In this document: positions 1 through 64,000 of the stretch, piece after piece
Position numbering within the stretch: position 1 is the first letter of the stretch
How the letters are laid out: every line of letters begins with the position of its first letter
From: an uncultured Candidatus Saccharibacteria bacterium
GTDB taxonomy: Bacteria; Patescibacteriota; Minisyncoccia; UBA6257
Length of the DNA stretch: 64,000 nt
Assembly (NCBI GenBank): GCA_964479005.1
Contig: CAYZJA010000002.1
Coordinates: forward strand, 64,001-128,000
Direction of reading: 5' to 3'
Translations under genes and position numbers: made by a program
Notes under the pieces: model-generated
The model's database searches: none
Told to the model about the DNA's origin: nothing
What the model saw: only the letters and a program-made list of their open reading frames with translations

Positions 1-714
1 TTAAGTAGCACCATACCAGCATCCTTCAGTAATACAATAATCACTGCCTGGATATGAACCATATCCAGTTGCTTCCATTAAAGATACATGGAGATGATTT
101 CCCTCATCTAATACTGCCAATCCAGCTTTATTAAATTCTGCTATTATTTTTTTATTATCTTCAGAACTATTTGAAACTGAATCTATATCTACACAAGTGC
201 CATCAAGATGACAATCATCGGCTCTCCTTGGCGTATAACTTGTACTATTGCATTCAGCGTCAATACAGGCATCATTTACCCACCACTTCGGATTTATATC
301 TTTTAATAGAAGTAATTTATTTGCTAACGTGGAATCTAAATAAGCTTCTGATTGACCAAATGTATTATCATTTATTGGAATCCCCATATCTCTTATATTA
401 ACTAAATTTTTTGATATAGCCTGATCTTCTGTAGTAACTTCTAGGGTAACTTCTGATGAGGGCAGGGTTATTGTATCAGAAGAACCTTTTAGAATATCAG
501 GATTGATAGTATAAAGAATAATATAAAAAGCAAACAATAAAAGAAGTCCAATAATGGCGCCTGTGATTCTTTCTTGGGCGTCTTTTTGTTGGGCAGTATT
601 ACCTCCAGAAGTAAGGTATTGAAAACCAGCATAAACAATCATGGCAAAAGCTAAAATTCCAGCGAGGCGAAAAGCCCACCAAATAAAAGTCTCGATTAAG
701 CTTATTGGAGTCAT
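1..714 (-). CDS. VirB2/TrbC-like pilin module (signal/TM helix, 'VYAGFQYLTSGGN', second hydrophobic helix) fused to a C-terminal Zn peptidase M15-like domain
   Basis: The N-terminal ~75 aa match the pilin-like module shared with ORFs 33971-34312, 34589-35092 and 35099-36412. The C-terminus has 'CHLDGTCVDID' (H-x2-G-x3-D) and 'EGNHLHV' (E-x-x-H), as in VanY/peptidase M15 zinc sites. The stop codon lies at window position 1-3, so the ORF is complete. Confidence 0.55.
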   Translation of the reverse strand: MTPISLIETFIWWAFRLAGILAFAMIVYAGFQYLTSGGNTAQQKDAQERITGAIIGLLLLFAFYIILYTINPDILKGSSDTITLPSSEVTLEVTTEDQAISKNLVNIRDMGIPINDNTFGQSEAYLDSTLANKLLLLKDINPKWWVNDACIDAECNSTSYTPRRADDCHLDGTCVDIDSVSNSSEDNKKIIAEFNKAGLAVLDEGNHLHVSLMEATGYGSYPGSDYCITEGCWYGAT

Positions 715-723
715 AAGTTTTTA

Positions 724-1419
724 TTAAAATTGAGTAACATCGCCAGGATTAACTAGTCCAGGAATTCCTATTTCCCATTGGTAAGATTCAAAAATAGGAT
801 ATTCAATTGACTGTATGTTTGGTGGAGCTGGTGGTTCTGGCAATGTTTGCAGAAATGTCTGCAGAATTTCATTTAAAATTATTGGGCATATTTGGGTAAT
901 AAGAATAGCCATTGAGGTGCCAACTGTTGTGCCAAAAACCATTATATTTGCAGTTGCATCTGAAAGTGATTTACAGATATGCTCAATATCTACATGTTTA
1001 AGTAATAAATCTAAAATCCAACTTTTGACAAGTCCTGAAATATCATTATTTCCGTTTATTGCGCTTATAACCAATAATTTTAAGTCTTCTGGAATTACTT
1101 CATTATTCTGTATGATATTTATGAGTTCGTCTTTAACAGTATCTGTAATGTTCCCGTCATTTTGTATTGAGTTTATGAGATATGGTTTTAAATCTTCTGG
1201 AATCTCTTGACTGTTCTGTATTATGTTTATAAGTTCATTTTGAGTAAGTTCTGCTAATTCTGCGCCATCATTAAGGTTTGTTATTGTATCTAAGACCCCT
1301 TGTGGATCCAAAAAAGCCTGAGTTTGTATTGGGACTAAAAATAAACCACCTAATCCCAAATTTAATATCAAAACAATTAATACTATAGCCTTTGTTTTTT
1401 TGAAGATATTTTTAAGCAT
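724..1419 (-). CDS. secreted/membrane-anchored protein with internal ~20-aa repeats (NELINIIQNxxIPEDLK)
   Basis: N-terminal hydrophobic signal/TM, then three copies of an ELINIIQN..(E/V)IPEDLK repeat. Lies in a co-directional operon with the T4SS genes. Confidence 0.5.
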   Translation of the reverse strand: MLKNIFKKTKAIVLIVLILNLGLGGLFLVPIQTQAFLDPQGVLDTITNLNDGAELAELTQNELINIIQNSQEIPEDLKPYLINSIQNDGNITDTVKDELINIIQNNEVIPEDLKLLVISAINGNNDISGLVKSWILDLLLKHVDIEHICKSLSDATANIMVFGTTVGTSMAILITQICPIILNEILQTFLQTLPEPPAPPNIQSIEYPIFESYQWEIGIPGLVNPGDVTQF

Positions 1420-1441
1420 ATTATTTTTTATTTAAAAATGA

Positions 1442-1810
1442 TTAGACTTTTTTTGGCGATGTTGCAGACGTAAGTTTAGTTACAGACGCAAGCTTAGCTG
1501 TTTTTTTTATTGCTTTTTTAACAGGTGCTGGTGATTTTTGGAGTGCATAGACAAGTATAACAGTTAAAGTGGCAATGGGCAAAATACTGGCAAATGGTAT
1601 AAGATCTAATGCTTGACCAATAAAAATCCATGTACCTCTTATTCCGCTGATAAGTGTAATAACAAAGATATAAATGACGAGAGGCAGGACAATAACCCAA
1701 ACAAAGAGGTTAATTCCAGGAATAAATCCCAAAAAGATTTCTATAACATCTTTAATAATGGATGTTATAAGCAAGAATAAAAATATTGTTAAGCTCATTT
1801 TATTTTTCAT
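1442..1810 (-). CDS. small polytopic membrane protein (T4SS cluster)
   Basis: Three to four hydrophobic helices and a basic C-terminus; separated from its neighbours by small gaps. Confidence 0.45.
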   Translation of the reverse strand: MKNKMSLTIFLFLLITSIIKDVIEIFLGFIPGINLFVWVIVLPLVIYIFVITLISGIRGTWIFIGQALDLIPFASILPIATLTVILVYALQKSPAPVKKAIKKTAKLASVTKLTSATSPKKV

Positions 1811-1820
1811 AGAATAATAT

Positions 1821-3611
1821 TTATTCTTTTTTGAACTCCTCTTTAGCTTTCCTAATATCTATAAGTTGAGCTGGGTTTGAGGTAATAATTTGGTCTTCAG
1901 CATAAGAAGCGATAATCTGAATGGCAGCATGTTTGTCTTCTGCAAAAAAGAGACCTGTGCCAACAGAAGCTTGCAAAAGGATGGTTTTTTCTTGTTCTGT
2001 AAGATTTAAGGCTTTGCCTATGATATCAATATTCGCAGGCGACTGTCTTAGTAAAAGGGCTAAAGCAGAGTTGGTAATTAATGGTTTTCCATAAGGTGAT
2101 TTTAAAGCGTCTTCTATGTCCTGTGTAATAAAGGTTACTCCCATATAATACTTTCGCGCTCTTTTAACTAAACCAAAAAGAAAAGACGCGCTTTCTTCGT
2201 GGCGTAACAACCACCATCCTTCATCAATTATTACAACCCTTTTTCTTAAATCCTTTTTTATCATTGTCCATATGTAATTTAATACTACATACATGGCAAT
2301 AGGCCTAAGTTCTTCTTCTAATTCTCTTACGCCAAAGATAACTAAACGATTGTTAATATTAATATTCGATGGTTGATTAAGGAAGCCAGCATAGCTTCCT
2401 TTGGTGAATTTATAAAGTTTTGCAGCTAAATCTTCGCCTCCCTCGGTATTTTTAAGAACATTCTCTAGATCTTCCATTAATGGCAGATTTTTTTTCTCAA
2501 CCATATTTTCAGGAAAAATATCCCGACTTGCGTATGTTTGTACAATGGCTCTATCTAGCATAAGTTCTTCCTGAGGAGAAAGACCTTTAAGCATTAACTT
2601 AATTAGGCCAATAAGATTTAAAATATGGTTGCGAAAAACTTCTTCGCCAGTTTCCTCTTTTTTTACTGTAGGAAGTTCAAATGGATTAATATTATCATCA
2701 GAAGCAACAGATATTTTAAAGTAGCTTCCGCCAATTGAATCAGCCAAGTATTCATACTCATTTTCCGGATCAATAATCAATACATTAGTTCCTAGTAATA
2801 ATGAACGAAGGATTTCTAATTTTATAGCATAACTTTTTCCTGCGCCAGCTTGGGCAAAAACTATCATATTTGCGTTTGGTAGAACAAAGCGGTCAAAAAT
2901 AATCAAGCTATTATTATGCAGATTAACGCCATAAAGGATTCCTTTGTTTTCTGAAAGGTCTAAAGAAGAAAAAGGGAAAAGGGTTGAAGCCGGCTGTGAA
3001 TTTAAGGGAGTAGTTAATAATAATCTATCTATTCCCAATGGTAAGGAAGATTCCATTCCTTCGAATTCTCTAAAGACAGTTGGTTTTGCGTAAATTAACT
3101 GCTGCTCTAATACATTTTTGATTTTACTTTCTATTTTTATAAGTTCCTCCTTGTCATTGGCAAAAAAAGTGATATAAACACCTACTTCAAAAAGTTTTTC
3201 ACTACCTTGTTGGATAGTATCTCTTAGTTTTTCAATATTATTTAAAGCAGCTTCTAATAAGGGGTTACGAACTAATCCTCTATCTGCTTCAATGCTTAAT
3301 TGAGCTTGAATTTCTGCAGATTTTTTTCTTAAATTTCTTAAAACCTTATTAATATTAAGAGGGTGGAAAAAGATTGAAATATTAAAAGATTCATCCAAAT
3401 TAATAATTGAGGAAAACCAATTAGAGGCTAAATAATTTGGATAAGTTAGGATAAAAAGAGTTGAACAATATTTATTTCCTAATTTGAGAAAGTTAGTATT
3501 AATTTCTAATCCAGCAGGGGAAATTAAGTCCTGAAGAGTAGAAACAGCCTGGGATTGCGCTACCACTTGCGGGTTTTTAGGTTTTCTTTTAAATAAGTTT
3601 GGAAAACGCAT
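1821..3611 (-). CDS. VirB4/TrbE/TraC-like type IV secretion ATPase
   Basis: Walker A 'FAQAGAGKSYAI' and Walker B-like 'RVVIIDEGWWLL'; ~600 aa, typical of Gram-positive/CPR VirB4 homologues. Confidence 0.8.
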   Translation of the reverse strand: MRFPNLFKRKPKNPQVVAQSQAVSTLQDLISPAGLEINTNFLKLGNKYCSTLFILTYPNYLASNWFSSIINLDESFNISIFFHPLNINKVLRNLRKKSAEIQAQLSIEADRGLVRNPLLEAALNNIEKLRDTIQQGSEKLFEVGVYITFFANDKEELIKIESKIKNVLEQQLIYAKPTVFREFEGMESSLPLGIDRLLLTTPLNSQPASTLFPFSSLDLSENKGILYGVNLHNNSLIIFDRFVLPNANMIVFAQAGAGKSYAIKLEILRSLLLGTNVLIIDPENEYEYLADSIGGSYFKISVASDDNINPFELPTVKKEETGEEVFRNHILNLIGLIKLMLKGLSPQEELMLDRAIVQTYASRDIFPENMVEKKNLPLMEDLENVLKNTEGGEDLAAKLYKFTKGSYAGFLNQPSNININNRLVIFGVRELEEELRPIAMYVVLNYIWTMIKKDLRKRVVIIDEGWWLLRHEESASFLFGLVKRARKYYMGVTFITQDIEDALKSPYGKPLITNSALALLLRQSPANIDIIGKALNLTEQEKTILLQASVGTGLFFAEDKHAAIQIIASYAEDQIITSNPAQLIDIRKAKEEFKKE

Positions 3612-3614
3612 ATT

Positions 3615-4295
3615 TTATTTATTAAATTCTTCTGGAATATTTATGGATTCTCTTTCAAAAGCTTCTGGGTTGTATGAATTGAAAAATAATTCAATCAGTT
3701 CTTTAGTAGTTAATGGTCGTGATTGTAATCCCATTCTAGTTAAATTCGTAATGATATTATTTTGTCTGATTATTAATTGTTGATAATGCTGACGAAAGCT
3801 TTCATCAGAAAGAGGGATTGTGGCGGAAAATGCCTGGTGCCTTAAATTAAGCAATGTTTTATAAGCTTCTAATATTTGGCTTAACGCGGTCTTTGGTTTA
3901 ATCATAATGGGGTCATAGGGCACTATTACATAGAATTTCTTTTTCATAATATTGTTTCCAGTAACAAGTCCTTTAATGAATGTATAATAATCCTCTCCTT
4001 GCAGTTTAAGCAGATTATTTGTTTCTTGACCAATCTTTTCCTGAAGAAAATTTAAATATGATTCAATATTAACGCGCCTAGAATGAGCTACAACTTGCAA
4101 TGGAAAATCTAAGTTATTTATAAGATTACGCCAGCTCATTAACACGGAAGATTGTTCTTCTTCTGATTTTAAATCAAAATTTATACCTGATACTTCTAAA
4201 ACCGAACGGAGCGAACCGTTTTTAAGAATAACTACCCCTTTTCTAATTTGTTGAAGGGAAATGAGTGACTGGCTACTGAAAGTTTCTTTAGGCAT
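3615..4295 (-). CDS. hypothetical protein (T4SS cluster)
   Basis: 226-aa ORF tightly packed between the VirB3-like and VirB4 genes; no recognisable motif. Confidence 0.45.
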   Translation of the reverse strand: MPKETFSSQSLISLQQIRKGVVILKNGSLRSVLEVSGINFDLKSEEEQSSVLMSWRNLINNLDFPLQVVAHSRRVNIESYLNFLQEKIGQETNNLLKLQGEDYYTFIKGLVTGNNIMKKKFYVIVPYDPIMIKPKTALSQILEAYKTLLNLRHQAFSATIPLSDESFRQHYQQLIIRQNNIITNLTRMGLQSRPLTTKELIELFFNSYNPEAFERESINIPEEFNK

Positions 4296-4712
4296 CTATT
4301 TATCTAATATATCGGTTAATTGTTTAAGTGTTTTTTTGTCCAATTGTTTTTTAATCTGTGTTTTTACTGTGGGTTTAGGCTTTTGAGAAACAGAATAAGA
4401 TACTTTCGAAAAAGTTTTTTCTTTTTTCCATAGATAGTATTTTGGAAGCCAAAAATGTCTGATTGCGGCAATGGCGAGTGTATAAATAGGAACACTATGG
4501 ATTTTCCCAAATGCGAGAGAAAAACCGACTGGAGCGAGAATCATTGCTAAAATTAACCAAAGCCATGGTTTTAAAACAGAAAAAAGTAAAAGGAGGAGTC
4601 CTCCAAAAGATAATAAAATCCATAATTGGGTAAAGGTAATCCAACCCATTAATTTTGTTTCCTCTTTTATAAATTGAGGCACTTGATAAGTCATATTTTT
4701 AAGCTTTACCAA
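4296..4712 (-). CDS. VirB3/PrgI-like small membrane protein
   Basis: 138 aa with two adjacent TM helices and a basic tail; sits upstream of VirB4 in the same operon. Confidence 0.45.
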   Translation of the reverse strand: MVKLKNMTYQVPQFIKEETKLMGWITFTQLWILLSFGGLLLLLFSVLKPWLWLILAMILAPVGFSLAFGKIHSVPIYTLAIAAIRHFWLPKYYLWKKEKTFSKVSYSVSQKPKPTVKTQIKKQLDKKTLKQLTDILDK

Positions 4713-5589
4713 AAGGACTTTTTTTCTGATATTTTTTATAAGGAATAGGCTTTTGGATAGTAGGCGTTTCTTCTTTTTTTTCTTTTTCCTTTTTTAATTT
4801 AACGTCAAGGATATATGGTTTTTCTTTTTTAGTTTTCACAAAAACTTCTTCATCCTCAAATTCTTTTCCTTCACCGCTTAAAATTTTAGAGGGCGTTAAT
4901 TCTCCTATTCTTTTCTTTTCTAATATTTCCTTTTCTTCTCTTTTTGCTTCTTTGGGCGATGGGGGTTTTAAAGAGACTTTTTTCATTTCTTCAACAATCT
5001 TCGGTTGGACGGGTTTTCTCTGCATTGCCGCCAATAGCTTTGCTCTGATTTTTTCTTGTTGTTCTGAAGAAATTTTTGGAGCAACAACTTTTTTTAATTC
5101 CTCTATTTTACTAACTGGTTTTTCCACTTTTACTTCAGATGGTTCAGGCAAAGAATATTCAGGAATAATTGGTTCAGAAGGCATTTGTTCTGTAATGGTT
5201 TGTTCAATTTTTTCTTTCGTAATAGGCTTTATCTTTGAGGGCTTTTGCGGAATTCTTTGCTCTAAAGGTTGAGGTTTGTATTGGTTCAATTCTTTCTCAA
5301 ATATTTTAAAGATTTTTCCTTCAATTACTTTGTTAACAATTTGAGCTGCTACTGGAGAAATATTAATTCTTCTTTCTAATTCATTTTTGAATTGATCTTT
5401 AGATAATTGAAAAGATAAAATTTCTGTTATGATGTCCATAACACTAGAAAATTTTTCAGATGAAACTTTGCCCAAATTTAAAGCATCATCTATAATTGCC
5501 CCCATCTTGTCAGAGGCCAAAAAGTCCTGAATACGAAATGGAAGTTTATTGAATGATTTTAAGAATTTGTTTTTGTTCGTTTCTTCCAT
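4699..5589 (-). CDS. Lys/Glu-rich hypothetical protein (T4SS cluster)
   Basis: 296 aa, highly charged; overlaps the next gene by 14 nt, consistent with translational coupling. Confidence 0.45.
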   Translation of the reverse strand: MEETNKNKFLKSFNKLPFRIQDFLASDKMGAIIDDALNLGKVSSEKFSSVMDIITEILSFQLSKDQFKNELERRINISPVAAQIVNKVIEGKIFKIFEKELNQYKPQPLEQRIPQKPSKIKPITKEKIEQTITEQMPSEPIIPEYSLPEPSEVKVEKPVSKIEELKKVVAPKISSEQQEKIRAKLLAAMQRKPVQPKIVEEMKKVSLKPPSPKEAKREEKEILEKKRIGELTPSKILSGEGKEFEDEEVFVKTKKEKPYILDVKLKKEKEKKEETPTIQKPIPYKKYQKKSPFGKA

Positions 5590-5603
5590 ATTCCTCAGTA
5601 AGA

Positions 5604-7820
5604 TTAAAAAGGCAAAAATTCTGCCAAGAAACGATTTTTGTCGTATTTTCTTCTTTTGAGCTCTTGTTTAACAGTTTCTTCATTTCCGTGGATTTTGTCT
5701 TGGACAGATTTTACAAGTTTTTGTGCCCATTTTGTTTGTTTTTCAGTATCATTTGTTGACCTAAGCATAGCAGCAAAATTTCCAGCTGGAAGATTTTTAT
5801 CTAAAAGAGTATAGAAAAATCGATTGGTATGCTGTGGTCCTTTTTCTTCTAATCTTTCAAGAATGTTTTCCCAATTACCTAATTTTATATCATCAGGCGA
5901 AGATTTTAGCAGTTGTTCTGCTATAAGATTAGTGATAACACGATTTTTAGCTTCATCACGAGAGACTCCATGGAATCTTCGCTTCATCTGTTCTATTGCT
6001 TTGTCCATATCTTCAGGTTTTGTAAAGTATTTAGCATGAAGTTCTGGATGAATTTTTTTAATTCCTGAAACATTTAAATTAGGTTGATTTTTAGCTATTT
6101 CGATGAACTTGCTATCTTTTTTATAATCCAGTGATTCTTTTCCTATTAATGTGTTAACACCCAAAGCCATTCTTCCCCCATCTGTCTTATGTGCTTCCAT
6201 ATCAACTCTAATTTGATCTGGGCTTCTTCCTTTATAATCTTCTTCAATTTGTTTTAGTTCAGCTTCGCGAACTTTCCTAGGCTGCCTACCCATCCAAACC
6301 CCTATGTCATGTGTAGGCGCAAATTTGCTGTCTTCTAATTTTTTCTGAGCTTTTCTCCATGGTTCTGAGCTTACGGCTCCTTTTAATGCTTTATGACCAA
6401 GGAAGGCGCCAGCTACTGCTCCAGCCTTAGTAGTTTGTTTCATAACTAATTGAGATGCTGCTCCTCCGCTTTGGAGGGAGAAAATTAATCCTCCTACCAA
6501 AAACATAGAGAATAAAATCATTTGCACTATTGTTGAAGTTACAGAGTCTGCGCCGATTGATATTTGACTCATTCCACTCATTGCTATTATAGCAATATAC
6601 AGTATAAAACTAAAAATAACAGGAAAAAAACACCATTTTATAAATTGTTGCCACCACATTTTCCAATATTTTTCTGTATCTGGGAAAATCCAACAAGCAA
6701 AAACGATAGGGGATAAACCTAGAAGCATAATTAAAATGAATGCTCTGAAAATTATTGTCAAGAAAATAGCAAGCAAAGCAATAACAGCAAAACCTCCAAC
6801 CAATATCATTATAAAGCTGATTATGAAAAAGTTACCAAAACGTAGGCTATAACTCTCTACTTCCGTTGCTGCTGTTGTAGTTGCTGTACCAGTATCTCCA
6901 AGACCTAGAATTTTTGGCGTTTCATATTTATCCTCGCCAAATAAAACAGGAGGATCAAATGTTTTTGTATCCGCTGATTGTTGTTCTTGTTCAATATAAC
7001 TAAAACTTTCCATTATACGAGGGGCAAGGCTTTCATTTTTTTCTTGAGCAATGTTTAGAAAATATACTGAGAGATAATTAGAAGTATCTACTATGATTCC
7101 TGATATAACTAAACTGAAGTTTACTAACAAAGCAACAAGTATTAATTTCCAAAGGATTTGTTTCCAAGCATATTTTTTATAACCAAGAATAGTTGCGATA
7201 GCAATACCTATTAACCCTAAAACTAAAAGTGCGTTAACTAAATTGCGCATCATTTCCCATATTTGTATAACACCATCATTTGTAGCAAATCCGCCATAAG
7301 TTTTCGGATTTAACGCTTTTAATATCCAGCCTATTTCTAAATCTATTAATCCAGCAAACATTTTACCCAAACCTTCAAGTATGGCTTTTGTAGTAACACA
7401 CCACATGTCTGCAATCACTACTTTTATTTCGCATCCAAGCGCATCTAACCCCCAACCATACCTCGCTGCGCATTCCTGCATTCCCTCTTCAAAGTTCTTC
7501 TTACAAAGACCTTCTGGCCTTTCTTCTTGAAGTCTGGTTTTTATTGTCTGTGCTCCATGTCTTATCTCTGTTGTCCCAGGTTCAGGATTTGGAATACAAC
7601 ATTGCTCACTACCAAATCCAGGACAACTCAAAGAAGATTCAATGTAATCTTCTAAATCACTACATTTTGTTGTCTTTTTAACAACACATGTACCTCCTGC
7701 TTCTTCGCAGTCAGACCCAGCTCTTACTTGTGAAATATCAGTTTTTAAAACAGGGCTGATTAGTAATGTAAGAATAACTATGCTAAAAACCCCAATTTTT
7801 AATATATTTTTTGTTTTCAT
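5604..7820 (-). CDS. VirB6/TrbL-like polytopic membrane protein with Cys-rich N-terminal ectodomain and C-terminal soluble domain
   Basis: Signal peptide, about seven TM helices in the central region, and a Thr-rich linker 'TGTATTTAATE'; first gene of the minus-strand T4SS operon. Confidence 0.55.
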   Translation of the reverse strand: MKTKNILKIGVFSIVILTLLISPVLKTDISQVRAGSDCEEAGGTCVVKKTTKCSDLEDYIESSLSCPGFGSEQCCIPNPEPGTTEIRHGAQTIKTRLQEERPEGLCKKNFEEGMQECAARYGWGLDALGCEIKVVIADMWCVTTKAILEGLGKMFAGLIDLEIGWILKALNPKTYGGFATNDGVIQIWEMMRNLVNALLVLGLIGIAIATILGYKKYAWKQILWKLILVALLVNFSLVISGIIVDTSNYLSVYFLNIAQEKNESLAPRIMESFSYIEQEQQSADTKTFDPPVLFGEDKYETPKILGLGDTGTATTTAATEVESYSLRFGNFFIISFIMILVGGFAVIALLAIFLTIIFRAFILIMLLGLSPIVFACWIFPDTEKYWKMWWQQFIKWCFFPVIFSFILYIAIIAMSGMSQISIGADSVTSTIVQMILFSMFLVGGLIFSLQSGGAASQLVMKQTTKAGAVAGAFLGHKALKGAVSSEPWRKAQKKLEDSKFAPTHDIGVWMGRQPRKVREAELKQIEEDYKGRSPDQIRVDMEAHKTDGGRMALGVNTLIGKESLDYKKDSKFIEIAKNQPNLNVSGIKKIHPELHAKYFTKPEDMDKAIEQMKRRFHGVSRDEAKNRVITNLIAEQLLKSSPDDIKLGNWENILERLEEKGPQHTNRFFYTLLDKNLPAGNFAAMLRSTNDTEKQTKWAQKLVKSVQDKIHGNEETVKQELKRRKYDKNRFLAEFLPF

Positions 7821-7853
7821 AATATTAAATTAATGTTTAATATATTTTCTTTA

Positions 7854-8669
7854 TTATACAATATTTTTGATTAACAAGGAAGAAAGAGAAATCCATTCTT
7901 TTATGGAAAGATTTTGCGCCCTTGTATTTAGCGGCATGTTTAATTGTATGAATATTTTTTGGAGAACGTCTCTTTTTATACTGAGATTTTTGGAGAGATT
8001 ATTTATAAGCAATTTTCTTGGTTGCTTAAAACCAGCTTTTATAACTTTGAAAAAAGATTGCGGAGTTTGCCCGCCTAAATTTTGTTTCAAAATTTTAGCG
8101 GGTAAAGGAGTTATTTTAATAACAGCAGAGTCTACTTTAGGTTCTGGATAAAAAGCGGTTCTTGGAACATAGCAAATGATTTCTGGTTTTGCATAAAATT
8201 GTACAGAAGCGGATAGAAGATTCATTTTTGGTGGTTGAGCTATTATTCTTTCAGCCACCTCTTTTTGAATCATTAAAACTATTAATTTAGGTTTAATTGG
8301 ATTTTCTAAAAGTAAACGCAAAAGTCGCGAAGTTAAATAATAAGGAATATTGCCGATGGCCTTGTATTCAGTATTCAGTATTCTGTATTCAGTGTTTTGG
8401 AGGAAGTCTCGAATATCTCCTTGGATAATTTTTAAATTTAATTTGTCTTTAAAGTAATCTTTCAGGAATTTTACTAATTCTGGGTCTTTTTCAACAGCGA
8501 TTATTTCAGCACCAGTTTTCAAAAAAGCTTGAGTTAAAATGCCCTTTCCTGGTCCAATTTCTAAAATTTGATCTTTGGAGTTGATATCTGCTGCTTGGAT
8601 AATCTTTTGTATAGTCTCCTCGTCCTTAAGGAAAACTTGCCCTAATTTTTTTTGTTTTCTTGTTATCAT
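7854..8669 (-). CDS. ksgA: 16S rRNA (adenine1518/1519-N6)-dimethyltransferase KsgA/RsmA
   Basis: 'KKLGQVFLKD', SAM-binding motif 'ILEIGPGKGILT' and 'NIPYYLTS'. Confidence 0.85.
   Translation of the reverse strand: MITRKQKKLGQVFLKDEETIQKIIQAADINSKDQILEIGPGKGILTQAFLKTGAEIIAVEKDPELVKFLKDYFKDKLNLKIIQGDIRDFLQNTEYRILNTEYKAIGNIPYYLTSRLLRLLLENPIKPKLIVLMIQKEVAERIIAQPPKMNLLSASVQFYAKPEIICYVPRTAFYPEPKVDSAVIKITPLPAKILKQNLGGQTPQSFFKVIKAGFKQPRKLLINNLSKNLSIKRDVLQKIFIQLNMPLNTRAQNLSIKEWISLSSLLIKNIV
8364..8392. repeat. ~4 tandem copies of the heptamer GTATTCA (3 x 7 = 21-nt periodicity) inside ksgA
   Basis: Sequence 'gtattcagtattcagtattctgtattcag'; it encodes the duplicated 'NTEYRILNTEYKA'. Confidence 0.6.
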
Positions 8670-8736
8670 ATAGATTTTGACAAAAGTATTTATAATGGTA
8701 AAATAGAAAGGTAATTAAAATAATTATATAAAAATA

Positions 8737-9420
8737 ATGAATAAAAAAACATATACAAATTTGGTCATCATTGGTCTGGCCATAATAGCAATTGTCGCAG
8801 TCTTGCTTGTAAGAAGTAGGGGAAATCAAAATATTTATACTGGATTCTTAAAACCTGGAGAAGGCGCTTGGTCTGAAATTATGAATAGTGCAGAAAACTC
8901 ACAAAGGATAGTTTATTTAGGAGAAAAGATTGTTCATAATACACGAGCATATGGAATAGAAATTGAGTCAATTGTTTCTGAAAATGAAAGTGCTGTTACG
9001 CAGGTATGGCGGGACAGAGAATCAAATGAAATAGTGGAGATTGTTAGTAAACTAAAAGGGAAAAGCGAAGTTATTTGCGTAAACGATTCTTTAATGGAAA
9101 TACTTATACCTTCATTTAGTTCTTTGCTTCCAGCAATAAAAACACCAGAAAAATATAGTTTAAATAATGAATATACTTATGGTACTTTTACTACTAATAC
9201 CGGAAAAACAATTCAAATAGCGAAGCTCATGGACGAAAACGATATTGAGATATGGATTAGCAGTGAAGTTCCGTTTGGTATTGTAAAAATTGTAAATAAC
9301 ACAACAGGAGAAATCACAGCTTATTTACAGGATTTTGGTTTGACTGGAGGCAAGGCAAAGATTTCAGAAACAGAAATGCTTAATTGCAAAAAGATAAATT
9401 TTCCTAATTTAACAGAATAG
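8737..9420 (+). CDS. hypothetical N-terminally anchored exported protein
   Basis: N-terminal TM 'LVIIGLAIIAIVAVLLV'; followed by an 11-bp-stem hairpin at 9443-9471. Confidence 0.45.
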   Translation: MNKKTYTNLVIIGLAIIAIVAVLLVRSRGNQNIYTGFLKPGEGAWSEIMNSAENSQRIVYLGEKIVHNTRAYGIEIESIVSENESAVTQVWRDRESNEIVEIVSKLKGKSEVICVNDSLMEILIPSFSSLLPAIKTPEKYSLNNEYTYGTFTTNTGKTIQIAKLMDENDIEIWISSEVPFGIVKIVNNTTGEITAYLQDFGLTGGKAKISETEMLNCKKINFPNLTE

Positions 9421-9471
9421 ACTAAAAGATATATTTTGTTTACCCCGTTAGAAGTATTGTTTCTGACGGGG

Positions 9472-9499
9472 TTGACATTCAAACTAATCTTGATAGAAT
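9472..9499 (+). promoter_or_regulatory. sigma70-like promoter GGGG-TTGACA-N16-TAGAAT
   Basis: 'acggggTTGACAttcaaactaatcttgaTAGAAT'; lies upstream of the LysM/M23 gene. Confidence 0.45.
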
Positions 9500-9606
9500 T
9501 ATTGATAAGGCCTTTAAGAAGGCTTTTTTAATAACATTTATTCTAAATTACCATTTTTACCTGGAAAGCACAACTTAATAAAGGTATAAAAAGCGCCAAT
9601 TATTTA

Positions 9607-10686
9607 ATGTCCTTATCTTTATTAAAGATAGCAATTGGTTTGTTTTTGATTTCTTTGTTTTTCGGCAATTCTTATCTTTCTTCCCAAATTATGTTTCTTC
9701 AAAAAGAGGGGGAAGAGTTTTTAATAAAAGAAGACGGTTGCCCCATAATTTTAGAAGGCAGTTCATTTGCTAAGACGGCTTATGCCTACAGTGAATGCTT
9801 AAGTGCGGACGGAAGTCAAATTATTGAGGGCGATTTTGAAACGTATGACCCAGCCCAACAGAATTTTTTGATTATTATAAACAGCGATAGTTTTTTGGGA
9901 ATTAATTCCCCTGTTAAATTTTTATTGCCTTCATCTCAGCGCCATACAGTTTTTTCCTATGTAGTGCAGGAAGGAGATACGCCGGGTAGAATTGCGGCAA
10001 ATTTTGGAGTAAGTTTAAATACTATTTTATGGGCTAATGATTTAAAATCCAGCTCTATAATTAAACCCAATCAGGAACTCATTATTCTTCCAATTTCAGG
10101 AGTAATGCATACAGTCAAAAAAGGAGACACATTACTTTCTATAGCCAAAAAATACAGGGCATCATCTGATGAAATATTTGTTTTTAATGATTTAAAAGAT
10201 GAAGGTTCTATAAAAATCGGCCAAGAACTTATCATTCCAAGTGGTCGGCTTTCTTCAGCCACTTCTCTATCATTATCTGCTGGGCTTAAACCTATGATAA
10301 TTGATATTAGTCATTGGCCAGAGATTGATGGCTTTTTTGCTTATCCTACTTCCTTCGGCTTGAATAGAGGGATTTTCCACTATTATAATGCCGTTGATAT
10401 TGTGAGTTCTTGTGGAAGTCCTATTTATGCTGCTGCTGATGGAATGGTAGTTGAAGCTAAAGGAACAGGAAGATATAATTACGGTTATGGTAATTTAGTT
10501 AAGATTCAACATTATAACGGCACTACGACTGTTTATGGCCATCTAAGCGGATTATCTGTAAAAGAAGGAGATAAGGTTTATCAAGGAGATCTAATAGGAA
10601 AGATGGGTGACACAGGCAATGCTGAATGTTGTCATCTTCATTTTGAAGTCAGAGGAGCCCAGAATCCTTTTGTAAAAAGACGATAG
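9607..10686 (+). CDS. LysM-domain peptidase M23 (cell-wall endopeptidase)
   Basis: Two LysM motifs ('YVVQEGDTPGRIAANFGVS', 'HTVKKGDTLLSIAKKY') plus M23 motifs 'YGHLS' and 'GDTGNAECCHLHFEV'. Confidence 0.8.
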   Translation: MSLSLLKIAIGLFLISLFFGNSYLSSQIMFLQKEGEEFLIKEDGCPIILEGSSFAKTAYAYSECLSADGSQIIEGDFETYDPAQQNFLIIINSDSFLGINSPVKFLLPSSQRHTVFSYVVQEGDTPGRIAANFGVSLNTILWANDLKSSSIIKPNQELIILPISGVMHTVKKGDTLLSIAKKYRASSDEIFVFNDLKDEGSIKIGQELIIPSGRLSSATSLSLSAGLKPMIIDISHWPEIDGFFAYPTSFGLNRGIFHYYNAVDIVSSCGSPIYAAADGMVVEAKGTGRYNYGYGNLVKIQHYNGTTTVYGHLSGLSVKEGDKVYQGDLIGKMGDTGNAECCHLHFEVRGAQNPFVKRR

Positions 10687-10692
10687 GGACAA

Positions 10693-12237
10693 TTAATATT
10701 CATTCCAAGAAAATTCCGTTTTATATTGCAATGCTTCGGCAACGTGATTAAACTTAATTGTTTCTGTATTTTCTAAATCAGCTATTGTCCGGCTGATTTT
10801 TAAAATTCTGTGATAGGATCGAGCTGATAAAGAATATTTGTTGATAGCCTTTTTTAGTAAGATTTCCGCTTGTTGCTCTACTTGGCAAAATTCATTTATT
10901 TCTTTTATTTTCATTTCCCCGTTAGTAGACATACTAGGATTAATATTAATGAATCTTTGTTCTTGTATTTTACGGGCAGTAATAATCTTTTGTTTTATTT
11001 CTTCCGAGGTTTCTAGGGGGATATTGCTCTTTATTTCTTTAAATGATAAACGCGGTACATCAATAATAATATCGATTCTATCCAAAAGTGGGCCAGAAAT
11101 CTTTTTTCTATATCTAATTATATCTCCAGGGCGGCAGACGCATTCTTTATGCGAATCACCAAAATAGCCACATGGGCAGGGATTCATTGCCGCTATTAAA
11201 ATAAATTTAGCTGGAAAAGTGATTCTGTTTTGGACGCGGGATACGCAAATTTTCCCCTCTTCTAGTGGCTGCCTAAGGCTTTCCAAAACATCTCTTTTGA
11301 ATTCTGGCAATTCATCCAGAAAAAGGATTCCGCAATGAGCTAAAGTAATTTCCCCGGGCATCGGATGCGTTCCCCCTCCAATTAGCGCAGCTGACGACGC
11401 AGTATGATGCGGAGAACGAAAAGGACATTGCGTAATTAATGGTTGAGAAGGCGGGAGCAATCCGCTAATACTGTGAATTTTAGTCACTTCAAGGCATTTT
11501 TCCATGCTCATTGGTGGGAGAATAGAGAGAAAGGCTTTGGCTAGCAGAGTTTTTCCCGAACCAGGCGGACCTATCATTAAAATATTATGATTTCCGCTGG
11601 CAGCGACAACAAGCGCCCTTTTTGCTCTGGCTTGCCCCTTTATTTGAGAAAAATCCATCTCTTTATTAAAAGCACTGGGAAAATTCTTAGGGGCTTTATA
11701 AGGAGAAAGATTAATTTTGTTTTCTAAAAAAGAAATAAGTTCTTTAAGGTTTTTTATTCCAATAACTTTTAGATTTTTTGCAGCCATAGCCGCTTCGGCA
11801 GCATTTTTAGAAGGAACGAAAATATATTCATAACCGTTTTTTTCTGCCCACATAGCAATAGCTAAAACTCCGCGTACTGGTTTTACCAATCCTTCTAATG
11901 TTAATTCTCCAACGAAAATCTTTTTTTCAGGAGAAAAAGGAATAATTTGTTCAGAAGCCAAAAGATAGCCTAATGCAATAGCTACATCATAATAAGAGCC
12001 GTATTTTTTCATATTAGCTGGCGCTAAATTAATAGTAATTTTCCTATTTGCTCTTAAAGGAGATTTAGCTCCAATATTTTTTATTGCGGCTGATACTCTT
12101 TGCTTGGCTTCTTTAATAGAAATATCTGGTAAGCCGATTATATTAAAAGAATGAAGTCCATTAGATACATCAACTTCTACTTCAATTAAAGTAGTTTCTA
12201 AACCAAAAAGAGCGGCAGAGTAAATTTTAGACAACAT
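10693..12237 (-). CDS. comM: Mg-chelatase-like AAA+ protein ComM/YifB
   Basis: N-terminal 'MLSKIYSAALFGLE..IEVEVD', Walker A 'GPPGSGKT', and C-terminal ChlI-like region. Confidence 0.85.
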   Translation of the reverse strand: MLSKIYSAALFGLETTLIEVEVDVSNGLHSFNIIGLPDISIKEAKQRVSAAIKNIGAKSPLRANRKITINLAPANMKKYGSYYDVAIALGYLLASEQIIPFSPEKKIFVGELTLEGLVKPVRGVLAIAMWAEKNGYEYIFVPSKNAAEAAMAAKNLKVIGIKNLKELISFLENKINLSPYKAPKNFPSAFNKEMDFSQIKGQARAKRALVVAASGNHNILMIGPPGSGKTLLAKAFLSILPPMSMEKCLEVTKIHSISGLLPPSQPLITQCPFRSPHHTASSAALIGGGTHPMPGEITLAHCGILFLDELPEFKRDVLESLRQPLEEGKICVSRVQNRITFPAKFILIAAMNPCPCGYFGDSHKECVCRPGDIIRYRKKISGPLLDRIDIIIDVPRLSFKEIKSNIPLETSEEIKQKIITARKIQEQRFININPSMSTNGEMKIKEINEFCQVEQQAEILLKKAINKYSLSARSYHRILKISRTIADLENTETIKFNHVAEALQYKTEFSWNEY

Positions 12238-12275
12238 AATTTATGCACCCGCCGCTTTTTTGAATATTTTATAGT

Positions 12276-12659
12276 TTATTTTTTCTGGGACTTGTTTTTA
12301 TTATTGCAAATTATACAAGTTTTAGCCGCAGCATTGGCCTTTAAACGATCCAATCGGATATCTTTTTTACAGATTTCACAGCGACCATAATTATTTTCTT
12401 TAATTTTTTCCAAAGCTTCATTAACTTCTTTAAGGCGAATTTCTAAAGCATATTCTACAGCCAATAAGTTTTCATACATTTCTGTTTCTTTAACGCCTTC
12501 ATCAGGCGCAGAAGAACGGCCTCCGAGATCTGGAAATCTGGTATCGTAATCATCAGGCAGCTTCTTATCTTTATCGGCAAATTTTAACAAATCCTTTTCT
12601 AAAAGGGCTCGTTCTTGCTCTAATTTCTTTTTTAATTCGGAGAGAGTTTTTTTGTCCAT
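12276..12659 (-). CDS. DksA/TraR-family C4 zinc-finger protein
   Basis: Coiled-coil N-terminus and C-terminal 'CEICKKDI...CIIC' four-Cys finger. Confidence 0.7.
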   Translation of the reverse strand: MDKKTLSELKKKLEQERALLEKDLLKFADKDKKLPDDYDTRFPDLGGRSSAPDEGVKETEMYENLLAVEYALEIRLKEVNEALEKIKENNYGRCEICKKDIRLDRLKANAAAKTCIICNNKNKSQKK

Positions 12660-12679
12660 AATTTTAATACAGGCATTCT

Positions 12680-12712
12680 ATCATAAAATCAGAATTTTTA
12701 AAAGTCAACCCC
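12680..12712 (-). promoter_or_regulatory. GGGG-TTGACT-N17-TATGAT promoter for the DksA-like gene
   Basis: Reverse complement of 12680-12712 reads 'ggggTTGACTtttaaaaattctgatttTATGAT'. Confidence 0.4.
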
Positions 12713-12758
12713 ATGCTGATTGACCTTACATAAAAATATTGATATTATAAAAACAAAT

Positions 12759-12829
12759 GCGGGGTTAGTATAGTGGTAATATACGACATTGCCAATGTCG
12801 AGACGCGAGTTCAATTCTCGTACCCCGCT
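12759..12829 (+). tRNA. tRNA-Gly(GCC)
   Basis: Cloverleaf with acceptor GCGGGGT/ACCCCGC, anticodon stem CGACA/TGTCG and loop TTGCCAA; CCA not encoded. Confidence 0.85.
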
Positions 12830-12863
12830 CAAATTAAATAGCAATTAACAAAATAACAATGAT

Positions 12864-12902
12864 TAAAAACAACCCATTAATTAATTAATGAGTTGTTTTT
12901 TT
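12864..12902. terminator. bidirectional rho-independent terminator
   Basis: 'aaacaaccca-ttaattaattaa-tgagttgtt' stem followed by T7. Confidence 0.5.
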
Positions 12903-13160
12903 AATATCCGTTACTATCTTTTTTGTTTCTTCCATCATAATCTCTTGTAGATTTCCCAGGTAGTCATGCAAGAAATTATTTTTTTCTTCTTCATTATCAG
13001 AATTGAATATTTTTGCCATCATTGCTTTTTTTTCGTTATCTAAATTTTTATAAGCTCGCATTAATGAACGTTCTAATATAGTGTCATATATAGTGTCATA
13101 TAATTGTGAAACCGTGCTTTTCATTTCTGGAGGAAGATTGTTTAAAAATTTTTGTTGCAT
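12885..13160 (-). CDS. hypothetical small protein
   Basis: 91-aa ORF with no recognisable motif. Confidence 0.4.
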   Translation of the reverse strand: MQQKFLNNLPPEMKSTVSQLYDTIYDTILERSLMRAYKNLDNEKKAMMAKIFNSDNEEEKNNFLHDYLGNLQEIMMEETKKIVTDIKKTTH

Positions 13161-13195
13161 TTTACATATTATTTAAAATTTTAATAAATTAATTA

Positions 13196-14551
13196 TCATT
13201 TTTTCTCTTTCTTTTTACCTCCTCCGGCTTGTCCTATCAAATAATCTTCTCCCTTCATCAGAAGTCCAATAAAAAGAATTAAGATTAATGTAACAAACCA
13301 ACCAGCTGCTCCAAAAGCTGTTCCCCATGCAGATTCTTTTTTCTCAATATGTTCTTTTGCTTTTGTGATAGAATCTGGGACTTCTTCTTTTTGTTTTGTT
13401 ATCTTTTCTATTGTTTTTCTAAGCGCTTGAAATTCTTTTGTGTTTATGAGTTTTTGAACTTTTTCCTTTGTCTTTGGATCCTCAAAAAAGTTAACCAGTT
13501 CGGGCAGAACCTTGGATACTGCTTCTTTGTCAAACCCAAATTTTTTTAATTGTTCTATAATTATTTCATCTGGCGGTAATTTGTCGTGTTTCATATCTTT
13601 CTTTAGATCCTGTAAAGATTGTTTCTTCTTTTCAATTGATTCTTTCTCTATATCTGCTATTTCTGCTATAGTTTTTGACTTAATATCTGGGTTTTCTATA
13701 TTTTTAACAATAACATCAACATTGCCTTTAAAAGGTATATCTTCTGAGGCTAAAATCTGGGCTATTTCTTTGAAGGTTTTATCCTTTGAATAAAAAATAT
13801 TCTCTTTTTCTAATTGTCCATTAACAAAATTTTTTATTATTTTCAGTTTTTCTTTATCCTCAAGACCCCACTCTTTATAGTCTAAGGCCATAGTTAAGCC
13901 AACTTTGTTAACTGTTTGTGCCTTTTTTAAATCATAAAGAAATATCGATGGCTCTAATCTATTAAGTTCTGAGAAAATATTTTGGATGCCTTTATAATTA
14001 TCTAAATAGGCTGTGTCTGTCCAGTCGTCGATTAATTTAAAGTATCTTTCCGTTTTTTCTTTTTTTAATTTTTTAGTATCACATGGCATTTGCTTGATTT
14101 TTTCCAGTTCATCATAATATTCCTCTGTAATCTCTCTTTCTAAATCCTCTTTTTCCTTTTCTTTTTCTCCTTTTTTCTTTTTTGGACCCTCTTTCTTCCC
14201 AGGTTTTTTTCCTTCTGGTTTTACCTCCTTTTCTTCTTTTCCCCCCGGAGTTTCTTTAGTCTGTTTGTCTAGTGTGGTATATTTTATTTCTAACTCCTTC
14301 TTTTTTTGTATGTCGTCGGGACTAAGATATTCTTTATCATCTAATTTCTTTAATTCTTCTTCTAATGATGTTAATTCTTTATCAGTCTCTTCCTTTTTTG
14401 CATGGTCACCTTCTTTATCCTGTTCTGTTGATTCAGCGCTTTTCTCCTCAGCAGGTTTTCTCCAGATACCATTTTCAAGAACCCATCCAGGATAGGGAGG
14501 TTGTTCTTTAGATGGTTCTAATGGAGTATTTGGTATTTGTTCAAATCTCAT
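13196..14551 (-). CDS. highly charged coiled-coil-like protein with C-terminal TM anchor
   Basis: K/E-rich 451 aa ending in 'GAAGWFVTLILILFIGLLM' and a basic tail. Confidence 0.5.
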   Translation of the reverse strand: MRFEQIPNTPLEPSKEQPPYPGWVLENGIWRKPAEEKSAESTEQDKEGDHAKKEETDKELTSLEEELKKLDDKEYLSPDDIQKKKELEIKYTTLDKQTKETPGGKEEKEVKPEGKKPGKKEGPKKKKGEKEKEKEDLEREITEEYYDELEKIKQMPCDTKKLKKEKTERYFKLIDDWTDTAYLDNYKGIQNIFSELNRLEPSIFLYDLKKAQTVNKVGLTMALDYKEWGLEDKEKLKIIKNFVNGQLEKENIFYSKDKTFKEIAQILASEDIPFKGNVDVIVKNIENPDIKSKTIAEIADIEKESIEKKKQSLQDLKKDMKHDKLPPDEIIIEQLKKFGFDKEAVSKVLPELVNFFEDPKTKEKVQKLINTKEFQALRKTIEKITKQKEEVPDSITKAKEHIEKKESAWGTAFGAAGWFVTLILILFIGLLMKGEDYLIGQAGGGKKKEKK

Positions 14552-14565
14552 AATATTTTTTGCTA

Positions 14566-15180
14566 CTATTTTTTGTTTTTTATAATCTCATCAATAATTC
14601 CATATTCTTTTGCTTCTTCAGGAGTAAGCCAAAAATCCCTGTCAGTTTCTTTTGATATTTTCGCGATAGGTTGTCCAGTATGTTTTGCCAAAATCTGATT
14701 TAATTGTTTTTTAACACGAAGAATTTGTTTTGCCGCGATTTCTATTTCTGTAGCCTGACCTCCTGCTTCTCCCATTACCTGATGAAGAAGAAGCTCTGCA
14801 TTAGGAAGGGCAAAGCGTTTGCCTTTTTTACCAGCAGCTAAAATGACAGCGGCGCCAGAGGCGGCCATGCCCAAGCAAAGCGAGGAAACATCACATTTAA
14901 CATATTGTATTGTGTCGTAAATTGCCAGGGTAGAAGTAACTGATCCTCCTGGGGAATTAATGTAAAGGAGGATGTCCTTTTTTGGGTCTTGATGTTCCAA
15001 AAATAACAATTGAGCAATAATAGTATTAGCTAGAGGGTCATCAATTGGACCTCCCAAGAAGATGATTCTTTCTTTCAAAAGTCGGGAATAAATGTCATAA
15101 ACCCTTTCTCCAATAGCGGATTTTTCAATAACAGTAGGAACAAGAACCATATCATTTTGATTTTGAGAAAAATTCTTCAT
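14566..15180 (-). CDS. clpP: ATP-dependent Clp protease proteolytic subunit
   Basis: '[18 protein letters not shown]' and '[16 protein letters not shown]' (Ser-His-Asp triad context). Confidence 0.9.
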
Positions 15181-15206
15181 ATTTATTTGTTTACAGTAAT
15201 ATATTT

Positions 15207-15240
15207 AATATAGTGGTTTTTAAATCTTTTGTCAAACCCC
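15207..15240 (-). promoter_or_regulatory. GGGG-TTTGACA-N17-TATATT promoter for clpP
   Basis: Reverse complement reads 'ggggtTTGACAaaagatttaaaaaccacTATATT'. Confidence 0.4.
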
Positions 15241-15282
15241 ATGCCTTTGAAAAATAAAATAAAATTAGTATAATGAATTCAT

Positions 15283-15969
15283 ATGGAAGAAAAAGAATTA
15301 TCTATTATTATTCCCGTCTATGAAAAAGGGAAGTGGATTAGTAATACAATTAAATCTCTACTTGAACATTTTCCTCGGGCAGAGATTATTATAATTAATG
15401 ACGGTAGCAAAGATGATACGCAAAAGATAAGAGATATATTTGGCGAGAGAATTGTTTACTTAGAAAACGAAATGAATTACGGGAAAGGATATAGTTTACG
15501 GAAAGGATTTAATAAAGCGCAAGGAAAATATTTGATTTTTACTGATGCTGATCTGCCTTTTAACGTTGAATATATAGACAAAGTATTTGAAGAATTAAAA
15601 AAGAAAAAATCTATAGTAATTGGTTACCGCAAACGATTCTATAATGATAGATTTTACAAAAAGCTTATTAGGCCTTTCTTGTATTTAACATTAAAAATCT
15701 TGTTTGGTTTTAAATATCGTGATACTCAGTGTGGTTTGAAGGGATTTGCCAAAGAACAAGGTAAAAAAATATTTGCCCTTAGTATTACAAATGGTTTTGT
15801 GATTGATATAGAAATACTTTATTTAGCCAAAAGATTAGGTTATTCAGTGGATAAAGCTGAAGTAAAACAAGGGATTTTTTCTGATTCATCCACTTTTTAT
15901 CTTTCTGGTATGTTGCGAATGGTTTTTGATTTATTAATAATAAAATTTCATCACTATGAAATACCTTAA
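15283..15969 (+). CDS. family 2 glycosyltransferase (polyprenyl-phosphate sugar synthase, DPM1/GtrB-like)
   Basis: 'LSIIIPVYE', 'IIINDGSKDDT' and the 'FTDADL' DxD motif. Confidence 0.8.
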   Translation: MEEKELSIIIPVYEKGKWISNTIKSLLEHFPRAEIIIINDGSKDDTQKIRDIFGERIVYLENEMNYGKGYSLRKGFNKAQGKYLIFTDADLPFNVEYIDKVFEELKKKKSIVIGYRKRFYNDRFYKKLIRPFLYLTLKILFGFKYRDTQCGLKGFAKEQGKKIFALSITNGFVIDIEILYLAKRLGYSVDKAEVKQGIFSDSSTFYLSGMLRMVFDLLIIKFHHYEIP

Positions 15970-18043
15970 ATTTCAAAGGATTTCTGTTATCCTGGTTTTT
16001 ATCTTTATTTTTGGTTATTTAATTTCTCAAATTCCGTGGAATTTAATCTTTACTGATACAATGGTTGGTGGAGGAGACACAGGTTCTCATAATTATGTTG
16101 TTTATTATGCTCAAGAGATTTTTCCAAAAATAAAATGGTGGTCTCCTGATTGGTATGCTGGTTTTCCTTTTCTATATTTTTATCCCCCGCTCCTTTATTA
16201 CACAACAATACTATTAAGTTATGCCATTCCTTTAAATATTGCCTTTAAATTAATTACACTTTTAGGAACATTTCTTTTGCCTTTAACTGTTTTTCTTTGT
16301 TTGTTATTTCTTGACTTCAAATTTCCTATCCCTTCTTTAGGGGCTCTTCTGAGCTTAAGCTATTTGTTTCTGGAAAAGTTTTCTATTTATGGCGGTAATA
16401 TCCCGAGTACTTTATCAGGGGTGTTTTCATATTCTTTTGCTTTTGCTCTTTTCTTTTTATTTATTGGCTTATTAGTAAAAGGAATAAAAGAAAATCGTTA
16501 TTTAATTATTAATATTTTTGTTCTTTCTTTAATGATTTTATCCCATCCCTTCTCTGCTATGGTTGCTGTTTTATTTGCAGCGATTATTTTTTTACAAAGT
16601 GTAATAAAAAAAGAAGCAAAGAAAGTTTTTTTGTATTTAATTAAGGTTTTTGGTTTAGCTTTTGGTTTAACTGCTTTTTGGTCACTTCCTTTTTTAGGTC
16701 TTCTTTCCTATACATCAAAAATGAGTTGGACCAAAATAATTAAATTTGAAGAAATTTTTCCAGCCTCTTTAATGATTTTTCAGATCATTGCGATATTAGG
16801 AATAATTTATGCTTTTCTTAAAAAAGACAAAAAACTTTTTCCTCTTGTTTTTATTATTTGCGTTTCTTTGATACCATTTCTTTTTCTTAATAATTCCAGT
16901 ATATTGAACGCCAGATTTTTGCCATTTATTTTAATGGCTAGCTTGATGATTGCCGCGTATACCTTAGGAAGCTGGATACAATATATAAAAAAACCATTTG
17001 TTTTTATTGTTTTGCTAGTTTTTTCCGGCTATATGTTATTTTTCTATCTTCCTTCAACAATTTCTTATATTCCTTTTTGGATGAAATGGAATTATGAAGG
17101 ATTGCAAAGTAAGGATGCTTGGCCAGAATTAGAAAGTCTTTCTGGCTATTTAAAAGATCTTCCTTATGGAAGAGTAATGTGGGAATACCGTTCTGAATAT
17201 GATAAATTTGGCACTCCTCGCGTTTTAGAAAACCTGCCGATTTTTACTAACAAACCAACTTTTGAAGGTTTGTTAATTGAGTCTTCTGTTTCTGGCTATT
17301 TTCATTTTATTAATCAAGCTGAAACAACCAAAACGCCTACTTCAGCTATTGCTGGATTAGAATATCCGTCTTTTAATTTTGAAAATGGAGCAAAGCATTT
17401 GCAGTATTTTGGGGCTCAATATTTTGTCGCGTATACATCTGAAATTAAAGAGTTGGCTGACGAACATTTTATCAGAATGTCTGATGTTGGTGGATTTAGA
17501 GTTTATAAGATTCCAGATTCTGATTTGGTGGAGGTTATTCCTGATATTAACTTAAAATTGAAAACAAAAAAGTGGTTAGACGAGTCAATTGATTGGTATA
17601 AAAAAATGGACTTATCTCAGCCCATAGTTTTTTATCAAAATAAAAAAGAATTAGAGGATATAAGGGGCTATATTCAGCAAAAGGAACTAACAGAGAATGC
17701 AATCGTTGAAATAAAAGAAATAAAAAATGATTCTTTAATTTTTTCAACTGATTATTTAGGAATGCCTCATTTAATAAAATATAGTTATTTTCCCGGTTGG
17801 CAAGCAAAAGGAGCAAAAGGCCCTTATTTAATTAGCCCATCTTTTATGATGGTGATTCCTTTTCAAAATGAAGTAACTTTAAAGTATTCTTATAATATTT
17901 GGGATAAAATTGGCTTTGTGATGTCTCTAGGTAGTTTTATGATGATTCTATTGTTGTTGCGAAATTTGTCTTTTTGGCAAAGCCAAAAGGGCGATGCGAA
18001 GCAATCCAAAAAGATTACTGAGTCGCTTCGCTCTTCACAATAA
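15956..18043 (+). CDS. large polytopic membrane protein, GT-C-like glycosyltransferase candidate
   Basis: More than 10 TM helices in the first 400 aa and a ~290-aa C-terminal soluble domain; overlaps the GT2 gene by 14 nt. Confidence 0.55.
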   Translation: MKYLKFQRISVILVFIFIFGYLISQIPWNLIFTDTMVGGGDTGSHNYVVYYAQEIFPKIKWWSPDWYAGFPFLYFYPPLLYYTTILLSYAIPLNIAFKLITLLGTFLLPLTVFLCLLFLDFKFPIPSLGALLSLSYLFLEKFSIYGGNIPSTLSGVFSYSFAFALFFLFIGLLVKGIKENRYLIINIFVLSLMILSHPFSAMVAVLFAAIIFLQSVIKKEAKKVFLYLIKVFGLAFGLTAFWSLPFLGLLSYTSKMSWTKIIKFEEIFPASLMIFQIIAILGIIYAFLKKDKKLFPLVFIICVSLIPFLFLNNSSILNARFLPFILMASLMIAAYTLGSWIQYIKKPFVFIVLLVFSGYMLFFYLPSTISYIPFWMKWNYEGLQSKDAWPELESLSGYLKDLPYGRVMWEYRSEYDKFGTPRVLENLPIFTNKPTFEGLLIESSVSGYFHFINQAETTKTPTSAIAGLEYPSFNFENGAKHLQYFGAQYFVAYTSEIKELADEHFIRMSDVGGFRVYKIPDSDLVEVIPDINLKLKTKKWLDESIDWYKKMDLSQPIVFYQNKKELEDIRGYIQQKELTENAIVEIKEIKNDSLIFSTDYLGMPHLIKYSYFPGWQAKGAKGPYLISPSFMMVIPFQNEVTLKYSYNIWDKIGFVMSLGSFMMILLLLRNLSFWQSQKGDAKQSKKITESLRSSQ

Positions 18044-18054
18044 CAAGAGAAAAA

Positions 18055-19335
18055 TTATTGTTTTTCCAGTATTTGAAATACTTTTTCATTACGCACTATT
18101 CCTAATGCGAATTCTTTTAAGTCTTCAGGATTAATTTTTTCTTTAACTTTTGGGTCAGGAATTTGTTGTAAGATTTCATTAACTTTTTCTTTTATTTCGT
18201 CTTCAGATACTTCAATTTTTTCTAAAAGACCGATTTCTCTTAAAACCAAAGACGAGAAAACTCTTTTTTTTGCCAGTTCTTGGAAATCTTTTCTTAACTC
18301 TTCTTCCGTTTTTTTAATTTGTTCAAGATATTTTTCAAAAGTTAATTGGATTTTTTCAAGCTGAGATTTTAATTCTTCCATCATTTTCTCAATTTCAGTA
18401 TGAATGAGAATTTCAGGAATATCTACTTTAGCATCTGTTATTATTTTATCCAAAACCGCTAAACGCCATTTTTCTTTTTCTTTTGTTTCTTTTTCAATCT
18501 TAAGTCCTTTTAGAATGTTCTTTTTTAATTCTTCTAAATCTTTAAATTTTCCCAATTCTTGAGCAAACTTATCATTTAAAGGAGGTAGTTTTTTTTTCTT
18601 TATTTCTTTGAGAGAAATTTCAACAGAAAGTTTTTTGTCTTGTAAATCTTTTTGAACCCAAGATTTTGGTACTGTTATATTAAAAATTTTATTTTCTCCT
18701 GTTTTCATTCCAATTAAATTTTCTTCAAACCCCGGAATAAAATGTCCTTTTCCTAATATAAAAGAATAGTTTTTATCTTCACCATTTTTAATTAAGCTCT
18801 CCTTTTCTTTAATTTGATAGTCAATGGTGACAATATCTTCTTTTTCAGCTGGACGTTCTACTTTTTCTAAAACAGAGCGGGAGTTTTGCAGCCATAGTAA
18901 CGCGTCATTGATTTCTTTTTTCTCTATTGCAACATTCAATTTTTTCGCCTGCATATCTTTGGCGATTTTTTTATAATCAGGCAAATTTAAATTAGGAATA
19001 ATAGATATTTCTGCTTTAAACTCTACATCCTGATTAGGAATTATTTTAGTGATGTTAATAGATGGATACCCAATTGCTTGAATTTCTTTTTCTTTGATAA
19101 TTTGCGGATAGAATTTTTCAATAGCTAAGCTGGCTGCTTTTTCATAAATTTTTAAGGGGGAAAAATGGTTTTCTGCGATTGACAGAGGGGCTTTACCGAC
19201 GCGATATCCGTTAACTTTAAGATCTTTATTAAGGTCTTTTAAGGCAATATCTTTAAAAGGTAAAAGATCTTTTTTATCAAGATTGACAATTATTTCAATT
19301 TTTGATTTTGGAAGGGAGTTAATTTTTATTTTCAT
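18055..19335 (-). CDS. tig: trigger factor
   Basis: N-terminal 'VNGYRVGKAPLSI' (FRKGKVP-like ribosome-binding motif), central PPIase-like region and helical C-terminus. Confidence 0.75.
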   Translation of the reverse strand: MKIKINSLPKSKIEIIVNLDKKDLLPFKDIALKDLNKDLKVNGYRVGKAPLSIAENHFSPLKIYEKAASLAIEKFYPQIIKEKEIQAIGYPSINITKIIPNQDVEFKAEISIIPNLNLPDYKKIAKDMQAKKLNVAIEKKEINDALLWLQNSRSVLEKVERPAEKEDIVTIDYQIKEKESLIKNGEDKNYSFILGKGHFIPGFEENLIGMKTGENKIFNITVPKSWVQKDLQDKKLSVEISLKEIKKKKLPPLNDKFAQELGKFKDLEELKKNILKGLKIEKETKEKEKWRLAVLDKIITDAKVDIPEILIHTEIEKMMEELKSQLEKIQLTFEKYLEQIKKTEEELRKDFQELAKKRVFSSLVLREIGLLEKIEVSEDEIKEKVNEILQQIPDPKVKEKINPEDLKEFALGIVRNEKVFQILEKQ

Positions 19336-19352
19336 AATTGCAAATTTATTGT

Positions 19353-20618
19353 TTAATCTTCTTTAATAATTTGTTTTGTTTTTTCTGTTTTTCTTTTGTC
19401 TTTTGTTTTATCAAGCTTCTTTTCTTCTTTGGTGTCAGCTACTCCTCCTTCTATTGTTTCTTCTGGCGCAAGAGCAGAGCGAATATCGATTTTCCAGCCA
19501 GTAAGTTTTGCCGCTAAACGAACATTCTGACCATTTTTACCAATAGCTAAAGAAATTTGATCAGGAGGAACGAATACTCTTACTTCTCTTTTCTCGGAAA
19601 TAATTTCGGCTTCTTTAATTTTTGCTGGACCTAAAGCAGACGCAACATATCTAGTTGGTTCTTCAGAATAAGGAATAATATCTATTTTTTCACCGTTTAA
19701 TTCGTCAATAATAGTTGTTACCCGTGTTCCTTTTTGCCCAACGCAAGCGCCTACTGGATCTACGTTTTCATCTTTGGAATCTACAGCGATTTTTGTTCGA
19801 TTTCCCGGTTCACGGGCGATAGATTTTATTTCTACTACTCCCTCACTTATTTCAGGAACTTCCATTTCAAAAAGATAAGAGACAAATTTTGGATGACAAC
19901 GGGAGAGCAGAATTATCGGTCCTCGCCCTTTTTCTTCTAATCGAAGAATATAGAATTTTTTTCTTTCCCCTGCTTGGTAATGTTCGCCTGGTATTCCCTC
20001 ATTGGCATAGAGGACGCCAAATGTTTTTCCTAGATCAACATAGATATTTTTTCTCTCTATTCTTTGGATGATTCCGCTTACTACCATTCCTTCTTTTTCT
20101 TTAAATTCTGAAAGGATTGTTTCTTTTTCTAATTCCTTGAGTTTTTGTAGGATAACTTGTTTGGCAGTTTGGGCAGCTATTCGGCTAAAATCGCTTTTTA
20201 CATCTAAAGGAGTAACTATTTCTTCATCGATTTTAACATTTGATTTTGTCTTTTTCGCTTCTTCTAAAAAGATATGCCTTTCAGGATTAAATTTGATTTT
20301 TCGATTCTCATCTTCATCAACTTCGTTTTCATTTTTCTTCCCCCCACTTTTTTTTGTTGAATCAATTTTTTCTTCTTTTTCTTCCTCCTCTTCAGCAATA
20401 ACAGAAGATTTATCAACAACAATTTTTACTTGCGAGAATTTTACTTGCCCATCATCAGGATTAATTTCTGCCCGAATAACTTGTGTTTTTTTGCCATATT
20501 CTTTTTTATAAGCAGCAGCAAAAGCGACCTCTAAAGCTTCGAAAACTTTTTGTTCCGAAAGTCCTTTCTCTTCGGCAATCTGACGAATTAATGGTTTTAA
20601 GGTTTTTAGATCTAACAT
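19353..20618 (-). CDS. nusA: transcription termination/antitermination factor NusA (with acidic insertion)
   Basis: N-terminal 'LIRQIAEEKGLSEQKVFEALEVAFAAAYKK', S1 region, and KH motifs 'GACVGQKGTRV' and 'IGKNGQNVRLAAKLTGWKIDI'. Confidence 0.85.
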   Translation of the reverse strand: MLDLKTLKPLIRQIAEEKGLSEQKVFEALEVAFAAAYKKEYGKKTQVIRAEINPDDGQVKFSQVKIVVDKSSVIAEEEEEKEEKIDSTKKSGGKKNENEVDEDENRKIKFNPERHIFLEEAKKTKSNVKIDEEIVTPLDVKSDFSRIAAQTAKQVILQKLKELEKETILSEFKEKEGMVVSGIIQRIERKNIYVDLGKTFGVLYANEGIPGEHYQAGERKKFYILRLEEKGRGPIILLSRCHPKFVSYLFEMEVPEISEGVVEIKSIAREPGNRTKIAVDSKDENVDPVGACVGQKGTRVTTIIDELNGEKIDIIPYSEEPTRYVASALGPAKIKEAEIISEKREVRVFVPPDQISLAIGKNGQNVRLAAKLTGWKIDIRSALAPEETIEGGVADTKEEKKLDKTKDKRKTEKTKQIIKED

Positions 20619-20705
20619 TTTATTTTAAATTAATTTTATTAAGAAAGACCGCCTTTGGGCGATCTCATCGTTACTTTTAGTAGCTTATCTTGTTTTTTCT
20701 GAAAA

Positions 20706-20826
20706 GTCAACCCCGTTAGAGATTTAAGTTAGTTAATTTATTTTCAATGACCATAGCCGAGAGGCGGCTTCGCCTTATGGTTTTTATATTATTGAAAAGC
20801 TGGGTTGAATCTCTAACGGGGTCAAC
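20706..20826. repeat. 16-nt inverted-repeat pair (GTCAACCCCGTTAGAG ... CTCTAACGGGGTCAAC) flanking the divergent nusA/yraN intergenic region
   Basis: Arms at 20706-20721 and 20811-20826; the 5' arm, read on the minus strand, gives GGGG-TTGACT, the -35 for nusA. Confidence 0.55.
20751..20786 (+). terminator. hairpin plus T5 (terminator-like) inside the nusA/yraN intergenic region
   Basis: 'ccatagccgagaggcg-gctt-cgccttatgg-ttttt'. Confidence 0.35.
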
Positions 20827-20876
20827 CCTCCACGCTAAGATTTGTAATTATGGGATAAAAATATTAAAATAAAAGG

Positions 20877-21254
20877 ATGAGGATAGGAAGAATTGGTTCT
20901 TTTGGAGAAGATAAAGCAACAACTTATCTTCAAAATAGCCATTATCAAGTTATACAAAGAAATTTCCAAAGGAAGTGGGGTGAGATTGATATTATTGCAA
21001 AAGATAAAAAAACAAAAGAATTAGTTTTTGTAGAAGTTAAAACAAGACAATTAAATTATGCTTATAGTTTAAACCCAGAAGAGGCATTAACTTCAAAGAA
21101 GGTTCGTCGTTTAAAGCGGGCCTTTTTAAGTTATTTAATTCAATATAATTTAGAAGATAAACCCTGGCGCTTTGATTTTATTGCTATAGAAATAGATAAT
21201 TTTAATTCAGAACCAATAATTCGGCATTATAAAGATATATTTTTACAATTTTAA
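20877..21254 (+). CDS. yraN: YraN-family (UPF0102) endonuclease
   Basis: 'GEIDIIAKD...LVFVEVKTR' core of UPF0102. Confidence 0.7.
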   Translation: MRIGRIGSFGEDKATTYLQNSHYQVIQRNFQRKWGEIDIIAKDKKTKELVFVEVKTRQLNYAYSLNPEEALTSKKVRRLKRAFLSYLIQYNLEDKPWRFDFIAIEIDNFNSEPIIRHYKDIFLQF

Positions 21255-21263
21255 ATTAAATTG

Positions 21264-21467
21264 ACTTTGTGACACGGTAAACATTGTGTGAAACAAAGTG
21301 TGAAACAATATTAACAAAGCCATTTCCTAATTTTAGACTAAAAATCTGGCTTATTTATGGGCAAACCAAGTAATTTAGGCAGCTTTTATCTCTATTAAGC
21401 CAAAACCCTAATTAAAAATAGTTACTTTGTGACACGGTAAACATTGTGTGAAACAAAGCGTGAAACA
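21264..21467. repeat. two 43-nt direct repeats (ACTTTGTGACACGGTAAACATTGTGTGAAACAAAGYGTGAAACA) 116 bp apart
   Basis: Copies at 21264-21307 and 21424-21467, one mismatch; each contains a GTGTGAAACA / GTGAAACA sub-repeat. They lie immediately 3' of the minus-strand tRNA cluster. Confidence 0.7.
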
Positions 21468-21496
21468 CCGTAAAACGGCGTGAAGGAAATTATTTG

Positions 21497-21681
21497 TGGA
21501 CTCAGCGAGAATCGAACTCGCGTCTTCGCAACTTGCCCCCACACCATTATATTAGTGGACCCGAGGGGAATCGAACCCCTATCTCGGCAATGCGAATGCC
21601 GTGTAATACCATTGTACTACGGGCCCGTATTTTATGGTGTGGGGGTAAAAATGCGGTATATTACCACTATACTATGAGCCC
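21497..21681 (-). tRNA. split/intron-containing tRNA whose 5' and 3' halves flank a nested tRNA-Ala (anticodon possibly UUU)
   Basis: 5' half GGGCTCA-TAGTATAGTGGTAATATA-CCGCA (21627-21681). 3' half TGCGA-AGAC-GCGAG-TTCGATT-CTCGC-TGAGTCC-A (21497-21545). The halves have perfectly paired acceptor stems and D/T arms near-identical to tRNA-Gly at 12759. The intervening ~130 nt holds the complete tRNA-Ala flanked by complementary CCCCCACACC/GGTGTGGGGG. Confidence 0.45.
21556..21626 (-). tRNA. tRNA-Ala(CGC)
   Basis: Acceptor GGGCCCG/CGGGTCC with G3:U70, loop TTCGCAT, T-arm AGGGG-TTCGATT-CCCCT; no encoded CCA. Confidence 0.8.
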
Positions 21682-21885
21682 ATTAATTAAATTCACATTA
21701 TTTAAAATTATCTAAAATAGCATAGCAAAGATTTTAGATTTAAACAAATTTAAAGAAATAAAAAAGGAAGAAGAGAGGGGAGGTTCTTGTTCTGTCTTTA
21801 CCCTGAGATTTTACAGAGGAAGTACAATTACCCTTTTAGGAGATAAGTATCTCAACCTTGGCTTCTTCCTTATTTATATTCCCCT

Positions 21886-22083
21886 TTATTTAGATAGAAG
21901 ATCATTAAGCATTTCTTTGATAATCTCTTCACCAAATTCTTTCAATTCTGATAGGGGGATATTAGTGGCTTTGGCCATGTTACCTAACTCTCGTTTCATA
22001 TCTGGTCCGAGTCGCATACCTTCACGATTGAGCCGATACTTCAAGAGAATTAAAGCAATTTCACCTTTTCTTTTTTCATCCAT
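21886..22083 (-). CDS. small hypothetical protein (65 aa)
   Basis: ORF preceded by a perfect 9-bp inverted repeat at 22120-22140. Confidence 0.35.
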   Translation of the reverse strand: MDEKRKGEIALILLKYRLNREGMRLGPDMKRELGNMAKATNIPLSELKEFGEEIIKEMLNDLLSK

Positions 22084-22119
22084 GTTTTTAATTTAGTTAA
22101 ATTAATCGATCTTTATAGA

Positions 22120-22140
22120 ATAGAGTTCTTTGAACTCTAT
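22120..22140. promoter_or_regulatory. perfect palindrome ATAGAGTTC-ttt-GAACTCTAT (operator-like)
   Basis: Lies ~40 bp upstream of the minus-strand small ORF start. Confidence 0.4.
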
Positions 22141-22231
22141 TTGTTCTAAGTATACGTCTATTCTATTATTCTGTCAAGGTGGAAAATAATGATGGCTAAG
22201 GTTATAATCTTAGCCATTAACTAATTAATAG

Positions 22232-22302
22232 TCGGGGAACCGGGACTTGAACCCGGACTAAATCCTCCCAAAGGACTCGTGCTACCATTACACTATCCCC
22301 CG
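22232..22302 (-). tRNA. tRNA-Pro(TGG)
   Basis: Acceptor CGGGGGA/TTCCCCG, loop TTTGGGA, T-arm CCGGG-TTCAAGT-CCCGG. Confidence 0.85.
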
Positions 22303-22317
22303 ATATGTTTTTAACAG

Positions 22318-22391
22318 TGCCCTCGGCAGGACTCGAACCTGCACTCTTGTCCTTAGAAGAGACCTGCTTTATCCAATTAAGCTACGAGGGC
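22318..22391 (-). tRNA. tRNA-Arg(TCT)
   Basis: Acceptor GCCCTCG/CGAGGGC, anticodon loop CTTCTAA, T-arm GCAGG-TTCGAGT-CCTGC. Confidence 0.75.
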
Positions 22392-22534
22392 AATTCTTTT
22401 TGAGCTTATCTTCATTTGAGTTGCAGGGATGTCTGGTTTCTATTTTATCATACTTTTACTTGAAATAAAAGTTTTTTTGATTTATAATAAAGTAAAAGTG
22501 GGGCTTATATTTTAAAGATGAGAATAATGTATAT

Positions 22535-23701
22535 ATGCCCAAAGTAAAATGTAGAGTTTGCAAAAAGATATTCTATATCAAATCCAATTGGCTTAAAAGA
22601 GGATGGGGAAAATATTGTTCGAGGAAATGTCAGTACAAATCCCAATTGAAAGGAAAATTTGTGGTTTGCGCCTATTGCGGTAGAAGGGTATATCGATCAC
22701 TTGCTGAATTGCGCAGAAAATCTAAGGCAGGAGTTTATTTTTGTAATTTATCCTGTCATTGCGCTTGGAAAAATAAACAAAGGAAAAGTAAGGGAAGATT
22801 TAAATTACAAAATTTATGGGGACCGTGGTGTAATAGTAGCACTAGGACCTGTGGCGTCCTCGGTACGGATGCAAATTCCGTCGGTCCCCCATTTTTCTTT
22901 CTAAAATTCTTAAAGCCCAAGAAGAAAAAAAATAATCTTTTATTTCTTAAGCGGCCACCAAAGAAAATTCTTTATCATTTTTATTGGAAAAAGAATTATA
23001 CCCAAACAGAGATAGCTAAAATTTTTAATGCCACCCACACTAGCGTGAAAAGATGGTTTAATTATTATAAAATCATGGTGAAGTACCGAACTCTATCTTG
23101 TGGCCATAATCCCAATATTTTAAGAAATTTAAAATTAGGTCGTACAGATAAAGCTATTAGAAAATCGGCAGAAGCAAGAAGAATTTATTCAAAAGAAAAA
23201 CTTATTGAAAAAATAAAAGAATTTGTACAAAAAGAAGAAAGAATTCCTACAAAGAACGAATTTATTAATAATTCCTCTTATCCAGATTATGTCACTTACA
23301 GGCATTATTTTGGCACTTGGAATAATGCCATCAAGACAGCGGGCTACAAGCCAAATGAACAATGGTTTGCCTCAGGACATTTATTTGCTAAAGATGGGCA
23401 CAAATGTAATTCAATTTCAGAAATAATCATTGACGATTGGTTTTTTGAAAATGATATTTCTCATACGAGAGAGTGTTTATACCCAGAAGGACGATATCGC
23501 TGTGATTTTATGGTTGGCAATACTTTTATTGAATTTTTTGGTTTATTTAATGCTTCCATTGTTAACCCAAGTTATATTGAAATCGTTAAAAGAAAAAAAG
23601 AAATATGTAAGAAATTTAATATTGTCCTCATTGAACTCTATGAGAAGGATCTTTATAAATTAGATCAATCCTTGGGAGCAAAGATTGGATTAAAAGTATA
23701 A
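22535..23701 (+). CDS. composite ORF: 2x zinc-ribbon N-terminus, HTH, 'YRHYFGTWNNAIKTAG' motif and a DUF559/Vsr-like PD-(D/E)xK endonuclease-like C-terminus; contains a tRNA-His-like sequence in-frame
   Basis: N-terminal 'CRVCKK..YCSRKC' and 'CAYCGR..CNLSCHC'. HTH 'YTQTEIAKIFNATHTSVKRW'. C-terminal 'SEIII..RYRCDFMV..IEFFG..KKFNIVLIEL' resembles DUF559. A 388-codon open frame is unusual in AT-rich DNA, but codons 95-119 coincide with a GC-rich tRNA-like cloverleaf, so the true start or boundaries are uncertain. Confidence 0.4.
   Translation: MPKVKCRVCKKIFYIKSNWLKRGWGKYCSRKCQYKSQLKGKFVVCAYCGRRVYRSLAELRRKSKAGVYFCNLSCHCAWKNKQRKSKGRFKLQNLWGPWCNSSTRTCGVLGTDANSVGPPFFFLKFLKPKKKKNNLLFLKRPPKKILYHFYWKKNYTQTEIAKIFNATHTSVKRWFNYYKIMVKYRTLSCGHNPNILRNLKLGRTDKAIRKSAEARRIYSKEKLIEKIKEFVQKEERIPTKNEFINNSSYPDYVTYRHYFGTWNNAIKTAGYKPNEQWFASGHLFAKDGHKCNSISEIIIDDWFFENDISHTRECLYPEGRYRCDFMVGNTFIEFFGLFNASIVNPSYIEIVKRKKEICKKFNIVLIELYEKDLYKLDQSLGAKIGLKV
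22818..22889 (+). tRNA. tRNA-His(GTG)-like cloverleaf with non-canonical D- and T-loops
   Basis: G-1:C73 and acceptor GGGACCG/CGGTCCC. Anticodon stem AGGAC/GTCCT with loop CTGTGGC. T-stem ACGGA/TCCGT with loop TGCAAAT (no TTC). D-loop AATAGTA (no GG). Confidence 0.5.
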
Positions 23702-23791
23702 AAGGCGATAGAGGATTGACCCGCACACCATAACGAATACTAAGTGCCTTTGGCGCTAAGATACGAAGTATGTGCTCGTTTGGTATCAGGG

Positions 23792-23819
23792 TTGACAAAT
23801 TATTTTTCTTTGTTATAAT
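23792..23819 (+). promoter_or_regulatory. consensus promoter TTGACA-N16-TATAAT
   Basis: 'cagggTTGACAaattatttttctttgtTATAATggg'. Confidence 0.55.
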
Positions 23820-23822
23820 GGG

Positions 23823-23888
23823 AATGCTATCGTTTAGAGATATTAAATAGCTTGCTATCTAATTTCAAAAAGCGATAGCATTTTTTTT
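23823..23888 (+). ncRNA. ~60-nt structured transcript (long hairpin with inner stem) ending in T8; sRNA or transcription attenuator candidate
   Basis: 'aatgctatcg...agata..tatct...cgatagcat' followed by tttttttt; begins ~5 nt after the -10 of the consensus promoter. Confidence 0.45.
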
Positions 23889-23957
23889 ACCGCAAAAATA
23901 TGAAGAGTAATCCTTCACATTTTTTAAATTCATAATATTTGGTATAATATAAATATT

Positions 23958-24266
23958 ATGAAAATAGATTGGAACAAAAAAATCGGAATGCAGGAAGAAA
24001 ATTACGGTTTAACGGTATTTGTTGGAGGGTTAATGCAAATAGTTTTTGGATTTAGTTTTGGTTTAATTCCTTTAGCCATTTTTATTATTACAGTAATCGC
24101 TTTTGTTTTAAGTTTGAAACATGACAGATACGAACCTTTTAGAAGAAGAATGAGTTTTATCGGTTTAGGCATTGTGATTACAATGGTTTTACTTTATTTT
24201 GTTTTTGGCTGGGTAGGAATTATTGGGACATTAGTAATGCCAAAATATGTTTCAATGTTAAGGTAA
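23958..24266 (+). CDS. small membrane protein (3 TM)
   Basis: Hydrophobic segments; a terminator hairpin follows at 24280-24310. Confidence 0.45.
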   Translation: MKIDWNKKIGMQEENYGLTVFVGGLMQIVFGFSFGLIPLAIFIITVIAFVLSLKHDRYEPFRRRMSFIGLGIVITMVLLYFVFGWVGIIGTLVMPKYVSMLR

Positions 24267-24279
24267 AGCAGAAATTTAA

Positions 24280-24310
24280 AACAGCCCCGATTTATCGGAG
24301 CTGTTTTTAT
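24280..24310. terminator. bidirectional rho-independent terminator
   Basis: 'acagccccgat-tta-tcggagctgt' stem followed by ttttta. Confidence 0.5.
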
Positions 24311-24321
24311 TAGTTACTTTT

Positions 24322-26448
24322 TTAATCTTTGCGCATAATCTGATGACGTGTATATGCCAACCAAATATCACGAATTTTACTTTCTACTCTAACTAAAGCA
24401 AGCTGTCCTTTAGGATTAAATTTCAGATAATACCAGATTATTAAAGCTGATATTAAGCTGATAATAAGAGATATTAACAAAGTGTTCAAAGGGCCTGTGC
24501 GGATTGTGGCAGCGCCTGCTACTAATCCATAGGTAATTGAAGCGCTATCTGTTATTTTAGTTTCATTGTCTGCTGTTACTTCAGCAGTATTGGTGTAAGT
24601 CAAATAAGTTCCTGAAGAAAGGCTGATAGCTTGGAATACAATTGCTTTACTAGCTCCTCTATAAATTGTTCCTAACGATAATCCGGTGGTAGCAATCGTA
24701 TCTGATTGTACTATGCCATTAATTTTAGTAGTACCAGGCATATAACTAAGTACAGAAGGCATAATATCTTTTAAGCTTACGTTATAAAGATCTTTATTAT
24801 TGCCAGCAGTTATAGTTAAGTGGAATTCAATTACATCGCCTTCAGTAACACGAATAACTTTTGAATATACTCTATCCCCAGAAGAAAGATTTCTTCCTAA
24901 TTTTGTCAAATTAAGGTTAGTGCTTATAGAAGTTACGTAGATCGTAACAGAGCGTGTGATTTGTCCGCCACTACCATAACAAGTTAAGCGATACGTTGTA
25001 TCAGAATTGGGAGAAGTAGATTCATATCCACTAGTTGATTTACTTCCGCTCCATCCATTAGAAGCAGTACAGTAGTTAGCATTAGTGGAGGTCCAGCGAA
25101 GATATGTAGATTCTCCTTGAGTAATCGTATATTTATCTGCCCAGAGATTAAGTGTAGGGGTATTAGTGTATTGTCCACTGACATTTACACTACAAGAAGT
25201 ACTTGCGCTTCTATTTTGTGAATCATGAACAGTTAAATAAGCTGTGTAATTACCATATGAACTAAAACTTTTTTGACTATATGAAGTACTACCATAAGTT
25301 GCCCCAGACCAATAATATGAATAATTTCCTGAACCACCAGAAATATTACTAGAAAAAGTAACTGTTTGGTCCGTTTGGGCTGGATTAGGGGAGGCAGAAC
25401 AAGAAACAGATAGAGATTGATTTGTTTGTTGACAAGCATTAGCACAATCATTATATGAAATATAAGAGCCAGAAGTTGTTTGATAACATTGATGGGTAGA
25501 ATAATTACAAGAATATCTTGTTTGGGCAATGCAGTTATTTTGGCAATTATTTAAAGAAGTGTAAGGACCAGAAGTTGATTGATAACATTGCCATGTAGAA
25601 GTATTGCATGCATATCTAGTTATGGGTGTTTGGCAAGCATTTGCACAATCATTTAAATTAGCATAAGCCCCATTAGTAGCTACATAACATTGATAAGTAT
25701 TTGTATTACAGGAATATCTTGTTGGTGCAATACAGTTATTTTGACATGTGCTTAAAGAGGTATATTGTCCATTAGAATCTACCACACATTGATAATTAGA
25801 ATTGCAAGTGTATCGAGTTACAGGCGGCTGACAATTAGTTGTGCAATCATTTAAATTAGCATAAGCCCCATTAGTAGCTACATAGCATTGATAAGTATTT
25901 GTATTGCATGAATATCTTGTTGGAGATGGAGGTGCCTGAACATAAACCGTAGCGCTATCAGTGACCGTATCGTAATGGCAGTTACTATTACAAGTGATTG
26001 TAAAAGCAGTAGTTTTAGTAAGATTATTAATAGATTTATTTCCATTAAGAGTTACGCTACCACTCCATTGATAATTATACGGAGAAGCAGATGCAGTACA
26101 GTAATTAGTATTAGAAGAAGTCCAGTGCAAAGTAGCAGAACTATTGTATGGAACAGAAGTCGGGGCAGCAGAAATATTTACTGATGGGGAATGGCAAATA
26201 GTAGTGGTTGTGGTAGGAGGACAGGTTGTTGTAGTGGTGCAAGGAGGTTGTGTAGTTGTAGTTGTGGTAGGGGTAGGATAATGGCAATCAGGATAATGGC
26301 AAGGTGGATAAGTAGTTGTAGTTGGACCCGTAACAATTATAGAAGCATCTACAAAAGATGGACTTATTAATGTAAATAGCAAAATAGCCCCTAAGACAAA
26401 GCTTGGGATTATATATTTTCTAAGAGTTCTATAAAAAAGCTTGTTCAT
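24322..26448 (-). CDS. large secreted Thr/Cys-rich repeat surface protein with C-terminal TM anchor (possible sortase substrate)
   Basis: Signal peptide and poly-Thr linkers (TPTTTTTTQPPCTTTTT). About six tandem copies of a ~34-aa repeat 'RYSCNTNTYQCYVATNGAYANLNDC..NCQ'. C-terminal '..TIRTGPLNTLLISLIISLISALIIWYYLKFNPKG'. Confidence 0.6.
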   Translation of the reverse strand: MNKLFYRTLRKYIIPSFVLGAILLFTLISPSFVDASIIVTGPTTTTYPPCHYPDCHYPTPTTTTTTQPPCTTTTTCPPTTTTTICHSPSVNISAAPTSVPYNSSATLHWTSSNTNYCTASASPYNYQWSGSVTLNGNKSINNLTKTTAFTITCNSNCHYDTVTDSATVYVQAPPSPTRYSCNTNTYQCYVATNGAYANLNDCTTNCQPPVTRYTCNSNYQCVVDSNGQYTSLSTCQNNCIAPTRYSCNTNTYQCYVATNGAYANLNDCANACQTPITRYACNTSTWQCYQSTSGPYTSLNNCQNNCIAQTRYSCNYSTHQCYQTTSGSYISYNDCANACQQTNQSLSVSCSASPNPAQTDQTVTFSSNISGGSGNYSYYWSGATYGSTSYSQKSFSSYGNYTAYLTVHDSQNRSASTSCSVNVSGQYTNTPTLNLWADKYTITQGESTYLRWTSTNANYCTASNGWSGSKSTSGYESTSPNSDTTYRLTCYGSGGQITRSVTIYVTSISTNLNLTKLGRNLSSGDRVYSKVIRVTEGDVIEFHLTITAGNNKDLYNVSLKDIMPSVLSYMPGTTKINGIVQSDTIATTGLSLGTIYRGASKAIVFQAISLSSGTYLTYTNTAEVTADNETKITDSASITYGLVAGAATIRTGPLNTLLISLIISLISALIIWYYLKFNPKGQLALVRVESKIRDIWLAYTRHQIMRKD

Positions 26449-26538
26449 ATTTTTATGTTTTTATTTCTATATTAAAGATTTCCATAATATTATCACATAA
26501 AGATATAACTGTCAAGGAGTAATGGATTTAGCATGGAC

Positions 26539-26566
26539 TTGACAAATCACAAAAATGTAGTATAAT
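26539..26566 (+). promoter_or_regulatory. consensus promoter TTGACA-N16-TATAAT
   Basis: 'gacTTGACAaatcacaaaaatgtagTATAATtta'. Confidence 0.5.
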
Positions 26567-26633
26567 TTAATTAACATCTTAGTATTTTAGCATCATTGAT
26601 AATTTAATAAATGAAAAAAAGGAGATAGATAGA

Positions 26634-26762
26634 ATGAGAATCAAAAAGGCATATCTTTTATTAGTAATTATAGGTTTTGTAATATTGCTAATTGGTTTTT
26701 GTGTTTATGACAAGGGGCCTACAAAAATATATAGAGTTTACGAATTTTCTTTAGAAAGATAA
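26634..26762 (+). CDS. small membrane peptide (42 aa), not in the supplied ORF track
   Basis: Strong RBS 'aaaaaggagatagatagaATG'; 'MRIKKAYLLLVIIGFVILLIGFCVYDKGPTKIYRVYEFSLER'; downstream of the consensus promoter. Confidence 0.3.
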   Translation: MRIKKAYLLLVIIGFVILLIGFCVYDKGPTKIYRVYEFSLER

Positions 26763-26802
26763 GAGAGATAAAGAAAGAAATAAAAAAAAGGAGGAAAAAG
26801 AA

Positions 26803-27252
26803 ATGAAAGGAATGAAAAGAAAAGTACTATTTTTTGTTTTAGTAATTTTGCTGGGAGGTTTGTTGACAGGGTGTAATATTGTAATTACTGCACCTGATTG
26901 TTGCCCGTCTCAAATCGAGTGCAGCCTTACTGTAGTGGCAGACTCTTCAGAGGTATATGGAGAAATTGTTGTCAATGGTCAACGAACTGGAAAGTATATA
27001 TTACCTGGTCAATCAATAATAATTTACGGAGTTCTTTGCAATCAGATTGCGACGATTTCTATAGTTGATAATTGTGGGTATTGGTCGCACGAGGAGAATA
27101 TTTACATAATTCCAGGGTCAAACAACTATGTTGTCTTTAGTTACTGGGGTCCATACGGTGTATACAAGGAACAGCAGAAGGAACAGAATGACTATCAGGG
27201 ACAGAACGATTGTCATTGTCATTGTATGAGTATGATGAGTACGAAGGATTAA
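26803..27252 (+). CDS. lipoprotein
   Basis: Signal peptide with lipobox 'LLTGC'; RBS 'aaaggaggaaaaagaaATG'; Cys/His-rich tail. Confidence 0.55.
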   Translation: MKGMKRKVLFFVLVILLGGLLTGCNIVITAPDCCPSQIECSLTVVADSSEVYGEIVVNGQRTGKYILPGQSIIIYGVLCNQIATISIVDNCGYWSHEENIYIIPGSNNYVVFSYWGPYGVYKEQQKEQNDYQGQNDCHCHCMSMMSTKD

Positions 27253-27282
27253 ATAAGGGCTAAGAAGTTAGTAGTACAAAGT

Positions 27283-27323
27283 ATCAAGCTTGTTCAGTAA
27301 GTGGGCAAGCTTGATTTTTTTTA
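27283..27323 (+). terminator. rho-independent terminator
   Basis: Perfect 10-bp stem 'atcaagcttg..caagcttgat' followed by T8. Confidence 0.6.
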
Positions 27324-27456
27324 AATTCAATTTTCGTTTTGACATATAATATTGTTATTTGTCAGGAGGTGATAAATGTGGTATAATATAAATATAATTA
27401 GAAATTTATTAAAATTAATAGAAATTGATAGAAATTTATTGTAATATATATTAAAT

Positions 27457-28443
27457 ATGAAAATGTTATCTAAAATTAAAAATTGGTTTTTGCCGACTAA
27501 AGAGAATAATTTTCAGCCAAGCGTTTTAAGCGACAGGGCGATTTCTGTTTTTATACTTTTATTTTTATTGGTAAAAGTTATTTTTAGTTTTAATTTAATA
27601 TTAGTAAAACAGTCTTCTCTTTTTGCCGATATTAGCGCTCAAAGAATAATATTTTTAACTAATGAAGTTCGTCAGCAATATGATTTGCCTCTTGTGCAAG
27701 AAGATTCATTATTAAACAAGGCTGCCCAGGAAAAGGCTCAGGATATGTTTAAAAATAAATATTTTAGTCATTATAGCCCAGCTGGAACTTCTCCTTGGCA
27801 TTGGATAGATAAATCTGGATATGATTATTATTATGCTGGGGAAAATTTGGCAATGAATTTTTTAGACACCGAAGAAGTAATAGAAGGATGGCTTAATTCC
27901 CCTTCTCATAGGGAAAATCTTTTGAATAAAGACTATAAAGACATGGGAATTGCTGTTGTTTCAGGAGATTTTAATAGTGAAGGAATTAACAGGATTTTGG
28001 TAGTGCAGATGTTTGCTTCTAAAGCCAAACCATCAATTCCTGTAGCTATGGCTCAAGTTCCTCCAGAGGTTATTCCTTCTGAGGAAATTTTGGAAGAAAA
28101 CAAAGTTTTACCTGAAACAACGGAAACAACAATTCAGACGATTATTGGGGTTGCAGAGGAACAGGCGAAAGATATAACCAGTAAACAGGTTTTAGCGCAA
28201 AAAAATGTATTAGCTCAAATTAATAATAATACAAGAAATCAGGTAGAAACAACGAATAAAGTTATTGCTGGGTTTATAATTCTTTTGGGGGTAATGGCTA
28301 TTGCGGGAATTATTTTGCAGCAGAAAACAATTAGTTTTGGTCTTTCCGAACTCGTTTTAAGAAGCGCAATTATTATTATTTTAGGCGTGTCGTTTACCGC
28401 TTTTCATTTAGAGAATTTAATAGGACACTTGATGATATCTTAA
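27457..28443 (+). CDS. CAP/SCP/PR1-like domain exported protein with C-terminal TM segments
   Basis: N-terminal TM, then 'GENLAMNF..EEVIEGWLNSPSHRENLLNKDYKDMGIAVV' (CAP domain HxxN/GxN motifs), then a C-terminal hydrophobic region. Confidence 0.65.
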   Translation: MKMLSKIKNWFLPTKENNFQPSVLSDRAISVFILLFLLVKVIFSFNLILVKQSSLFADISAQRIIFLTNEVRQQYDLPLVQEDSLLNKAAQEKAQDMFKNKYFSHYSPAGTSPWHWIDKSGYDYYYAGENLAMNFLDTEEVIEGWLNSPSHRENLLNKDYKDMGIAVVSGDFNSEGINRILVVQMFASKAKPSIPVAMAQVPPEVIPSEEILEENKVLPETTETTIQTIIGVAEEQAKDITSKQVLAQKNVLAQINNNTRNQVETTNKVIAGFIILLGVMAIAGIILQQKTISFGLSELVLRSAIIIILGVSFTAFHLENLIGHLMIS

Positions 28444-28488
28444 TTGTTATTTGTTGATTGTTACTTGTTATTTGCTATTATGTAGGAT

Positions 28489-29175
28489 ATGTTTAAAGAT
28501 TTAAAGCTTTTTTTTCAGATTTTTTTTATAATTTTTATAATTTCTTTTTTTATTTTTAATGGGGCTGCTTTTTTTGATTTAGTAAATTATAAAATTAATA
28601 AATCAACAGAAGTCATAAAGCAAGAATTAATTCGTACTCCTTCTTTTTTAACTAATTTGCCTACACTTGAGGGAATACAATCTTTAATACCAAGCATTAT
28701 TTCACCTGTAATTAGGCCTATTCCTCCTGAAGCAAAAAATGCCAATATTTTAGAAATACCTCAGTTTAATATTAAAGCGCCAATTTTGGAGGTGGAAACA
28801 GCTGATTCAGAGACAATTTATAAAAAATTAAGACAAGGCGTTGTATTATACCCAGGTTCTGATATTCCTGGTAAGGGTTATTCTATTATCGTAGGGCATA
28901 GCTCACAATATCCTTGGGATCCAGGCAGATATAAATCAGTGTTTTCTTTATTAAACCAATTAGAGCAAGGTGATAAAGTTTATGTATTTTGGGATCAAAG
29001 ACCATTAGTTTTTGAAGTAAAAGAGAAAAAGATATTTTTGCCTTGGCCCAAAGGAACAGAAAGCACTGAAATTATTTTTCCGCCAAGCGATGAGAGAACT
29101 TTAATCTTACAAAGCTGCTGGCCTGTAGGCGTTGCCTCTAAAAGAGTGGCAGTGAAAACGGTTCTTGTAAGATAA
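28489..29175 (+). CDS. sortase-family transpeptidase
   Basis: N-terminal TM, 'IIVGHSS' (His), 'TLILQSCWP' (TLxTC catalytic Cys) and a conserved Arg near the C-terminus. Confidence 0.7.
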   Translation: MFKDLKLFFQIFFIIFIISFFIFNGAAFFDLVNYKINKSTEVIKQELIRTPSFLTNLPTLEGIQSLIPSIISPVIRPIPPEAKNANILEIPQFNIKAPILEVETADSETIYKKLRQGVVLYPGSDIPGKGYSIIVGHSSQYPWDPGRYKSVFSLLNQLEQGDKVYVFWDQRPLVFEVKEKKIFLPWPKGTESTEIIFPPSDERTLILQSCWPVGVASKRVAVKTVLVR

Positions 29176-29219
29176 TCTTTTTTTTGTTATGCTAATTTGG
29201 TTCGTTCCAAAATTATAAT

Positions 29220-29294
29220 GCCGTCATCGTCTAGCTTGGTTTAGGACACGGGGCCTTCAATCCCGTAACATGGGTTCAAATCCCATTGACGGCA
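29220..29294 (+). tRNA. tRNA-Glu(TTC)
   Basis: Architecture parallels E. coli tRNA-Glu (TC-GTCT..AGGAC-A, variable TAAC). Stem CGGGG/TCCCG with loop CCTTCAA, which has C rather than U at position 33 as parsed. Confidence 0.7.
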
Positions 29295-29313
29295 CTCTTC
29301 ATTTTTCTTATTT

Positions 29314-30435
29314 ATGACAATTTTAGGAATTGAGAGTTCTTGTGATGAAACGGCTGTTGGTGTTTTAGAAATAAAAAAAATCAAAGCCGGTTTTTTTATT
29401 AATCCACTTTCTAATGTAGTAGCTAGCCAGATAAAAATACATAGAAAATATGGAGGAGTGGTGCCTATGTTAGCGAGCAGAGAGCACACAAAGAACATTT
29501 CAGTAGTAACTAAAAAAGCGCTAAAAGAAGCATTCGGTTCTGAAAAAGATATTGTTCAAAAAATAGATCTCATAGTTGTTACAAAAGGCCCAGGGTTAAT
29601 TTTATCTCTTTTGATTGGAGTTAATTTTGCCAAAACATTAGCTTGGAAGTGGAATAAACCAATAATTGGGATTAATCATTTGGAAGGCCATCTCCATAGT
29701 TTCTTGTTGCCGCAAAAAACTAAAAATTTAAAACAAATACACAATACAAAATACAGAGCACAGAAGACAAAATCTGTCTTTCCATCAATTTGTCTTTTAG
29801 TTTCTGGGGGAAATACACAATTAATTCATGTAAAAGGCATTGGAAAATATAAAATTATTGGAGAAACTCGCGATGATGCCGCTGGAGAATGTTTTGATAA
29901 AGGAGCAAGAATTTTAGGCCTTAGTTATCCAGGAGGGCCGAGCATTGCTGCTGAAACAGCAAAATTAAAAATTAAAAATTTAAAGTTAAAAATTAGCTTT
30001 AGTCTTCCTCGGCCTATGATTGATTCTGAGAATTATGATTTTTCTTTTTCCGGACTTAAAACCGCTTTACTTTATTTAACTCAAGATATTGGGCCAAAAA
30101 AGGTGAAAAAATATCGTCAAGCTATTGCTTATGAGTTTCAGGAAGCTATTGTTGATGTTTTAATTAGGAAAACAATAAAAGCTGCTAAAGAATTTAAAAC
30201 GAAATCCATTATTTTAGCTGGCGGTGTCTCTGCCAATAAACGATTAAAAGAAAAATTTCAAGAAAGGTTAAAAAAGGAAAAATTGAATATTAAATTGCTT
30301 GTTCCAAAATTGGAATACGCAACTGATAATGCTATAATGATAGCGCTTGCGGGATTTTTCCAATATATTAAGCATGGTAAAAAATCTTTGAGCTGGAAAA
30401 GGATTAAAGCAGATGCAAATTTAAGATTGAGATGA
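29314..30435 (+). CDS. tsaD: tRNA N6-adenosine threonylcarbamoyltransferase TsaD (Kae1/Gcp family)
   Basis: 'MTILGIESSCDETAVGV', 'GINHLEGH' and 'LVSGGNTQL'; ends with a TGA stop. Confidence 0.85.
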   Translation: MTILGIESSCDETAVGVLEIKKIKAGFFINPLSNVVASQIKIHRKYGGVVPMLASREHTKNISVVTKKALKEAFGSEKDIVQKIDLIVVTKGPGLILSLLIGVNFAKTLAWKWNKPIIGINHLEGHLHSFLLPQKTKNLKQIHNTKYRAQKTKSVFPSICLLVSGGNTQLIHVKGIGKYKIIGETRDDAAGECFDKGARILGLSYPGGPSIAAETAKLKIKNLKLKISFSLPRPMIDSENYDFSFSGLKTALLYLTQDIGPKKVKKYRQAIAYEFQEAIVDVLIRKTIKAAKEFKTKSIILAGGVSANKRLKEKFQERLKKEKLNIKLLVPKLEYATDNAIMIALAGFFQYIKHGKKSLSWKRIKADANLRLR

Positions 30436-30454
30436 ATATAATATAACAAGAACG

Positions 30455-32644
30455 TTGAAATTGATATGTAACTATTTCAATTATAAAATAGTGAATAAAA
30501 TTTACGAACCACAAAAAACCGAGCAGAAAATTTACCGACTTTGGAAAAAGTCGGGCTATTTTAATCCTGATAAATTACCTAACAAAAAAAGCAAGCCGTT
30601 TTGTATTATAATGCCTCCGCCTAATGCAAATGCCCCTTTGCATATTGGGCATGGAGTTTTTGTCACTTTGCAGGATATAATAATTCGTTATCAGAGAATG
30701 AAAGGAAGAAAGGCTTTATGGTTGCCAGGCACAGATCATGCCGGGTTTGAAACTCAAGTTGTTTTTGAAAAGAAATTAAAAAAAGAAGGAAAATCTGGTT
30801 TAGATATGCCGCGCGATGAATTTTATAAAGCGGTTTGGGAATATACACAAAAAAATAGAGAAGTTGTTAAAAAACAATTAGAACAGTTAGGCGCTTCATG
30901 TGATTGGTCTCGTGAAAAATTTACTCTTGATAGAGATATTCAAAAAATCGTTTATCAAACATTAGAGCGGTTATGGAAGGATAAATTGCTTTATCGCGGC
31001 AAAAGAATAGTTAATTATTGCCCCAAACATAAAACAGCCTTTTCTGATTTGGAAGTCAAGTATAAAGAAGAGAAAGGAAGATTATATTTTGTGGAATATA
31101 GATGTAGAGACAAAAATGAATCAATCACTGTTGCCACTACAAGGCCAGAAACTATTCCTGGCGATGTTGCCATTGCTGTTAATTCTAATGATAGAAGATA
31201 CAAAGAGTTAATTGGGGAAAGCGTGATAGAGCCTATTACCAAAAGGGAAATTCCTATTATTAGTGATGAGGCTGTGGATATTGATTTTGGCACTGGTGCA
31301 TTAAAAATTACGCCAGCCCATGATTCTTTAGATTTTGAAATTGGGCAAAGGCATAATTTAGAAACAAAAGAGACATTAGATTTTGATGGGTATTTCAATG
31401 AATTAGCCGGTCCTTTAGCAGGATTAAATATCGCAGATGCGAGGGAAAAATCGGTTGATATTTTAAGAAAAAACAGGGCATTAGTTAAAGAAGATGATTA
31501 TGTTCATGAGATTGGCCATTGTTATAAATGCGAGACAGTTATAGAGCCAATGTTGATGAATCAATGGTTTATAGCTGTAACAAAGTCATTGCCTAAGACA
31601 AAAGAATCTTTACGTGATTTAGCTGTTGACGCAGTAAAGAATAAAAAAATAAAGATTATACCAAAACATTTTGAAAAAGTCTTTTTCCATTGGATGAAGA
31701 ACATAAAAGATTGGAATATTTCGCGCCAAATTCGTTGGGGAATTCCAATCCCTGCTTATTATTGTGATGACTGCGGAAAATCTTTTATTAAAGCGAAAGG
31801 AAATGTATCAAATTGTATTTATTGCAAAAGCGGAAATATTAAAAGCGATTCAGACGTATTAGATACTTGGTTTTCTTCAGGGCAGTGGCCGTTTGCCACT
31901 CTTTTAACATCTAAAAATAAAAAGGATTTTAAAACTTTTTACCCAACTGATGTAATGGAAACAGGCTGGGATATTTTATTTTTTTGGGTGGCAAGGATGA
32001 TAATGTTTGGAATTTATTGCACAGGAAAGATTCCTTTTAAGGCTGTATATTTGCATGGATTAGTAAGGGATAAAGATCGCCAAAAAATGTCTAAATCCAA
32101 AGGTAATGTAATTGACCCTTTGGCAATTGCTAAAATTTATGGAACAGACGCTGTAAGGATGGCTTTAATAATTGGCAATACTGCTGGCAGCGATATTATT
32201 ATTTCCGAAGAAAAAATCAAGGGATATCGTAATTTTGCAAATAAAATTTGGAATGCATCCCGCTTTGTTTTGATGAATTTAAAAAATTTTGATGGGAAAA
32301 AATCTGCTTTAACTACGCAAGACAAGAAGCTTTTAAAAAATTTGGAAATTATAAAGAAAAAAATGACTCACCATTTGGATAATTTTCATTTTTCTTTGGC
32401 AGGAGAATTAATTTATCATTATTTTTGGCATACTTTTGCTGACAAGATAATTGAAGAGATGAAAAATAGAATTAAAGATAATAAAGATAAAAAACAGGCA
32501 CAGTATGTACTTTACAAGATTCTTATTGATTGTTTGAAGATGCTTCATCCATTTATGCCATTTGTGACAGAAGAAATATGGCAGAAAATCCCTCGATATA
32601 AGGACAAAAGAGCAGATTTATTAATAATAGAAAAATGGCTTTAA
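30455..32644 (+). CDS. valS: valyl-tRNA synthetase (short form lacking C-terminal coiled coil)
   Basis: 'PPPNANAPLHIGHG' (HIGH), 'WLPGTDHAGFETQ' and 'KMSKSKGNVIDP'. The start codon is uncertain (TTG at 30455, or downstream). Confidence 0.8.
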   Translation: MKLICNYFNYKIVNKIYEPQKTEQKIYRLWKKSGYFNPDKLPNKKSKPFCIIMPPPNANAPLHIGHGVFVTLQDIIIRYQRMKGRKALWLPGTDHAGFETQVVFEKKLKKEGKSGLDMPRDEFYKAVWEYTQKNREVVKKQLEQLGASCDWSREKFTLDRDIQKIVYQTLERLWKDKLLYRGKRIVNYCPKHKTAFSDLEVKYKEEKGRLYFVEYRCRDKNESITVATTRPETIPGDVAIAVNSNDRRYKELIGESVIEPITKREIPIISDEAVDIDFGTGALKITPAHDSLDFEIGQRHNLETKETLDFDGYFNELAGPLAGLNIADAREKSVDILRKNRALVKEDDYVHEIGHCYKCETVIEPMLMNQWFIAVTKSLPKTKESLRDLAVDAVKNKKIKIIPKHFEKVFFHWMKNIKDWNISRQIRWGIPIPAYYCDDCGKSFIKAKGNVSNCIYCKSGNIKSDSDVLDTWFSSGQWPFATLLTSKNKKDFKTFYPTDVMETGWDILFFWVARMIMFGIYCTGKIPFKAVYLHGLVRDKDRQKMSKSKGNVIDPLAIAKIYGTDAVRMALIIGNTAGSDIIISEEKIKGYRNFANKIWNASRFVLMNLKNFDGKKSALTTQDKKLLKNLEIIKKKMTHHLDNFHFSLAGELIYHYFWHTFADKIIEEMKNRIKDNKDKKQAQYVLYKILIDCLKMLHPFMPFVTEEIWQKIPRYKDKRADLLIIEKWL

Positions 32645-33354
32645 CGCTTATTTTAGCTAGTTTATGCGGTATTTTACCAATAGTCTTATGGTTAATATTT
32701 TTTCTTTGGCAGGATATTAAAAAACCAGAACCTTTGCGATGGATAGGTATTCTTTTTTTATTAGGAATGGCTATTACGCCTTTTGTCTGGTTTTTGGAGA
32801 ATTATTTTATTGATTTGTTACAAATTGATATTAATGTTGCGCTTCCTTTTTTTGTTTCCGCTTTTGTTTATTTAGTCGTAGCAGGAATAGAAGAATTGGC
32901 TAAATTTTTTAGCGCCGCTTTACTTTTAAGGAAAAACAAATATTTTGATGAGGCTATAGACGCGATGATTTATTTGATTGTTTTAGGATTAGGATTTGGA
33001 GTGGTAGAAAATATTTTGATTTCTTATCAGGAAATTTCTTCTGGAGGACATTTTTTATCAACTTTTCAAATAACAACCTTGCGTTTTATTGGGGCTAATC
33101 TTCTTCATGCCTTAAGTTGCGGATTAATAGGTTTTTTCTGGGCTTTAAAATTAGTTACTGGGAAAAAGAGATATTTAGGCATTGGTTTAACATTAGGAAT
33201 TTTATTGCACTGGGTCTTTAATATTGCTATTATAAATTTAGGTGGCGACGCAGTATTTTTAATAAGTTTAATTTTGTTTCTTGTTGGAGTCGTCGTTCTT
33301 TGGGCATTTGATGTTCTTAAACAAATTAAAAAACCAATAGCAATTAAAAAATAA
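32635..33354 (+). CDS. PrsW-like intramembrane protease family protein
   Basis: Polytopic membrane protein with 'IEELAKF' and 'NLLHALSCG...HWVFN' motifs resembling PrsW/YpdC. Confidence 0.5.
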   Translation: MALTLILASLCGILPIVLWLIFFLWQDIKKPEPLRWIGILFLLGMAITPFVWFLENYFIDLLQIDINVALPFFVSAFVYLVVAGIEELAKFFSAALLLRKNKYFDEAIDAMIYLIVLGLGFGVVENILISYQEISSGGHFLSTFQITTLRFIGANLLHALSCGLIGFFWALKLVTGKKRYLGIGLTLGILLHWVFNIAIINLGGDAVFLISLILFLVGVVVLWAFDVLKQIKKPIAIKK

Positions 33355-33386
33355 CAACTAACAAATAACAAATAATAAATAATAAG

Positions 33387-33779
33387 ATGGTAGAAAAAAC
33401 AAAGTCAGAAGATGTTAAAAATACTAATCCATGGCCATCATCAGAAGAAGAAGGGGAATTGGCAGTTGATCTTTGCGAAAATAAAGATGAACTAATTCTT
33501 CAGGCGGTAATCGGTGGAGTAGTAATAAGCGACTTAGATATTTCAATTACTAATGATATGATTACTATTCGAGCTGAAAGAAATAGAGAAAATAAAGATA
33601 AAATTGAAAAAGTTTATTATGACGAATGTTTTTGGGGTCCGTTTTCCCGTTCTTTAATTCTTCCCCAGGAAATAAATGCGGATAAAGCAAAGGCAACAAT
33701 CAAAAATGGCATGCTAACTATTCATTTGCCTAAACTAATGAAAACTAAAAGAAAAACTTTAAAGATTGAAGAAGAATAA
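33387..33779 (+). CDS. Hsp20/alpha-crystallin small heat-shock protein
   Basis: 'AVDLCENKDELILQAVIGGVV..ITIRAER' alpha-crystallin domain and C-terminal 'IKI'-like motif. Confidence 0.8.
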   Translation: MVEKTKSEDVKNTNPWPSSEEEGELAVDLCENKDELILQAVIGGVVISDLDISITNDMITIRAERNRENKDKIEKVYYDECFWGPFSRSLILPQEINADKAKATIKNGMLTIHLPKLMKTKRKTLKIEEE

Positions 33780-33813
33780 TAGTGAGTAGATTATTGCCGC
33801 GGTGGCGGAATTT

Positions 33814-33898
33814 GCGGACGTGGTGAAATTGGAAAACACATAGGACCTAGAATCCTATGCCGAAAGGCTTGTGGGTTCGAGTCCCACCGTCCGCACCA
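33814..33898 (+). tRNA. tRNA-Leu(TAG), class II, CCA encoded
   Basis: Acceptor GCGGACG/CGTCCGC, anticodon stem ATAGGA/TCCTAT with loop CCTAGAA, long variable arm. Preceded by a 17-nt partial duplicate of its 5' end (33797-33813). Confidence 0.7.
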
Positions 33899-33970
33899 GT
33901 TCAATAAAATTAAAAACCCCGTTTTAACGGGGTTTTTAAATGATAGCCGAAAAATTACCAAACAATTTTT

Positions 33971-34312
33971 TTAAAAGGTAACTGTTTTTCCGAGAAATGT
34001 ACCTACTACATACATTAATCCTTTAGCTAATAATGCTACACCTATACCTATTAAAGCATGTACAAGACCACTTAATGCTTTTTTTGCTTTTTCGTCATCT
34101 CCTGCAGCAGTGATATAGAGCCACCCTGAATAGACAATGTAAAGTGCTGCTATAAAGAGCACAATATTAAAAAACCACTGTACAGTTTTTTCTAGAAGAG
34201 TCCAAATGTCAACTCCGGTTGCTGATGGAAGATCTTGTACAGTATAGGCGCCAAAAACAGGGATAGCTATCAACATTGTCATGGCTAAAATAGGCAAAAT
34301 AATTTTTTTCAT
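33971..34312 (-). CDS. VirB2/TrbC-like pilin (stand-alone pilin module)
   Basis: 113 aa: signal peptide, 'IVLFIAALYIVYSGWLYITAAGDDEKAKKALSGLVHALIGIGVALLAKG', two hydrophobic helices. Confidence 0.55.
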   Translation of the reverse strand: MKKIILPILAMTMLIAIPVFGAYTVQDLPSATGVDIWTLLEKTVQWFFNIVLFIAALYIVYSGWLYITAAGDDEKAKKALSGLVHALIGIGVALLAKGLMYVVGTFLGKTVTF

Positions 34313-34370
34313 TTTTTTATTTGATTAAAATTAGTTTCATATTCGACCTTTTTTCTTTAATGTAAATTAT

Positions 34371-34470
34371 AACAACCTTTCGCTAAAACTCAAGAACGTT
34401 GAATTAAAACTAGTAAGTTTTAATATTAACAACCTTTCGCTAAAACTCAAGAACGTTTCAATCAAAATGT
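34371..34470 (+). repeat. tandem copies (one full ~57 nt, one partial) of the repeat AACAACCTTTCGCTAAAACTCAAGAACGTTGAATTAAAACTAGTAAGTTTTAATAT
   Basis: Full copy at 34371-34427, second copy starting 34428; a third copy in inverted orientation lies at 46243-46300, and the core CAAGAACGTTGAA occurs at 30447-30459. Confidence 0.7.
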
Positions 34471-34588
34471 ATCATTTCAATTATTTAATATATATTGAAA
34501 TATATATTAAAATTAAAATAAAAGTATTTTAATTATAGCAAATTGCAATCGTGATATCAACATAAATTTTAATTTTCAAAAGGAGAAT

Positions 34589-35092
34589 TTATATTTGAAT
34601 AGACTCAGGAAGTTCATTATCTATTTCTTCTATTTCTTCAGATTCTCCAAAAATAAATTCTTCAATAATAGTGGGCACGCTGCTGGCTATTAGAACAACG
34701 CCAAATCCTATTAAAGCCCAGATAAGAGCCTTTTGCGCAGTTTTTACTTTGTCTTCATTTCCAGCAGAAGTGATATATAAATATCCCGCATAAACTACTA
34801 AGATTGCAGTGATTGGAATAGCCAATCTAATTAAGAAATTAATGATATTTTTTATTAAAGAGGTAATATCACCTGTTTCTCCATATGGGTTGATATATAA
34901 ACCAGTAGACGTTGGACTACTATCATTGGTAGAACCAACTTCTTCTTCGGTGTTTCCGATTTCCACATCAATAGGAATCTCTGCCTGACTTTGTATTGGG
35001 CTTAAAAATAAGCTTAACAATACTAAATTAATAATTAGAATAGTTAATAAGACGATATTTATTTTTGTAGAATTTTTTGACATTGATTTCAT
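34589..35092 (-). CDS. pilin-module protein with N-terminal acidic extension and acidic C-terminal tail
   Basis: N-terminal TM, acidic linker, then 'LAIPITAILVVYAGYLYITSAGNEDKVKTAQKALIWALIGFGVVLIA'. Confidence 0.5.
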   Translation of the reverse strand: MKSMSKNSTKINIVLLTILIINLVLLSLFLSPIQSQAEIPIDVEIGNTEEEVGSTNDSSPTSTGLYINPYGETGDITSLIKNIINFLIRLAIPITAILVVYAGYLYITSAGNEDKVKTAQKALIWALIGFGVVLIASSVPTIIEEFIFGESEEIEEIDNELPESIQI

Positions 35093-35098
35093 AATTGG

Positions 35099-36412
35099 TT
35101 AATTATTATTAAACTCACATTTTCCTCCTGGTCCAAAAGTGTTTGTGAATTCACAGTCTCCAAGAGAAATACATTCGTCTTTATCGCAAACATTAAACAA
35201 ACCTATTCCACAGTTTTCACATTTAGATTCTAGTTCTATTTCTGGTTCTGTCTCTGGTTCTACTGGGCTGACGGGTGTTTCATCGTCTTCTGAGATACAA
35301 TAAGCAAAAGATTTACCTTCTGGGCTTGGGCTATTAATATTGCTTTTTCCAAAATCACAATGCCATCCATTCCCATAAATTTCTCCTGGCGGATTGAGTA
35401 ATTTACTTGGTTCTACGGCAAGACAGAAACCATCTTTTATCTTTTTTTCTATTCCACACTCAGCTGCTCCAGAAGCTTGATTACAGTTCTGATCCCACTC
35501 AGGGCACATAATTGGATATTCAATCCATTCTCCATCTAAATCGGGATATTTTTCTTCTATTTCATCTTTCTTCTCATTAATTTGTTCTTCAGGAGGAGTA
35601 TAATCAGGATCAATAATACAATCAATATATAAAGTGCCTGTTGGAGGGTAGCAAGGATTAATCTCTGAGCCAGTAGGGCTAGTATCTCCTACAAATTTAC
35701 AATATCGTCCTTTTCCATTGCTTATTATTTTATCTTCGGTTGTAATTGAATGTTCTCCTGGTTTGCATTTACTTCTATCTAATTTAAATCCATCTGCGCA
35801 TTCACGGGAGATTGTTATAGGTAAACACATTTGATTTGAATCACTAATAGTGTATTGTACAGCATTTTCCCATTCTTCTTCCTCATCAACTTCATCAACA
35901 TCCTCCTCATCAGGAATTACGTCTTCTTCTCCTTCGCTGGGAGTTGTACCGTCTTCAGGCAGATCAAGTATAGAGCCAGGTTCAGGGCATTCTATATGAA
36001 ACCAAGTTCCTGTATAATCATCACCACCCATTTGTTTGATTGTCCAAAATACAGTATTAACAATTATCCAAGCAGTCAAAATAATAATTAATCCTATAAT
36101 AGCATTTGTTATAATTTGTTGTCCAGCCTTAAGATTTTCTTCCTTACCAAGAGAGAATATCCAGCGAAATCCTCCATAGACAATAAATCCAATTATGATA
36201 AGAAAAGCCATTTCTAAGGCAAATTCTAAAACATTTTGCGTTAAGACCAATAAATCACAAGTAGTACAAGCCTGCTCACCAGGACCTCCACACGGAACCA
36301 ACCCAGCAGCGCTTGTTAAAGAAGGTGTAAAAAGCAGGAGAGTCAGGAGAGAAAAAACAATTAATTTATTATTTAATTTTGTATGTTTTATGTTCCGCGT
36401 TCCACGTTTCAT
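35099..36412 (-). CDS. pilin-module protein fused to a ~300-aa Cys-rich acidic extracellular domain (adhesin/tip-like)
   Basis: Signal peptide and 'AFLIIIGFIVYGGFRWIFSLGKEENLKAGQQIITNAIIGLIIILTAWII'. The C-terminal domain has more than 20 Cys and a poly-acidic stretch 'EDVDEVDEEEEWE'. Confidence 0.5.
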   Translation of the reverse strand: MKRGTRNIKHTKLNNKLIVFSLLTLLLFTPSLTSAAGLVPCGGPGEQACTTCDLLVLTQNVLEFALEMAFLIIIGFIVYGGFRWIFSLGKEENLKAGQQIITNAIIGLIIILTAWIIVNTVFWTIKQMGGDDYTGTWFHIECPEPGSILDLPEDGTTPSEGEEDVIPDEEDVDEVDEEEEWENAVQYTISDSNQMCLPITISRECADGFKLDRSKCKPGEHSITTEDKIISNGKGRYCKFVGDTSPTGSEINPCYPPTGTLYIDCIIDPDYTPPEEQINEKKDEIEEKYPDLDGEWIEYPIMCPEWDQNCNQASGAAECGIEKKIKDGFCLAVEPSKLLNPPGEIYGNGWHCDFGKSNINSPSPEGKSFAYCISEDDETPVSPVEPETEPEIELESKCENCGIGLFNVCDKDECISLGDCEFTNTFGPGGKCEFNNN

Positions 36413-36428
36413 GTTTCACGTTTTATGT

Positions 36429-37742
36429 TTATTGTTTTTTATTCCAAAAAAGATTAATTCTATCAGATGCGGTGATTATTGCTTGAATCGGGGATTTGCC
36501 TTTATGAGTAACATCTTCTATCATTTCTTTAAATATTTGATTAATTTCCTGAAAATTATATTGATGCCAATTTTGGCTTGTTAGAATTTGTCTTGTGAAT
36601 ATTCCACTAGCAGGTTCATTAACATAATTTTGAATTAAGTCTAATCTGGCAGGGGGGTTTTTTGTTTGAAGATAATAGAATTTAGCGGTATTCTGTTGCG
36701 CAAGAAATTTTAAAAACGTCCAACATACTTCAGGGGATTTTGAATTTTGAGAAACCACTAAACTCATTGTATCCCCATAATTTATCTTGTTGGAAGAATT
36801 GGCAGTAAATTGTGGCAGAGAAGCAATACCATAATTAAGATTAGGATTGTACTCTCTTATAATCTTTTGGGCTTGATTATATCCAATTAACATAGCAGTT
36901 TCCCCTTTACTAAAAGCAATTACCGAATCAGTAAAGTTATCATTCCAAGTATAGTAACGGGAACGAGAGTCACTAAATTGAGTATAAAATTTTAATGCTT
37001 CTTCGCAAGGCAAAATTTTTTTGCCATTGATCAATGAATCATATCTAAAAGTTGTTTGTTTTTTATCTATATCAACAATATTACCGCCATATTGCATTAT
37101 TAAAGCCGATATAATATCAAAATTCCATCGAACATTATAAGGAGATCCCAATGCGATTGCTGCTCGTGTAATCTGTCCTTGATTATTAATTCTGCGCAAA
37201 CGGGAAATTAAATTAAGAACTTCTTCCCATGTGGCAGGGGGGAGAGCAATATTATAATAGTTTAAAATATCCTGATTATAATAAAGGGCTAAACTATCAA
37301 CATATAAAGGAACACCAAGCAAATAGTCACCTTTTACCAATTCATTTTTTGCTATTTGAGGATAGGTTTGGTCTAAATCAAATAAGTTTAAATCTTTATC
37401 CTTTTTTAAGTCCAAATGGGAAATTTTATTTTGATAGTAAGGAAGATTGCTATTCCAAAGCATAAAGATATCTGGAGCTTGATTATCACTAAAAGCTTTT
37501 AGGAGATTTTCATGATAAGTGTCTTCGTCTTTTAATGTATAATTAATACGAGTGTAAGGATATTTCTTTTGAAAATTATCAATTATCGGTAAAAATGTTT
37601 TAGAATCATCCAATATCCCCCAAATTTCTAAACTAACAGGTGTTGGTCTGGTTCTCTGAAATCTTATTCCTAAAAAAATAATAGAAATAATAATTAAACC
37701 GGCGACTAATAGAATCTTTTTTTGGCGTGAAGTTAATGTCAT
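36429..37742 (-). CDS. extracellular solute-binding protein (ABC transporter, family 1-like)
   Basis: N-terminal TM anchor and ~430-aa periplasmic-binding-protein-like size and composition; weak motif support. Confidence 0.5.
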   Translation of the reverse strand: MTLTSRQKKILLVAGLIIISIIFLGIRFQRTRPTPVSLEIWGILDDSKTFLPIIDNFQKKYPYTRINYTLKDEDTYHENLLKAFSDNQAPDIFMLWNSNLPYYQNKISHLDLKKDKDLNLFDLDQTYPQIAKNELVKGDYLLGVPLYVDSLALYYNQDILNYYNIALPPATWEEVLNLISRLRRINNQGQITRAAIALGSPYNVRWNFDIISALIMQYGGNIVDIDKKQTTFRYDSLINGKKILPCEEALKFYTQFSDSRSRYYTWNDNFTDSVIAFSKGETAMLIGYNQAQKIIREYNPNLNYGIASLPQFTANSSNKINYGDTMSLVVSQNSKSPEVCWTFLKFLAQQNTAKFYYLQTKNPPARLDLIQNYVNEPASGIFTRQILTSQNWHQYNFQEINQIFKEMIEDVTHKGKSPIQAIITASDRINLFWNKKQ

Positions 37743-38278
37743 TTATCTACTAATTTTGTTAGAAATCCATAGTGAGTTAATCCTAAAGATAACTCTCTTT
37801 CTACTCGAAAACCAGATTTTTCCAGTAAATCAACGCTTTCGTCTTTGCTAATTGGATAAAGTTTTTTTTGCGAAGGTAATTTATCAGGATACCATTCTAT
37901 AAGGACTAAATAACCTTCCAATCTCAATACTCTTTTTGCCTCTTGAATTAAACTTTCTTTTTTCTCAATTTCAAAAAGGATATTGGATATTAAAACCAAG
38001 TCGCAAGAATCATTTGGCAAGTTGCTTCCCCGTGTATCTTCTAAATTTGCCCAACGGGGCTCTATAATATTAAAAAGCCCTTCTAATTTAGAACGGAATT
38101 CCAAAGCTTCTAATGAAGGCTTCCAGATGTCGAGAGCTATTACTCTCCCAGAAGGTTTTAAGCACTTAGCTATTGCTAAGCTAAAATATCCTGCGCCGCT
38201 GCCAAAATCAGCAACAGTCATCCCTTCTTTTAAAGGAAGGGTTTTAACTATTTCATCTGGATTAAGAAAAGAAGTCAT
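37739..38278 (-). CDS. class I SAM-dependent methyltransferase
   Basis: Motif I 'VADFGSGAGYFSLAIA' and motif II 'DLVLISNIL'. Confidence 0.7.
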   Translation of the reverse strand: MTSFLNPDEIVKTLPLKEGMTVADFGSGAGYFSLAIAKCLKPSGRVIALDIWKPSLEALEFRSKLEGLFNIIEPRWANLEDTRGSNLPNDSCDLVLISNILFEIEKKESLIQEAKRVLRLEGYLVLIEWYPDKLPSQKKLYPISKDESVDLLEKSGFRVERELSLGLTHYGFLTKLVDK

Positions 38279-38303
38279 AATATTTATATTATATCAAATT
38301 CTT

Positions 38304-40787
38304 TCACAATAGAGTAATTGCAGCAATTTTATCTCCTTGATCTAATCTCATAATTCTTACTCCTTGGGTTGAACGTCTTAAAATAGATATGCCGTTAAGA
38401 GGCGCTTTGAGGATTTGTCCTTTTTGGGAAACAGCAATTAAAGATTCTTCGCCTTCCACTAAACAGGATTTTATAAGATCCCCTGTTTTTGCTGTGATTT
38501 TCATTGTTTTTATTCCATGCCCTCCCCTTTTTTGTTTTCGATATTCTTTTAGGTTTGTTCTTTTTCCAAATCCATTCTCACTAATTACAAGAATTTGTTT
38601 TTTTGTTTTTTCTTCTTTAGTTTTGATAACAATTAAACTAATTACATTGTCGTTAATAGAAAGTTTTATTCCTATGACTCCGCTTGCTGAACGGCCGATT
38701 GCTCTGGCATCTTTTTCAGAAAAACGTATAGACTGGCCTTTATTAGTAGCTAAAATTATTTCGTCATTCTTATTACATAAAGCAGCGCCGATAAGCCTGT
38801 CATTTTTCATAAGTTTTAGGGCTATAATTCCTCCTTTGCGGATATTGTCATATTCTTTAAGCAAGCTTTTTTTAATGACACCTTTTTCCGTAGCCATTAA
38901 TAAGTAAGTGGAAGTAATTTCTGCTTGCTTTGAAGGATAATTTAACAAAACAATAATCTTTTCTTCAGGATTGAGATTTAGATAATTCTGAATAGTTTTT
39001 CCACGCGATGTACGGGAGGTTTCTGTAATTTCAAAAGCGCGCAATTTAAAAAGACGTCCTCGGTCAGTGAAGAACAAAATTGCATCCCTTGTATTACAAG
39101 AAACAAGATGGGTTAAAATATCTTCTTCATTTTTTGCTTCGTAAGCTGTAACTCCTTTTCCTCCTCTTTTTTGTCCCCGTAAAACATTTGGATTAAATCG
39201 CTTCACATATCCATTTTGGGAAAAGGCAATTAATGTTTCCTGCGATGGAATAAGTTGTTCTTCAGTAATGGCTTCAGGCAGATATGCCCGTACTTCTGTT
39301 CGTCGTTCATCCCCATATTTTTCTTTTAGTTTTTTAATCTCTTCTTTAATAATATTAGAAATTCTTTTTGGCTCTTTCAAAATCAATGTATATTCTTTTA
39401 TTAATTTTTGTTTTTCTGCTAATTCTTCTTCTAGTTTTTTTCTTTCCAATTTAGCCAGATTTTGAAGCCTCATTTCCAAAATAGCATTTGCCTGAACCTC
39501 ACTAAAATGATATTTAGCTATAAGTTTTTTTTGCGCGTCTTCTTTGTTTTCAGATGCTTTTATTAATTTGATAATATTATCAATATGATCTAAAGCTTTT
39601 GAAAGCCCTTCTAATATATGCCCTCTTTCTCTTGCCTTTTTGAGCAAATATTCAATGCGTCGCTTAACAATGTCTTTCCGGTGTGTAACATATTCTTCCA
39701 GGATGTCTTTTACTGAGAGAACTTGAGGCTGCAATCCGTTTTCTGTCAGAGCCAGCATATTTAAATGAAAATTCTTTTCTAGAGACGTAAATTTAAATAA
39801 TTGATTGAGAATTCTTTTTGGGATTACATTGCTTTTTAGTTCAATAACAACTCTGAGCCCTTCTTTATCAGATTCATCTCTAAGGTCTTTTATTCCTTCA
39901 ATTCTTTTTTCTTCCACCAAATGAGCGATATGAGTTATTAACTCAGCTTTATTTACTTGGTATGGGATTTCTGTAACAATTATCTTTTTTATTTTATCTT
40001 CTATGACTTCTGTTCTGGCTCGACAGATTATTTTGCCCTTTCCATTTGCATAAGCCTCCAAGATATTTTGTTTTCCAAAAATAATTCCTCCAGTTGGAAA
40101 ATCAGGGCCCTTAATAAAATTCATCAAATTTTCAACCGAAGCGTGTGAATGGTCTATTAAATATATGAGAGCATCTGCTACTTCTTTTAAGTTATGAGGA
40201 AGAATGTTTGTTGCCATTCCTACGGCAATACCCATAGTTCCATTTAGGATAAGCTGTGGTAATTTTGCTGGTAAATATTTAGGTTCTGTTCTTGTACCAT
40301 CATAATTAGATATAAAGTCTACGGTTTCTTTTTCTAAATCTTCTAACAATTCCTCGGCTAAAGGAGTTAATTTCACTTCAGTATATCTCATAGCAGCTGG
40401 AGGATCTCCATCAACGCTACCAAAATTTCCCTGCCCTTTGACTAAGGGATAACGCAATGAAAAATCTTGAGCCATTCTTACTAAGGCGTCATAAACAGCA
40501 ATGTCGCTATGCGGATGGTATTTTGCCAAGGTGTCTCCTACTACCGCAGCTGATTTTCTAGATTTTGAACCAGAACTTAAACCTAATTCATGCATAGCAA
40601 AAAGAATTCGTCTTTGCACTGGTTTAAGGCCATCTCTTACATCAGGTAATGCTCTGGAAATGATAATAGACATAGCATAATCCAAATAGGACTCTCTAAG
40701 TTCTTCAGCTATGTCTCTTGGTTGAATTGATTGGGCTTTTTCTTTTTTTTCTTCCTTTTTCTTTTTCATAGAATTCATATAAATCAA
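38304..40787 (-). CDS. gyrA: DNA gyrase subunit A
   Basis: '[28 protein letters not shown]' and an active-site Tyr region '[10 protein letters not shown]'. Confidence 0.9.
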
Positions 40788-40806
40788 CGAATTCCGAACC
40801 TAAAAT

Positions 40807-41415
40807 TTACTGTTTATTTAATACTATTAATTTTGTTTCTCCTGGTAAATTATTTTTTCTAATAACTAATTTATCTAAAACTTCCGTTTTTTTGCTTATG
40901 GCTTTAAGGAATTTATCAAGCGAGTCTAATTTAATTTTTAAATTAGGCAAAGCATAATGCATAGGAATAATTATTTTCGGTTCTATTTGATTAATTAGAG
41001 AAATTGCTTCTTCGTAATTTATAGTATCATGTCCTCCTATGGGAACAAGGAGAATATCAACATTCGCAACTTTCTCTAAGAGTTCTTCTTTTAAATTCTT
41101 TTTCTCCAAATTTCCTAAATGACAAAGCGTTACGCCTTCTGATTTTATAAGATAAATTGTATTGGATTTTTGCGTTATTCCTTCAATAAAAATTCCTTTT
41201 GTTTCTATTTCCCCGGACCCTTCAAGTGTTAAGGGATCGCCCATAATAACACTTTTATTATTGTGGTTTTCTTGTTGTTGAGTAATGAGAAGAATGTCGC
41301 ATTTAAATCGCGGAGGTTTTAAGCCAGTTGTTAATTTAGAATAAGGATCAATAGCAATAATTTTATTTTTGCTGTCAATGCGAAAATAGGAATGACCGAA
41401 CCATTGAATAATCAT
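40807..41415 (-). CDS. MBL-fold metal-dependent hydrolase (UPF0173-like)
   Basis: 'MIIQWFGHSYFRI' N-terminus typical of the YtkL/UPF0173 family; His/Asp ligands. Confidence 0.6.
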   Translation of the reverse strand: MIIQWFGHSYFRIDSKNKIIAIDPYSKLTTGLKPPRFKCDILLITQQQENHNNKSVIMGDPLTLEGSGEIETKGIFIEGITQKSNTIYLIKSEGVTLCHLGNLEKKNLKEELLEKVANVDILLVPIGGHDTINYEEAISLINQIEPKIIIPMHYALPNLKIKLDSLDKFLKAISKKTEVLDKLVIRKNNLPGETKLIVLNKQ

Positions 41416-41443
41416 AATATTTTTATTTTAGCATAAATATAGC

Positions 41444-42229
41444 TCAATTCAATTTTTTAAACACTCGAATACTAAGGAACGTTATAGCAATATTAAAAGC
41501 AAGAAGAAAAAGGATACATACAGGCAAAGAATGCGTAGTCATAAGTAAAATTTCTTCATTATTTAAGGACTTGGAAAGAACAACCCAGCGCAGAGCATCT
41601 ACACTATAAGCCAAGGGATTATAATTAGCCATTGTTGCCATCCAAGAGGGAACATTTTTTAGAGGGAAAAAAGCCCCAGACAAAAAAGCCATTGGTGCGA
41701 TAATTATTTGGGAGAGAATAGAAAAACTTTCCATTTTTTTTAAACGGGAAGCGAAAAAAATTCCCAAAGCGGCCATTCCATAGCCAATTAGAAAAATAAC
41801 AAGAACAATTTTTATAAATGAAGGTATGCCAATATTAATACCCAAATAGGGCATTATGAGTAGAATAAGAACACCTTGCAAAAGTGCGGTTGTAGTTGCC
41901 CCTAAGATTTTTCCTAAAGCAATATATGATCTACTAATGGGAGAAACCAGGATTTCTTTTAAAAATCCGAATTCTCTATCCCAAACAATAGACATAGTGG
42001 ACGAAATGGCCATAATGCTAACGCTTAAACCTAATATTCCAGGAAAAAAGAATTGCACAAAATCATAATGTAAAACGGGTGTAGGAAATATTGCTTTTAA
42101 TCCGGTACCAAAGAATATTAAAATTAGAAGGGGTAAAAATATAGAAGTAAAGAATTTCAAAGAATTGCGTAAATAAATGAGCACTTCTCTATACCAGATC
42201 ACATAAAGAGTTTGTAATTTTTTATTCAT
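41444..42229 (-). CDS. ABC-2 type transporter permease
   Basis: Six TM helices; overlaps the upstream ATPase gene by 8 nt. Confidence 0.7.
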   Translation of the reverse strand: MNKKLQTLYVIWYREVLIYLRNSLKFFTSIFLPLLILIFFGTGLKAIFPTPVLHYDFVQFFFPGILGLSVSIMAISSTMSIVWDREFGFLKEILVSPISRSYIALGKILGATTTALLQGVLILLIMPYLGINIGIPSFIKIVLVIFLIGYGMAALGIFFASRLKKMESFSILSQIIIAPMAFLSGAFFPLKNVPSWMATMANYNPLAYSVDALRWVVLSKSLNNEEILLMTTHSLPVCILFLLAFNIAITFLSIRVFKKLN

Positions 42230-43322
42230 CGTTTTTCTGTTTTTGGTTTTTTTCTTCTACTCCTGGCGAATTAAAAAGAGTAAATAAAGAAGATATATCA
42301 AATCCTTGATTTTCCTCTTCTTCTAATTTTCCATTAATTTCTTCTCTTATTTTTCTACCCGTAATTTCCAAAAAGACATCTTCTAAAGTAGGCTGTCTTA
42401 ATTGCATTGAAGTGATATGAGGGCTAATAGCCTTTACTAATATTGGCAAGAACTTATTACCATTATCTATTTCAATTCTTAATTCTTTGCCAACCCATTT
42501 AATTGGATATTTAGGAAATTTTTTTCGGAATTCTTTCTCAGCTTGCTTATTATTTTCAGTTTTAAAAATAATGATATCACCACCGATCATCCTTTTTAAA
42601 TTCTTTGGAGTATCAATAGCTACAATTTTCCCGTGGTCTATAATAGCGATTCTGTCGCATCTTTCCGCCTCATTTAGATATTGGGTGGTTAAAAAAATGG
42701 TTGTATTTTTTTTATTCCTTACAGTAAAGATATAATCCCAGATTTTTTTTCGTGTTTGCGGGTCTAATCCAATAGTTGGTTCATCCAAAAACAGAATTTG
42801 AGGCCAATGTATCAAAGCCCGGACAAGTTCTAACCTTCTTTTCATGCCGCCGGAGAATGTTTCAACTTTCATTTTTCTTTTACTCCAAAGTTCGCATAGC
42901 TTTAAGACCTCTCTTTTCCTTTGGATGAAGTCTTTTTTAGAAATTCCGTAAAGCATGGCATGGAGATAAAGATTTTCTTCGGCAGTTAAATGATTATCCA
43001 GGGTAGTATCCTGAAAAACCAAGCCTATAGATTTTCTTACAGAATCAGGTTCGTTTACTGCATGATAACCATTCACATATGCTAATCCAGAATCAGGCAA
43101 AGCAAGTGTGCAGAGAATGTTAATCGTTGTGGTTTTACCCGCTCCATTAGGGCCCAAGAAACCAAAAACTTCACCTCTTTTTACAGAAAAAGAAATCCCG
43201 TCAAGGGCTGTTATATGTTTATATCTTTTTTTGAGATTTTTTACTTGGATAACCTCAAGGATATTGTTTTGCTTTTCTTCAATTTGTTCGGATTTTTCTG
43301 ATAAATCCTTCATAAAGTTCAA
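42222..43322 (-). CDS. ABC transporter ATP-binding protein
   Basis: Walker A 'GPNGAGKTTT', signature 'FSGGMKRRL' and Walker B 'ILFLDEPT'. Confidence 0.85.
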   Translation of the reverse strand: MNFMKDLSEKSEQIEEKQNNILEVIQVKNLKKRYKHITALDGISFSVKRGEVFGFLGPNGAGKTTTINILCTLALPDSGLAYVNGYHAVNEPDSVRKSIGLVFQDTTLDNHLTAEENLYLHAMLYGISKKDFIQRKREVLKLCELWSKRKMKVETFSGGMKRRLELVRALIHWPQILFLDEPTIGLDPQTRKKIWDYIFTVRNKKNTTIFLTTQYLNEAERCDRIAIIDHGKIVAIDTPKNLKRMIGGDIIIFKTENNKQAEKEFRKKFPKYPIKWVGKELRIEIDNGNKFLPILVKAISPHITSMQLRQPTLEDVFLEITGRKIREEINGKLEEEENQGFDISSLFTLFNSPGVEEKNQKQKNDE

Positions 43323-43343
43323 TTAAAAATATTTTTGATATTT

Positions 43344-44354
43344 TCAGATTAACCCCATTTTTTCTTTTACCTCTTTGAGTGTTTGTTTGGCAATTTGAGA
43401 CGCATATTTTTTTCCTTGTTTTAAAATTTCATCTACTATTTCAGGTTGCTCTTCATAATATTTTCTTTTTTTCTGGATTGGTTTTAATTCTTTATATATC
43501 GCTTCAGCAAGTTGATCTTTTAATCCTTTATATTTAATTCCTGAGCTAAGATAAAGTTTTTTATAAACTTTCTTTTTTTCCTTGCTTTCAAACAGTTCTA
43601 TTAACATCAATAAAACGGCCACGCCTCCTTTTTCTGGTATTTTTTTGCCTTTTCCTGAATCTGTTGGAACTTTTGCCAGCTTTTTCTTGATAGTAAGCAG
43701 ATCGTCAATTAGATTAATATAGCTGTCTGACTTTGATTTTGACATTTTTCCTTCACCAGTTAAAGAAGGGATATAAGGAAATGGCATAAGATATGTTTGA
43801 GGTTCAGGAAATGTTTGGCCAAAATGACGGTTGAAAGCTCGCGCAATTTCACGTGTTACCTCTAAATGAGGCGCTTGATCTTTGCCAACTGGAACAAATC
43901 GAGCTTTATACAAAAGAATATCTGCCGCCATAAGAATTGGATAATAAAAAAGCCCCATATTAATATATTTTGGCTGTTCTTTTTTTTTATCTTTGTATGT
44001 TGGTAATTGCTCTAAGCGGGATACAGGATAAATCGTTCCTAATAAATAGGCTAATTCTACATGTTCTGGAATTTGGGATTGGATTATTAAGTGGCATTTT
44101 TTAGGATCTAAACCGCATGCTAAATATTCTAAAACTACTTCCCGAATATTACCTTGAAGAGTTTTTGCGTTATATGGGGAAGTAATACCATGAAGGTCTA
44201 CAACTGCGTAGATACAATCATAATTCTTTTTGTTTTGGAGCTCAATATACCCCTTTAAACCGCCTAAATAATTACCCAAATGAAGAAAACCAGTAGGTCT
44301 GCTGCCGGAAAAGATTCGAGTTTTTAAATTGTCTTTTTTCACTTTTTTATTCAT
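43344..44354 (-). CDS. trpS: tryptophanyl-tRNA synthetase
   Basis: 'SGSRPTGFLHLGNY' (class I HIGH-type) and 'KMSKSK'; ~330 aa. Confidence 0.8.
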   Translation of the reverse strand: MNKKVKKDNLKTRIFSGSRPTGFLHLGNYLGGLKGYIELQNKKNYDCIYAVVDLHGITSPYNAKTLQGNIREVVLEYLACGLDPKKCHLIIQSQIPEHVELAYLLGTIYPVSRLEQLPTYKDKKKEQPKYINMGLFYYPILMAADILLYKARFVPVGKDQAPHLEVTREIARAFNRHFGQTFPEPQTYLMPFPYIPSLTGEGKMSKSKSDSYINLIDDLLTIKKKLAKVPTDSGKGKKIPEKGGVAVLLMLIELFESKEKKKVYKKLYLSSGIKYKGLKDQLAEAIYKELKPIQKKRKYYEEQPEIVDEILKQGKKYASQIAKQTLKEVKEKMGLI

Positions 44355-44359
44355 AGATT

Positions 44360-44433
44360 TGGAGCGGGTAACGGGGATCGAACCCGTGCCTGAATCTTGG
44401 AAGGATTCTATACTACCACTATACTATACCCGC
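44360..44433 (-). tRNA. tRNA-Gly(TCC), CCA encoded
   Basis: Acceptor GCGGGTA/TACCCGC, loop CTTCCAA, T-arm CGGG-TTCGATC-CCCG. Confidence 0.85.
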
Positions 44434-44511
44434 AAGTAAACAAAAGAGATCTTTAAAGACCTCTCTTTATTTTAACTCTTATTTTTCCAAAAATCAATCC
44501 TTTTTTTATCC

Positions 44512-46242
44512 CTATATCTCTTTTAATGCTTGTATTCCTAATATTTCTAATCCTTTTTCAAGGACACTAGTGATTGTCTTTAGAAGAACAAGTTGGGCGT
44601 TTTGTCTGGCTTTATTTTTTTCTTTTAACACAGGTATAGCTTCATAATATTTGTTAGTTAAATCCGCCAATGATAAAAGGTAAGTAGCTAAATTGTTTGA
44701 TGAATATTTTTCAGCGCTGGTTTGAATTATTTCCGGAAATTCAGATAATTTTTTAATGAGATAAATTTCCAATTCATTGGTTAATAATTTGCAATCATAT
44801 TTTCCGATTTTTTTGGCTTTAGTAAGAATTTTATTTATACGGGCATAGGCATATTGAAGATAAACACTGGTATCTCCTGAAAAATCAAGCATTTTTTTCC
44901 AATCAAAAACAATATCAGAAGCGCGAAATGATTTTAAATCATTAAATTTTAAAGCCCCAACTGCAATTGTTTGGGCTAATTCTTTTTGTTTTGGCAGTGA
45001 CCATTGGGATTTTTTCTCTTTAATTATTTCCAATGATTTTTCAATTATCTGATTAATAACCTGTTCAAGAGGGATAATTTCTCCTTCTCTAGTAGAGAAC
45101 TTTTTCTTTTTTTCTGACAATATCAAGCCAAATTTAATATGAACCAATTCGGTTTTTTCTTTTGGAAAAATAATTTTTGATAGAGTAAAAAGTTGTTTAA
45201 AATGAACGTCTTGTTCATTGCCAACAACATAAAGAATTTTTGCAGGATGGTATTTTTTGAAACGGTATTTTAGCAAAGCCAGATCGCGAGTAAGATATAA
45301 GCTTGCTTTGTCTGATTTTTGAATTAAGGCAGAAGGAAGATTAAATTTTTCTAAAGGAACAATAAGCGCTCCTTTGCTTTTTTGCGCCAAATTCTTTTTT
45401 TTCAAAAGATTCACTAATGGAATCAAATCTTTTTCAAGAAAGCTCTCGCCTAAAAGAAGGTCAAACTTAATATCCAAAAGTTTATATATTTTTTGAAAAT
45501 CTTTAATTGATTCTTTTTTAAACCACAGCCATAATTCTTTGTTTTCTTTATCACCTTTTTCTAATTTTTTGAATTCTTCCTGTCCTAATTTTTCTAAATC
45601 CGGATTATTTTTTATCTCCCCATGGAATTTTATATATAAAGCAAGAAGAGTAGGAATAGGATTTTTTTCTATTTCTTTTTTCCGCCCCCAAAGCTTATAA
45701 GCGGCAATTAATTTTCCAAATTGAGTACCCCAATCGCCAAGATAATTCCAGCGAATCACTTTATAGCCCAATGTCTCATATAAATTAGCCAATGTTTCAC
45801 CAATGATTGTGGAACGTAAATGCCCAATATGCATTGGTTTGGCAATATTAGGTGAGGAATAATCAATTATTATCGTTTTGTTTTTACCTATTTTTGAAAG
45901 TCCAAATTTTGTTTTTTGTTTATATATGGTTTCTAATTCTTTTTGGATAAATTCTTTATTAACGAAAAAATTAATAAAACCATTTTTAGCTAATTCTACT
46001 TTTGTTATTTCTTTTGGCAATTTTTGCTGCATCTCGTCTATTAAAATTTGGGCTATTTCAAAAGGAGATTTTTTAACATCTTTGCTAATGGAAAAGGCTA
46101 TAGTTGTACTGTAGTCTCCATATTGCTCGTTTTTTGGTATTTCTAACGAAACATCAGGAATAGAAGAAAGAGGCCATTTATTTTTTATGGCTGTTTTTTC
46201 GCATGATTTTTGAACGAAGTTTTTGATTGTTTGTTTTAGCAT
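44512..46242 (-). CDS. argS: arginyl-tRNA synthetase
   Basis: 'SSPNIAKPMHIGHLRSTIIGETLANLYE' (HIGH) and the class I ArgS anticodon-binding C-terminus. Confidence 0.85.
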   Translation of the reverse strand: MLKQTIKNFVQKSCEKTAIKNKWPLSSIPDVSLEIPKNEQYGDYSTTIAFSISKDVKKSPFEIAQILIDEMQQKLPKEITKVELAKNGFINFFVNKEFIQKELETIYKQKTKFGLSKIGKNKTIIIDYSSPNIAKPMHIGHLRSTIIGETLANLYETLGYKVIRWNYLGDWGTQFGKLIAAYKLWGRKKEIEKNPIPTLLALYIKFHGEIKNNPDLEKLGQEEFKKLEKGDKENKELWLWFKKESIKDFQKIYKLLDIKFDLLLGESFLEKDLIPLVNLLKKKNLAQKSKGALIVPLEKFNLPSALIQKSDKASLYLTRDLALLKYRFKKYHPAKILYVVGNEQDVHFKQLFTLSKIIFPKEKTELVHIKFGLILSEKKKKFSTREGEIIPLEQVINQIIEKSLEIIKEKKSQWSLPKQKELAQTIAVGALKFNDLKSFRASDIVFDWKKMLDFSGDTSVYLQYAYARINKILTKAKKIGKYDCKLLTNELEIYLIKKLSEFPEIIQTSAEKYSSNNLATYLLSLADLTNKYYEAIPVLKEKNKARQNAQLVLLKTITSVLEKGLEILGIQALKEI

Positions 46243-46300
46243 ATTTATATTGAAACTTACTAGTTTTAATTCAACGTTCTTGAACGAAGCGAGAGGTTGT
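46243..46300 (-). repeat. third copy of the ~57-nt repeat, filling the whole uppP-argS intergenic space
   Basis: Minus strand reads 'AACAACCTCTCGCTTCGTTCAAGAACGTTGAATTAAAACTAGTAAGTTTCAATATAAAT-ATG(argS)'; contains TTGAAT-N17-(C)AATAT promoter-like hexamers. Confidence 0.65.
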
Positions 46301-47058
46301 TATATTAAGATTACCATGCTTAATATTATTAAATAAAGAGAAAACCAAAAGTATTTTCCTCTTTTCAATATCTTTTCTAAAATTTTTAAACTGATAATTC
46401 CTACAAAGAATGAAATTAACATCCCTAGTCCGCCTAATAAATAATTATTTTCTCCTTGTTGCATCAATGCAGGCAGTTGTAAAATAACGGCTCCAAAAAT
46501 AACAGGGAGAGCCAAAAGAAAAGAAAATTTGTAGGCAATTTCCGGCTTTAATTTTCTTAATAACCCTGCAGAAATAGTAAATCCAGAACGAGAAATGCCA
46601 GGGAAAAGGGCAACTGCTTGGGCAATTCCTATTATTAAAGCATCAAGCCATGATATTGTATCTTTTTGTGCTTTTGAATATTTGGTTGAGAAAAGAAATA
46701 AGGCAGTAATTAAAAAAGATAAACCGATAAATTTCAAAGACATAAAGCTTTGCTCTATCTTTGTTTGGAAGAAAAAACCAAAAATTGCAGCTGGAATTGT
46801 TCCAATAATAATAAGTTTAATTAATTGCCAATTTTTATTATGTAATATTTCTTTAATTTCTTGCCAAAATACTGCCAATATTGCTCCTAATGTTCCAAAA
46901 TGGAGAAGGGCGCTAAAAGCTATTGAAGCTTTTGGCAAATTCCAGAGAATTTGCAGTACCGCTAAATGACCAGAACTGGAAATTGGCAAAAACTCAGTTA
47001 TGCCTTGAGTAATAGCTAAAATAATTGTTTGAAATATATTCATATTGTTTGTCGGCAC
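46300..47058 (-). CDS. uppP: undecaprenyl-diphosphatase (BacA/UppP)
   Basis: 'ITEFLPISSSGHL' and C-terminal 'PGISRSG' motifs. Confidence 0.85.
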   Translation of the reverse strand: MPTNNMNIFQTIILAITQGITEFLPISSSGHLAVLQILWNLPKASIAFSALLHFGTLGAILAVFWQEIKEILHNKNWQLIKLIIIGTIPAAIFGFFFQTKIEQSFMSLKFIGLSFLITALFLFSTKYSKAQKDTISWLDALIIGIAQAVALFPGISRSGFTISAGLLRKLKPEIAYKFSFLLALPVIFGAVILQLPALMQQGENNYLLGGLGMLISFFVGIISLKILEKILKRGKYFWFSLYLIILSMVILI

Positions 47059-47089
47059 GTCTGACGTGCTAAGACCACGTTAAACGTGG

Positions 47090-47160
47090 TCGGGCCGCCG
47101 AGATTTGAACTCGGGCTAAATCCTCCCGAAGGATTCGTGCTACCGCTACACTACGGCCCG
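47090..47160 (-). tRNA. tRNA-Pro(CGG)
   Basis: Acceptor CGGGCCG/CGGCCCG, loop TTCGGGA, T-arm CCGAG-TTCAAAT-CTCGG; preceded by two palindromic hairpins at 47050-47089. Confidence 0.8.
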
Positions 47161-48696
47161 TTATTCTACATAATATTTCTTTTTAATTTCTTTTTCATTT
47201 TCTTCTAAAAGATTTTTGTATTTTTCTTGGGCTATTTTTTGTTTTTTCTTTAATTCATTTTCAGAAAGCTGGTTTAATTCTTTCGCCTCTTTTTTTAAAT
47301 ATTTTTTATTATTCTTTTTAGAATCATCCAATACTTGTTCCAATAAAATACTTAAAATTGCTCCGATTTTAGGACTTGATTCAATGCGCAATGTTTTAAT
47401 TATATCATTACCATTTATTTTTAATATTTTAAGAGATGGTTGTTGTCCTCCCAATTCCTGTAATACTTTTTCTACGCGAAATAGAAAGTGACGAAGACGA
47501 AAAGGAAGAGCTTTGGGACATCCAGATCCTATTCTATCAGCTTCTCTTACTTGAGCTAATTCTTGAATATTTTCTTTTCCGATTTTAACTAATAATCTGC
47601 GTATAGCAGCGTCTGTAGTAATTTCCGGGTCATAAACAAAGCCGTGATAACGCACTAATTTAATAATCTTTTCTGCTTTATCTTTGGGAAATTTTAGACG
47701 GCTAAGAATACGGGCTGTAATTTTTGCTCCCTGCCATTCATGGTTATAAAAAGTAGCGTCTATACCTTCACCTTCTTTAGTATATGGTTTTCCAATGTCG
47801 TGAAATAAACTGGCAAATCTTACTTCTAGACTATACCCTTTTTCGCAGGCATATTTTAGAGAGCGCCAAGCATGTTCCCAAACAGTATAAATATGGTGTT
47901 TGTTTTGAGTTACCCCAATGCTTTTTTCTAGTTCGGGCATAATTTGTTTTAGCAAATTATTTTCTTGTAAAAGAAAAATTCCTTTAACAGCTTGCGGGGA
48001 ATTGATAATTTTAATTAATTCATCCCGAATTCTTTCTTTAGAAATAAAGCTGAGAAGAGAAGTATTATCTTTTATGGCACCCAATGTTTGTGGCTCTATT
48101 TGGAAATTTAATTCGCAGGCAAAACGAATAGCTCGCATTAAGCGCAAGCCATCTTCAGAAAACCGTTCTTTTGGGTTTCCTACTGCTCTGATAAGTTTTT
48201 TTTGCAGGTCTTTTTGTCCATTAAAAGGATCAATAATTTTATAACTTGCAGCTTGCAGCTTATAACTTTTTTCTTTAGTTTTAAGTTTTAAGTCTTGCGT
48301 TTCAAGACGAAGAGCCATTGCATTGACAGTGAAATCACGACGATTTAAATCCTCTTCAATTGTTTCAGCAAATTCTATTTTGTCAGGATGGCGCTTATCA
48401 CTGTATTTCTCTTCTTTTCTAAAAGTAGTGGCTTCAATAATTTTTAAATCTGGGTTTTTTGAATCAGTTTTTATTAAAACAGTACCAAATTCATTTTCAC
48501 AAACACTCTCAGGAAAGAGTTTTTGAATTTGTTCAGGCGAGGCATTGGTAGTAATATCCCAATCCTTTGGATCCCTTTTTGATTCTTTGGTTTTACTTAG
48601 GATAAGGTCTCGGACACATCCCCCGACAATATAGGCCTCAAAATCAGCTTGACTCAGTTTTTTTATTATTTCTAATACTTCTAACGGCATTTGCAT
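47161..48696 (-). CDS. cca: CCA-adding tRNA nucleotidyltransferase with HD domain
   Basis: 'GGCVRDLIL' Pol-beta NTase head and an HD motif 'HDIGK'. Confidence 0.8.
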   Translation of the reverse strand: MQMPLEVLEIIKKLSQADFEAYIVGGCVRDLILSKTKESKRDPKDWDITTNASPEQIQKLFPESVCENEFGTVLIKTDSKNPDLKIIEATTFRKEEKYSDKRHPDKIEFAETIEEDLNRRDFTVNAMALRLETQDLKLKTKEKSYKLQAASYKIIDPFNGQKDLQKKLIRAVGNPKERFSEDGLRLMRAIRFACELNFQIEPQTLGAIKDNTSLLSFISKERIRDELIKIINSPQAVKGIFLLQENNLLKQIMPELEKSIGVTQNKHHIYTVWEHAWRSLKYACEKGYSLEVRFASLFHDIGKPYTKEGEGIDATFYNHEWQGAKITARILSRLKFPKDKAEKIIKLVRYHGFVYDPEITTDAAIRRLLVKIGKENIQELAQVREADRIGSGCPKALPFRLRHFLFRVEKVLQELGGQQPSLKILKINGNDIIKTLRIESSPKIGAILSILLEQVLDDSKKNNKKYLKKEAKELNQLSENELKKKQKIAQEKYKNLLEENEKEIKKKYYVE

Positions 48697-48830
48697 ATTT
48701 ATGACTTTTTTACTATAATTAAAATACTTTTATTTTAATTTTTAATATATTTTAACGTATATTAAATAATAAACAATTAGTATAGTACGTTCTTCTAATC
48801 ATAAAGCAAAACAACTTTTTTTTCAATCAT

Positions 48831-48904
48831 GCCCTCGTGGTGTAACTGGATAACATTTCTGTCTTCGGAACAGAAGATTGCAGGTTCGAATCCTGCCGAG
48901 GGCA
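48831..48904 (+). tRNA. tRNA-Arg(TCG)
   Basis: Acceptor GCCCTCG/CGAGGGC, stem TTCTGT/ACAGAA with loop CTTCGGA, T-arm GCAGG-TTCGAAT-CCTGC. Confidence 0.75.
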
Positions 48905-48921
48905 CGACATAAATTGTTTAA

Positions 48922-48992
48922 GCCCCCATAACTCAACGGCAGAGTAGTGGCCTCTTAAGCCATTAATCCAGGTTCGAATCCTGGTGGGGGCA
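48922..48992 (+). tRNA. tRNA-Lys(CTT)
   Basis: Acceptor GCCCCCA/TGGGGGC, loop CTCTTAA, T-arm CCAGG-TTCGAAT-CCTGG. Confidence 0.8.
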
Positions 48993-49004
48993 CAAATCTT
49001 TTTT

Positions 49005-49089
49005 GGAGGGGTGGCAGAATGGTAATGCGCCAGTCTTGAAAACTGGTGCCCGTAAGGGCTTGCAGGTTCGAGTCCTGTCCCCTCCGCCA
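49005..49089 (+). tRNA. tRNA-Ser(TGA), class II, CCA encoded
   Basis: Acceptor GGAGGGG/CCCCTCC, loop CTTGAAA, long variable arm GCCCGTAAGGGC. Confidence 0.8.
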
Positions 49090-49100
49090 TATTTATTAAT

Positions 49101-50588
49101 ATGAAAGATAAAAATAAACAATTAGGTTTAGTTTCACGTCCTCCGATTATCGTTGTTTTGGGGCATGTAGATCATGGCAAAACAAGTCTTTTGGATTATA
49201 TTAGAAAAACAAAAATTGTTGAAAAAGAATCAGGAGGGATTACTCAACATATTGGCGCTTATGAAATTGAAGTAGAAGGCAAAAAAATCACTTTTATTGA
49301 TACTCCTGGACATGAAGCATTTTCTAAAATTCGTTCTCGGGGAGCAAAGGTCGCTGACATCGCTATTTTAGTAGTTGCTGCTGATGAAGGAGTAAAAGTG
49401 CAAACGAAAGAATCATTAAAGGATATAAAGGAAGCTCAGATTCCTTATATTGTGGCAATTACAAAAACTGACAAAGAGGGAGTTAATTTAGAAAAAGTAA
49501 AAAATGAATTATCTGAAGCAGGAGTATTATTGGAAGGCCGGGGCGGCGATGTTCCTTTTATTGGTGTTTCTTCAAAAACAGGACAAGGCATTGATGAATT
49601 TTTAGAACTTATTCTTTTGTTGTCAGAGATGCAGGAATTAAAAGCTAATCCAAACAATCAAGCTTCAGGCGTTGTGATAGAATCCCATTTAGACCGCTTT
49701 AGAGGAAATACAACAAGTTTAATTATTACTAATGGCACCCTTCATCTGAAGGATAATATAAAAGCAGATCAGATTGAAGGAAAAGTAAAAATTTTGGAAA
49801 ATTTTCAAGGAAAATCTATTCCTGAAGCGACTTTTTCCTCACCAGTGAAAGTACTTGGTTTTGAAAAGCCAGTATCAGTAGGAGCAAAGTTTTTAACTGG
49901 GAATGAATCTGTCCTGAGCAGTTCGGCCCTGAGCGAAGCCGAAGGGTCAAGAGTAGTTGGAAAAGAATTAGGAAATAAGGATTCAAAAATTAAAATCCCA
50001 ATTATTATAAAAAGTGACACATCTGGTTCAGGCGAAGCATTAGAACAAATCATAGCGCAATTAGGAGAAAAAAATGATTGGTCCTTTCTGCTCTTAAAAA
50101 ACGAAACTGGTGATGTTTCTGAAAGTGATTTTAAAATAGTTCCATCAGGAAAAACCCTAATTATATGCTTTAGGGTCAGAAAAAGACCAGAGACAAATAA
50201 TATTCTTTTATCTAACAAAAATTTATTGTTGGTTGAAGGGAGTGTTGTCTATGAAATTGAAGATAAGATTAAAGAATTAGTAGAAAATGAGTTTATAAAA
50301 AAACCAACAGAAGAAATTCTTGGGAAATTGGAAGTTTTAGCTATTTTTAATCCCATAAAAGGTAGTCAATTAATAGGGGGAAAGGTTATTGAAGGCAAGA
50401 TTCAAAATAAAATTCGTTTTCGTTTGTTGCGTGAAGAAGAAATAATTAGCCAAGGCAAAATTTTAAATCTGCAAAAAAATAAGGCTGATGTTTCGAATAT
50501 TAATGCAGGTGAAGAATGTGGTTTAGTGGTTAATTGTCCAGAGCAAATAGAAAAAGGAGATTTACTTGAATTTTTTAGAAAAATTTAA
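49101..50588 (+). CDS. infB: translation initiation factor IF-2 (short form beginning at the G domain)
   Basis: '[15 protein letters not shown]', 'DTPGHEAF' and 'TKTDK'; 495 aa; starts 11 nt after tRNA-Ser. Confidence 0.85.
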
Positions 50589-50603
50589 TAAGATTATATT
50601 AAT

Positions 50604-50675
50604 GGCCTGGTAGCCAAGTGGTAAGGCGTGAGTCTGCAAAACTCTTATACGTGGGTTCGATTCCCACCCAGGCCT
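50604..50675 (+). tRNA. tRNA-Cys(GCA)
   Basis: Acceptor GGCCTGG/CCAGGCC, loop CTGCAAA, T-arm GTGGG-TTCGATT-CCCAC. Confidence 0.8.
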
Positions 50676-50695
50676 CGAGTTTAAATGATTTTGTT

Positions 50696-50778
50696 GCCCA
50701 GGTGGCGGAACGGTTTACGCGGAGGACTTAAAATCCTTGACTCTTAAGAGTTTGTGGGTTCGAATCCCACCCTGGGCA
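50696..50778 (+). tRNA. tRNA-Leu(TAA), class II
   Basis: Acceptor GCCCAGG/CCTGGGC, loop CTTAAAA, long variable arm. Confidence 0.8.
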
Positions 50779-50783
50779 CTAAA

Positions 50784-50814
50784 AAAACATCCCGTTGGAA
50801 AACGGGATGTTTTA
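50784..50814. terminator. bidirectional rho-independent terminator
   Basis: Perfect stem 'aacatcccgtt-ggaa-aacgggatgtt' flanked by A and T runs. Confidence 0.65.
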
Positions 50815-50838
50815 ATTATTAATTACTATAAACTATTT

Positions 50839-51345
50839 TTATCTTAATATTTCCATTACTGTTTCTTTTATACCGAACTCTTTTGCCGATTCCTTATCAG
50901 CAAACCAAATATCTACTCTTGTATTGGTAAAACGCTCATGCATTTTATCGTCAACAGTGAAAATCTTATCTCTGAATAGTTCGGGGAATCTTACTTTTGT
51001 CCCAAATGGTAAAAAATTAGAAGCAACAATTCCATCATAAACCCATGCGCCAGAAGCGGTGATAAAGGGAGAATCATCTGTTTGGTCTGGAGTAGAAGAG
51101 TATGCTGTGACAGTAATTTTTCTTGTTTCAATTGAGGGCTGAAGAGAATAAGCAGCTGTAAAAAAGGTATCATTTGAATCATGATAAAATTCTTCATTGT
51201 CAGCGCTAAGAATTTCTTGTTCAGAGCTATTAATAATAGTAGACGGTGATCCTTCTACTATTAATCCTGACCAAGGGCTAAAAAAGCTAAAACTTAGGAC
51301 CAAGACAAGAATTCCGGATTTTGCAGCTTTATTAAGAATATCCAT
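50839..51345 (-). CDS. exported 3D-domain (MltA-like/YuiC-like) cell-wall-binding protein
   Basis: Signal peptide; 'ITVTAYSSTPDQTDDSPFITASGAWVYDGIVASNFLPFGTKVRFP...VDDKMHERFTNTRVDIWF' matches the three-Asp 3D domain. Confidence 0.6.
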   Translation of the reverse strand: MDILNKAAKSGILVLVLSFSFFSPWSGLIVEGSPSTIINSSEQEILSADNEEFYHDSNDTFFTAAYSLQPSIETRKITVTAYSSTPDQTDDSPFITASGAWVYDGIVASNFLPFGTKVRFPELFRDKIFTVDDKMHERFTNTRVDIWFADKESAKEFGIKETVMEILR

Positions 51346-51493
51346 AATATTTTAATTTTACATTAAAAAACTCCCTTTTTGGGAGACTTTTTAGATTTTA
51401 GCATATAAATAATTTTTGTCAAGGGTCAGGTTGCATTTTTTGTTTCTTTCAGATAAACTTATTAATACCAAATATTTATAAAAATAAATTTAA

Positions 51494-51581
51494 GGAGGGT
51501 TGGCTGAGTGGTCCAAAGCAGGAGATTGCTAATCTTCGGTCGTGTAAAAGCGGCCCGTGGGTTCGAATCCCACACCCTCCG
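51494..51581 (+). tRNA. tRNA-Ser(GCT), class II
   Basis: Acceptor GGAGGGT/ACCCTCC, loop TTGCTAA, long variable arm. Confidence 0.8.
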
Positions 51582-51744
51582 CTAAGACAAATCTTTTATT
51601 AGGTAGATTCGGATGAATGGTTCGAATCCACGTCCCCCAGCAAATTAGAATCGCCAAAAAGGCCTCTGCTTACTGCCAGGCAGGATTTTATGTCTTAAAT
51701 ATTGCTTTAGTCAGAGGATTATGATAATATAAAGATATTAAAAT

Positions 51745-52005
51745 ATGCTTACTGCAAAACAAAAAGAAAAAGTTATTGAAGAATTTGCTACTCATAAAAA
51801 AGATACTGGATCTCCTGAAGTGCAGATTGCTTTATTAACCAAAGAAATAAAATTATTAAGCAAGCATTTAAAAAAACATCCCAAAGATTATCATTCAAGG
51901 AGGGGTCTTTTAGGCATGGTTTCTGATAGAAGAAGGCTTCTTTCTTATTTAAAAAAAGTATCGCTTCGTCGTTATAACAAAACGATGAAGAAACTTGGTC
52001 TCTAA
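51745..52005 (+). CDS. rpsO: 30S ribosomal protein S15
   Basis: '[40 protein letters not shown]'. Confidence 0.9.
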
Positions 52006-52582
52006 TTTATTTATGCTTATAAGACACAAAAATCAACGAATAGTAGTTTTGATAGATGTTCAAAATCTTTATCATTCTGCGAAGAATCTTTACGGCGCCA
52101 GAGTAAATTTTAAGAATCTTCTTTTAGAAGCAACAGCTGGTCGCCAATTAATTAGGGCAATTGCATATGCTACTAAAGCTGATGAGCCTGGCGAGGCTTC
52201 TTTTTTTGATGCTTTGGAAAAGGCTGGAATAGAAGTTCAATTAAAGGATCTACAAGTTTATCCTGATGGAACAAAAAAGGGAGATTGGGATGTAGGCTTG
52301 GCAGTAGATGCTATCAGATTATGTGTTAATGTTGACGTGTTAGTTTTAGTGAGTGGAGATGGGGATTTTATTCCTCTGGTAGAATATCTAAAAGCATTAG
52401 GAAAGCAGGTTGAACTTATGGGATTTGGAAAAACTTCTTCCTTTCGCTTGAAGGAATTAGTTGATGAATTTACAGATTTAGATTCCCGCCCAGATTATTT
52501 TCTCTTTAAATCTCAAAAACAAGGTTTTGCGAAAAAATTACCCAATATTATTAAAAGTAGGTTTAAAAGGCATCATAAATAA
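51995..52582 (+). CDS. NYN-domain (LabA/DUF88-like) putative RNase
   Basis: '[17 protein letters not shown]', '[12 protein letters not shown]' and '[25 protein letters not shown]'; overlaps rpsO by 11 nt. Confidence 0.75.
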
Positions 52583-52612
52583 AATAAATAAAACAGAATT
52601 AAAATAATACAA

Positions 52613-54730
52613 ATGGAAAAAAAAGAATATCAATTAAAAATCGGAGATAAAATTATAAGTGTAGAGTTTTCTAATCTTGCCGAACAATCCAATGGCTCAG
52701 TAATAGTAAGGATGGGGGATACTGTGGTATTAGCTTCTGCAGTGATGGGTAAAGCAGATAGAATGGATTTAGACTACTTTCCTTTAATGGTTAATTATGA
52801 AGAAAAATATTATGCTGCTGGTAAAATTTACGGCAGTCGTTTTCTTAGAAGAGAATCTCGACCATCAGACAGCGCGATTTTGACTAGCCGTCTTATAGAC
52901 AGAACCATTAGACCTCTTTTCCCCGCTAATATGAGAAGGGATGTTCAGATCGTAATTACTTGTTTGTCAATTGATGAGGAGAATGATCCTGATATATTAG
53001 GAATTATTGCTGCTTCATTAGCTTTAGACACTTCTAATATTCCATGGCAAGGACCAATTGCGGCAGTTAGAATTAATTGGTCAGAAAAAACAGGATTTAT
53101 TATTAATCCAACTTACAAGCAAAGAGAAGAAGCTTCTTTGAATATGGTAGTTTCAGGTCCTGATAATGTAATAAATATGTTAGAAGCAGAATCTAAAGAA
53201 GTTCCAGAAGACATTGTGAAAGAGGCTATAAAGATAGCTCAGAAGGAAATTCAGAATCTTAATAAAGAATTAAGTAGCATTATTATTAAAGAGGGCTCTC
53301 CTAAACAGGACATCATTTTAAAAGAATATGATAAAAATATTAAAGAAGAAGTAAGAAACTTTTTAAAAAATAAATTAGAATCTGCTATTTATGTTGTAGA
53401 TAAGAATGAAAGAGAGAATAATCTATTCCTTTTAAAAGAAGAATTGATAGAGCATCTGAAAAATAAAGATTACGCAGAGGAGAGTTTGATTGATGCTAAA
53501 TCTATTTTAGAGGAGGAGATTGATGAAGTTGTGCATAAAAATATTTTAGAAAAAGAGAAAAGGCCTGATTTACGGAAATTAGATGAAATTAGGTCTTTGG
53601 AAGTGGCTATTGATATTTTGCCGCGGCCTCATGGTTCAGCTTTATTTATGAGAGGTAAAACTCACGTTTTGTCAGTTGTTACTTTAGGGGCCCCAAGCGA
53701 TGTTTTGCTTTTGCAGGGAATGGAAATTTCAGGTGAAAAAAGATTTTTGCATCATTATAATTTTCCAGCTTATTCATCAGGGGAGATAGCGCCTTTAAGA
53801 GGCCCTGGTAGGAGAGAAATTGGACACGGCGCTTTAGGCGAAAAGGCTATTTTACCAATGATTCCTTCACAAGAAGAATTTCCTTATACAATTCGAGTAG
53901 TCTCAGAAATTTTATCTTCAAATGGCTCTACTTCTATGGCAGCTACTTGCGCCTCATCATTAGCTTTAATGGCGAGTGGAGTTCCAATTAAAGAGCATAT
54001 TGCTGGGATTGCTATGGGTTTGATAATGGATAAAAATAATCAATATAAAATTTTAACTGATATTCAAGGGTTTGAAGATCATTATGGAGATATGGATTTT
54101 AAAGCAGCTGGAACCAAGGATGGAATAACGGTTTTGCAAATAGATGTGAAAATAAAAGGTGTAGGATCAAAAATTTTGGAAGAAATTTTAGATAAAGCTA
54201 AAGATGCAAGACTTTTTATTTTAGAAAAGATGAATAAAGTTATTTCTGAATCAAGAAAAGATCTTTCTCCTTTTGCTCCAAGAATATTTATTTTAAAAAT
54301 AAAACAAGAACAAATTGGTAACCTCATTGGTCCTGGCGGCAAGATTATAAATAAGATTATTGAGGATACTGGCGCTGCTATTGATATTAATGATGATGGC
54401 ACTGTTTTTGTGACAGCTTCTGATGAGGAAAAAGCCCAATCAGCAATTTCCAGAATTAAAGAAGTAACCAAAGAATTTTTAACAGGCGAATTGGTGCAAG
54501 GGACTGTGTCAGAAATTAGGGATTTTGGGGCTATTATAAATTTAGGCGGTCGCAAAGAAGGACTTCTTCATATTTCAGAATTAGCTTCCCGTCATGTAGC
54601 TAAGGTGGAAGATGTTGTTCATGTAGGCGATACTTTAAAACTAAAGATTAAGAAAGTGGAGCCAAACGGCAAGATCTCTCTTTCCTTGAAAGACGCTTCT
54701 GACAAAAATGATAAAAGTAAATTTTCTTGA
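52613..54730 (+). CDS. pnp: polyribonucleotide nucleotidyltransferase (PNPase)
   Basis: Two RNase PH-like domains, KH 'IGNLIGPGGKIINKI', and S1 'GELVQGTVSEIRDFGAIINL'. Confidence 0.9.
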   Translation: MEKKEYQLKIGDKIISVEFSNLAEQSNGSVIVRMGDTVVLASAVMGKADRMDLDYFPLMVNYEEKYYAAGKIYGSRFLRRESRPSDSAILTSRLIDRTIRPLFPANMRRDVQIVITCLSIDEENDPDILGIIAASLALDTSNIPWQGPIAAVRINWSEKTGFIINPTYKQREEASLNMVVSGPDNVINMLEAESKEVPEDIVKEAIKIAQKEIQNLNKELSSIIIKEGSPKQDIILKEYDKNIKEEVRNFLKNKLESAIYVVDKNERENNLFLLKEELIEHLKNKDYAEESLIDAKSILEEEIDEVVHKNILEKEKRPDLRKLDEIRSLEVAIDILPRPHGSALFMRGKTHVLSVVTLGAPSDVLLLQGMEISGEKRFLHHYNFPAYSSGEIAPLRGPGRREIGHGALGEKAILPMIPSQEEFPYTIRVVSEILSSNGSTSMAATCASSLALMASGVPIKEHIAGIAMGLIMDKNNQYKILTDIQGFEDHYGDMDFKAAGTKDGITVLQIDVKIKGVGSKILEEILDKAKDARLFILEKMNKVISESRKDLSPFAPRIFILKIKQEQIGNLIGPGGKIINKIIEDTGAAIDINDDGTVFVTASDEEKAQSAISRIKEVTKEFLTGELVQGTVSEIRDFGAIINLGGRKEGLLHISELASRHVAKVEDVVHVGDTLKLKIKKVEPNGKISLSLKDASDKNDKSKFS

Positions 54731-54794
54731 CATTTATTTTTATGGTATAATATAAATAAATATGAGCAAGCTTAAACTTTAATTTTTTAAAAAC

Positions 54795-55949
54795 ATGCCA
54801 GAAAATTTTTCTTTACCTTCTAATGTTTCTAATGAAGATTCTGGAGCAACTCCAGAACAATCTTCTGGGCAAGTTCCTGAACAAGAGGAACCAGAACAAA
54901 AATTTTCTCCTCCACCTTCAAATGTTTTTATAAGAACATCGCAGTCAGACTTAGAAAAAATTAAATCTGAAGGAGGAGCAATTTCAGGAATGCCGCCTCC
55001 ACCTCCTCCTCCACCATCGTCTCTTCCTGTCACTCCTACTCCTGTTTCTTCTATGGAACAAGAACCCAGTATGCAAGATAAGCAAGCAGAGCCTAGTATG
55101 CAGCCAGAACCAGCTTTTTCTGAGTCAGAGCCTTCTTTTGCACCAGAAGCGCCAGTTGGAATGTCTGAGTTTCCAACTACTGAGGAAGAACCTCCACAGA
55201 AAAATAAATTATTGCCCTTTATCATTATAGGTGTATTAATCGTGGCAGTAGCTGCATTAGGATATTTTTATCTTTGGCCTAAGTTTTTTGAAGCTAAACC
55301 CGCTGTTACTACTACGACAACTACAACTACAAGCACAACAACTACAACTCTAGCTGCTTCACCATATCCTCAAATCAGTGGTCCGTTTCAAAAATCCCTT
55401 TTTAATATAGAAATTAGCGGTTCAGATGTTGTCAAGGCTATAAAAGATTCAGCCACTTCTGAAATGGCTGCTCCTGGAACTTTCAAAATTCTTATTCCTA
55501 AAGTACACAATGATGCTCTTACAAACGAAGAAGTAGTTCTCTCTCTTATTCCGCAATTACCAACAAGATTAAAGCCTTATATGTTGGCTCGTAAATACTT
55601 AGTTTATTCTTACTATGGAGCAGTTAATCCATCGCTTGGTTTAATTATTGATATTGGAGAAGAAAGTAAAGAGGAAGTGAAATCTATTTTCTTAGCTTGG
55701 GAAAAAAGACTAGGAATTTTGAATGATTTGAAAGATTTTTTTCTTGTAAGTATTCCTAAGAAAACTGCCAATGATTTTAAAGAAACTACTAATGCAGGCG
55801 CAGAAATTCGTTACTTTACTTATTCTGGGGAAGAAGCAGCAATTACTTATGCTTTTTCTGATACATATCTTATAATGAGTTCATCTTTAGAATCAGTGAA
55901 TAGCGCTATTTCTCATCTTCAAGGTATAACCGAACCAATCTATCCATAA
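54795..55949 (+). CDS. Pro-rich / Thr-rich single-pass membrane protein
   Basis: 'PPPPPPPPSS', TM 'LLPFIIIGVLIVAVAALGYFYLW', poly-Thr 'TTTTTTTTSTTTTTL', and a C-terminal globular domain. Confidence 0.45.
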   Translation: MPENFSLPSNVSNEDSGATPEQSSGQVPEQEEPEQKFSPPPSNVFIRTSQSDLEKIKSEGGAISGMPPPPPPPPSSLPVTPTPVSSMEQEPSMQDKQAEPSMQPEPAFSESEPSFAPEAPVGMSEFPTTEEEPPQKNKLLPFIIIGVLIVAVAALGYFYLWPKFFEAKPAVTTTTTTTTSTTTTTLAASPYPQISGPFQKSLFNIEISGSDVVKAIKDSATSEMAAPGTFKILIPKVHNDALTNEEVVLSLIPQLPTRLKPYMLARKYLVYSYYGAVNPSLGLIIDIGEESKEEVKSIFLAWEKRLGILNDLKDFFLVSIPKKTANDFKETTNAGAEIRYFTYSGEEAAITYAFSDTYLIMSSSLESVNSAISHLQGITEPIYP

Positions 55950-56033
55950 GAACCTGCTTCGCAGAACCTTGTTTCTCACTTTGTTCGAAATAAAATTGAT
56001 TTTTAGTTAAGTTTAATATAAGATAGTATTGCT

Positions 56034-57842
56034 ATGAATAAATTAGCTAAGTCTTTTTTAATAGTGTTTCTCCTTTTTTTGGCTCTTTCTTTGATTTTTT
56101 CTGCTATAGGGGACACGTCTTTAGAAACAAAAAAAGTAAGTTTTTCTGAAGCGATTGAATCTTTAAGAGAACAAGAAATAACAAAAGTCGTAATTCACCC
56201 TAGCCGCATTAATATTTTTCTTGAGGATGATACTGTTTTAGTTACAGAAAGGGAAATAAATGTTTCTTTTCCAGAAACTCTTCAAAGCTTTGGCTTTTCT
56301 CCAGAAGAAATATCTTCTTTAAATATAGAGATTGAGGGTGATGGCGCGTCAGCTATCTTCTTTACTATAATATTACCGATACTTATCCCGATTCTTTTAA
56401 TAGGGTTTTTGTTGTTTTATACTCTTCGTCGTGCTAATCAGGGAGCAATGCAGATTTTTTCTTTTTCTCGTTCTAATATTAAATTATTTTCTCCTTCTAA
56501 AGACAGAATTACTTTTAAAGATGTGGCTGGTCTGAAAGAGCCTAAAGAAGAATTAAAAGAAGTTGTTGAGTTTTTAAAAACCCCAAAGAAATTTCATGAT
56601 TTAGGAGCTAAAATTCCTCGCGGAGTTCTTTTGATGGGGCCTCCTGGTTCAGGGAAAACATTATTAGCCCGAGCAGTAGCAGGAGAAGCAAAAGTGCCCT
56701 TTTTTCATATTTCTGGGTCAGAATTTGTAGAAATGTTTGTTGGAGTAGGAGCTAGTCGTGTGAGAGATACTTTTGCTACAGCTAAAAAAGCAGCTCCTTC
56801 AATTTTGTTTATTGATGAGATTGATGCTATTGGCAGGGTAAGAGGCGCTGGTATTGGTGGAGGTCATGATGAAAGAGAACAAACCCTGAATCAGATTTTA
56901 GTTGAAATGGATGGTTTTGACAGGGATACTAAGACTATAGTGATTGCCGCGACAAACAGGCCAGATGTTTTAGATCCAGCTTTATTGAGGCCAGGACGTT
57001 TTGATAGACGAGTAATTTTAGATTTGCCTAGTATTAATGATAGGGAAAAGATATTAGAAATTCATGTTCAAGGTAAAATCATAGCCCCATTAGTTAATTT
57101 AAGGGAGGTAGCAGAACGAACTCCGGGTTTTTCTGGCGCTGATTTAGCTAATTTAACAAATGAAGCCGCTATTTTGGCAGCCAGAAGAAATCAAAAAGAT
57201 ATTACCCAGAAGGAATTATTAGATTCTATAGAAAAGGTTATTTTAGGTCCAGAGAGAAAAAGTAGAGTTTTGACAAAGAAAGAAAAAGAAATTACTGCTT
57301 ATCATGAAGCTGGCCATGCTTTAATATCCGCTTTATTTCCTAATACAGCTCGCGTAAGAAAAATTTCTATTATAACGCGAGGAAGAGCAGCTGGTTATAC
57401 AATGCGAATGCCAACTGAAGAAAAATATATGAAAACCAGCTCGGAATTTCTAGATGATTTGTCTGTTCTTTTAGGAGGATATGTAGCTGAGGAGATTAAA
57501 TTTAAGGATATATCAACTGGCGCTGCCAATGATTTAAAAGAGGCGACAAATATAGCCAGAGCATTAGTAACAAAATATGGTATGAGTAAGAAAATCGGAC
57601 CAATTTCTTTTGGGAAAACAGAAGAACTAGTGTTTTTAGGCAAAGAAATTGCTACAGAAAGAGAATATTCTGAAGAAACAGCAGCTAAAATAGACAAAGA
57701 AGTAGTTGGTATTCTTAAAAAGTGCTATAATCGCACCAAGAAATTACTTAAGAAAAACAAAGACAAGCTAGAACGAATTACCAAAGAATTGATTAAAAAA
57801 GAAACTTTGGAAAAAGAAGAATTTGAAAAATTGGTAAAATAA
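56034..57842 (+). CDS. ftsH: ATP-dependent zinc metalloprotease FtsH
   Basis: Two N-terminal TMs, Walker A 'GPPGSGKT', SRH region, and zinc site 'HEAGHAL'. Confidence 0.9.
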
Positions 57843-57856
57843 AAACTTTTAAAAAT

Positions 57857-57931
57857 GCGCACGTAGCTCAGTGGTAGAGCGCCGCCCTTATAAGACGGTG
57901 GTCGCAGGTTCGATCCCTGCCGTGCGCACCA
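57857..57931 (+). tRNA. tRNA with anticodon TAT (Ile2-type, UAU), CCA encoded
   Basis: Acceptor GCGCACG/CGTGCGC, stem CCGCC/GACGG (one C-A mismatch), loop CTTATAA, T-arm GCAGG-TTCGATC-CCTGC. Confidence 0.65.
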
Positions 57932-57933
57932 AG

Positions 57934-58007
57934 GGGTGATTAGCTCAGTGGTTTAGAGTGCTTCGTTGACATCGAAGAGGTCGCTGGTTCAATTCCAGCA
58001 TCACCCA
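57934..58007 (+). tRNA. tRNA-Val(GAC)
   Basis: Acceptor GGGTGAT/ATCACCC, stem CTTCG/CGAAG with loop TTGACAT, T-arm GCTGG-TTCAATT-CCAGC. Confidence 0.8.
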
Positions 58008-58012
58008 CAAAA

Positions 58013-58037
58013 TCGCCTAATATTTAGGCGTTTTTTA
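58013..58037 (+). terminator. rho-independent terminator after the tRNA pair
   Basis: 'cgcctaa-tat-ttaggcg' followed by T6. Confidence 0.6.
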
Positions 58038-58076
58038 TTTGTTAGTAATATCTGCTTTTGTTATAATTAAAATACC

Positions 58077-59267
58077 ATGAAGATTTTTTATGCTTTGGAG
58101 ATTTTTTTACCTCATATTTCTGGTGTAACAATTTCTACAGAGAGATTAGCTGATTATTTTAGCCAGAATAAAAAAAACAAGGTTTATATAATTACCGCTT
58201 CACCTGATGGGGATTTTCAAATTGATTCAGATTCCCATAATTATACTATTATACGAATTAAATCCCATGCAAATCCTATAAGAAAGAAACTGAAAGTCAG
58301 TTATTTAGCTTCATTGCATATTAGAAAAATATTAGATGAATTTAAGCCCGATATTATTCATATTCAGGATCCTTTTTTTATTTCCCAGTCTTTGGCCTTT
58401 GAAGCGAAAAAAAGGAAGATTCCTGTTATTGCCACACAGCATTCTTCTTTAAAATTTCCTTTGTCTTATTTAAAATTGCCTAAATTTTTACAAAAGACAA
58501 CAGAAAAAACAATGGCAAAAGTTTTAGCGGCTTTTATTAACAATTATTGTAAGATTTTAATTACGCCGAGTGAATTTATTAAGAAGCAAGTCATTAAATG
58601 GGAAATAAATATTCCAGTGGAAGTTGTTTCCAACGGAGTCAATCTTGGTACTTTTATTAAAAGTCGGATTTCCGAGGAATTTTTAAAAAAATATAAGATT
58701 GAAGATTTTATTTCCAAACCCATTGTTCTTTATAGCGGGCGCATTGATAAAGATAAAAATTTAGAGACTCTTATCAAAGCGATTCCATTGGTTTTAAAAG
58801 AAGTTGATGTTAATTTTCTTTTTTTAGGGGGCGGTGATTTGAAAGAAGAGCTGATTTGCCAGTTGGCGCATAAAGACTATTCTTTTAAAGAAAACGTGTG
58901 TTTTTTAGGACCTATTAAGCCTCAAGATTCAGATTTGACGAAATTTTATCGCTTAGCCACTCTTTTTGTAATGCCATCTCCAATTGAAGCTCAAAGTTTG
59001 GCGACAATGGAAGCAATGGCCTCTGGTCTGCCTGTTGTTGCTGCTAAAAAAGGCGCTTTGCCAGAATTAGTGAAAAATAGAGAAAATGGATTTTTAGTAG
59101 AAACGTTTAATCCAAAAGAATACGCTGAAGCGATTATAGAAATTATTAAAAACAAAAATTTAAGGAAAAAATTAGGAAAAAAGAGCTTAGAATTAGTTGT
59201 TTCCCATGATTTTGAAAAAACTTTTCAAAAAATAAAGAAAATTTATGCCAAAAATTATAAAAGTTAA
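58077..59267 (+). CDS. family 4 (GT-B) glycosyltransferase
   Basis: C-terminal 'EAQSLATMEAMASGLPVVA' (E-x7-E motif region), as in GT4 enzymes. Confidence 0.8.
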   Translation: MKIFYALEIFLPHISGVTISTERLADYFSQNKKNKVYIITASPDGDFQIDSDSHNYTIIRIKSHANPIRKKLKVSYLASLHIRKILDEFKPDIIHIQDPFFISQSLAFEAKKRKIPVIATQHSSLKFPLSYLKLPKFLQKTTEKTMAKVLAAFINNYCKILITPSEFIKKQVIKWEINIPVEVVSNGVNLGTFIKSRISEEFLKKYKIEDFISKPIVLYSGRIDKDKNLETLIKAIPLVLKEVDVNFLFLGGGDLKEELICQLAHKDYSFKENVCFLGPIKPQDSDLTKFYRLATLFVMPSPIEAQSLATMEAMASGLPVVAAKKGALPELVKNRENGFLVETFNPKEYAEAIIEIIKNKNLRKKLGKKSLELVVSHDFEKTFQKIKKIYAKNYKS

Positions 59268-60225
59268 AGAGCTTTCCAAGCCTATTCGTTTAGATAAATA
59301 TTTAAAGGAGAAAATAAAGGATATTTCTCGTGAAAAGATTATTCATTGTATTAAAAAAGGGAAAATAAAGATTGAAGGTAGAACTAAAACTAAGCCGAGT
59401 TTTATTTTAAAAGGGAAAGAAAAGATTTTATTAGAAATTTCTGATTTTCTAAGCTCAACTAAAAAGTTATCTTTAATAAAACCTCAGTCTGTTTTTCCTG
59501 AACCAAAAATTTTGTATGAGGATAAAGATTTATTAATTATTGATAAGCCCGCAGGAATAATAGTTCATCCGACTGTTAATAATATCAATAATCCGTCAAT
59601 TGCGAGTTGGTTTTTACAAAAAAATCCTTCTGTTTTTAATGTAGGCGAAAATTCATTAAGACCGGGTATTGTGCATCGTTTGGATAAAGAAACATCAGGC
59701 ACGCTTATTCTTGCTAAAAATAATTTTATATTTAATTATTTTAAAAATCTTTTCAAAACAAGAAAAATAAAAAAGAAATATATTGCATTAGTAAAAGGGG
59801 AGATTAAAAGGCAACAAGGAATAATAGATCTGCCCTTAATACGTTCCAAAAAATCACCAATAAAAAGGAAAGTTGTGGTTAAGAAAGATAAAGGGAAAAT
59901 GACTTTAACAAAATATAAGGTTCTAAAGCCATATAAAGGGTATACGCTTCTGGAGATTTTCCCTCAAACTGGTCGTACGCATCAAATAAGAGTGCACTTG
60001 GCAAGTATTGGTTTTCCTGTGGTTGGCGATAAGGTGTATGGCAAGCTGAAAAAATTAAATAAATTAAATTTATCCCGCCATTTTCTTCATGCCCAAACAG
60101 TTTCTTTTATTTTGCCTTCTGGAAAATTGATTAAAACAGAAGCACCTTTACCAGAGGATTTAAAGAAAATACTGCAGCAATTAGAACCTAAAATTGACGA
60201 AAGCCATTTATCTGTGTTAAGGTAA
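59245..60225 (+). CDS. RluA-family 23S rRNA pseudouridine synthase (RluD-like, with S4 domain)
   Basis: 'HRLDKETSGTLILAKN' catalytic Asp motif and an N-terminal S4-like region. Confidence 0.8.
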   Translation: MPKIIKVKELSKPIRLDKYLKEKIKDISREKIIHCIKKGKIKIEGRTKTKPSFILKGKEKILLEISDFLSSTKKLSLIKPQSVFPEPKILYEDKDLLIIDKPAGIIVHPTVNNINNPSIASWFLQKNPSVFNVGENSLRPGIVHRLDKETSGTLILAKNNFIFNYFKNLFKTRKIKKKYIALVKGEIKRQQGIIDLPLIRSKKSPIKRKVVVKKDKGKMTLTKYKVLKPYKGYTLLEIFPQTGRTHQIRVHLASIGFPVVGDKVYGKLKKLNKLNLSRHFLHAQTVSFILPSGKLIKTEAPLPEDLKKILQQLEPKIDESHLSVLR

Positions 60226-60250
60226 TAGCAATAGATTAAAATTATTAAAT

Positions 60251-60574
60251 ATGACTGAAATAAAAGCAGAAGAAATAAAACCTGGAATGTACATTAAGAT
60301 TTCTAAGAGCATTAAAGATGGGGATAAAGAAAAAACGCAGCATATAGAAGGGTTAGTAATAGCAAGAAAGCATGGCAAAGAACCAGGCGCCACTATTACT
60401 ATAAGAAGAATAATGGATGGAATAGGCGTGGAATGGATATTACCTGTTTTTTCTCCAAAAATAAAGAAGATTGAATTAGTTAGAGCTGCTCGAGTAAGGA
60501 GGGCAAAATTGTATTTTCTTAGAGATAAATCTCAGAAACAGATTCGCGCTAAATTGAAAAAAGAGGTCAAGTAA
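60251..60574 (+). CDS. rplS: 50S ribosomal protein L19
   Basis: 'PGMYIKI..IEGLVIARKHG..GATITIRRI' and 'RRAKLYFLRD'. Confidence 0.85.
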   Translation: MTEIKAEEIKPGMYIKISKSIKDGDKEKTQHIEGLVIARKHGKEPGATITIRRIMDGIGVEWILPVFSPKIKKIELVRAARVRRAKLYFLRDKSQKQIRAKLKKEVK

Positions 60575-60584
60575 TATTTTGTTT

Positions 60585-60667
60585 GCGCGGGTGGTGGAAT
60601 GGTAGACACGCATCTTCGAGGGGGATGTGTCCGCAAGGACGTGGAGGTTCGAGTCCTCTCCCGCGCA
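60585..60667 (+). tRNA. class II tRNA, most likely tRNA-Leu (anticodon GAG as parsed; CGA not excluded)
   Basis: Architecture parallels E. coli tRNA-Leu: GCGCGGG-TG-GTG-GAATGGTAGA-CAC, stem CATCT/GGATG, loop TCGAGGG, variable arm TGTCCGCAAGGACG, T-arm GGAGG-TTCGAGT-CCTCT. Confidence 0.6.
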
Positions 60668-60676
60668 CATAAAAAT

Positions 60677-61675
60677 ATGTTTTTTTCAGAATCTAATCAG
60701 ACTATTAAAGCGGTAAAAACAGCTACACCTTCAGTGGTAGCTGTTTTAATGTCTAAAGAATTGTCAAAAATTAAAAAAGATATAGGAGCAGATACAGCAA
60801 GATATTTAGTTGATGAAAAAGGTATGGTTAAAATTGGCGGATGTTCAGGTTTTTTTGTTTCCTCTAATGGCTATATTTTAACAAATCGTCATATAGTCGA
60901 AGATGAAGAAGCTTCTTATACTGTAGTTTGGCAAAACAAAATTTATTCATGCCAGATTTTGGTTAGAGATAAAATAACTGATATTGCTGTGTTGAAAATT
61001 GATGGCAATAATTTTCCTTATCTGAAATTTGCCAATTCTTCAGAATTAAAATTAGGGCAGACTGTTATGGCTATTGGCAATGCCTTAGGTGAATTTCAAA
61101 ATACTGTTTCCCGTGGGATTATTTCAGGGCTTTCACGAGACATAAAAACAGAAATTGGAGAAGATATTCAAGAATTTTTTGGTTTGATTCAAACAGACGC
61201 GGCCATTAATCCTGGAAATTCTGGCGGGCCTTTAATCAATCTTTCAGGAAAAGTTATAGGCATTTGCACAGCAGTGGTTTTAGGTGTGGAAAATATTGGT
61301 TTTGCTATTCCTGTTAATCAAGCTAAAAGTATTTTGGAGGATGTAAAAAAACATGGGAAGTTATGCCGTCCCAGTTTGGGGGTGAGATATTTTTTGATTG
61401 ATGAAGAGATGCAAAAACTTCATCATTTTTCTTTTGATTATGGCGCTTTTATTATTTATGAGACAATTCCCGGACGAGGTGGAATAGTTTCTGGAGGAGC
61501 AGCAGAAAAGACCGGGTTAAAAGAGGGTGATATTATATTGGAAATTAATAATGAAAAAATAACCAAACAATTTAATTTATCTCGAATTTTAGCGCAATAT
61601 AAAATTGGCGATGTAATTAGAATTATTTATTGGAGTAAACAAGAGAAAAAAGAAATTCAGGTTAAGTTACTCTAA
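60677..61675 (+). CDS. htrA: HtrA/DegP-family serine protease with PDZ domain
   Basis: 'GFFVSSNGYILTNRHIV' (His), 'TDAAINPGNSGGPLIN' (Ser) and a C-terminal PDZ. The supplied ORF start at 60599 overlaps the tRNA; the ATG at 60677 (MFFSESNQ) is preferred. Confidence 0.8.
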   Translation: MFFSESNQTIKAVKTATPSVVAVLMSKELSKIKKDIGADTARYLVDEKGMVKIGGCSGFFVSSNGYILTNRHIVEDEEASYTVVWQNKIYSCQILVRDKITDIAVLKIDGNNFPYLKFANSSELKLGQTVMAIGNALGEFQNTVSRGIISGLSRDIKTEIGEDIQEFFGLIQTDAAINPGNSGGPLINLSGKVIGICTAVVLGVENIGFAIPVNQAKSILEDVKKHGKLCRPSLGVRYFLIDEEMQKLHHFSFDYGAFIIYETIPGRGGIVSGGAAEKTGLKEGDIILEINNEKITKQFNLSRILAQYKIGDVIRIIYWSKQEKKEIQVKLL

Positions 61676-63821
61676 GATTAGTGGTTTTTTGAGTAAATTC
61701 TTGAAAATTGGCCAGCAATAAAGGCCATTTTTTTAATGTTGGATCTTGCTGGAGAATTTCTTGCGCTTGTTTATGAATTTTTTCTATTAATTCTTTATCA
61801 AGAAGCGAGCTCATAACTAAGTCAGGGATTCCAGATTGTTTAGTGCCTAAAAATTCCCCAGGTCCTCTTAAAGAAAGATCCATTTCTGCTAAGCGGAATC
61901 CATCATTACATTTAACCAATATTCTTAGACGACTGGTAATAGAATGATTAGGCGATTCAGAAAAGAGAAAACAATAAGATTGATAATGAGATCTGCCTAT
62001 TCTGCCTCTAAATTGATGCAATTGCGCTAAGCCAAAATGTTCTGCTCCCTCAATTATCATTAGGGATGCGTTTGGAATGTCAACGCCTACTTCTATTACG
62101 GAAGTAGATACCAAAAGGTTGATTTTGTTTTCTTGAAAATCTTTCATCACAATTTCTTTTTCTTTTGGCTTCATTTTTCCATGTAGCATAGCAACATTTA
62201 AATCAGGGAAGATTTTTTCTGATAATTTTTTGTATTCTTTTTTAACTGCTTTTACTTCATAATTTAGTCGTTCTGATAAAGTGATTAGGTCTTTTGCCCT
62301 AATATCAGATGTTTCTGTTTCTTCAATTCTTGGGCAAATAACAAAAGCTTGCCTGTCTTTATTAATTTCTTCACGAATAAAACCATAAACTTCTTCTCTG
62401 CCTTTTGGAGTAATAACTTTGGTAATTATTTCTTTTCTTCCTTTTGGCAGTTCATCTAACACAGAAAGGTCTAAATCTCCATAAAAAGCCAGAGCCAAAG
62501 TACGAGGAATAGGCGTGGCTGTCATTGATAAAAGATGCGGCATTTCATTTTTATTAGCGTTTTTAGCAATAAGTTTTTTTCTTTGCTCTATGCCAAAGCG
62601 ATGCTGTTCATCAACAATAATTAATCCTAAGCGGCTAAAACGGACATTCTTTTGAATAAGAGCATGAGTTCCGATTACAAGGATGGGATTTGAGGAAGCA
62701 ATGATTTTATTTAATGATTGTTTAGAAATTTTATCTTCTAATCCATCGTCATAAATTTTTGTTGTTGAAGATGTTAGGAGGGCGATTTTTACTTGAAATG
62801 GTTTAAGAATCTTTTTAAATTCATTAAAATGTTGTTTAGCCAATATTTCTGTTGGGGCCATTACAGCCACTTGATATCCTGATTTTATTATTAATAAACT
62901 TGCGGCAACAGCGACTATAGTTTTTCCAGAGCCTACTTCTCCTTCTAAAAGCCGATTCATGGGTCTTTGATGAAGATTTTTAGCGATTTCCCATATTGTT
63001 TTCCTTTGACATTCAGTGAAAGGAAATGATAGAGAACCTGTAAATGATTGAAGAAGAGGAATATTAAGGTTAATTTTTGGGGTTTTTAAAAGGGCGTTTT
63101 TTCTTTTTATTTTTAAAAGATAAAGTTGGGAAAGTAATAATGATTCAAAAACAAATCTTCTCTTTGCCTTTTTTGCCAAAAGTAAAGATGACGGAAAATG
63201 AACTTGATTAAGTGATTCTTGGAGCCCAATTAGCCGATGTTTTTTAAGTATAAAATTAGGAAGCGTATCTTCTATATTTTGGGTCAATTCCAGAAGTGGT
63301 TTAATAAAATAACGCAGCGCTTTAGAGCTTAGGCCTTTTGTTTCTGAATATATAGGGATTAAGCGGCCAGTGTGTTTAAGCTCTTGATAAAATTCTTTTT
63401 CCAGTTTTTGCTTTGAGATGATTTCATAAGATGGACTGGAAAGGATTAACTTTTTTCCTTTTCCTTTTACTTTTCCTGACAGAGAAAGAGTTGCGCCTAA
63501 AGGTATATTTTTTAATAAATAAATTTGATTAAACCAAATTGCAGTAATCTGGCCTGTGTCATCTTCAATTACAGCCTCAATAATAATCATTTTTTTTCTG
63601 AATGTCCGTCTGGCATTAATTTTTTTAACAGTTCCTATTATTGAGCACTTTTCTTCTGGTTTTATTTCATTTATTTTTTTAATTTTGGAAAAATCTTCGT
63701 AACGAAAAGGAAAATACCAAAGTAAATCTTTTATTGTTTTTATTCCTAATTTTTCCAAGTATTTTAAATAACGCGGACCAATACCGCGTAGTTCTGATAC
63801 AGGGTTAGAGAGTTTAATCAT
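61662..63821 (-). CDS. recG: ATP-dependent DNA helicase RecG
   Basis: 'NPVSELRGIGPRYLKYLEKLGIKTIKDLLWYFPFRYED' wedge region, Walker A 'GEVGSGKT' and DEQH box 'LIIVDEQHRFG'. The supplied start at 63896 overlaps tRNA-Arg; the internal Met at 63821 (MIKLSNPV) is preferred. Confidence 0.85.
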   Translation of the reverse strand: MIKLSNPVSELRGIGPRYLKYLEKLGIKTIKDLLWYFPFRYEDFSKIKKINEIKPEEKCSIIGTVKKINARRTFRKKMIIIEAVIEDDTGQITAIWFNQIYLLKNIPLGATLSLSGKVKGKGKKLILSSPSYEIISKQKLEKEFYQELKHTGRLIPIYSETKGLSSKALRYFIKPLLELTQNIEDTLPNFILKKHRLIGLQESLNQVHFPSSLLLAKKAKRRFVFESLLLSQLYLLKIKRKNALLKTPKINLNIPLLQSFTGSLSFPFTECQRKTIWEIAKNLHQRPMNRLLEGEVGSGKTIVAVAASLLIIKSGYQVAVMAPTEILAKQHFNEFKKILKPFQVKIALLTSSTTKIYDDGLEDKISKQSLNKIIASSNPILVIGTHALIQKNVRFSRLGLIIVDEQHRFGIEQRKKLIAKNANKNEMPHLLSMTATPIPRTLALAFYGDLDLSVLDELPKGRKEIITKVITPKGREEVYGFIREEINKDRQAFVICPRIEETETSDIRAKDLITLSERLNYEVKAVKKEYKKLSEKIFPDLNVAMLHGKMKPKEKEIVMKDFQENKINLLVSTSVIEVGVDIPNASLMIIEGAEHFGLAQLHQFRGRIGRSHYQSYCFLFSESPNHSITSRLRILVKCNDGFRLAEMDLSLRGPGEFLGTKQSGIPDLVMSSLLDKELIEKIHKQAQEILQQDPTLKKWPLLLANFQEFTQKTTNLRVT

Positions 63822-63834
63822 AGTGTTATGTAAG

Positions 63835-63911
63835 TGGTCCCCTCGGCAGGACTCGAACCTGTAATCTCCAACTCCGCAAGTTGATGCTTTGTCCAATTAA
63901 GCTACGAGGGG
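63835..63911 (-). tRNA. tRNA-Arg (anticodon GCG as parsed), CCA encoded
   Basis: Acceptor CCCCTCG/CGAGGGG, stem TCAAC/GTTGG with loop TTGCGGA, T-arm GCAGG-TTCGAGT-CCTGC; body nearly identical to tRNA-Arg(TCT) at 22318. Confidence 0.7.
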
Positions 63912-64000
63912 AAGCATGTTTTAAAAATATCACGAAAGAGTCATATTTTCAAGGAATTTTCTAATATTTTTCTTTTGTGATATGATAAATCCAAATGGAA

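Follow-up and report, generated by a model that had tools for sequence, protein, structure and literature searches.

A consensus promoter placed directly in front of a long hairpin and a run of T residues raises the question of what such a unit is for: it may encode a small RNA, form the leader of the gene that follows, or terminate transcription arriving from upstream. An arrangement of this kind is located at positions 23792-23888 of the window analysed here, a stretch of 64,000 nucleotides from an uncultured Candidatus Saccharibacteria bacterium. The initial annotation proposed either a stand-alone small RNA or a leader, attenuator or riboswitch controlling the small membrane protein gene downstream. 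After comparison of the locus among related lineages, we favour, with a probability of roughly 0.55, the reading that the module, composed of the promoter P2 and the hairpin T1, acts as terminator of the tRNA-His transcription unit and as insulator, the short RNA made from P2 being dispensable.

Promoter P2 and hairpin T1

The predicted promoter P2 (23792-23819, plus strand) reads TTGACA-16-(TG)TATAAT, with the -35 hexamer TTGACA at 23792-23797, the -10 hexamer TATAAT at 23814-23819 and a 16-nt spacer ending in TGT, which supplies the TG of an extended -10 element. The TTGACA-N16-TATAAT pointed out in the initial annotation is present as described, and its hexamers match the sigma-70 consensus at 12/12 positions. 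A perfect TTGACA-N15-18-TATAAT was detected only twice in the 64 kb, both strands included, against 0.15 expected from dinucleotide shuffles; the second one, at 26539, is without the TG and is located upstream of a conserved small operon. P2 had been ranked as the best sigma70-like match in the window, and with 12/12 positions plus the TG this may be upheld, except that on the hexamers it is tied for best with the site at 26539. Since the 26539 site precedes a conserved operon and the predicted promoter P1 of the tRNA-His unit (see below) precedes a tRNA gene, consensus promoters appear to be used in this organism. P2 itself is probably active, with transcription predicted to start near 23824-23826.

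T1 (23821-23888, plus strand) is a two-tier hairpin followed by T8, predicted to be an intrinsic terminator and forming the entire body of any transcript from P2. Its lower stem is formed by 23823-23835 and 23868-23881 (AAUGCUAUCGUUU / AAAGCGAUAGCAUU), its inner stem by AGAUA/UAUCU, and its apex by AUAG-CUUG-CUAU, while the section between the lower and apical stems is weak. Folding of 23821-23884 gave a 60-nt hairpin of -22.4 kcal/mol (z -5.1), which was equalled in stability by 0 of 200 shuffles, and the T8 at 23881-23888 lies directly 3' of the stem. The hairpin of about 60 nt with an inner AGATA/TATCT stem and the eight Ts, as claimed before, were all found in place. The 5' arm of T1 starts 2-7 nt past the -10 hexamer, that is, at about +1. 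When folded from plausible P2 starts, T1 forms the same single hairpin (-19.1 and -18.0 kcal/mol), and the minimum free energy fold and the centroid fold are one and the same hairpin. T1 thus shows the anatomy of an intrinsic terminator, namely a stable stem and then a U-tract.

A simple terminator scan missed T1 because of its 8-nt loop limit, and a custom scan for hairpins followed by T-runs recovered it (dG -18.9, T8). Among the approximately 70 hairpin-plus-T-run sites of the window, T1 alone is preceded by a 12/12 promoter, and in length and complexity it exceeds the other, compact terminators of the window. With its own promoter and its own predicted terminator and no ORF, P2-T1 has the layout of an sRNA gene.

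Several other identities were considered for T1 and rejected. Its 7-bp acceptor-like stem might be taken as a tRNA relic, for which neither ARAGORN nor the tRNA covariance model makes a call. A bidirectional terminator does not fit, since on the minus strand the stem is not followed by a T-run and the genes on either side both read in the plus direction. No other copy or relative of P2-T1 was detected in the window, in the 35 loci collected or in viral contigs, and a repeat or mobile element was rejected on this basis. Neither does the module belong to a genome-wide class of promoters leading into terminators: one loose case was found at 9472-9523 (11/12, a weak 5-bp hairpin and T6), and two further cases were spurious, located inside a minus-strand ORF.

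Distribution of the module among related lineages

Loci for comparison were gathered by exact look-ups of the membrane protein and its homologues, one genome scan and one metagenome scan. Nine lineages could be distinguished, eight of them close (membrane-gene nucleotide divergence 4-15% where measured) and the ninth being the distant L010/L011, with 51% amino-acid identity in the membrane protein and another context upstream. Synteny holds on both flanks, with nusA, tig and the genes for tRNA-Ala/Pro/Arg on one side and the membrane gene plus a DUF11/CLIPPER surface protein on the other. Homology is interrupted between about 22500 and 23895, so that all the variation is confined between P1 (22460-22488) and the membrane gene.

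P2-T1 and the T-run are present in four of the nine lineages, window/L001, L012/L015, L022 and L008/L023/L024/L035. In the last of these, which has no insertion, the homologous hairpin with T7 follows 48 nt after a free tRNA-His. The other five lack the module through different deletions: in the L003 type the tRNA-His directly adjoins P3, the predicted promoter of the membrane gene; the L004 and L007 types carry other cassettes there; L021 and L034 show differing deletions, some with the second hairpin T2 retained; in L009 the membrane gene is found in another genomic context; and no module was detected within 300 nt upstream of the membrane gene of L010/L011. In a neighbour-joining tree of the membrane gene, built on 300 nt, carriers and non-carriers of the module are interleaved. 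The simplest history would be an ancestral module that was lost at least three times.

The L003, L004 and L007 types, which are free of the endonuclease gene described below, manage without T1. T1 is therefore not essential there, an observation that counts against a terminator/insulator.

Conservation of P2 and covariation within T1

The hexamers of P2 are 12/12 in the window, L012 and L022, with two changes in L012/L015 that fall in the spacer, while the L008-type promoter is degenerate (TTAATA-18-TATAAT) with the T-rich spacer retained. The P2 of L022 departs from that of the window at 1 of 28 positions (3.6%), as against 31% of third codon positions of the membrane gene (binomial probability about 4e-4 by our own arithmetic), and the adjoining T1 and T2 are strongly diverged. 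The P2 hexamers thus appear to be conserved beyond neutral expectation, a contrast that would be weakened if co-conversion or co-inheritance with the neighbouring mobile gene (8% diverged overall) had inflated the similarity of P2. The maintenance of P2 at the consensus suggests that initiation there matters for something, which counts against a useless by-product.

We regard it as unlikely that T1 is the tRNA-His terminator while P2 is inactive or a relic, either left behind by a lost gene or an AT-rich trailer with a chance match to the consensus. The genome is poor in G+C (33% over the 64-kb window) and promoter-like sites are more common than in shuffled sequences (56 versus 36 in 8 kb), and still a 12/12 match with correct spacing and the extended -10 TG is expected only 0.15 times per window, its chance placement within 5 nt of one particular terminator being far less likely. 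The decayed -35 of the L008 type, with its T-rich spacer kept, indicates that conservation is not strictly hexamer-specific, and the 3.6% difference is compatible with the 8% divergence of the endonuclease gene if both were co-inherited; against this, P2 kept all 12/12 positions in three lineages in spite of the divergence of T1 and T2 beside it.

For T1, the comparison comprises four distinct module sequences from one clade. Their structural alignment and the pair table were made by hand, since MAFFT misaligned the apical stem as well as the L008-type 5' arm. Across the four versions, pair 6 of the lower stem reads UA/UA/UG/CG and pair 7 reads AU/GU/GC/GC, and two apical pairs change from AU to GC and from UA to GC around an unchanged CUUG loop. 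Of the four versions, those of the window, L012 and L022 share an identical apical AGCUUGCU. The homologous hairpin of L012 (-23.6 kcal/mol, T7) carries, in L012/L015, one A-to-G change that produces a G-U pair; that of L022 is shortened to 44 nt yet very stable (-27.0 kcal/mol, z -6.0, T7); and that of the L008 type is a weak 7-bp stem without the apical stem (-9.1 kcal/mol, z -1.8, T7). The interior of T1 is not conserved, with a 16-nt indel between the window and L022, and the T-run is kept as T7-T8 in all four versions. As far as these alignments tell, T1 is conserved in structure and not in sequence. The G-U intermediates together with the one-sided T-run point to a strand-specific function at the RNA level. 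The conservation and covariation of the hairpin that the initial annotation had suggested looking for were thus found, as compensatory pair changes in four of the nine lineages.

T1 is longer than compact terminators and has the conserved AGCUUGCU apex. Both features count against a terminator/insulator.

A stand-alone sRNA gene is possible, though doubtful. According to this alternative, P2-T1 exists to produce large amounts of a hairpin RNA some 60 nt long, which carries 5'-ppp, a conserved CUUG-capped apex and a U-tail and acts in trans, for example by serving as ligand or decoy for a protein or by antisense pairing through a kissing loop, the termination of upstream transcription being secondary. 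The consensus promoter and the terminator with nothing in between, the conservation of P2 above that of neutral sites, the compensatory changes with the same apical sequence in the window, L012 and L022, and a hairpin exceeding the length that a terminator needs are all in agreement with such a gene. They are opposed by the loss of the module in five of nine related lineages, by the L008-type copy with its decayed -35, weak 7-bp hairpin and missing apical stem, by the unconserved hairpin interior with its 16-nt indel, and by the lack of a second copy in the window, loci or viral contigs and of any Rfam family. The sole complementarity found as a candidate antisense target, 10/11 between the 3' interior of T1 and the start of the membrane gene, was rejected, being expected by chance with a probability of about 0.14 and absent in L022. 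Of the earlier small-RNA proposal, the conserved promoter and the hairpin with its compensatory changes are borne out; its weak points are the absence from five lineages and the lack of a conserved target.

The tRNA-His locus upstream of the module

Transcription upstream of the module is predicted to start at P1 (22460-22488, plus strand; TTGAAA-17-TATAAT), the promoter of the tRNA-His transcription unit. P1 is conserved in all the relatives, where it is located 13 nt upstream of a free tRNA-His. In the window, P1 is followed by an ORF of 388 aa (22535-23701, plus strand) for a putative homing endonuclease, Vsr/EDxHD-like, and the tRNA-His(GTG), with G-1 and C73 (22818-22890, plus strand), is nested in frame inside the linker of this ORF, as detected by ARAGORN and by the Rfam tRNA model (53.6 bits). 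The order of domains is a Zn-ribbon, a disordered linker, an HTH, an HNH_repeat and a C-terminal Vsr/EDxHD-like nuclease domain, and the ORF has a match to Pfam PF18780. Between the window and L022, the two halves of the ORF show dN/dS of 0.23 and 0.18, indicating purifying selection, at dS of 0.19-0.31, and the nested tRNA-His shows 0/73 differences. Judged by these comparisons, the ORF is a real gene.

An AF2 model was confident for the Zn-ribbon, HTH, HNH_repeat and C-terminal alpha/beta domains (pLDDT of about 80-94 for the C-terminal domain), with the linker (residues 89-137), inside which the peptide encoded by the tRNA is located, disordered. No match of the C-terminal domain to PDB or Pfam was found at the sequence level; its best PDB match by Foldseek was 3r3p, the catalytic domain of I-Bth0305I (target TM 0.71, rmsd 2.7 A over 91 columns, prob 1.0), followed by Vsr 1cw0. 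The C-terminal domain as modelled would thus have a Vsr-like catalytic fold, and the endonuclease assignment is one of fold, at a Foldseek E of 0.017, and not of sequence.

Carriers of the ORF are the window, L022, L034 and, with a degraded copy, L021. The ORF is absent from the sister L012 (4% diverged), which has an ordinary tRNA-His and a different cassette, and from others. Its presence or absence thus appears to be polymorphic at a fixed site, with co-conversion of the flanking markers. About 40 full-length homologues of 52-87% identity were found in CPR bacteria, and in about 34 of these the tRNA-encoded peptide WGSWCNSS...CG....DANS..PP is kept; ARAGORN detected the same nested tRNA-His in the Parcubacteria loci L027, L029 and L030. 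Homologues without the tRNA segment (L032, L033) have a tRNA-His immediately upstream instead. The nested tRNAs are alike across phyla (59/73 and 54/73 identical), as against only 47/75 identical positions with the free tRNA-His of sister Saccharibacteria. To all appearances, the tRNA-His allele travels with the ORF. The whole has the appearance of a homing-endonuclease gene whose target for homing is the tRNA-His locus and which brings along its own in-frame tRNA-His in place of the resident one. A search of the literature for an in-frame tRNA-His inside an endonuclease gene found no report.

T1 was also considered as a part of the endonuclease cassette and rejected, since the two occur separately, with the module but no ORF in L008 and L012 and the ORF but no module in L021 and L034, and since unrelated terminators follow the ORF copies of Parcubacteria. 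P2-T1 would rather be the native flank at which the cassette and all the other insertions end. One of these is a lineage-specific, G+C-rich insertion of 76 nt (23721-23796), bounded by a direct repeat of TTGAC, the second copy of which regenerates the -35 of P2; L022, without the insert, reads GGAGC followed directly by TTGACAAATT. The insertion folds at -25.3 kcal/mol (z -2.8), and no other copy of it was found in the window or in any locus.

These borders bring in a further alternative, that the palindrome of T1 acts at the level of DNA and not of RNA, as a site of recombination or insertion in the cassette hot spot next to tRNA-His. Each variable insertion, namely the endonuclease cassette, the unrelated cassette of L012 and the 76-nt insert with its TTGAC duplication, does end 0-15 nt upstream of the -35. 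What the insertions abut, however, is P2 and not the palindrome; compensatory G-U intermediates make sense only in RNA, the T-run conserved on one side only indicates a strand-specific RNA function, and there is no integrase or recombinase nearby. We give this alternative hardly any weight.

In the custom scan of the plus strand from 19269 to 23825, no further hairpin-plus-T-run was detected, so that transcription from P1 through the ORF and its nested tRNA-His would meet T1 as its first terminator, which the initial annotation had not noticed. By its position, T1 appears to stand at the end of a transcription unit on the same strand.

T2, P3 and the downstream membrane protein gene

Between T1 and the membrane gene, a small hairpin, T2 (23894-23925, plus strand), is flanked by A5 and T6 in the manner of a terminator (AAAAAUAUGAAG...CUUCACAUUUUUU). 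T2 is of modest stability in the window (dG -5.9, z -2.8) and occurs in L012 as a compensated version (-10.5, z -5.3), and remnants of it are retained in L007 and L034, both without T1. T2 thus seems to covary between the window and L012, and tandem terminators would fit a site behind a strongly transcribed tRNA.

P3 (23940-23948, plus strand; TGGTATAAT) is the predicted extended -10 promoter of the membrane gene. The second TATAAT that the initial annotation had noticed just upstream of this gene is indeed present within it, at 23943-23948, 9 nt before the ATG at 23958. With this distance between the -10 and the ATG, the mRNA of the membrane gene would be close to leaderless. The TGGTATAAT of P3 is identical in L003-L009 and L012-L035, that is, in all eight close lineages, regardless of the upstream sequence, and TGGTATAATATAAATAT(T/C)ATG is invariant in every close relative, L034 having one extra substitution in the stretch that separates the -10 from the ATG. 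The gene itself (102 aa; 23958-24266, plus strand) and P3 are unchanged across the eight close lineages, whether these carry the module or not. Since the module is absent in five lineages while P3 is invariant, the membrane gene does not seem to depend on, or to be regulated by, the module.

The leader, attenuator or riboswitch reading holds that the membrane gene is transcribed from P2 and that conditional read-through of T1 sets its expression. P2-T1 does lie on the same strand, 70 nt upstream of the gene, and promoter-proximal terminators are a known regulatory design (PMC7815308, PMC7547250). The gene has, however, its own P3, invariant in all close relatives, including the five lineages without P2-T1 and the different context of L009; the 5' arm of the terminator at about +1 leaves no room upstream for an aptamer or antiterminator; the interior of T1 is not conserved; and the terminator-like T2 lies between T1 and the gene. 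No structure competing with T1 as an antiterminator was recognized in the sequence. Rfam scans, run at the gathering threshold for the 64 kb and permissively for 2 kb and 261 nt, returned tRNAs and sub-threshold noise only, with no match to the module at the gathering threshold and none below E = 0.5 within it. Resemblances to PreQ1-like and SRP-like RNAs were considered and dropped for lack of support. A leader peptide or leaderless mini-ORF in T1 was likewise rejected, since it reads MLSFRDIK* in the window and L012, MLSF* in L022 and is missing in L008, and is thus not conserved. Control of the membrane protein by the module, the second of the original proposals, is on these grounds quite improbable.

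A predicted role of P2-T1 in termination

The P2-T1 module is best accounted for as a native intergenic module of the tRNA-His locus in this Saccharibacteria clade. T1, the hairpin plus U8, would serve as a Rho-independent terminator for transcription from P1, with the weaker T2 as a backup. In the window, this transcription would run through the endonuclease ORF with its nested tRNA-His and end at T1, insulating the membrane gene, itself transcribed near-leaderless from P3. The sole product of P2 would be an RNA of approximately 58-65 nt, consisting merely of the T1 hairpin and the U-tail. This RNA would be dispensable, a by-product or at most accessory, and would not regulate the membrane gene in cis. 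What the sequences show is the anatomy, conservation and covariation of the module, its position relative to the transcription units and its pattern of presence and absence; that P2 is active, that T1 terminates and that the RNA has no essential function is what we infer.

By itself, P2-T1 matters little, being an unannotated terminator and possibly a tiny RNA gene of an uncultivated CPR bacterium. The module does suggest that Saccharibacteria use sigma-70 promoters of consensus type and intrinsic terminators of the canonical kind, and it advises that, where a promoter, a hairpin and a gene are found in this order, relatives be checked before the layout is read as a riboswitch. There is a small chance that P2-T1 is a genuine, selected and stand-alone gene for a CUUG-capped hairpin RNA of about 60 nt, acting in trans and not a by-product of termination. 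If so, a gene sitting behind tRNA-His would have survived repeated remodelling by the homing-endonuclease cassette and other insertions, every one of them stopping right at its -35. To our knowledge, no conserved sRNA candidate has been known in the Saccharibacteria phylum, a point of relevance should the short RNA prove functional, and a search of the literature on small RNAs and transcriptomes of Saccharibacteria found no obvious sRNA catalogue. The larger value of the module lies in its setting, as the fixed border, on the right-hand side, of a hot spot of recombination at the tRNA-His locus. The endonuclease-like gene with an in-frame tRNA-His recurs across CPR phyla and merits a separate study.

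Comparison with known systems

With intrinsic terminators, in particular the tandem ones behind stable-RNA genes, P2-T1 shares a stem with a direct U-tract and a site downstream of a tRNA unit, and likewise the compensatory upkeep of the stem despite sequence drift and a second, weaker terminator that follows (T2). It differs in that T1 has a consensus promoter directly in front, which makes it a complete transcription unit, and the compact terminators elsewhere in the window are smaller than the two-tier hairpin of the module (44-62 nt).

Single-hairpin antisense RNAs include IS10 RNA-OUT and those of the Sok/CopA type. P2-T1 resembles these in its length (about 60-70 nt), in forming a single long hairpin that is imperfect and exposes its loop, and in having its own promoter and a U-tail. 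Unlike them, it faces neither a gene nor a transcript on the other strand and has no complementary target that is conserved. The CopA model scores 16 bits against the module, where the gathering score is 60, and P2-T1 falls in none of these antisense families.

The PR'-tR' region of lambda and Stx phages is a constitutive promoter that is terminated at once, yielding the short 6S RNA or StxS (PMC7547250), and other promoter-proximal terminated RNAs are the greA leader RNA GraL (PMC6829880) and those with 3' ends in the 5'-UTRs of E. coli (PMC7815308). As in P2-T1, a strong promoter leads in these systems into a nearby intrinsic terminator, and the short terminator-containing RNA made by default can moonlight as an sRNA. 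The short RNAs of the PR'-tR' and GraL type carry extra sequence, a qut site or a leader, whereas the P2 transcript would be the terminator only. Their downstream genes need read-through, whereas the membrane gene has P3 and shows no sign of an antiterminator.

For the neighbouring endonuclease gene, precedents are SegB, a free-standing homing endonuclease in the tRNA gene cluster of phage T4 (PMC2330249), I-Bth0305I, an EDxHD/Vsr-like homing endonuclease (PMC3239194), and tRNA genes nested in ORFs, tRNASec in selB (PMC8124441) and tRNAPro in mutS (PMC11353228). SegB shares with the present locus an endonuclease gene tied to a tRNA locus and inherited with its tRNA allele, I-Bth0305I shares the Vsr-like nuclease fold predicted by the model of the 388-aa ORF, and selB and mutS share the nesting of a tRNA inside a protein-coding frame. 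In contrast to SegB, selB and mutS, the tRNA of the present locus lies in frame within the endonuclease gene itself and appears to replace the resident tRNA-His.

A tRNA-His gene nested in an endonuclease-like gene

The 388-aa ORF at 22535-23701, with Zn-ribbon, HTH, HNH_repeat and Vsr/EDxHD-like nuclease domains, houses in its disordered linker a complete tRNA-His(GTG) gene (22818-22890), which shares the strand of the ORF and is in frame with it. Counterpart ORFs with a nested tRNA-His were identified in the Saccharibacteria locus L022 (1691-2857) and in the Parcubacteria loci L027 (3001-4233) and L030 (3001-4245), and the tRNA-derived peptide is encoded in about 34 of the 40 full-length homologues, which come from several lineages of the candidate phyla radiation (CPR). 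Both halves of the gene are under purifying selection and the nested tRNA is invariant. The 388-aa gene is probably a homing-endonuclease gene with its own tRNA-His on board; literature searches turned up no description of such a tRNA-His-carrying gene.

The tRNA-His sequences compared were those of the window (22818-22890), the Saccharibacteria loci L003 (4902-4976) and L008 (4747-4820), and L027 (3309-3380). At this one locus, closely related Saccharibacteria carry three strongly dissimilar tRNA-His sequences. Identity between the window's nested allele and the nested alleles of Parcubacteria is 74-81%, against only about 63% with the free alleles, the ordinary stand-alone genes of sister lineages. 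Since the nested allele is closer to those of Parcubacteria than to the free alleles of its sisters, the tRNA follows the endonuclease gene, not the host, in its inheritance. In L030, some 100 nt ahead of the endonuclease ORF with its intact nested copy, there is a decayed tRNA-His remnant (2890-2960) that retains the D arm and the GTG anticodon arm without the T arm. Such a remnant would fit an insertion into the tRNA-His gene or its repeated invasion.

In all nested copies (window 22866-22872; L022, L027 and L030) the T-loop reads TGCAAAT, with G at the position of the nearly universal U55, and there is just one G in the D-loop. This configuration of tertiary pairs is unusual for a presumably essential tRNA. 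A total of 19 tRNA genes lie within the 64-kb window. The nested tRNA-His was detected by ARAGORN and by a local Rfam scan (53.6 bits), and was not listed by the gathering-threshold Rfam scan of the whole window; it could likewise escape annotation pipelines.

Promoters next to a start codon or a hairpin

Only 9 nt separate the extended -10 (TGGTATAAT) from the ATG of the downstream membrane protein gene, and this start region (23940-23960) lacks a Shine-Dalgarno sequence. The mRNA used for its translation probably has no leader or next to none. In the Saccharibacteria locus L005, its promoter carries a 10-nt tandem duplication.

Another, looser promoter-into-hairpin arrangement was observed at 9443-9523, about 80 nt upstream of a 359-aa ORF at 9607. 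It consists, in order, of a stem-loop (9444-9472), TTGACA-16-TAGAAT (11/12), 10 nt, and a 5-bp hairpin followed by T6, and may represent a genuine leader.

Insertions between tRNA-His and the membrane protein gene

The -35 of P2 (23792-23819), the promoter directly preceding the terminator hairpin, is the landing site of a 76-nt insert (23721-23796; about 50% G+C) bounded by a TTGAC direct repeat, and was regenerated by the insertion. Among the lineages compared, the insert is confined to that of the window. Its fold is a branched hairpin (-25.3 kcal/mol, z -2.8). The insert has no second copy in the window or the comparison loci and no Rfam match, and is possibly a miniature mobile element.

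The interval from tRNA-His to the membrane protein gene is a hot spot for insertions. Unrelated cassettes are found there in L004 (4146-4977), L007 (4273-4962), L012 (1724-2822) and L025, each opening with its own small terminator directly after the tRNA. Their ends read ...GGACCC, beside a conserved minus-strand ORF of 28-34 aa, MFRT(L/I)DW..IKEEIEPF. The string CCC-TGCCAATTTAA was found at a left junction in L012 and again at a right junction in L007, and looks like an att site.

What the first reader, a model, noticed from the sequence alone, without database searches (positions are those of the whole stretch)
24322..29175. Cell-surface island: Thr/Cys-rich repeat protein, lipoprotein, CAP-domain protein and sortase
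A 708-aa exported protein has poly-Thr linkers and about six tandem copies of a 34-aa Cys-containing repeat (RYSCNTNTYQCYVATNGAYANLNDC..NCQ). It ends in a motif-TM-basic tail reminiscent of sortase sorting signals, but with TIRTG rather than LPXTG. It is followed by a lipobox lipoprotein, a CAP/SCP (PR-1-like) domain protein and a sortase (VGHSS...TLILQSCWP). The locus could be an adhesin or host-interaction module, and the nucleotide-level tandem repeats (~25400-25950) may mediate repeat-number variation.
Basis: partly seen in the sequence, partly recalled or inferred. Interest (0 to 1): 0.5.

Follow-up and report, generated by a model that had tools for sequence, protein, structure and literature searches.

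The report
Paceibacterial sortase with one dedicated substrate
A tiny uncultured bacterium (Paceibacteria, CPR) carries a conserved gene cluster. Its unclassified sortase enzyme most likely fixes one variable-length, cysteine-repeat surface fibre to the cell wall through an unusual, proline-free "T-[V/I]-x-T-G" tag. This is plausible and apparently undescribed, but it has not been shown experimentally.

Summary
The genes are real, with corrections. The 708-aa protein is on the minus strand, divergent from the lipoprotein, CAP and sortase genes. It has five Cys repeats, not six. A 42-aa membrane ORF was missed. The cluster is core genome, not an island.

The sortase passes Pfam Sortase and has invariant His137/Cys210/Arg219. 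It reaches no NCBIfam class cutoff. Its nearest sequences and folds are class C pilus sortases, but it lacks their lid and C-terminal anchor.

The surface protein ends in a CLIPPER/DUF11 domain followed by V-x-G-A-[AS]-T-[VI]-x-T-G. T, T and G are invariant in 47 distinct homologues and x is free. A TM helix and a conserved 33-residue basic tail follow. A search of 1.84 billion representative proteins found this tail only in this family. In 22 of 23 informative metagenome loci the lipoprotein/CAP/sortase genes lie divergently upstream.

Cys-repeat number ranges from 0 to 10. Two strains with identical sortases differ by one in-frame 207-nt indel (2 versus 4 repeats). The repeat models confidently as a β-hairpin plus helix resembling the Kunitz core.

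Best reading: a dedicated sortase–substrate pair that anchors a variable fibrillar adhesin. Cleavage, acceptor and adhesion are inferred.

The parts
24322..26448 (-). Surface protein precursor, 708 aa: signal peptide, Thr/Cys-His linkers, Ig-like domain, five 4-Cys repeats, PKD-like domain, Ig-like domain, CLIPPER/DUF11 domain and C-terminal sorting signal.
   Evidence: ORF. Pfam DUF11/CLIPPER 28.9 bits (cutoff 24.6) at residues 534-632; PKD 21 bits, below its cutoff. TIGR01451 31.4 bits, cutoff 24. Identical protein on three other contigs.
26341..26448 (-). Signal peptide (residues 1-36, ...SFVDA|S).
   Evidence: Read from the sequence. The N-terminal type is conserved in orthologues.
26194..26340 (-). 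Poly-Thr linkers with Cys-His motifs (PPCHYPDCHYP...), residues 37-85.
   Evidence: Short 15-nt tandem repeats found by TRF.
25933..26193 (-). Ig-like domain 1 (residues 86-172), a paralogue of residues 430-507.
   Evidence: Local alignment score 126 between the two domains. Nucleotide repeat family D5.
25423..25926 (-). Five tandem 4-Cys repeats (residues 175-342). Each is predicted as a β-hairpin plus helix mini-domain.
25198..25404 (-). PKD-like domain (residues 349-417).
   Evidence: Pfam PKD E=3.4e-4, 21 bits, below the gathering score of 23.5.
24928..25161 (-). Ig-like domain 2 (residues 430-507).
   Evidence: Conserved in all family members.
24529..24915 (-). CLIPPER/DUF11 (CnaA-like) domain, residues 512-640. 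It carries a candidate isopeptide triad: K516, D561, N620.
   Evidence: K is present in 45/47, D in 47/47 and N in 47/47 distinct homologues. Nature of the domain from PMC12617251.
24490..24522 (-). Sorting motif VAGAATIRTGP (residues 643-653). The proposed cleavage is between T651 and G652.
   Evidence: V643, A646, T648, T651 and G652 are invariant; G645 is 46/47; position 650 is R/K/Q/E/A/V/N.
24424..24486 (-). Transmembrane helix of the sorting signal (residues 655-675).
   Evidence: Read from the sequence. Conserved hydrophobic stretch ending in WYY.
24322..24423 (-). Conserved basic cytoplasmic tail KFNPKG...E.K.R...R (residues 676-708) plus the stop codon.
   Evidence: G681 47/47, E689 44/47, R693 45/47, R701 44/47. 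8 K/R against 3 D/E.
26487..26566 (.). Back-to-back promoter-like sites in the divergent intergenic region. Minus strand: 26515-26487. Plus strand: 26539-26566, a 12/12 match to TTGACA-16-TATAAT.
   Evidence: Consensus scan only.
26634..26762 (+). 42-aa single-TM ORF (MRIKKAYLLLVIIGFVILLIGFC...YRVYEFSLER) with an AAGGAG ribosome-binding site.
   Evidence: 44-aa orthologues in L006, L007 and L010. Called as a gene in L002, L003, L006 and L007.
26803..27252 (+). 149-aa lipoprotein: lipobox LLTG-C24, an APDCC motif, a β-rich body and a C-terminal NDCHCHC motif.
   Evidence: tblastn hits in related loci. No Pfam family.
27283..27387 (+). Terminator-like hairpin (27283-27315; 14 pairs plus a T-run), then an 11/12 promoter-like site (27359-27387) in front of the CAP gene.
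   Evidence: Consensus scan only.
27457..28443 (+). 328-aa membrane protein: N-terminal TM, extracytoplasmic CAP/SCP domain (residues 67-185) and two C-terminal TM helices.
   Evidence: Pfam CAP 73.1 bits. YkwD 105 bits and DalA 57.6 bits, both below their cutoffs. It lies directly upstream of the sortase in 15 of 19 informative species genomes.
28489..29175 (+). 228-aa sortase with an N-terminal TM anchor. Catalytic residues: His137 (28897-28899), Cys210 (29116-29118), Arg219 (29143-29145).
   Evidence: Pfam Sortase 64.7 bits. All NCBIfam class models are far below their cutoffs. Invariant GHS, ILQSCWPVG and KR motifs. PDB alignments. Predicted fold.

Best explanation
This is a dedicated sortase-substrate system of Paceibacteria (CPR).

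Proposed mechanism:
1. The 708-aa precursor is exported by Sec.
2. It is held in the membrane by its C-terminal TM helix and basic tail.
3. The membrane-anchored sortase (His137/Cys210/Arg219) cleaves the A-[AS]-T-[VI]-x-T|G motif after Thr651.
4. The sortase then transfers the protein to an amine of the peptidoglycan precursor.
5. A fibrillar protein therefore ends up covalently fixed to the wall. The isopeptide-type CLIPPER domain sits next to the wall. A stalk of disulfide-stapled 4-Cys beads and Ig/PKD-like domains projects the variable N-terminal part outwards.
6. Stalk length changes by gain and loss of repeat units.
7. The CAP-domain membrane protein, and less tightly the lipoprotein and the 42-aa peptide, are co-conserved accessory components of unknown role.

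Shown here: the domains, the catalytic residues, conservation of the motif, the fact that only this family carries the signal, the synteny, and copy-number variation.

Inferred: cleavage, the cleavage site, the acceptor, adhesion, and any role of the CAP protein or the lipoprotein.
For: Sortase:
- Pfam Sortase 64.7 bits.
- His137, Cys210 and Arg219 are invariant in 39 homologues and in 21 loci. They align with the catalytic GH, TC and R of solved sortases.
- The predicted fold matches sortases at Foldseek E=7e-12.

Signal:
- In 47 distinct homologues V643, A646, T648, T651 and G652 are invariant. Position 650 is free (R, K, Q, E, A, V, N) and position 653 is P or A, followed by a TM helix and a basic tail.
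- phmmer of the last 75 residues against 1.84 billion representative proteins gave 18 hits. All 15 that were read are CLIPPER-bearing proteins of this family, or C-terminal fragments of them.

Synteny:
- All 44 metagenome loci found through the signal belong to the same family.
- 13 of them reach a sortase, 9 end inside the CAP or lipoprotein gene, and only 1 informative locus lacks the cluster.
- Among species genomes the substrate lies divergently upstream in 10 of 16 informative cases.

Other candidates:
- There is no second sortase and no second signal in the window.
- No other plausible substrate occurs in 648 kb of related DNA.

Cell wall:
- Alanine racemase and a MurA-type (EPSP_synthase family) gene lie next to the cluster in L004 and L006.

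Architecture and variation:
- The CLIPPER domain is a stalk domain of fibrillar adhesins.
- Repeat number ranges from 0 to 10. Strains with an identical sortase differ by one in-frame 207-nt indel.
Against: - No experiment exists, and adjacency is the only link between enzyme and substrate.
- The motif has Val/Ile where nearly all known sortase signals have Pro (or Ala in class E). No LPXTG-anchor HMM matches it.
- The 33-residue tail is conserved far beyond a simple charge stop. That could mean the C-terminus stays attached and has a function of its own.
- In 6 of 16 informative species the sortase has no adjacent substrate gene. In 4 of 19 it has no CAP gene.
- Only 64 kb of a roughly 550-kb genome could be scanned for other substrates.
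- The nearest sortases are pilus polymerases, not housekeeping anchoring enzymes.
Confidence: 0.62

Rival explanations
1. The sortase is a polymerase. Like class C enzymes, it would join copies of the 708-aa protein into a covalent fibre (pilus). The join would be to a Lys side chain or to a new N-terminus, instead of (or before) wall anchoring.
For: - The best PDB sequence hits and most of the top 36 Foldseek hits are pilus-specific class C sortases.
- The CLIPPER domain gives a weak match to the RrgB isopeptide pilin domain TIGR04226 (E=2e-4).
- The mature N-terminus ASIIVTGP resembles the C-terminal AATIRTGP.
Against: - The class C HMM scores 35 bits against a cutoff of 160.
- There is no DP[WFY] lid motif and no C-terminal TM helix. 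The protein ends 9 residues after Arg219.
- No invariant Lys was seen outside the near-invariant candidate isopeptide K516, although K530, K575 and K601 are 43-45/47.
- The N-terminal motif is IIVTD in L029, L035 and L050. It is part of a 16-aa tandem unit, and it is absent from the second N-terminal type.
- Foldseek scores for classes A, D and E are only about 100-fold weaker.
Confidence: 0.12
2. The C-terminus is simply a membrane anchor and is not cleaved. The conserved VAGAxT[VI]xTG would be the last strand or linker of the CLIPPER module, and the tail would be a cytoplasmic interaction domain. The neighbouring sortase would act on other proteins elsewhere in the genome, and the adjacency would be inherited gene order.
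For: - The motif has no Pro, and no anchor HMM matches it.
- The tail is long and conserved.
- The whole region keeps its gene order, including the unrelated tsaD, leuS and prsW genes.
- Some sortase loci lack the substrate gene.
Against: - The pattern of invariant T..TG with a free middle position, directly before a TM helix and a basic tail, is the hallmark of sortase signals.
- No other candidate substrate was found in 648 kb of related DNA.
- Divergent promoter-to-promoter placement is kept in 22 of 23 informative loci, although the intervening and flanking genes vary (HNH, alr, murA and LAGLIDADG insertions).
Confidence: 0.2
3. The Cys repeats are functional Kunitz-type protease inhibitors, so the protein would be a surface-displayed inhibitor array rather than an adhesin stalk.
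Against: - The repeat has 4 Cys, not 6. It corresponds only to the hairpin-plus-helix core and lacks the N-terminal segment that carries the protease-binding loop.
- Pfam Kunitz_BPTI gives no hit.
- Copy number ranges from 0 to 10 among orthologues, which is the behaviour of a spacer.
Confidence: 0.04

Closest known systems
Class C (pilus-specific) sortases, e.g. Clostridium perfringens SrtC (6IXZ/7D6T) and Actinomyces oris SrtC-1 (2XWG)
   Same: - Sortase β-barrel fold and His-Cys-Arg triad.
- N-terminal membrane anchor.
- Best sequence matches (E=7e-4) and best structural matches (E=7e-12).
- Encoded next to the substrate gene.
   Different: - 35 bits against a class cutoff of 160.
- About 23% identity.
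- No lid motif and no C-terminal TM helix.
- The substrate has no LPXTG and no recognisable pilin motif.
LPXTG cell-wall sorting signal of Gram-positive surface proteins (Gram_pos_anchor / TIGR01167)
   Same: - Tripartite layout: a short motif ending in T-G, a hydrophobic helix and a positively charged tail at the extreme C-terminus of an exported multidomain protein.
- The middle position of the motif is free.
   Different: - The motif is A-[AS]-T-[VI]-x-T-G, with no Leu-Pro.
- The tail is 33 conserved residues, not a short run of 5-10 basic residues.
- No HMM match.
Single-substrate sortase systems (from general knowledge: S. aureus SrtB-IsdC with NPQTN; class GN 'marine' sortase TIGR03784 with its adjacent target protein)
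   Same: One sortase, one cognate substrate family with a private variant of the motif, and the two genes adjacent.
   Different: - No sequence relationship beyond the superfamily: the class GN model scores 15.5 bits against a cutoff of 158.
- Different motif and different phylum.
- An additional co-conserved CAP-domain membrane protein.
CLIPPER (DUF11) fibrillar adhesins (Protein Sci 2025, PMC12617251)
   Same: - A CnaA-like CLIPPER domain with Lys/Asp/Asn at the expected sequence motifs.
- The domain occurs in a long exported protein with stalk repeats and a C-terminal sorting domain.
   Different: - There is a single CLIPPER domain next to the anchor, rather than a tandem CLIPPER stalk.
- The stalk is built from an unclassified 4-Cys mini-domain.
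Bacterial CAP/SCP proteins (YkwD family; DalA of Rhodobacter sphaeroides, PMC10470522)
   Same: - CAP domain (Pfam 73 bits), located outside the cytoplasm.
- DalA binds peptidoglycan and associates with cell-wall synthesis enzymes, which makes a wall-related role conceivable.
   Different: - Below the YkwD cutoff (105 against 171 bits) and the DalA cutoff (57.6 against 200 bits).
- Anchored by three TM helices rather than by a lipid.
- A link between a CAP protein and a sortase was not found in the literature searched.
Kunitz/BPTI domain
   Same: The predicted β-hairpin plus C-terminal helix superposes at 1.6 Å over 33 residues. The motif Y/F-x-S-x3-C-x3-C is shared.
   Different: Four Cys instead of six, no protease-binding loop, no sequence-profile match, and weak scores.

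Membership tests
Sortase superfamily (Pfam PF04203, peptidase C60) | Profile match above the curated cutoff | tested here: met
   64.7 bits against a cutoff of 26.6, covering profile positions 1-124 of 125.
Sortase superfamily (Pfam PF04203, peptidase C60) | Catalytic His, Cys (TLxTC-type motif) and Arg | tested here: met
   H137, C210 (ILQSC) and R219 are invariant in 39 homologues and 21 loci. They align with the GH, TC and R of 2XWG and 6IXZ.
Sortase superfamily (Pfam PF04203, peptidase C60) | Eight-stranded β-barrel fold | tested here: met
   AlphaFold2 model with mean pLDDT 73.7, and above 80 in the core. 135 PDB matches at E<=0.001; the 50 listed are all sortases. This is a prediction only.
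Sortase superfamily (Pfam PF04203, peptidase C60) | Transpeptidase activity on a C-terminal sorting signal | not testable with these tools
   Needs biochemistry or proteomics.
Sortase classes A-F and GN (NCBIfam class models) | Score above the class cutoff | tested here: not met
   Bits against cutoff: class D 36.6/165, class C 35/160, SrtD 33.7/140, class F 30.7/166, class E 19.5/160, class GN 15.5/158. The generic TIGR01076 model scores 36/39.35.
Class C pilus sortase | Lid with a DP[WFY]-type motif over the active site | tested here: not met
   No DP[WFY] anywhere in the protein. The segment before the barrel (residues 50-85) is variable and modelled with low confidence.
Class C pilus sortase | Second, C-terminal membrane anchor | tested here: not met
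   The protein ends at ...KRVAVKTVLVR, 9 residues after Arg219.
Class C pilus sortase | Substrate with a pilin-motif Lys used as nucleophile | tested here: inconclusive
   No invariant Lys outside the candidate isopeptide K516 in the last 215 residues. K530, K575 and K601 are 43-45/47. Upstream domains were not analysed column by column.
LPXTG-type cell-wall sorting signal | Motif, hydrophobic helix and positively charged tail at the C-terminus of an exported protein | tested here: met
   Residues 643-653, 655-675 and 676-708, with 8 K/R against 3 D/E in the tail.
LPXTG-type cell-wall sorting signal | LPXTG (or a known variant: LPXTA, NPQTN, LAXTG) consensus and an anchor HMM match | tested here: not met
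   The motif is A-[AS]-T-[VI]-x-T-G. No anchor model hit even at E<=10.
LPXTG-type cell-wall sorting signal | Cleavage after Thr and amide linkage to the peptidoglycan cross-bridge | not testable with these tools
   Needs mass spectrometry of the wall-bound protein.
CLIPPER / DUF11 (PF01345, TIGR01451) | Profile match above the curated cutoff | tested here: met
   Pfam 28.9 bits against 24.6. TIGR01451 31.4 bits against 24.
CLIPPER / DUF11 (PF01345, TIGR01451) | Lys-Asn isopeptide bond with a catalytic Asp | tested here: inconclusive
   K516 (LTK), D561 (KDxxP) and N620 (YTNTA) are present and conserved in 45, 47 and 47 of 47 homologues. Their geometry was not modelled, and phmmer found no alignment to the solved CLIPPER structure 9IFR.
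CAP / SCP superfamily (PF00188) | Profile match above the curated cutoff | tested here: met
   73.1 bits against 21.1, covering profile positions 3-116 of 117.
YkwD subfamily / DalA equivalog | Score above the subfamily cutoff | tested here: not met
   YkwD 105.3 bits against 171. DalA 57.6 bits against 200.
Bacterial lipoprotein | Signal peptide ending in a lipobox [LVI][ASTVI][GAS]C | tested here: met
   LLTG-C24. LTGC is conserved in L004, L006, L008, L009 and L016; L027 has LNGC.
Bacterial lipoprotein | Lgt/LspA machinery present in the genome | not tested
   Only 64 kb of the genome was available.
Kunitz/BPTI domain (PF00014) | Six-Cys pattern, protease-binding loop and profile match | tested here: not met

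The most novel reading that the evidence does not exclude
This is a previously undescribed, CPR-specific sortase class, outside classes A-F and GN. It would work as a multi-component machine with a CAP-domain membrane protein, and possibly with the small lipoprotein and the 42-aa peptide. It would process a single dedicated substrate through a proline-free T-[VI]-x-T-G signal. The conserved 33-residue cytoplasmic tail of that signal would be part of recognition, or would have a signalling role after cleavage. Given its class C-like fold, the enzyme might polymerise the protein into a fibre rather than only anchor it.
Probability: 0.3. Interest if true: 0.65.

Novelty: new variant of a known kind. 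Interest (0 to 1): 0.45.

Why it matters
CPR/Patescibacteria make up a large share of bacterial diversity. They are thought to live attached to other cells, yet how they build and decorate their envelope is largely unknown. Sortases are known to be enriched in CPR genomes (PMC6744442), but I found no description of their substrates or sorting motifs in the literature available here.

This locus offers a concrete, testable enzyme-substrate pair:
- a defined peptide (VAGAATIRTGP) for in-vitro assays;
- a candidate host-contact fibre whose length varies between strains;
- a new, proline-free recognition motif that could widen the toolbox of sortase-mediated ligation;
- an unexpected link between a sortase and a CAP-domain membrane protein.

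If the link is wrong, the locus is just a conserved neighbourhood of envelope genes.

Tried and rejected
1. Word-indexed protein searches. The search with the C-terminal 203 aa and the one with the Cys-repeat block returned only 3 and 6 significant hits. They missed even the query's own protein, so they are uninformative on distribution. The exhaustive representative search and DNA-pattern scans were used instead.
2. Metagenome scan with the 15-sequence signal alignment. It was repeated with 5 closer sequences, which biases the 44 loci towards close relatives.
3. A second sortase site at the N-terminus (ASIIVTGP against AATIRTGP), implying head-to-tail ligation. This is largely rejected. Gly is Asp in L029, L035 and L050. 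The motif is part of a 16-aa tandem unit. It is absent from the second N-terminal type.
4. Horizontally acquired island. Rejected on GC content and on conserved housekeeping flanks.
5. Other sorting systems. No NCBIfam or Pfam C-terminal sorting-domain model matches. PrsW, three genes downstream, is kept in order with tsaD and leuS and is most simply read as conserved gene order.
6. The CAP protein as a sortase substrate through its N-terminal 'FLPTKEN'. Rejected because the motif precedes the first TM helix and would be cytoplasmic, and because it lacks the Gly.
7. The Pam pili of CPR (bioRxiv 10.64898/2026.03.03.709456). They are assembled by donor-strand exchange and are not sortase-related, so they are not relevant.
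8. phmmer of the CLIPPER domain against the PDB gave only chance hits.

Full report
**What is at the coordinates**

The window is AT-rich throughout (GC 0.30-0.36), and the region of the finding does not differ from the rest.

- 24322-26448 on the minus strand, 708 aa;
- 26803-27252 on the plus strand, 149 aa;
- 27457-28443 on the plus strand, 328 aa;
- 28489-29175 on the plus strand, 228 aa.

The large gene is therefore divergent from the other three. It is not followed by them.

Pfam gives these matches:
- DUF11/CLIPPER: 28.9 bits, above its cutoff;
- a sub-threshold PKD match in the 708-aa protein;
- CAP: 73 bits;
- Sortase: 64.7 bits;
- nothing for the 149-aa protein.

The 354-nt intergenic region holds a 42-aa single-TM ORF (26634-26762) with an AAGGAG ribosome-binding site. 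The same region holds back-to-back promoter-like sites. A terminator-like hairpin and a second promoter-like site lie between the lipoprotein and CAP genes. All of these are consensus matches only.

**Organism and context**

The sortase has 188 significant homologues. Those that carry a name are called sortase of Candidatus Paceibacterota, Pacebacteria or Minisyncoccia. An identical protein occurs on a 551-kb contig.

In related contigs the order is kept: [surface protein, minus strand] [42-aa ORF, lipoprotein, CAP protein, sortase, tsaD, leuS, prsW, plus strand]. This is a core-genome cluster among housekeeping genes, not an island.

The space upstream of the surface gene is variable. It holds an HNH-repeat protein here, and alr, a murA-type gene and a LAGLIDADG gene elsewhere.

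**Anatomy of the surface protein**

| Residues | Feature |
|---|---|
| 1-36 | Signal peptide |
| 37-85 | Poly-Thr linkers with Cys-His motifs |
| 86-172 | Ig-like domain 1 |
| 175-342 | Five 31-33-aa 4-Cys repeats |
| 349-417 | PKD-like domain |
| 430-507 | Ig-like domain 2, paralogous to the first |
| 512-640 | CLIPPER domain |
| 643-653 | VAGAATIRTGP |
| 655-675 | TM helix |
| 676-708 | 33-residue tail |

CLIPPER is the new name of DUF11. It is a CnaA-like, usually isopeptide-bonded stalk domain of fibrillar adhesins (PMC12617251). The expected Lys/Asp/Asn positions are K516, D561 and N620. They are conserved in 45, 47 and 47 of 47 distinct homologues. I could not measure their geometry.

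**The C-terminal signal**

No Pfam or NCBIfam model matches the last 74 residues, even at E<=10.

phmmer of the last 75 residues against 1.84 billion representative proteins found 18 proteins. All 15 that I read are members of this CLIPPER-bearing family or C-terminal fragments of it, with varied N-terminal architectures.

A DNA-pattern scan of metagenomes with the signal found 44 loci, again all of this family.

Across 47 distinct sequences:
- V643, A646, T648, T651 and G652 are invariant, and G645 is 46/47;
- position 647 is A or S, and position 649 is I or V;
- position 650 is free (R, K, Q, E, A, V, N);
- position 653 is P or A;
- the tail keeps G681, E689, R693 and R701.

An invariant T..TG with a free middle residue, immediately before a TM helix and a basic tail, is how sortase signals behave. 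The absence of Pro and the long conserved tail are not.

**The sortase**

His137, Cys210 and Arg219 are invariant in 39 homologues and across 21 loci down to 46% identity. They align with the catalytic residues of solved sortases.

Every NCBIfam class model is far below its cutoff. The best are class D at 36.6/165 and class C at 35/160.

The closest solved sequences are class C pilus sortases (E=7e-4). An AlphaFold2 model (pLDDT 73.7) matches the same enzymes best (E=7e-12). Classes D, E and A follow at about 1e-9.

Two defining class C features are missing:
- there is no DP[WFY] lid motif;
- the protein ends 9 residues after Arg219, so it has no C-terminal TM helix.

It is a sortase of no described class.

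**Linkage**

Starting from the substrate, the 44 metagenome loci break down as follows:
- 13 reach a sortase;
- 9 end inside the CAP or lipoprotein gene;
- 1 informative locus (L069) lacks the cluster;
- 21 are too short to tell.

Starting from the sortase, in 20 species-representative genomes:
- the CAP gene lies directly upstream in 15 of 19 informative cases;
- the substrate gene lies divergently upstream in 10 of 16 informative cases.

The window has one sortase and one signal-bearing protein. A generic scan for 'xxxT[GAN] + TM + basic tail' over 648 kb of related DNA found 50 members of this family. It also found 11 other ORFs: polytopic membrane proteins such as PrsW, the CAP protein's own C-terminus and permease-like proteins, plus two short overlapping ORFs.

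I could not scan a whole genome, so other substrates elsewhere are not excluded.

**Repeats and their variation**

TRF calls nothing at 25400-25950. The 99-102-nt copies are 60-71% identical, except copies 1 and 3, which are 85% identical over 126 nt.

Copy number nevertheless varies strongly:
- 0 to 10 among the metagenome loci;
- 0 to 7 among the representative proteins.

L006 and L007 encode identical sortases. Their surface genes are 96% identical apart from a single in-frame 207-nt indel, giving 2 versus 4 repeats. Orthologues have arrays that TRF does call.

The repeat also occurs in other CPR proteins of different architecture; P0145 in particular ends without this signal.

**Accessory genes**

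The CAP protein has an N-terminal TM helix, an external CAP domain and two C-terminal TM helices. It is below the YkwD and DalA cutoffs. DalA is a related CAP-type lipoprotein that binds peptidoglycan and associates with wall-synthesis enzymes (PMC10470522). That is a lead for a wall-related role and nothing more.

The lipoprotein keeps its lipobox, an APDCC motif and a C-terminal NDCHC(H) motif in orthologues.

**Mechanism and rivals**

Most likely (0.62) this is a dedicated sortase that cleaves after Thr651 and attaches the protein to peptidoglycan, displaying a stalk of variable length.

The rivals are:
- polymerisation into a fibre, suggested by the class C resemblance (0.12);
- an uncleaved membrane anchor with coincidental gene order (0.20);
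- a Kunitz-type inhibitor array (0.04).

The resemblance of the N-terminal ASIIVTGP to the C-terminal motif is probably structural. Orthologues have IIVTD, and the motif belongs to a 16-aa repeat unit.

**Novelty**

Sortases are known to be common in CPR (PMC6744442), and these genes are already annotated as sortases.

I found nothing on three points:
- a CPR sorting motif;
- a dedicated CLIPPER substrate;
- a CAP-sortase pairing.

This holds for the literature available here and for the NCBIfam and Pfam models. It is a new variant of a known kind, resting entirely on comparative sequence evidence.

Noticed in passing
window 26634-26762 (+): A 42-aa single-TM ORF with a good ribosome-binding site and a perfect TTGACA-16-TATAAT site upstream (26539-26566). 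44-aa orthologues ending in ..VYEFSLEK occur in L006, L007 and L010. It is probably a fifth member of the cluster.
   Followed up: partly
window 26323-26346 (-), residues 35-42 of the 708-aa protein; also L035 1732-1860: The mature N-terminus ASIIVTGP resembles the C-terminal sorting motif AATIRTGP. In orthologues the same IIVT[GD] belongs to a 16-aa tandem unit (..EGWGIIVT[GD]; 48 nt x 2.7 copies, 98% identical in L035), and Gly is sometimes Asp. It is therefore probably not a second sortase site.
   Followed up: yes
window 26194-26340 (-) and 27208-27252 (+): Cys-His-rich motifs occur in two proteins of the cluster. The surface protein has PPCHYPDCHYP (HPLCHD.SC repeats in orthologues). The lipoprotein ends in NDCHCHC. 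These may be metal-binding or thiol-exchange sites. Not examined.
   Followed up: no
window 27283-27387 (+): A 14-bp-stem terminator-like hairpin with a T-run lies just after the lipoprotein gene. An 11/12 extended promoter-like site follows, just before the CAP gene. This suggests that the lipoprotein unit and the CAP-sortase unit are transcribed separately.
   Followed up: no
window 22535-23701 (+); L004 5452-5907 and 10737-11123: Free-standing homing-endonuclease-like genes populate the variable spots around the cluster. There is an HNH_repeat protein here, and LAGLIDADG_3 and GIY-YIG genes in a related genome (the GIY-YIG gene lies between sortase and tsaD).
   Followed up: no
window 27457-27540 (+), CAP protein residues 9-21: The cytoplasmic N-terminus of the CAP protein carries a conserved motif, NWF[LW]PTKENxFxP, in orthologues down to about 45% identity. 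Its function is unknown.
   Followed up: no
window 25423-25926 (-): The 4-Cys repeat is predicted with high confidence (pLDDT 92) as a β-hairpin plus helix. Its only structural neighbours are Kunitz/BPTI domains. No Pfam or NCBIfam family describes it, and it also occurs in other CPR proteins (P0145, P0146).
   Followed up: yes
window 33971-36412 (-): Three genes with T4SS_pilin (PF18895) domains lie next to a solute-binding protein gene, about 5 kb downstream of the sortase. They are conserved in the same place in related genomes (annotation of L001, L004, L006). This is a second, unrelated surface-filament system.
   Followed up: no
surface-protein orthologues in L058, L065, L066, L068, L070 and P0125, P0128, P0130: A second, unrelated N-terminal module (ALTIAD.NGIPSACPDK...TVFINSITVNGF.D.D, about 190 aa) replaces the poly-Thr/Cys-His N-terminus in part of the family. 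The CLIPPER domain and the signal stay constant. The distal end is swapped between lineages.
   Followed up: partly
window 23958-24266 (+): A 102-aa polytopic membrane ORF lies convergent with the 3' end of the surface gene. It is conserved (88-97%) only in the closest genomes (L008, L009) and has no family assignment.
   Followed up: no

Follow-up and report, generated by a model that had tools for sequence, protein, structure and literature searches.

The window analysed here, a stretch of 64,000 nucleotides, is AT-rich (33% GC) and dense in housekeeping and tRNA genes. Four open reading frames (ORFs) on its minus strand, coding for proteins of 237, 113, 167 and 437 amino acids, had been proposed in the initial annotation to share a membrane module of the conjugative pilin type (Table 1). 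The four ORFs are members of the pilin family PF18895 (T4SS_pilin): all of them score above the gathering cut-off of 26.6 bits, with E-values between 1e-7 and 3e-12. The module is a hairpin of two hydrophobic helices and a short polar loop, as seen in the AF2 models of ORF 1-714 and ORF 35099-36412 and in the alignment of the four modules (A4). In agreement with the motif read earlier, V-Y-x-G, a G, a K and A-x-I-G are invariant in this alignment, while pairwise identity is about 24-32%. A hidden Markov model (HMM) built from the four modules and run against the 925 stop-to-stop ORFs of the window retrieves the same four (the next match has E = 0.15), and thus no fifth copy of the module among these ORFs. 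Although this search is circular, the Pfam result does not depend on it, and the shared module is real and specific, far beyond chance. The proposed VirB2/TrbC kinship is supported. All four ORFs belong to PF18895, which is VirB2-like, whereas PF04956 (TrbC/VirB2) is matched by ORF 34589-35092 alone, at 21.4 bits and below the cut-off of 27.9; related members of the pilin family do pass that cut-off. By inspection, a signal peptide is present in three of the ORFs and absent from ORF 1-714.

Table 1. Pilin genes, their parts and neighbouring features in the window
Feature	Position	Strand	Remarks
Pilin + Hedgehog/DD-peptidase-like domain	1-714	-	237 aa, no signal peptide; PF18895 32.1 bits; last gene of the T4SS operon
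Pilin module, aa 1-75	490-714	-	two hydrophobic helices, ends in invariant TINPDIL boundary
Flexible Ser/Thr/acidic linker, aa 76-99	418-489	-	pLDDT < 50 at 77-99
Zn peptidase-like domain, aa 100-237	4-417	-	six Cys; H169, D176, E204, H207, H209
p231, secreted protein	724-1419	-	in frame with ORF 1-714, TAA TAA between
Rest of T4SS operon	1442-7820	-	p122, VirB4, TraC-like, PrgI/VirB3-like, p296, VirB6-like
VirB4	1821-3611	-	P-loop_TraG, AAA_10, CagE_TrbE_VirB above Pfam cut-off
TraC-like	3615-4295	-	
PrgI/VirB3-like	4296-4712	-	PrgI 24.7 vs 27 bits, just below cut-off
VirB6-like	5604-7820	-	TrbL 25.2 vs 25.9 bits, just below cut-off
Terminator-like hairpin	33910-33939	-	13 bp stem + T run, after stand-alone pilin
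Stand-alone pilin, 113 aa	33971-34312	-	signal peptide; PF18895 46.7 bits; candidate major pilin
45-nt direct repeat, two copies	34365-34466	.	in 276-nt spacer between pilin genes
Promoter-like site TTGATA-17-TATAAT	34532-34560	-	11/12 positions, extended TG; consensus match only
167-aa pilin	34589-35092	-	signal peptide, ~40-aa spacer, module, acidic tail; PF18895 33.0 bits
Module of 167-aa pilin, aa 75-138	34679-34870	-	
Acidic tail, aa 141-167	34592-34672	-	10 Asp/Glu in 27 residues
Pilin with Cys-rich cargo, 437 aa	35099-36412	-	PF18895 35.6 bits
Pilin module, aa 37-128	36029-36304	-	AF2 helices 50-87 and 91-128
Acidic disordered linker, aa 129-178	35879-36028	-	pLDDT < 50 at 129-176
Two tandem ~90-aa beta-sandwich modules, aa 179-380	35273-35878	-	6 Cys each
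C-terminal 6-Cys knot, aa 397-437	35102-35224	-	conserved C-x2-C-G...C...EC...LG.C...GPGGKC

[quoted passage not shown] The genes run in the order VirB6-like, p296, PrgI/VirB3-like, TraC-like, VirB4, p122, p231 and pilin, an order kept in the related loci L004-L014. A Pfam scan of the operon noted neither a coupling protein nor a relaxase. Lytic transglycosylase, muramidase and CHAP domains had no Pfam match in ORF 1-714 or the other operon proteins scanned, and no further wall hydrolase was recognisable among these proteins, of which p296 was compared with NCBIfam alone. Next to the operon, at 7854-8669, lies a gene that we take, from a reading of the sequence, to encode a ksgA-like methyltransferase; in relatives the flanking genes are jag-yidC-rnpA-rpmH-dnaA. 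This ksgA- and dnaA-side placement is the arrangement published for Paceibacteria (PMC12102498), whose T4SS is likewise chromosomal, of the monoderm type and located beside ksgA and dnaA/rnpA/rpmH. Each of the 11 related loci (one of them masked) has a pilin gene of the ORF 1-714 type immediately behind its VirB4 operon, as the expected co-occurrence with VirB4 would have it.

The C-terminal WEIGIPGLVNPG motif of p231, the protein encoded just upstream, is the pre-helix motif of pilins elsewhere, and in L007 p231, pilin and peptidase are joined in one ORF of 479 amino acids. The initial annotation did not mention that ORF 1-714 lacks a signal peptide and is preceded in frame by TAA TAA. The form without a signal peptide, starting at the first helix, recurs in P0001-3, P0006, P0007, P0015 and P0193. 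Read-through from 724-1419 into 1-714 was judged unlikely because of the two consecutive TAA codons and because the signal-less form recurs elsewhere. An alternative genetic code is also unlikely, since the long housekeeping ORFs are normal in table 11.

In the AF2 model of ORF 1-714 the two helices of the module span residues 3-35 and 40-70. The TINPDIL boundary columns are invariant in alignment A2, stand-alone versions end just past NPDIL, and the linker that follows varies in sequence and length. The domain beyond the linker had been described as an M15-like zinc peptidase. Its AF2 model does have the DD-peptidase fold, with a central antiparallel sheet and helices on one side. The sequences CHLDGTCVDI and DEGNHLH are present (motif codons at nucleotides 88-210), and with them the zinc-binding motif H169-x6-D176 and H207-x-H209. 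H-x6-D and H-x-H with a preceding catalytic Glu are the defining motif of Hedgehog/DD-peptidase (LAS) proteins (PMC6027127). H169, G172, D176, E204 and H209 are invariant in A2 and H207 nearly so; E204, at the position of the catalytic Glu, is unchanged across 21 close and 13 divergent sequences. In one subfamily (L008, L009 and L011) a single His replaces H-x-H and an insert of 8-14 residues follows the Glu. Three disulfides are predicted, and the six cysteines fit an extracellular, disulfide-bonded protein.

The closest structural matches of residues 100-237 are Hedgehog proteins rather than enzymes. A profile of the 13 divergent cargo sequences, compared with PDB sequences, likewise puts Hedgehog-N at the top, with an E-value of only ~0.2, and the alignment covers exactly the HxxGxxVDI and HxH segment; Sonic hedgehog (Shh) has LHYEGRAVDI where ORF 1-714 has CHLDGTCVDI. 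The domain shares the fold, H-x6-D, the Glu and H-x-H with the LAS zinc peptidases (MEROPS M15 VanX, VanY and LdcB; the Shh N-domain; bacterial Hedgehog-like proteins, PMC6027127). It differs from them in its three predicted disulfides, in having a T4SS pilin module as anchor and in the absence of a Pfam match: no family, M15 and HH_signal included, matches residues 100-237 even at E-values up to 10, and NCBIfam and PHROGs gave nothing. The 24 homologous clusters, 44-93% identical, are all fused to PF18895. Kinship with beta-lactamases was rejected because phmmer against the PDB gave only a chance match, and nothing speaks for a phage-endolysin origin, since no relative of the domain turned up in a scan of viral contigs. 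Residues 100-237 are probably a divergent zinc peptidase of M15-like fold, predicted to be active on the basis of fold and motif, not of sequence-family membership.

The remaining pilin genes, three in number, stand in tandem 26 kb from virB4, between an SBP_bac_1 gene and tRNA-Leu/HSP20/PrsW/ValRS, and this placement is conserved on a 484-kb contig of GCA_964618625.1. ORF 33971-34312 is the stand-alone pilin that had been recognised earlier. An identical protein is found on a 551-kb contig, and its syntenic orthologue is 53% identical, compared to 90-98% for the neighbouring genes. This divergence, together with a promoter-like site upstream of the gene and a terminator-like hairpin behind it, is as expected of an exposed major subunit, which the protein probably is. 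ORF 34589-35092, whose orthologue in L001 is 86% identical, ends in the acidic tail ascribed to it.

Four cysteines that border the hairpin of ORF 35099-36412 are invariant in alignment A3: Cys 41, 49 and 52 (LVPCGG...C..C) and, on the other side, Cys 142 (WFHIEC). More than 20 cysteines and poly-Asp/Glu had been reported for this protein; the whole ORF contains 22 cysteines, of which 18 lie beyond the pilin module, and its linker 22 Asp/Glu within 55 residues. The only stretch of the Cys-rich extension that is modelled confidently, residues ~180-375, is an internal duplication of a ~90-residue unit with six aligned cysteines, folded as tandem beta-sandwich modules. The best fold matches of residues 179-380, resistin and the C-terminal Cys/His-rich domain of PCSK9, are also built of tandem small disulfide-rich beta-sandwich modules. 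However, these matches are weak (Z <= 7.6, Foldseek E = 0.013) and have no sequence similarity to the modules, and function is not transferable. The adhesin-like domain that had been suspected is not recognisable by Pfam, in which residues 126-437 match nothing, adhesin or Ig-like domains included, at E-values as high as 10; searches of NCBIfam and PHROGs were likewise empty. Among the 17 homologous clusters of the extension 15 contain PF18895 and the other two are short fragments; NCBI names one homologue 'pilin [Ca. Nealsonbacteria]'. The 6-Cys knot at the C-terminus is a mobile mini-module: P0026, P0029, P0031, P0034 and P0037 have a second copy of it, inserted behind the pilin module.

The pilin-module family has 71,343 representatives at 50% identity (E up to 1e-3). 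The frequency of fusions was determined on 80 metagenome loci picked by the pilin-module pattern, independently of protein length, because a word-indexed search gave only proteins of up to 132 residues and the representative search ranks by summed score, so that multi-module proteins dominate. Of the 196 complete pilin ORFs in these loci, with a maximum of nine in one locus, 48 (24%) have 80-595 additional C-terminal residues, mostly Cys-rich. Both cargo types of the window are found among the extensions, as are at least 18 that match neither. In the pilin fusions searched with Pfam, bacterial Ig-like domains were the only recognisable cargo: the representative search yielded a protein with Big_2, and one metagenome locus a protein with Big_5. 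A Pfam scan of six other cargos gave Big_5 alone above the cut-off, with FGE-sulfatase sub-threshold, and a transglycosylase or NlpC/P60 identity suspected for some of them was dropped. Dozens of independent metagenomes and metagenome-assembled genomes (MAGs), drawn from JGI, ENA, Logan and NCBI, contain the same fusion architectures. With about a quarter of the sampled pilins extended, the window architecture is one instance of a widespread habit of the PF18895 family.

The cargo is not constant. The pilin behind the VirB4 operon has the same peptidase domain in 7 of the 11 loci, and in L012 and L014 its cargo is divergent and longer, yet SHKYGCSVDI...HLH or KHATGEAFDL...HIH is retained at the end. 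The nearest relative that is near-complete, with VirB4 96% and the pilin module 90% identical, has at this position only a simple pilin of 127 aa, which bears a signal peptide. The module of P0193 is 99% identical to that in the window, and the protein stops four residues past NPDIL, with jag following directly. Presence of the signal peptide varies independently of the cargo. Near-identical strains thus differ in the peptidase cargo, which is gained or lost at one fixed point, the hinge behind helix 2. Because it is missing where the module and VirB4 are nearly identical, it is not needed to build the machine, and such dispensability argues against a core VirB1-like assembly role and favours an adaptive, host-directed one.

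VirB2-like pilins, arrays of 2-11 pilin genes and dnaA-adjacent T4SS loci have been published for Patescibacteria (PMC12102498, PMC10633639, PMC12857230), and the pilin array of Southlakia epibionticum is essential (PMC10633639). The published pilins belong to the same Pfam family and occur as several divergent paralogues per genome, with a mean identity of 25% there compared to 24-32% here (PMC12102498). However, they are small and lie in arrays, whereas three of the four paralogues described here have extensions and the three-gene array is distant from virB4. Pilins fused to enzymatic or Cys-rich domains are not described in the literature searched, which included the three papers named above. 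The pilin family is already known; the cargo-fused architecture appears to be new, but it is not a new category of system.

The window ORFs fall below the family cut-off of the conjugative TrbC/VirB2 pilins (PF04956; the T-pilus, the F-pilus, RP4, TrwL of R388 and archaeal Ced/Ted). Furthermore, they show no evidence of cyclisation, and those of the ORF 35099-36412 type have the four invariant cysteines flanking the hairpin. To our knowledge, classical TrbC/VirB2 conjugative pilins carry no folded cargo. The modular type IV pilins PilB and PilC of Streptococcus sanguinis have a functional module grafted onto the C-terminus and displayed by the filament. The design idea is the same, but the pilin fold and the assembly machine are unrelated and there is no class III signal peptide here. 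The 'Pam' pilus of CPR bacteria, known from a preprint, is an unrelated, Ig-like donor-strand system.

We favour, with slightly more confidence than doubt, the explanation that the four genes encode VirB2-like modular pilins of a chromosomal T4SS in a Patescibacteria (Paceibacteria/Nealsonbacteria-like) cell, with cargo borne on linkers outside the membrane as accessory equipment. Both ends of the VirB2/TrbC hairpin lie outside the membrane. By analogy, the two-helix hairpin here would insert into the membrane in the same way, with which the even cysteine counts and the acidic or Ser/Thr linkers agree. In the three modular pilins a flexible linker of 25-50 residues would join the hairpin to an extracellular C-terminal part. 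The Hedgehog/DD-peptidase domain (LAS, M15-like and Zn-dependent) would most likely act on peptidoglycan, cutting its stem peptides or cross-links where the machine sits, and the wall that it cuts could be the cell's own or that of the host. The two disulfide-rich beta modules and the Cys knot are most likely a binding module, and the outer part of the third modular pilin would be its short acidic tail. Such cargo-bearing paralogues may be minor or accessory subunits, or subunits kept at the base. Gain or loss of cargo just after helix 2 (at TINPDIL in ORF 1-714) between very close strains suggests accessory equipment, which would probably fit the surface or pilus of the T4SS to the envelope of the bacterium that such cells live on as their host.

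A more far-reaching proposal is a VirB2-like pilus of a single-membrane cell whose interchangeable, modular subunits have enzymes and binding domains covalently attached. Such a filament, or the tip of it, would bind the host, cut peptidoglycan and open a conduit for the epibiotic lifestyle, and swapping at the helix-2 hinge would tune host range. A review treats a filament of VirB2-like pilins as a possibility (PMC12857230), a polymerised filament of PF18895 pilins is not shown in the literature found, and this proposal is offered as speculation that is rather unlikely to hold.

The PF18895 hairpin might instead be a non-polymerising anchor that tethers an exo-enzyme and a binding protein outside the cell, the peptidase being the VirB1/PrgK-type wall opener of its own T4SS. 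This is a serious but doubtful alternative. The constant position of the ORF 1-714-type pilin in the VirB4 operon agrees with it, as does the lack of another recognisable wall hydrolase among the operon proteins scanned (p296 in NCBIfam only). Furthermore, a VirB1 homologue is missing in most VirB2-bearing Patescibacteria (PMC12102498), and bacterial Hedgehog-like peptidases with N-terminal membrane helices exist (PMC6027127). However, the domain is absent where the module is 90-99% and VirB4 96% identical, so the machine does not need it, and each homologue found has the pilin hairpin rather than a generic helix. VirB1, PrgK of pCF10 and TraG of pIP501 likewise supply a T4SS operon with a cell-wall-active domain outside the membrane, a location that is predicted here. 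Nevertheless, they are lytic transglycosylase, muramidase or CHAP proteins unfused to a pilin, whereas the fold of the present domain is that of a metallopeptidase, and some close strains do without it.

That the Hedgehog/DD-peptidase domain is non-catalytic and binds peptidoglycan stem peptides for attachment is unlikely. Hedgehog-N itself is mainly a ligand and Hedgehog proteins head the structural matches, but the zinc ligands and the catalytic Glu are all kept across divergent subfamilies, whereas Drosophila Hedgehog has two motif positions and the catalytic Glu changed (PMC6027127). Even less probable are secreted effectors, for which the pilin module would be a recognition or export handle and the cargo, released by a cut in the linker, would be passed on to the host cell or into it. 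The long disordered linkers would suit this, cargo differs between strains as effectors often do, and an operon in which no coupling protein or relaxase was noted fits the protein-related function proposed in PMC10633639. On the other hand, no processing site or protease was identified, the cargo domains should already be outside after membrane insertion, and a T4SS channel, through which cytoplasmic substrates pass unfolded, is ill suited to domains rich in disulfides. It is hardly credible that the fusions are assembly or gene-calling artefacts or decaying pseudogenes, as the signal-less ORF 1-714 behind two in-frame stops might suggest, because the same architectures, with catalytic residues and Cys patterns conserved, are present in dozens of independent metagenomes and MAGs, and the signal-less form is itself recurrent.

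VirB2-like pilins have been called the most remarkable feature of the Patescibacteria T4SS (PMC12857230), a system that is essential in the one species tested and whose role is, in the published view, entirely unknown (PMC10633639, PMC11665869). Should a substantial share of the VirB2-like pilins carry extracellular domains, these would provide testable handles on the role of the machine at the host surface, among them the conserved zinc peptidase-like domain that ends the Paceibacteria T4SS operon and the Ig-like or Cys-rich modules elsewhere. If the modular pilin reading is true, cargo-bearing pilins may explain why a recognisable VirB1 is missing in most such systems, and the 'modular pilin' principle would extend from type IV pili to conjugative-type pilins.

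The stand-alone pilin of 113 aa (ORF 33971-34312) has only 53% identity to its syntenic orthologue in the related genome GCA_964618625.1 (positions 12043-12405 of locus L001), and the Cys-rich pilin (ORF 35099-36412) has 70% identity to its counterpart there. The flanking ValRS, PrsW, HSP20, SBP, methyltransferase and GyrA proteins are 90-98% identical between the window and the same relative. In this region, divergence or replacement is concentrated at the pilin genes.

The immediate surroundings of both genes are listed in the table. A direct repeat lies in the spacer on the upstream side of the stand-alone pilin gene, and its first copy overlaps a promoter-like site. A second promoter-like site is the stronger of the two consensus matches. 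The window has 19 tRNA genes in its 64 kb, several of which form small clusters, and one of the 19, tRNA-Leu(tag), lies on the strand opposite to the stand-alone pilin gene. Next to the Cys-rich pilin gene is the gene of a solute-binding protein, a membrane-anchored SBP_bac_1 member; no transporter gene separates the two, and the pairing is kept in the related loci L001-L003.

Features of the pilin genes and their surroundings (window positions)
Feature	Position	Strand	Remarks
p231 gene	724-1419	-	
Cys-rich stretch of VirB6-like protein	7593-7712		aa 37-76 of ORF 5604-7820
tRNA-Leu(tag)	33814-33898		72 nt from stop codon of stand-alone pilin gene
45-nt direct repeat	34365-34409 and 34422-34466		87% identity, spacing 57 nt
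Promoter-like site, weaker	34393-34366		
Promoter-like site, stronger	34560-34532		
Six-Cys mini-module	35102-35224		aa 397-437 of Cys-rich pilin
Pilin hairpin with flanking Cys	35987-36292		aa 41-142 of Cys-rich pilin
SBP_bac_1 gene	36429-37742	-	stops 16 nt short of Cys-rich pilin gene

The C-terminal end of the Cys-rich pilin is a six-Cys mini-module, C-x2-C-G...C...EC..LG.C...GPGGKC. In the alignment of its homologues (A3), five database proteins (P0026, P0029, P0031, P0034 and P0037) have an extra copy directly after the pilin module, and the mini-module thus behaves as a shuffled cassette. The pilin hairpin itself is flanked by four invariant cysteines (LVPC41GG, C49-x2-C52 and WFHIEC142), which presumably sit on its outer side and might staple the N- and C-terminal flanks of the pilin together. 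TrbC/VirB2 pilins are cyclized head-to-tail, and stapling by cysteines is a possible counterpart of this. The VirB6-like protein contains, after a signal or anchor helix, the Cys-rich stretch CEEAGGTCVVKKTTKCSDLEDYIESSLSCPGFGSEQCC, which is predicted to be another disulfide-type extracellular element of the same T4SS machine.

The pilin ORF 1-714 and p231, the ORF just upstream, share a common frame, with nothing but TAA TAA and three codons between them (715-726). Their homologues form a single 479-aa ORF in locus L007 (9296-10735), and the motif preceding helix 1 in the pilins of loci L012 and L014 is the C-terminal motif of p231 (YQWEIGIPGLVNPG). Together, p231 and the pilin look like a gene pair that has been split and fused repeatedly.

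Many single ORFs among the database proteins P0042-P0191 hold 2 to 16 tandem PF18895 pilin modules connected by short linkers ('polypilins'). P0042 has 6 modules in 552 aa, P0071 is 1775 aa long and P0097 has 11 Pfam stretches; several polypilins pass the cut-offs of both PF18895 and TrbC. ORFs 33971-34312 and 34589-35092 match the NCBIfam Mbov_0395 family at a sub-threshold 34-35 bits (cut-off 40). Members of this family are pilin-like proteins for conjugal transfer from Mycoplasma ICEs, and the sub-threshold matches tie the pilin module to a further T4SS lineage that is wall-less or monoderm.

Follow-up and report, generated by a model that had tools for sequence, protein, structure and literature searches.

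What is the repeat that fills the space between uppP and argS, and does it serve the genes that it precedes? The question arises in a 64,000-nucleotide stretch of DNA (here called the window), in which the same repeat recurs beside the pilin genes and near the start of valS. An earlier note on this DNA proposed a promoter or leader shared by aminoacyl-tRNA synthetase (aaRS) genes, and named a small dispersed, MITE-like repeat as the alternative. At about 33% GC the window is AT-rich, and its small housekeeping operons are of the sort typical of CPR bacteria, as are its T4SS-type pilins and numerous tRNA genes. Over 6.3 kb it is 100% identical to the JGI contig Ga0111033_1136287 (158,735 nt), whereas an exact look-up of its ArgRS found no entry. 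The named closest homologues of its ArgRS and of MurC are labelled Paceibacterota, Pacebacteria or Patescibacteria. We agree with the gene identities given previously (BacA/UppP, ArgRS, ValRS and the T4SS-type pilins).

Copies of the unit within the window

The repeat is genuine. A 55-nt unit between the uppP stop and the argS start (46247-46301, minus strand) and a 57-nt unit at the pilin site (34371-34427, plus strand) are nearly identical and have in common the 28-mer TTGAATTAAAACTAGTAAGTTTYAATAT (34399-34426 on the plus strand and 46247-46274 on the minus strand), for which 0 occurrences are expected (100 shuffles). The 14-mer that starts the head of the unit, AACAACCTYTCGCT, occurs exactly three times in the window, as does the 13-mer CAAGAACGTTGAA (30447 and 34391 on the plus strand, 46270 on the minus strand). 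The argS copy consists of a head, AACAACCTCTCGCTTCGTTCAAGAACGTTG (46272-46301), and a hairpin at about 46250-46269, both on the minus strand. As first described, it occupies the whole uppP-argS gap, with 4 nt from its end to the argS ATG (46240-46242). Its final 5 nt, AATAT (46247-46251), equal the 5 nt immediately before the head (46302-46306), and its first two A's double as the last two bases of the uppP TAA stop codon (46300-46302).

The pilin site was reported as a tandem pair of one full and one partial copy. The first copy is indeed full, with a 9-bp hairpin (34403-34424) rather than the 6-bp hairpin previously given for the repeat, and the second is a complete 57-nt unit as well (34428-34484, plus strand) with the head of unit 1. 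Its hairpin variant, TTCAATCAAAATGTATCATTTCAATTAT, is partly decayed, differs from that of unit 1 and resembles the tail of the unit at locus L036. A third unit-sized module of 52 nt (34485-34536, plus strand) completes a block of 166 nt; it has a palindromic AT-only head, TTAATATATATTGAAATATATATT, unlike the family to which the other units belong (family 1), and a type-A hairpin tail, AAAATTAAAATAAAAGTATTTTAATTAT. At valS, the 13-nt core noted earlier is exact at 30447 on the plus strand, and more than the core is present: a decayed family-1 unit occupies 30445-30484 (plus strand) of the tsaD-valS spacer, reading AACAA followed by GAACGTTG and a hairpin ending in TTTCAATTAT, with ~17 nt of the head deleted. 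In a relative (L009), the unit at the orthologous tsaD-valS site is intact. The valS start is likely the GTG at 30491, and the mechanically listed TTG at 30455 falls within the element.

We further note a third unit type, in which the head TTAATATAYRTTRAAATATATT is joined to a type-A tail, at 48709-48773 (minus strand), 34485-34536 (plus strand) and 27423-27462. The first of these is a solo copy between the start of a CCA-adding-enzyme gene (48696) and tRNA-Arg (48831). The third-type hairpin at 34509-34542 is complementary (97%) to 48709-48742, and similar modules come after family-1 units in L016 and L032.

A family of hairpin-bearing units in Patescibacteria

Two exact-pattern scans for the bipartite head, one of species-representative genomes and one of JGI metagenomes, matched 6 and 39 DNA stretches, respectively, giving 45 from other Patescibacteria assemblies; the collection is biased to intact heads because the pattern had to match exactly. 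Family units are ~51-58 nt long and contain no ORF. The head of ~30 nt reads (AT)AACAACCTYTCGCT, a variable 3-6 nt, and TCAAGAACGTTG, and is followed in every copy by a hairpin. No terminal inverted repeats are present in the unit, the 5' end AACAACCTTT not being complementary to the 3' end TTTTAATTAT. Family-1 units occur singly or as head-to-tail arrays, in which 2-3 units repeat every 51-58 nt. Their hairpins include an AT-rich type A (TTGAAATTAAAATAAGTATATTTTAATTAT), the variant found in the window (TTGAATTAAAACTAGTAAGTTTTAATAT), a type B (TTGTTTTCTCACTTCGTTCGAAAAT) and GC-richer forms (L001, L002, L012 and L019), and differing types can occur within one array, as in L048.

Folded alone, the hairpins of the window copies are weak (-1.8 to -7.4 kcal/mol), so the structural claim rests on comparative data and not on energy. 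In an alignment of 19 distinct units, stem positions pair in 88% of cells, versus 39-51% when the partner columns are slid, and three stem pairs show changes on both sides (20 cells). None of 500 shuffles reaches the covariation score. The stem begins with GTTG, the last four bases of the head, and is closed by TAAC; 16 of the 19 units have a fixed G.T wobble here, so that full pairing is possible on only one strand. In a sister family (family 2), ATAAGAACCTGTTCGCTTCGCTCCAGAACCTTG..GAAATAAG, GTTG...TAAC is replaced by CTTG...TAAG, a compensatory change of the closing pair from G-C to C-G. Family 2 forms arrays of 3-4 units with a period of 51 nt in L051 (3331-3516 and 13070-13252), and also occurs in L020 (9139-9171), L022 (522-554), L026 (3002-3031) and L039. 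No family-2 copy is found within the window, to whose ArgRS that of L051 is 81% identical. A 235-aa 'gene' called over the four-unit array of L051 (3319-4026) is probably spurious.

The head itself was considered as an RNA structure and rejected, as its outer CAACCTT/AACGTTG stem lacks covariation and is broken by the Y variant and by family 2. Covariation within the head is limited to a 3-bp CTT/AAG stem (CTG/CAG in family 2), which is too little for a claim.

Intact, identical heads are found in genomes with only about 53-65% amino-acid identity, as would follow from spread of the family between lineages or from tight constraint on the copies that propagate. The seeming invariance is in part an artefact of the exact-pattern search. 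In L048, a locus picked solely by ArgRS similarity, none of five units fits the exact head pattern: two have a 1-nt insertion, one has a substitution and two are strongly diverged. Heads therefore do decay, as has also happened in the valS copy of the window.

The family of ~55-base elements is apparently undescribed. Searches of the window, the pilin region and six loci against Rfam at gathering and permissive thresholds returned tRNAs only, and a full-text literature search by head sequence, and on repeats or promoters in CPR bacteria, found no description of the element. The head pattern had no match in viral contigs, and a two-unit query against phage and plasmid records gave chance-level matches only.

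Units are present or absent at orthologous sites

Comparisons of filled and empty sites back the MITE-like alternative of the earlier note and extend it. The units are shown to be discrete recent insertions, present or absent between close relatives, and not a conserved leader; the direction of change, insertion as opposed to precise deletion, is polarized by parsimony only. The uppP-argS site is filled only in the window and in L060, whose ArgRS is 99% identical. It is empty in six relatives, L061, L062, L048, L049, L050 and L051, with ArgRS identities of 93%, 90%, 88%, 86%, 85% and 81%, and in four of these six the uppP-argS distance is 3-18 nt. Where L050 reads ATCTTAATATAATATATG, the window reads ATCTTAATAT, then 55 nt, then AAATATG.

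The 166-nt pilin block with its three units is missing in L053 and L058, which are 91-98% identical to the window. Their empty site reads TTGATA-17-TATAAT directly followed by TTACATTAAAG. The block sits exactly behind this pilin promoter TATAAT and ends in GGTTGTTATAAT; the TATAAT hexamer is therefore duplicated.

The same pattern recurs elsewhere. L048 has three units between the lactamase gene and gyrA, a diverged unit between gyrA and the MTase gene and another between the MTase and SBP genes, where the spacers in the window are 19, 25 and -4 nt, respectively. The site between tRNA-Gly and a dksA-like gene is filled in L012 and L039 and empty in the window; in L039 the dksA-like gene retains its own TTGACT-17-TAAGAT promoter downstream of the unit. 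Array length also differs, with one unit in L024 versus three in the orthologous L026. One insertion lies within a coding sequence: in murC of L036/L043, a 57-nt unit preserves the reading frame and adds 19 residues (NLSLRSRTFQLKCNHFNYD) between RRF..ILY and KKIAVVDDYAHHP. This unit is missing from all 24 of the 24 aligned homologues, down to 81% identity, and the empty-site DNA, CTCTAT/AATAAG, can be read in L046 and L047.

Target site and flanking direct repeats

The insertion target is AT-rich, wwTAT^A(A). Nearly all copies have ..TAT, ..AAT or ..GAT as the last bases of their left flank, and the empty sites place the insertion after TAT. At five empty/filled pairs we find direct repeats of 4-7 nt that vary in length and overlap the hairpin arm. 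The flanking repeat is the unit's own 3' end, as in AATAT(AA), ATTATA, TTAT and AAAAT. The composite 166-nt pilin block is bounded by a single repeat pair, of which the left copy is the 6-nt ATTATA at 34366-34371 (TATAAT on the minus strand). In the GC-richer subfamilies the left flank covaries with the hairpin arm, with GCGGGAT versus GAGGGAT in L001 and GTGATAGT versus ATGGTAGT in L019.

These features account for where copies lie. At no fewer than six (at least six) independent sites, the stop codon of the upstream gene is the TAA at the unit start. Copies are often found on stop codons and -10 boxes because the target holds TAA and, on the opposite strand, TATAAT, and the insertions are tolerated because the stop codon or the -10 box is duplicated. 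Since each insertion recreates the target, new units land beside old ones, giving head-to-tail arrays that sometimes mix subfamilies.

Neighboring genes, orientation and promoter-like hexamers

After duplicates and orthologues are merged, the units occupy ~33 sites, next to unrelated housekeeping genes that include rpsQ, rpsD, rpmJ, rpsP, rpsR, prfB, frr, recR, dnaB, dnaK, gyrB, pilT, mraY, tsaE, malic enzyme, murC and others. Only three of the ~33 sites touch an aaRS gene (argS, valS and alaS), and the alaS unit is downstream of alaS. Relative to both flanking genes, units are co-oriented at ~15 sites and antisense at ~10, with two convergent, two divergent and one intragenic. For 10 of the 12 left genes on the opposite strand, the gene start and the unit are 17-76 nt apart. 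Replication orientation of the copies could not be read from GC skew, as the skew tracks gene strand and is uninformative.

The promoter proposed earlier, TTGAAT-N17-yAATAT, does not hold up: the spacing is 16, the hexamers fail a simple sigma-70 scan, and the scan calls no promoter at the argS copy. Sigma-70-like hexamer pairs in this AT-rich DNA are at chance density (22 versus 20.1 expected, and 4 versus 3.3 expected). The ATG of rpmJ in L015 and that of frr in L044 directly adjoin or overlap the hairpin end, and a -10 at that position could therefore not serve rpmJ or frr. Among other candidates, ECF-type, sigma-54 and sigma-32 promoters, cre, the ARG box, HAIR, dif and parS gave no fit in a by-eye comparison.

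On the antisense strand, TTGAGY in the head is separated by 15-16 nt from a TG-TATNNN junction. At the pilin site the native promoter-like site, TTGATA-17-TATAAT with TG, lies at 34532-34560 on the minus strand, and its -10 (34532-34537) is the right copy of the direct repeat. A hybrid promoter-like site is formed by TTGAGT (34388-34393, minus strand) and TATAAT (34366-34371) with a spacing of 16 and TG, and faces the gene for a 113-aa pilin; its TATAAT stands exactly where the native -10 stood relative to the pilin gene. It is plausible from this arrangement that the hybrid -35/-10 may replace the displaced pilin promoter and make the insertion tolerable. Such rebuilding would hold for only part of the copies, since about half are in the opposite orientation.

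Probable mobility of the units and competing explanations

We consider it highly probable that the units are a non-autonomous family of mobile repeats, ~51-58 nt long, of Paceibacteria-like CPR bacteria. Pairing on one strand only and compensatory stem changes suggest that the unit would move as a folded single strand. It would be recombined into targets matching its 3' end by an enzyme encoded elsewhere, for which an IS200/IS605-RAYT-type HUH/Y1 transposase or a tyrosine recombinase is a candidate. Effects on neighboring genes, such as a hairpin right before argS or the hybrid pilin -35/-10, would then be by-products. The scanned ORFs of the window yielded no transposase, integrase or HUH domain, and no autonomous parent copy was seen.

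Some features sit poorly with a mobile element. Variable repeats of 4-7 nt that overlap a hairpin arm fit no classical staggered-cut duplication, and the same repeats also mismatch the duplication-free mode of IS200/IS605. Each unit has only one hairpin. Site-specific recombination via a short common core would explain direct repeats that equal the element end. Overall, the features are intermediate among IS200/IS605-RAYT transposition, short-core site-specific recombination and microhomology recombination, with a full fit to none. The identity of heads at ~53-65% AAI could reflect a host function rather than a constraint of mobility.

An alternative that we regard as unlikely does without a dedicated transposase. 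Host recombination or template switching at short repeats (microhomology), possibly aided by natural transformation, would spread the units in a process akin to the expansion and contraction of mosaic intergenic repeats. The short and variable flanking repeats, which always equal the unit 3' end, are consistent with such a process, as are head-to-tail arrays of variable copy number, the composite pilin block with its one repeat pair and the lack of a transposase gene among the ORFs scanned in the window. However, the same precise boundaries at many unlinked sites are hard to obtain by microhomology alone. In addition, the subfamilies are homogeneous, as master-copy amplification predicts, and the compensatory stem changes suggest that a folded intermediate is recognized as such.

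A new mode of mobility can also be envisaged, albeit at similarly low probability, in which a single strand of ~55 nt finds its insertion site through a match to, or pairing with, its own hairpin arm and is handled by a host recombinase common to Paceibacteria. Such a recombinase would explain why a 30-nt head is identical at only ~55% protein identity. If this mode were real, matching by the hairpin arm would amount to nucleic-acid-guided target choice that shifts as the arm mutates, and the units might also be exploited to rebuild promoters on -10 boxes.

A further explanation, which we think rather improbable, reverses the roles and takes the unit as a selected cis-acting module, either a site bound by a conserved CPR protein or a portable cassette of terminator and promoter, with mobility secondary. 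The identical head in distantly related genomes points in this direction. So do the antisense TTGAGY and TG-TATAAT-like junction, which would rebuild a promoter at the very place where the native -10 was parted from its pilin gene, the starts of opposite-strand left genes close to the unit, and the stop codon that is often directly before the hairpin. Against it, about half of the copies are wrongly oriented for any single strand-specific role, the unit is dispensable in close relatives at all sites tested, and heads decay in the sample picked without the pattern (L048). The dksA-like gene of L039 has its own promoter-like site downstream of the unit, and the hairpins lack U-tails, with no terminator-like sites called at units.

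The reading as a shared promoter or leader regulating aaRS genes is rejected as very improbable: two of the three window sites do lie 5' of argS and valS, L009 retains an intact unit upstream of valS and TTGAAT-16-yAATAT can be read on the element strand, but six relatives have no unit upstream of argS, few sites touch an aaRS gene (one of them from downstream), units occur in both orientations and, once, within the coding sequence of murC, the sigma-70 scan does not pick up the hexamers, start codons in L015 and L044 abut or overlap the supposed -10, and Rfam gives no match to a T-box or other family. The T-box was also considered in its own right and discarded, with no covariance-model match in the window, the pilin region or six loci and a 55-nt unit that is far too short.

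Comparison with known elements

On present evidence the element, whose anatomy is unusual, is of a known general kind, that of the REP/BIME-, PATE-, RPE- and MIRU-like miniature repeats. REP/BIME elements (REPINs) of Enterobacteria and Pseudomonas are ORF-less hairpin units of ~35-60 nt that are mobilized in trans by RAYTs. They are mostly extragenic, often just past stop codons, and clustered, forming mosaics with other short motifs. A REP consists largely of a palindrome whose 5' GTAG is conserved, and successive REPs in a cluster usually face opposite ways. The CPR units are likewise hairpin-bearing, mostly extragenic and clustered, but conserve a ~30-nt non-palindromic head, form strictly head-to-tail arrays and are flanked by direct repeats. 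These units have no GTAG-type tetranucleotide 5' of the palindrome and no alternating orientation in their arrays, and no RAYT gene is among the scanned ORFs of the window.

Miniature elements of the IS200/IS605 group (PATEs) have no terminal inverted repeats, a strand-specific hairpin and a short AT-rich target. The target of IS606 is TTAT, and IS200/IS605-derived elements keep their target, making tandem insertion possible. The CPR units are similar in lacking inverted repeats and in being inserted 3' of a short specific target. PATEs have hairpins at both ends and cause no duplication, whereas the CPR unit has a single 3' hairpin and a 4-7-nt repeat that overlaps the hairpin arm. No left-flank hairpin is present at the solo copies in murC and between uppP and argS.

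Rickettsia palindromic elements (RPEs) are small selfish repeats, 100-150 bp long, palindromic throughout and frequently intragenic, and occur in a reduced genome. Like an RPE, a CPR unit can sit in frame within a protein gene (murC, 19 residues), although only one intragenic case was seen. The Correia elements of Neisseria are 100-155 bp long, with 26-bp inverted repeats and a fixed TA duplication. The CPR units resemble them in their AT-rich target, in inserting between operon genes and in forming outward promoter hexamers from their ends and flanks.

Mycobacterial interspersed repetitive units (MIRUs) are intergenic units of 46-58 bp in variable tandem arrays within operons, where they overlap the upstream stop and abut the downstream start, features that they share with the CPR units. 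MIRUs are oriented with the operon and have no hairpin, and to our knowledge they are not reported as precise single-unit insertions into new sites. The orientation of CPR units, in contrast, does not follow the operon (~15 sense versus ~10 antisense sites). Classical MITEs moved by DDE cut-and-paste are also small, non-coding, multi-copy and polymorphic for presence or absence. They have terminal inverted repeats, which the CPR units lack, and a target duplication of fixed length, where the direct repeats of the CPR units vary over 4-7 nt and overlap the hairpin arm.

Integron attC sites, in which R'' (RYYYAAC) at the 5' end pairs with R' (GTTRRRY) at the 3' end and which lie in cassettes served by IntI, were rejected, as the hairpin polarity of the unit is opposite (5' GTTG ... 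TAAC 3') and its context is one of core housekeeping neighbors. Guide arrays of the TIGR or CRISPR-like kind have conserved repeats between variable spacers and lie beside a tas or cas gene (preprint). A TIGR-Tas array was rejected for the units, since both unit halves repeat unchanged in arrays and no tas or cas gene is found within the window.

Implications for CPR genomes and their annotation

CPR/Patescibacteria genomes of ~1 Mb are regarded as streamlined and poor in mobile DNA. Active 55-nt insertions that split operons, land on -10 boxes and stop codons and enter murC would represent ongoing small-scale turnover in these genomes, and the unusual anatomy, with a conserved single-stranded head, no inverted repeats and direct repeats equal to a hairpin arm, bears on the mechanism of mobilization. 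The units also have practical effects: they lengthen ORFs or create spurious calls (the valS TTG, a tsaD in L009 that runs into its unit and the 235-aa gene of L051), they can pass for regulatory motifs, as happened in the earlier note, and they break short-read metagenome assemblies.

Contig ends lie within units in L055, L056, L057, L059, L054, L035, L013, L014 and L017; four Logan contigs, for example, begin at ACGTTCTTGAG.., 87 nt upstream of the pilin gene. The GenBank MAG contig JABUBO010002135.1 (L035/L054) is 98.8% identical to window positions 33870-34458 over 591 nt, and this matching part takes in the pilin gene, flanked by the last part of tRNA-Leu and by units that reach the contig end. 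The remainder of this contig has ~55% AAI to the window and is not syntenic with it, the switch falling within tRNA-Leu. Either the assembly is a chimera, joined at a conserved tRNA, or the pilin segment was transferred recently.

Other observations

Another insertion polymorphism in this clade is found in the gyrA of L050 (15540-19304), a relative with 85% ArgRS identity. This gyrA contains a LAGLIDADG-endonuclease intein and encodes 1254 aa; in L048 and the window the length is 824-842 aa. Beside infB, the same locus has a free-standing LAGLIDADG-like ORF (6350-7384). In the window, an ORF of 388 aa (22535-23701, plus strand) has an HNH_repeat domain associated with homing endonucleases and overlaps tRNA-His (22819-22890); this ORF at the edge of a tRNA cluster may be a mobile or homing-type gene.

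The tRNA cluster (21555-22890) adjoins a 44-nt direct repeat, ACTTTGTGACACGGTAAACATTGTGTGAAACAAAGYGTGAAACA, at 21264-21307 and 21424-21467, downstream of a UPF0102/YraN gene (20877-21254). The two copies are 98% identical, 160 nt apart and unrelated to the mobile unit. A 708-aa ORF with DUF11 (24322-26448, minus strand) contains internal DNA repeats of ~100-200 nt with 60-85% identity (25399-25923) and is probably a repetitive surface protein. A T4SS-like cluster (1-7820, minus strand) encodes a T4SS pilin, a VirB4/TraG-type ATPase (1821-3611), a PrgI-like protein, a TrbL/VirB6-like protein (5604-7820) and several ORFs with no Pfam match.

Finally, the 593-aa ArgRS entries (P0125, P0127, P0142, P0143, P0145 and that of L049, 9740-11521) are 17 residues longer than the rest. 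They look like over-extended start calls rather than real N-terminal extensions, because the called ArgRS start of L049 overlaps the end of uppP.
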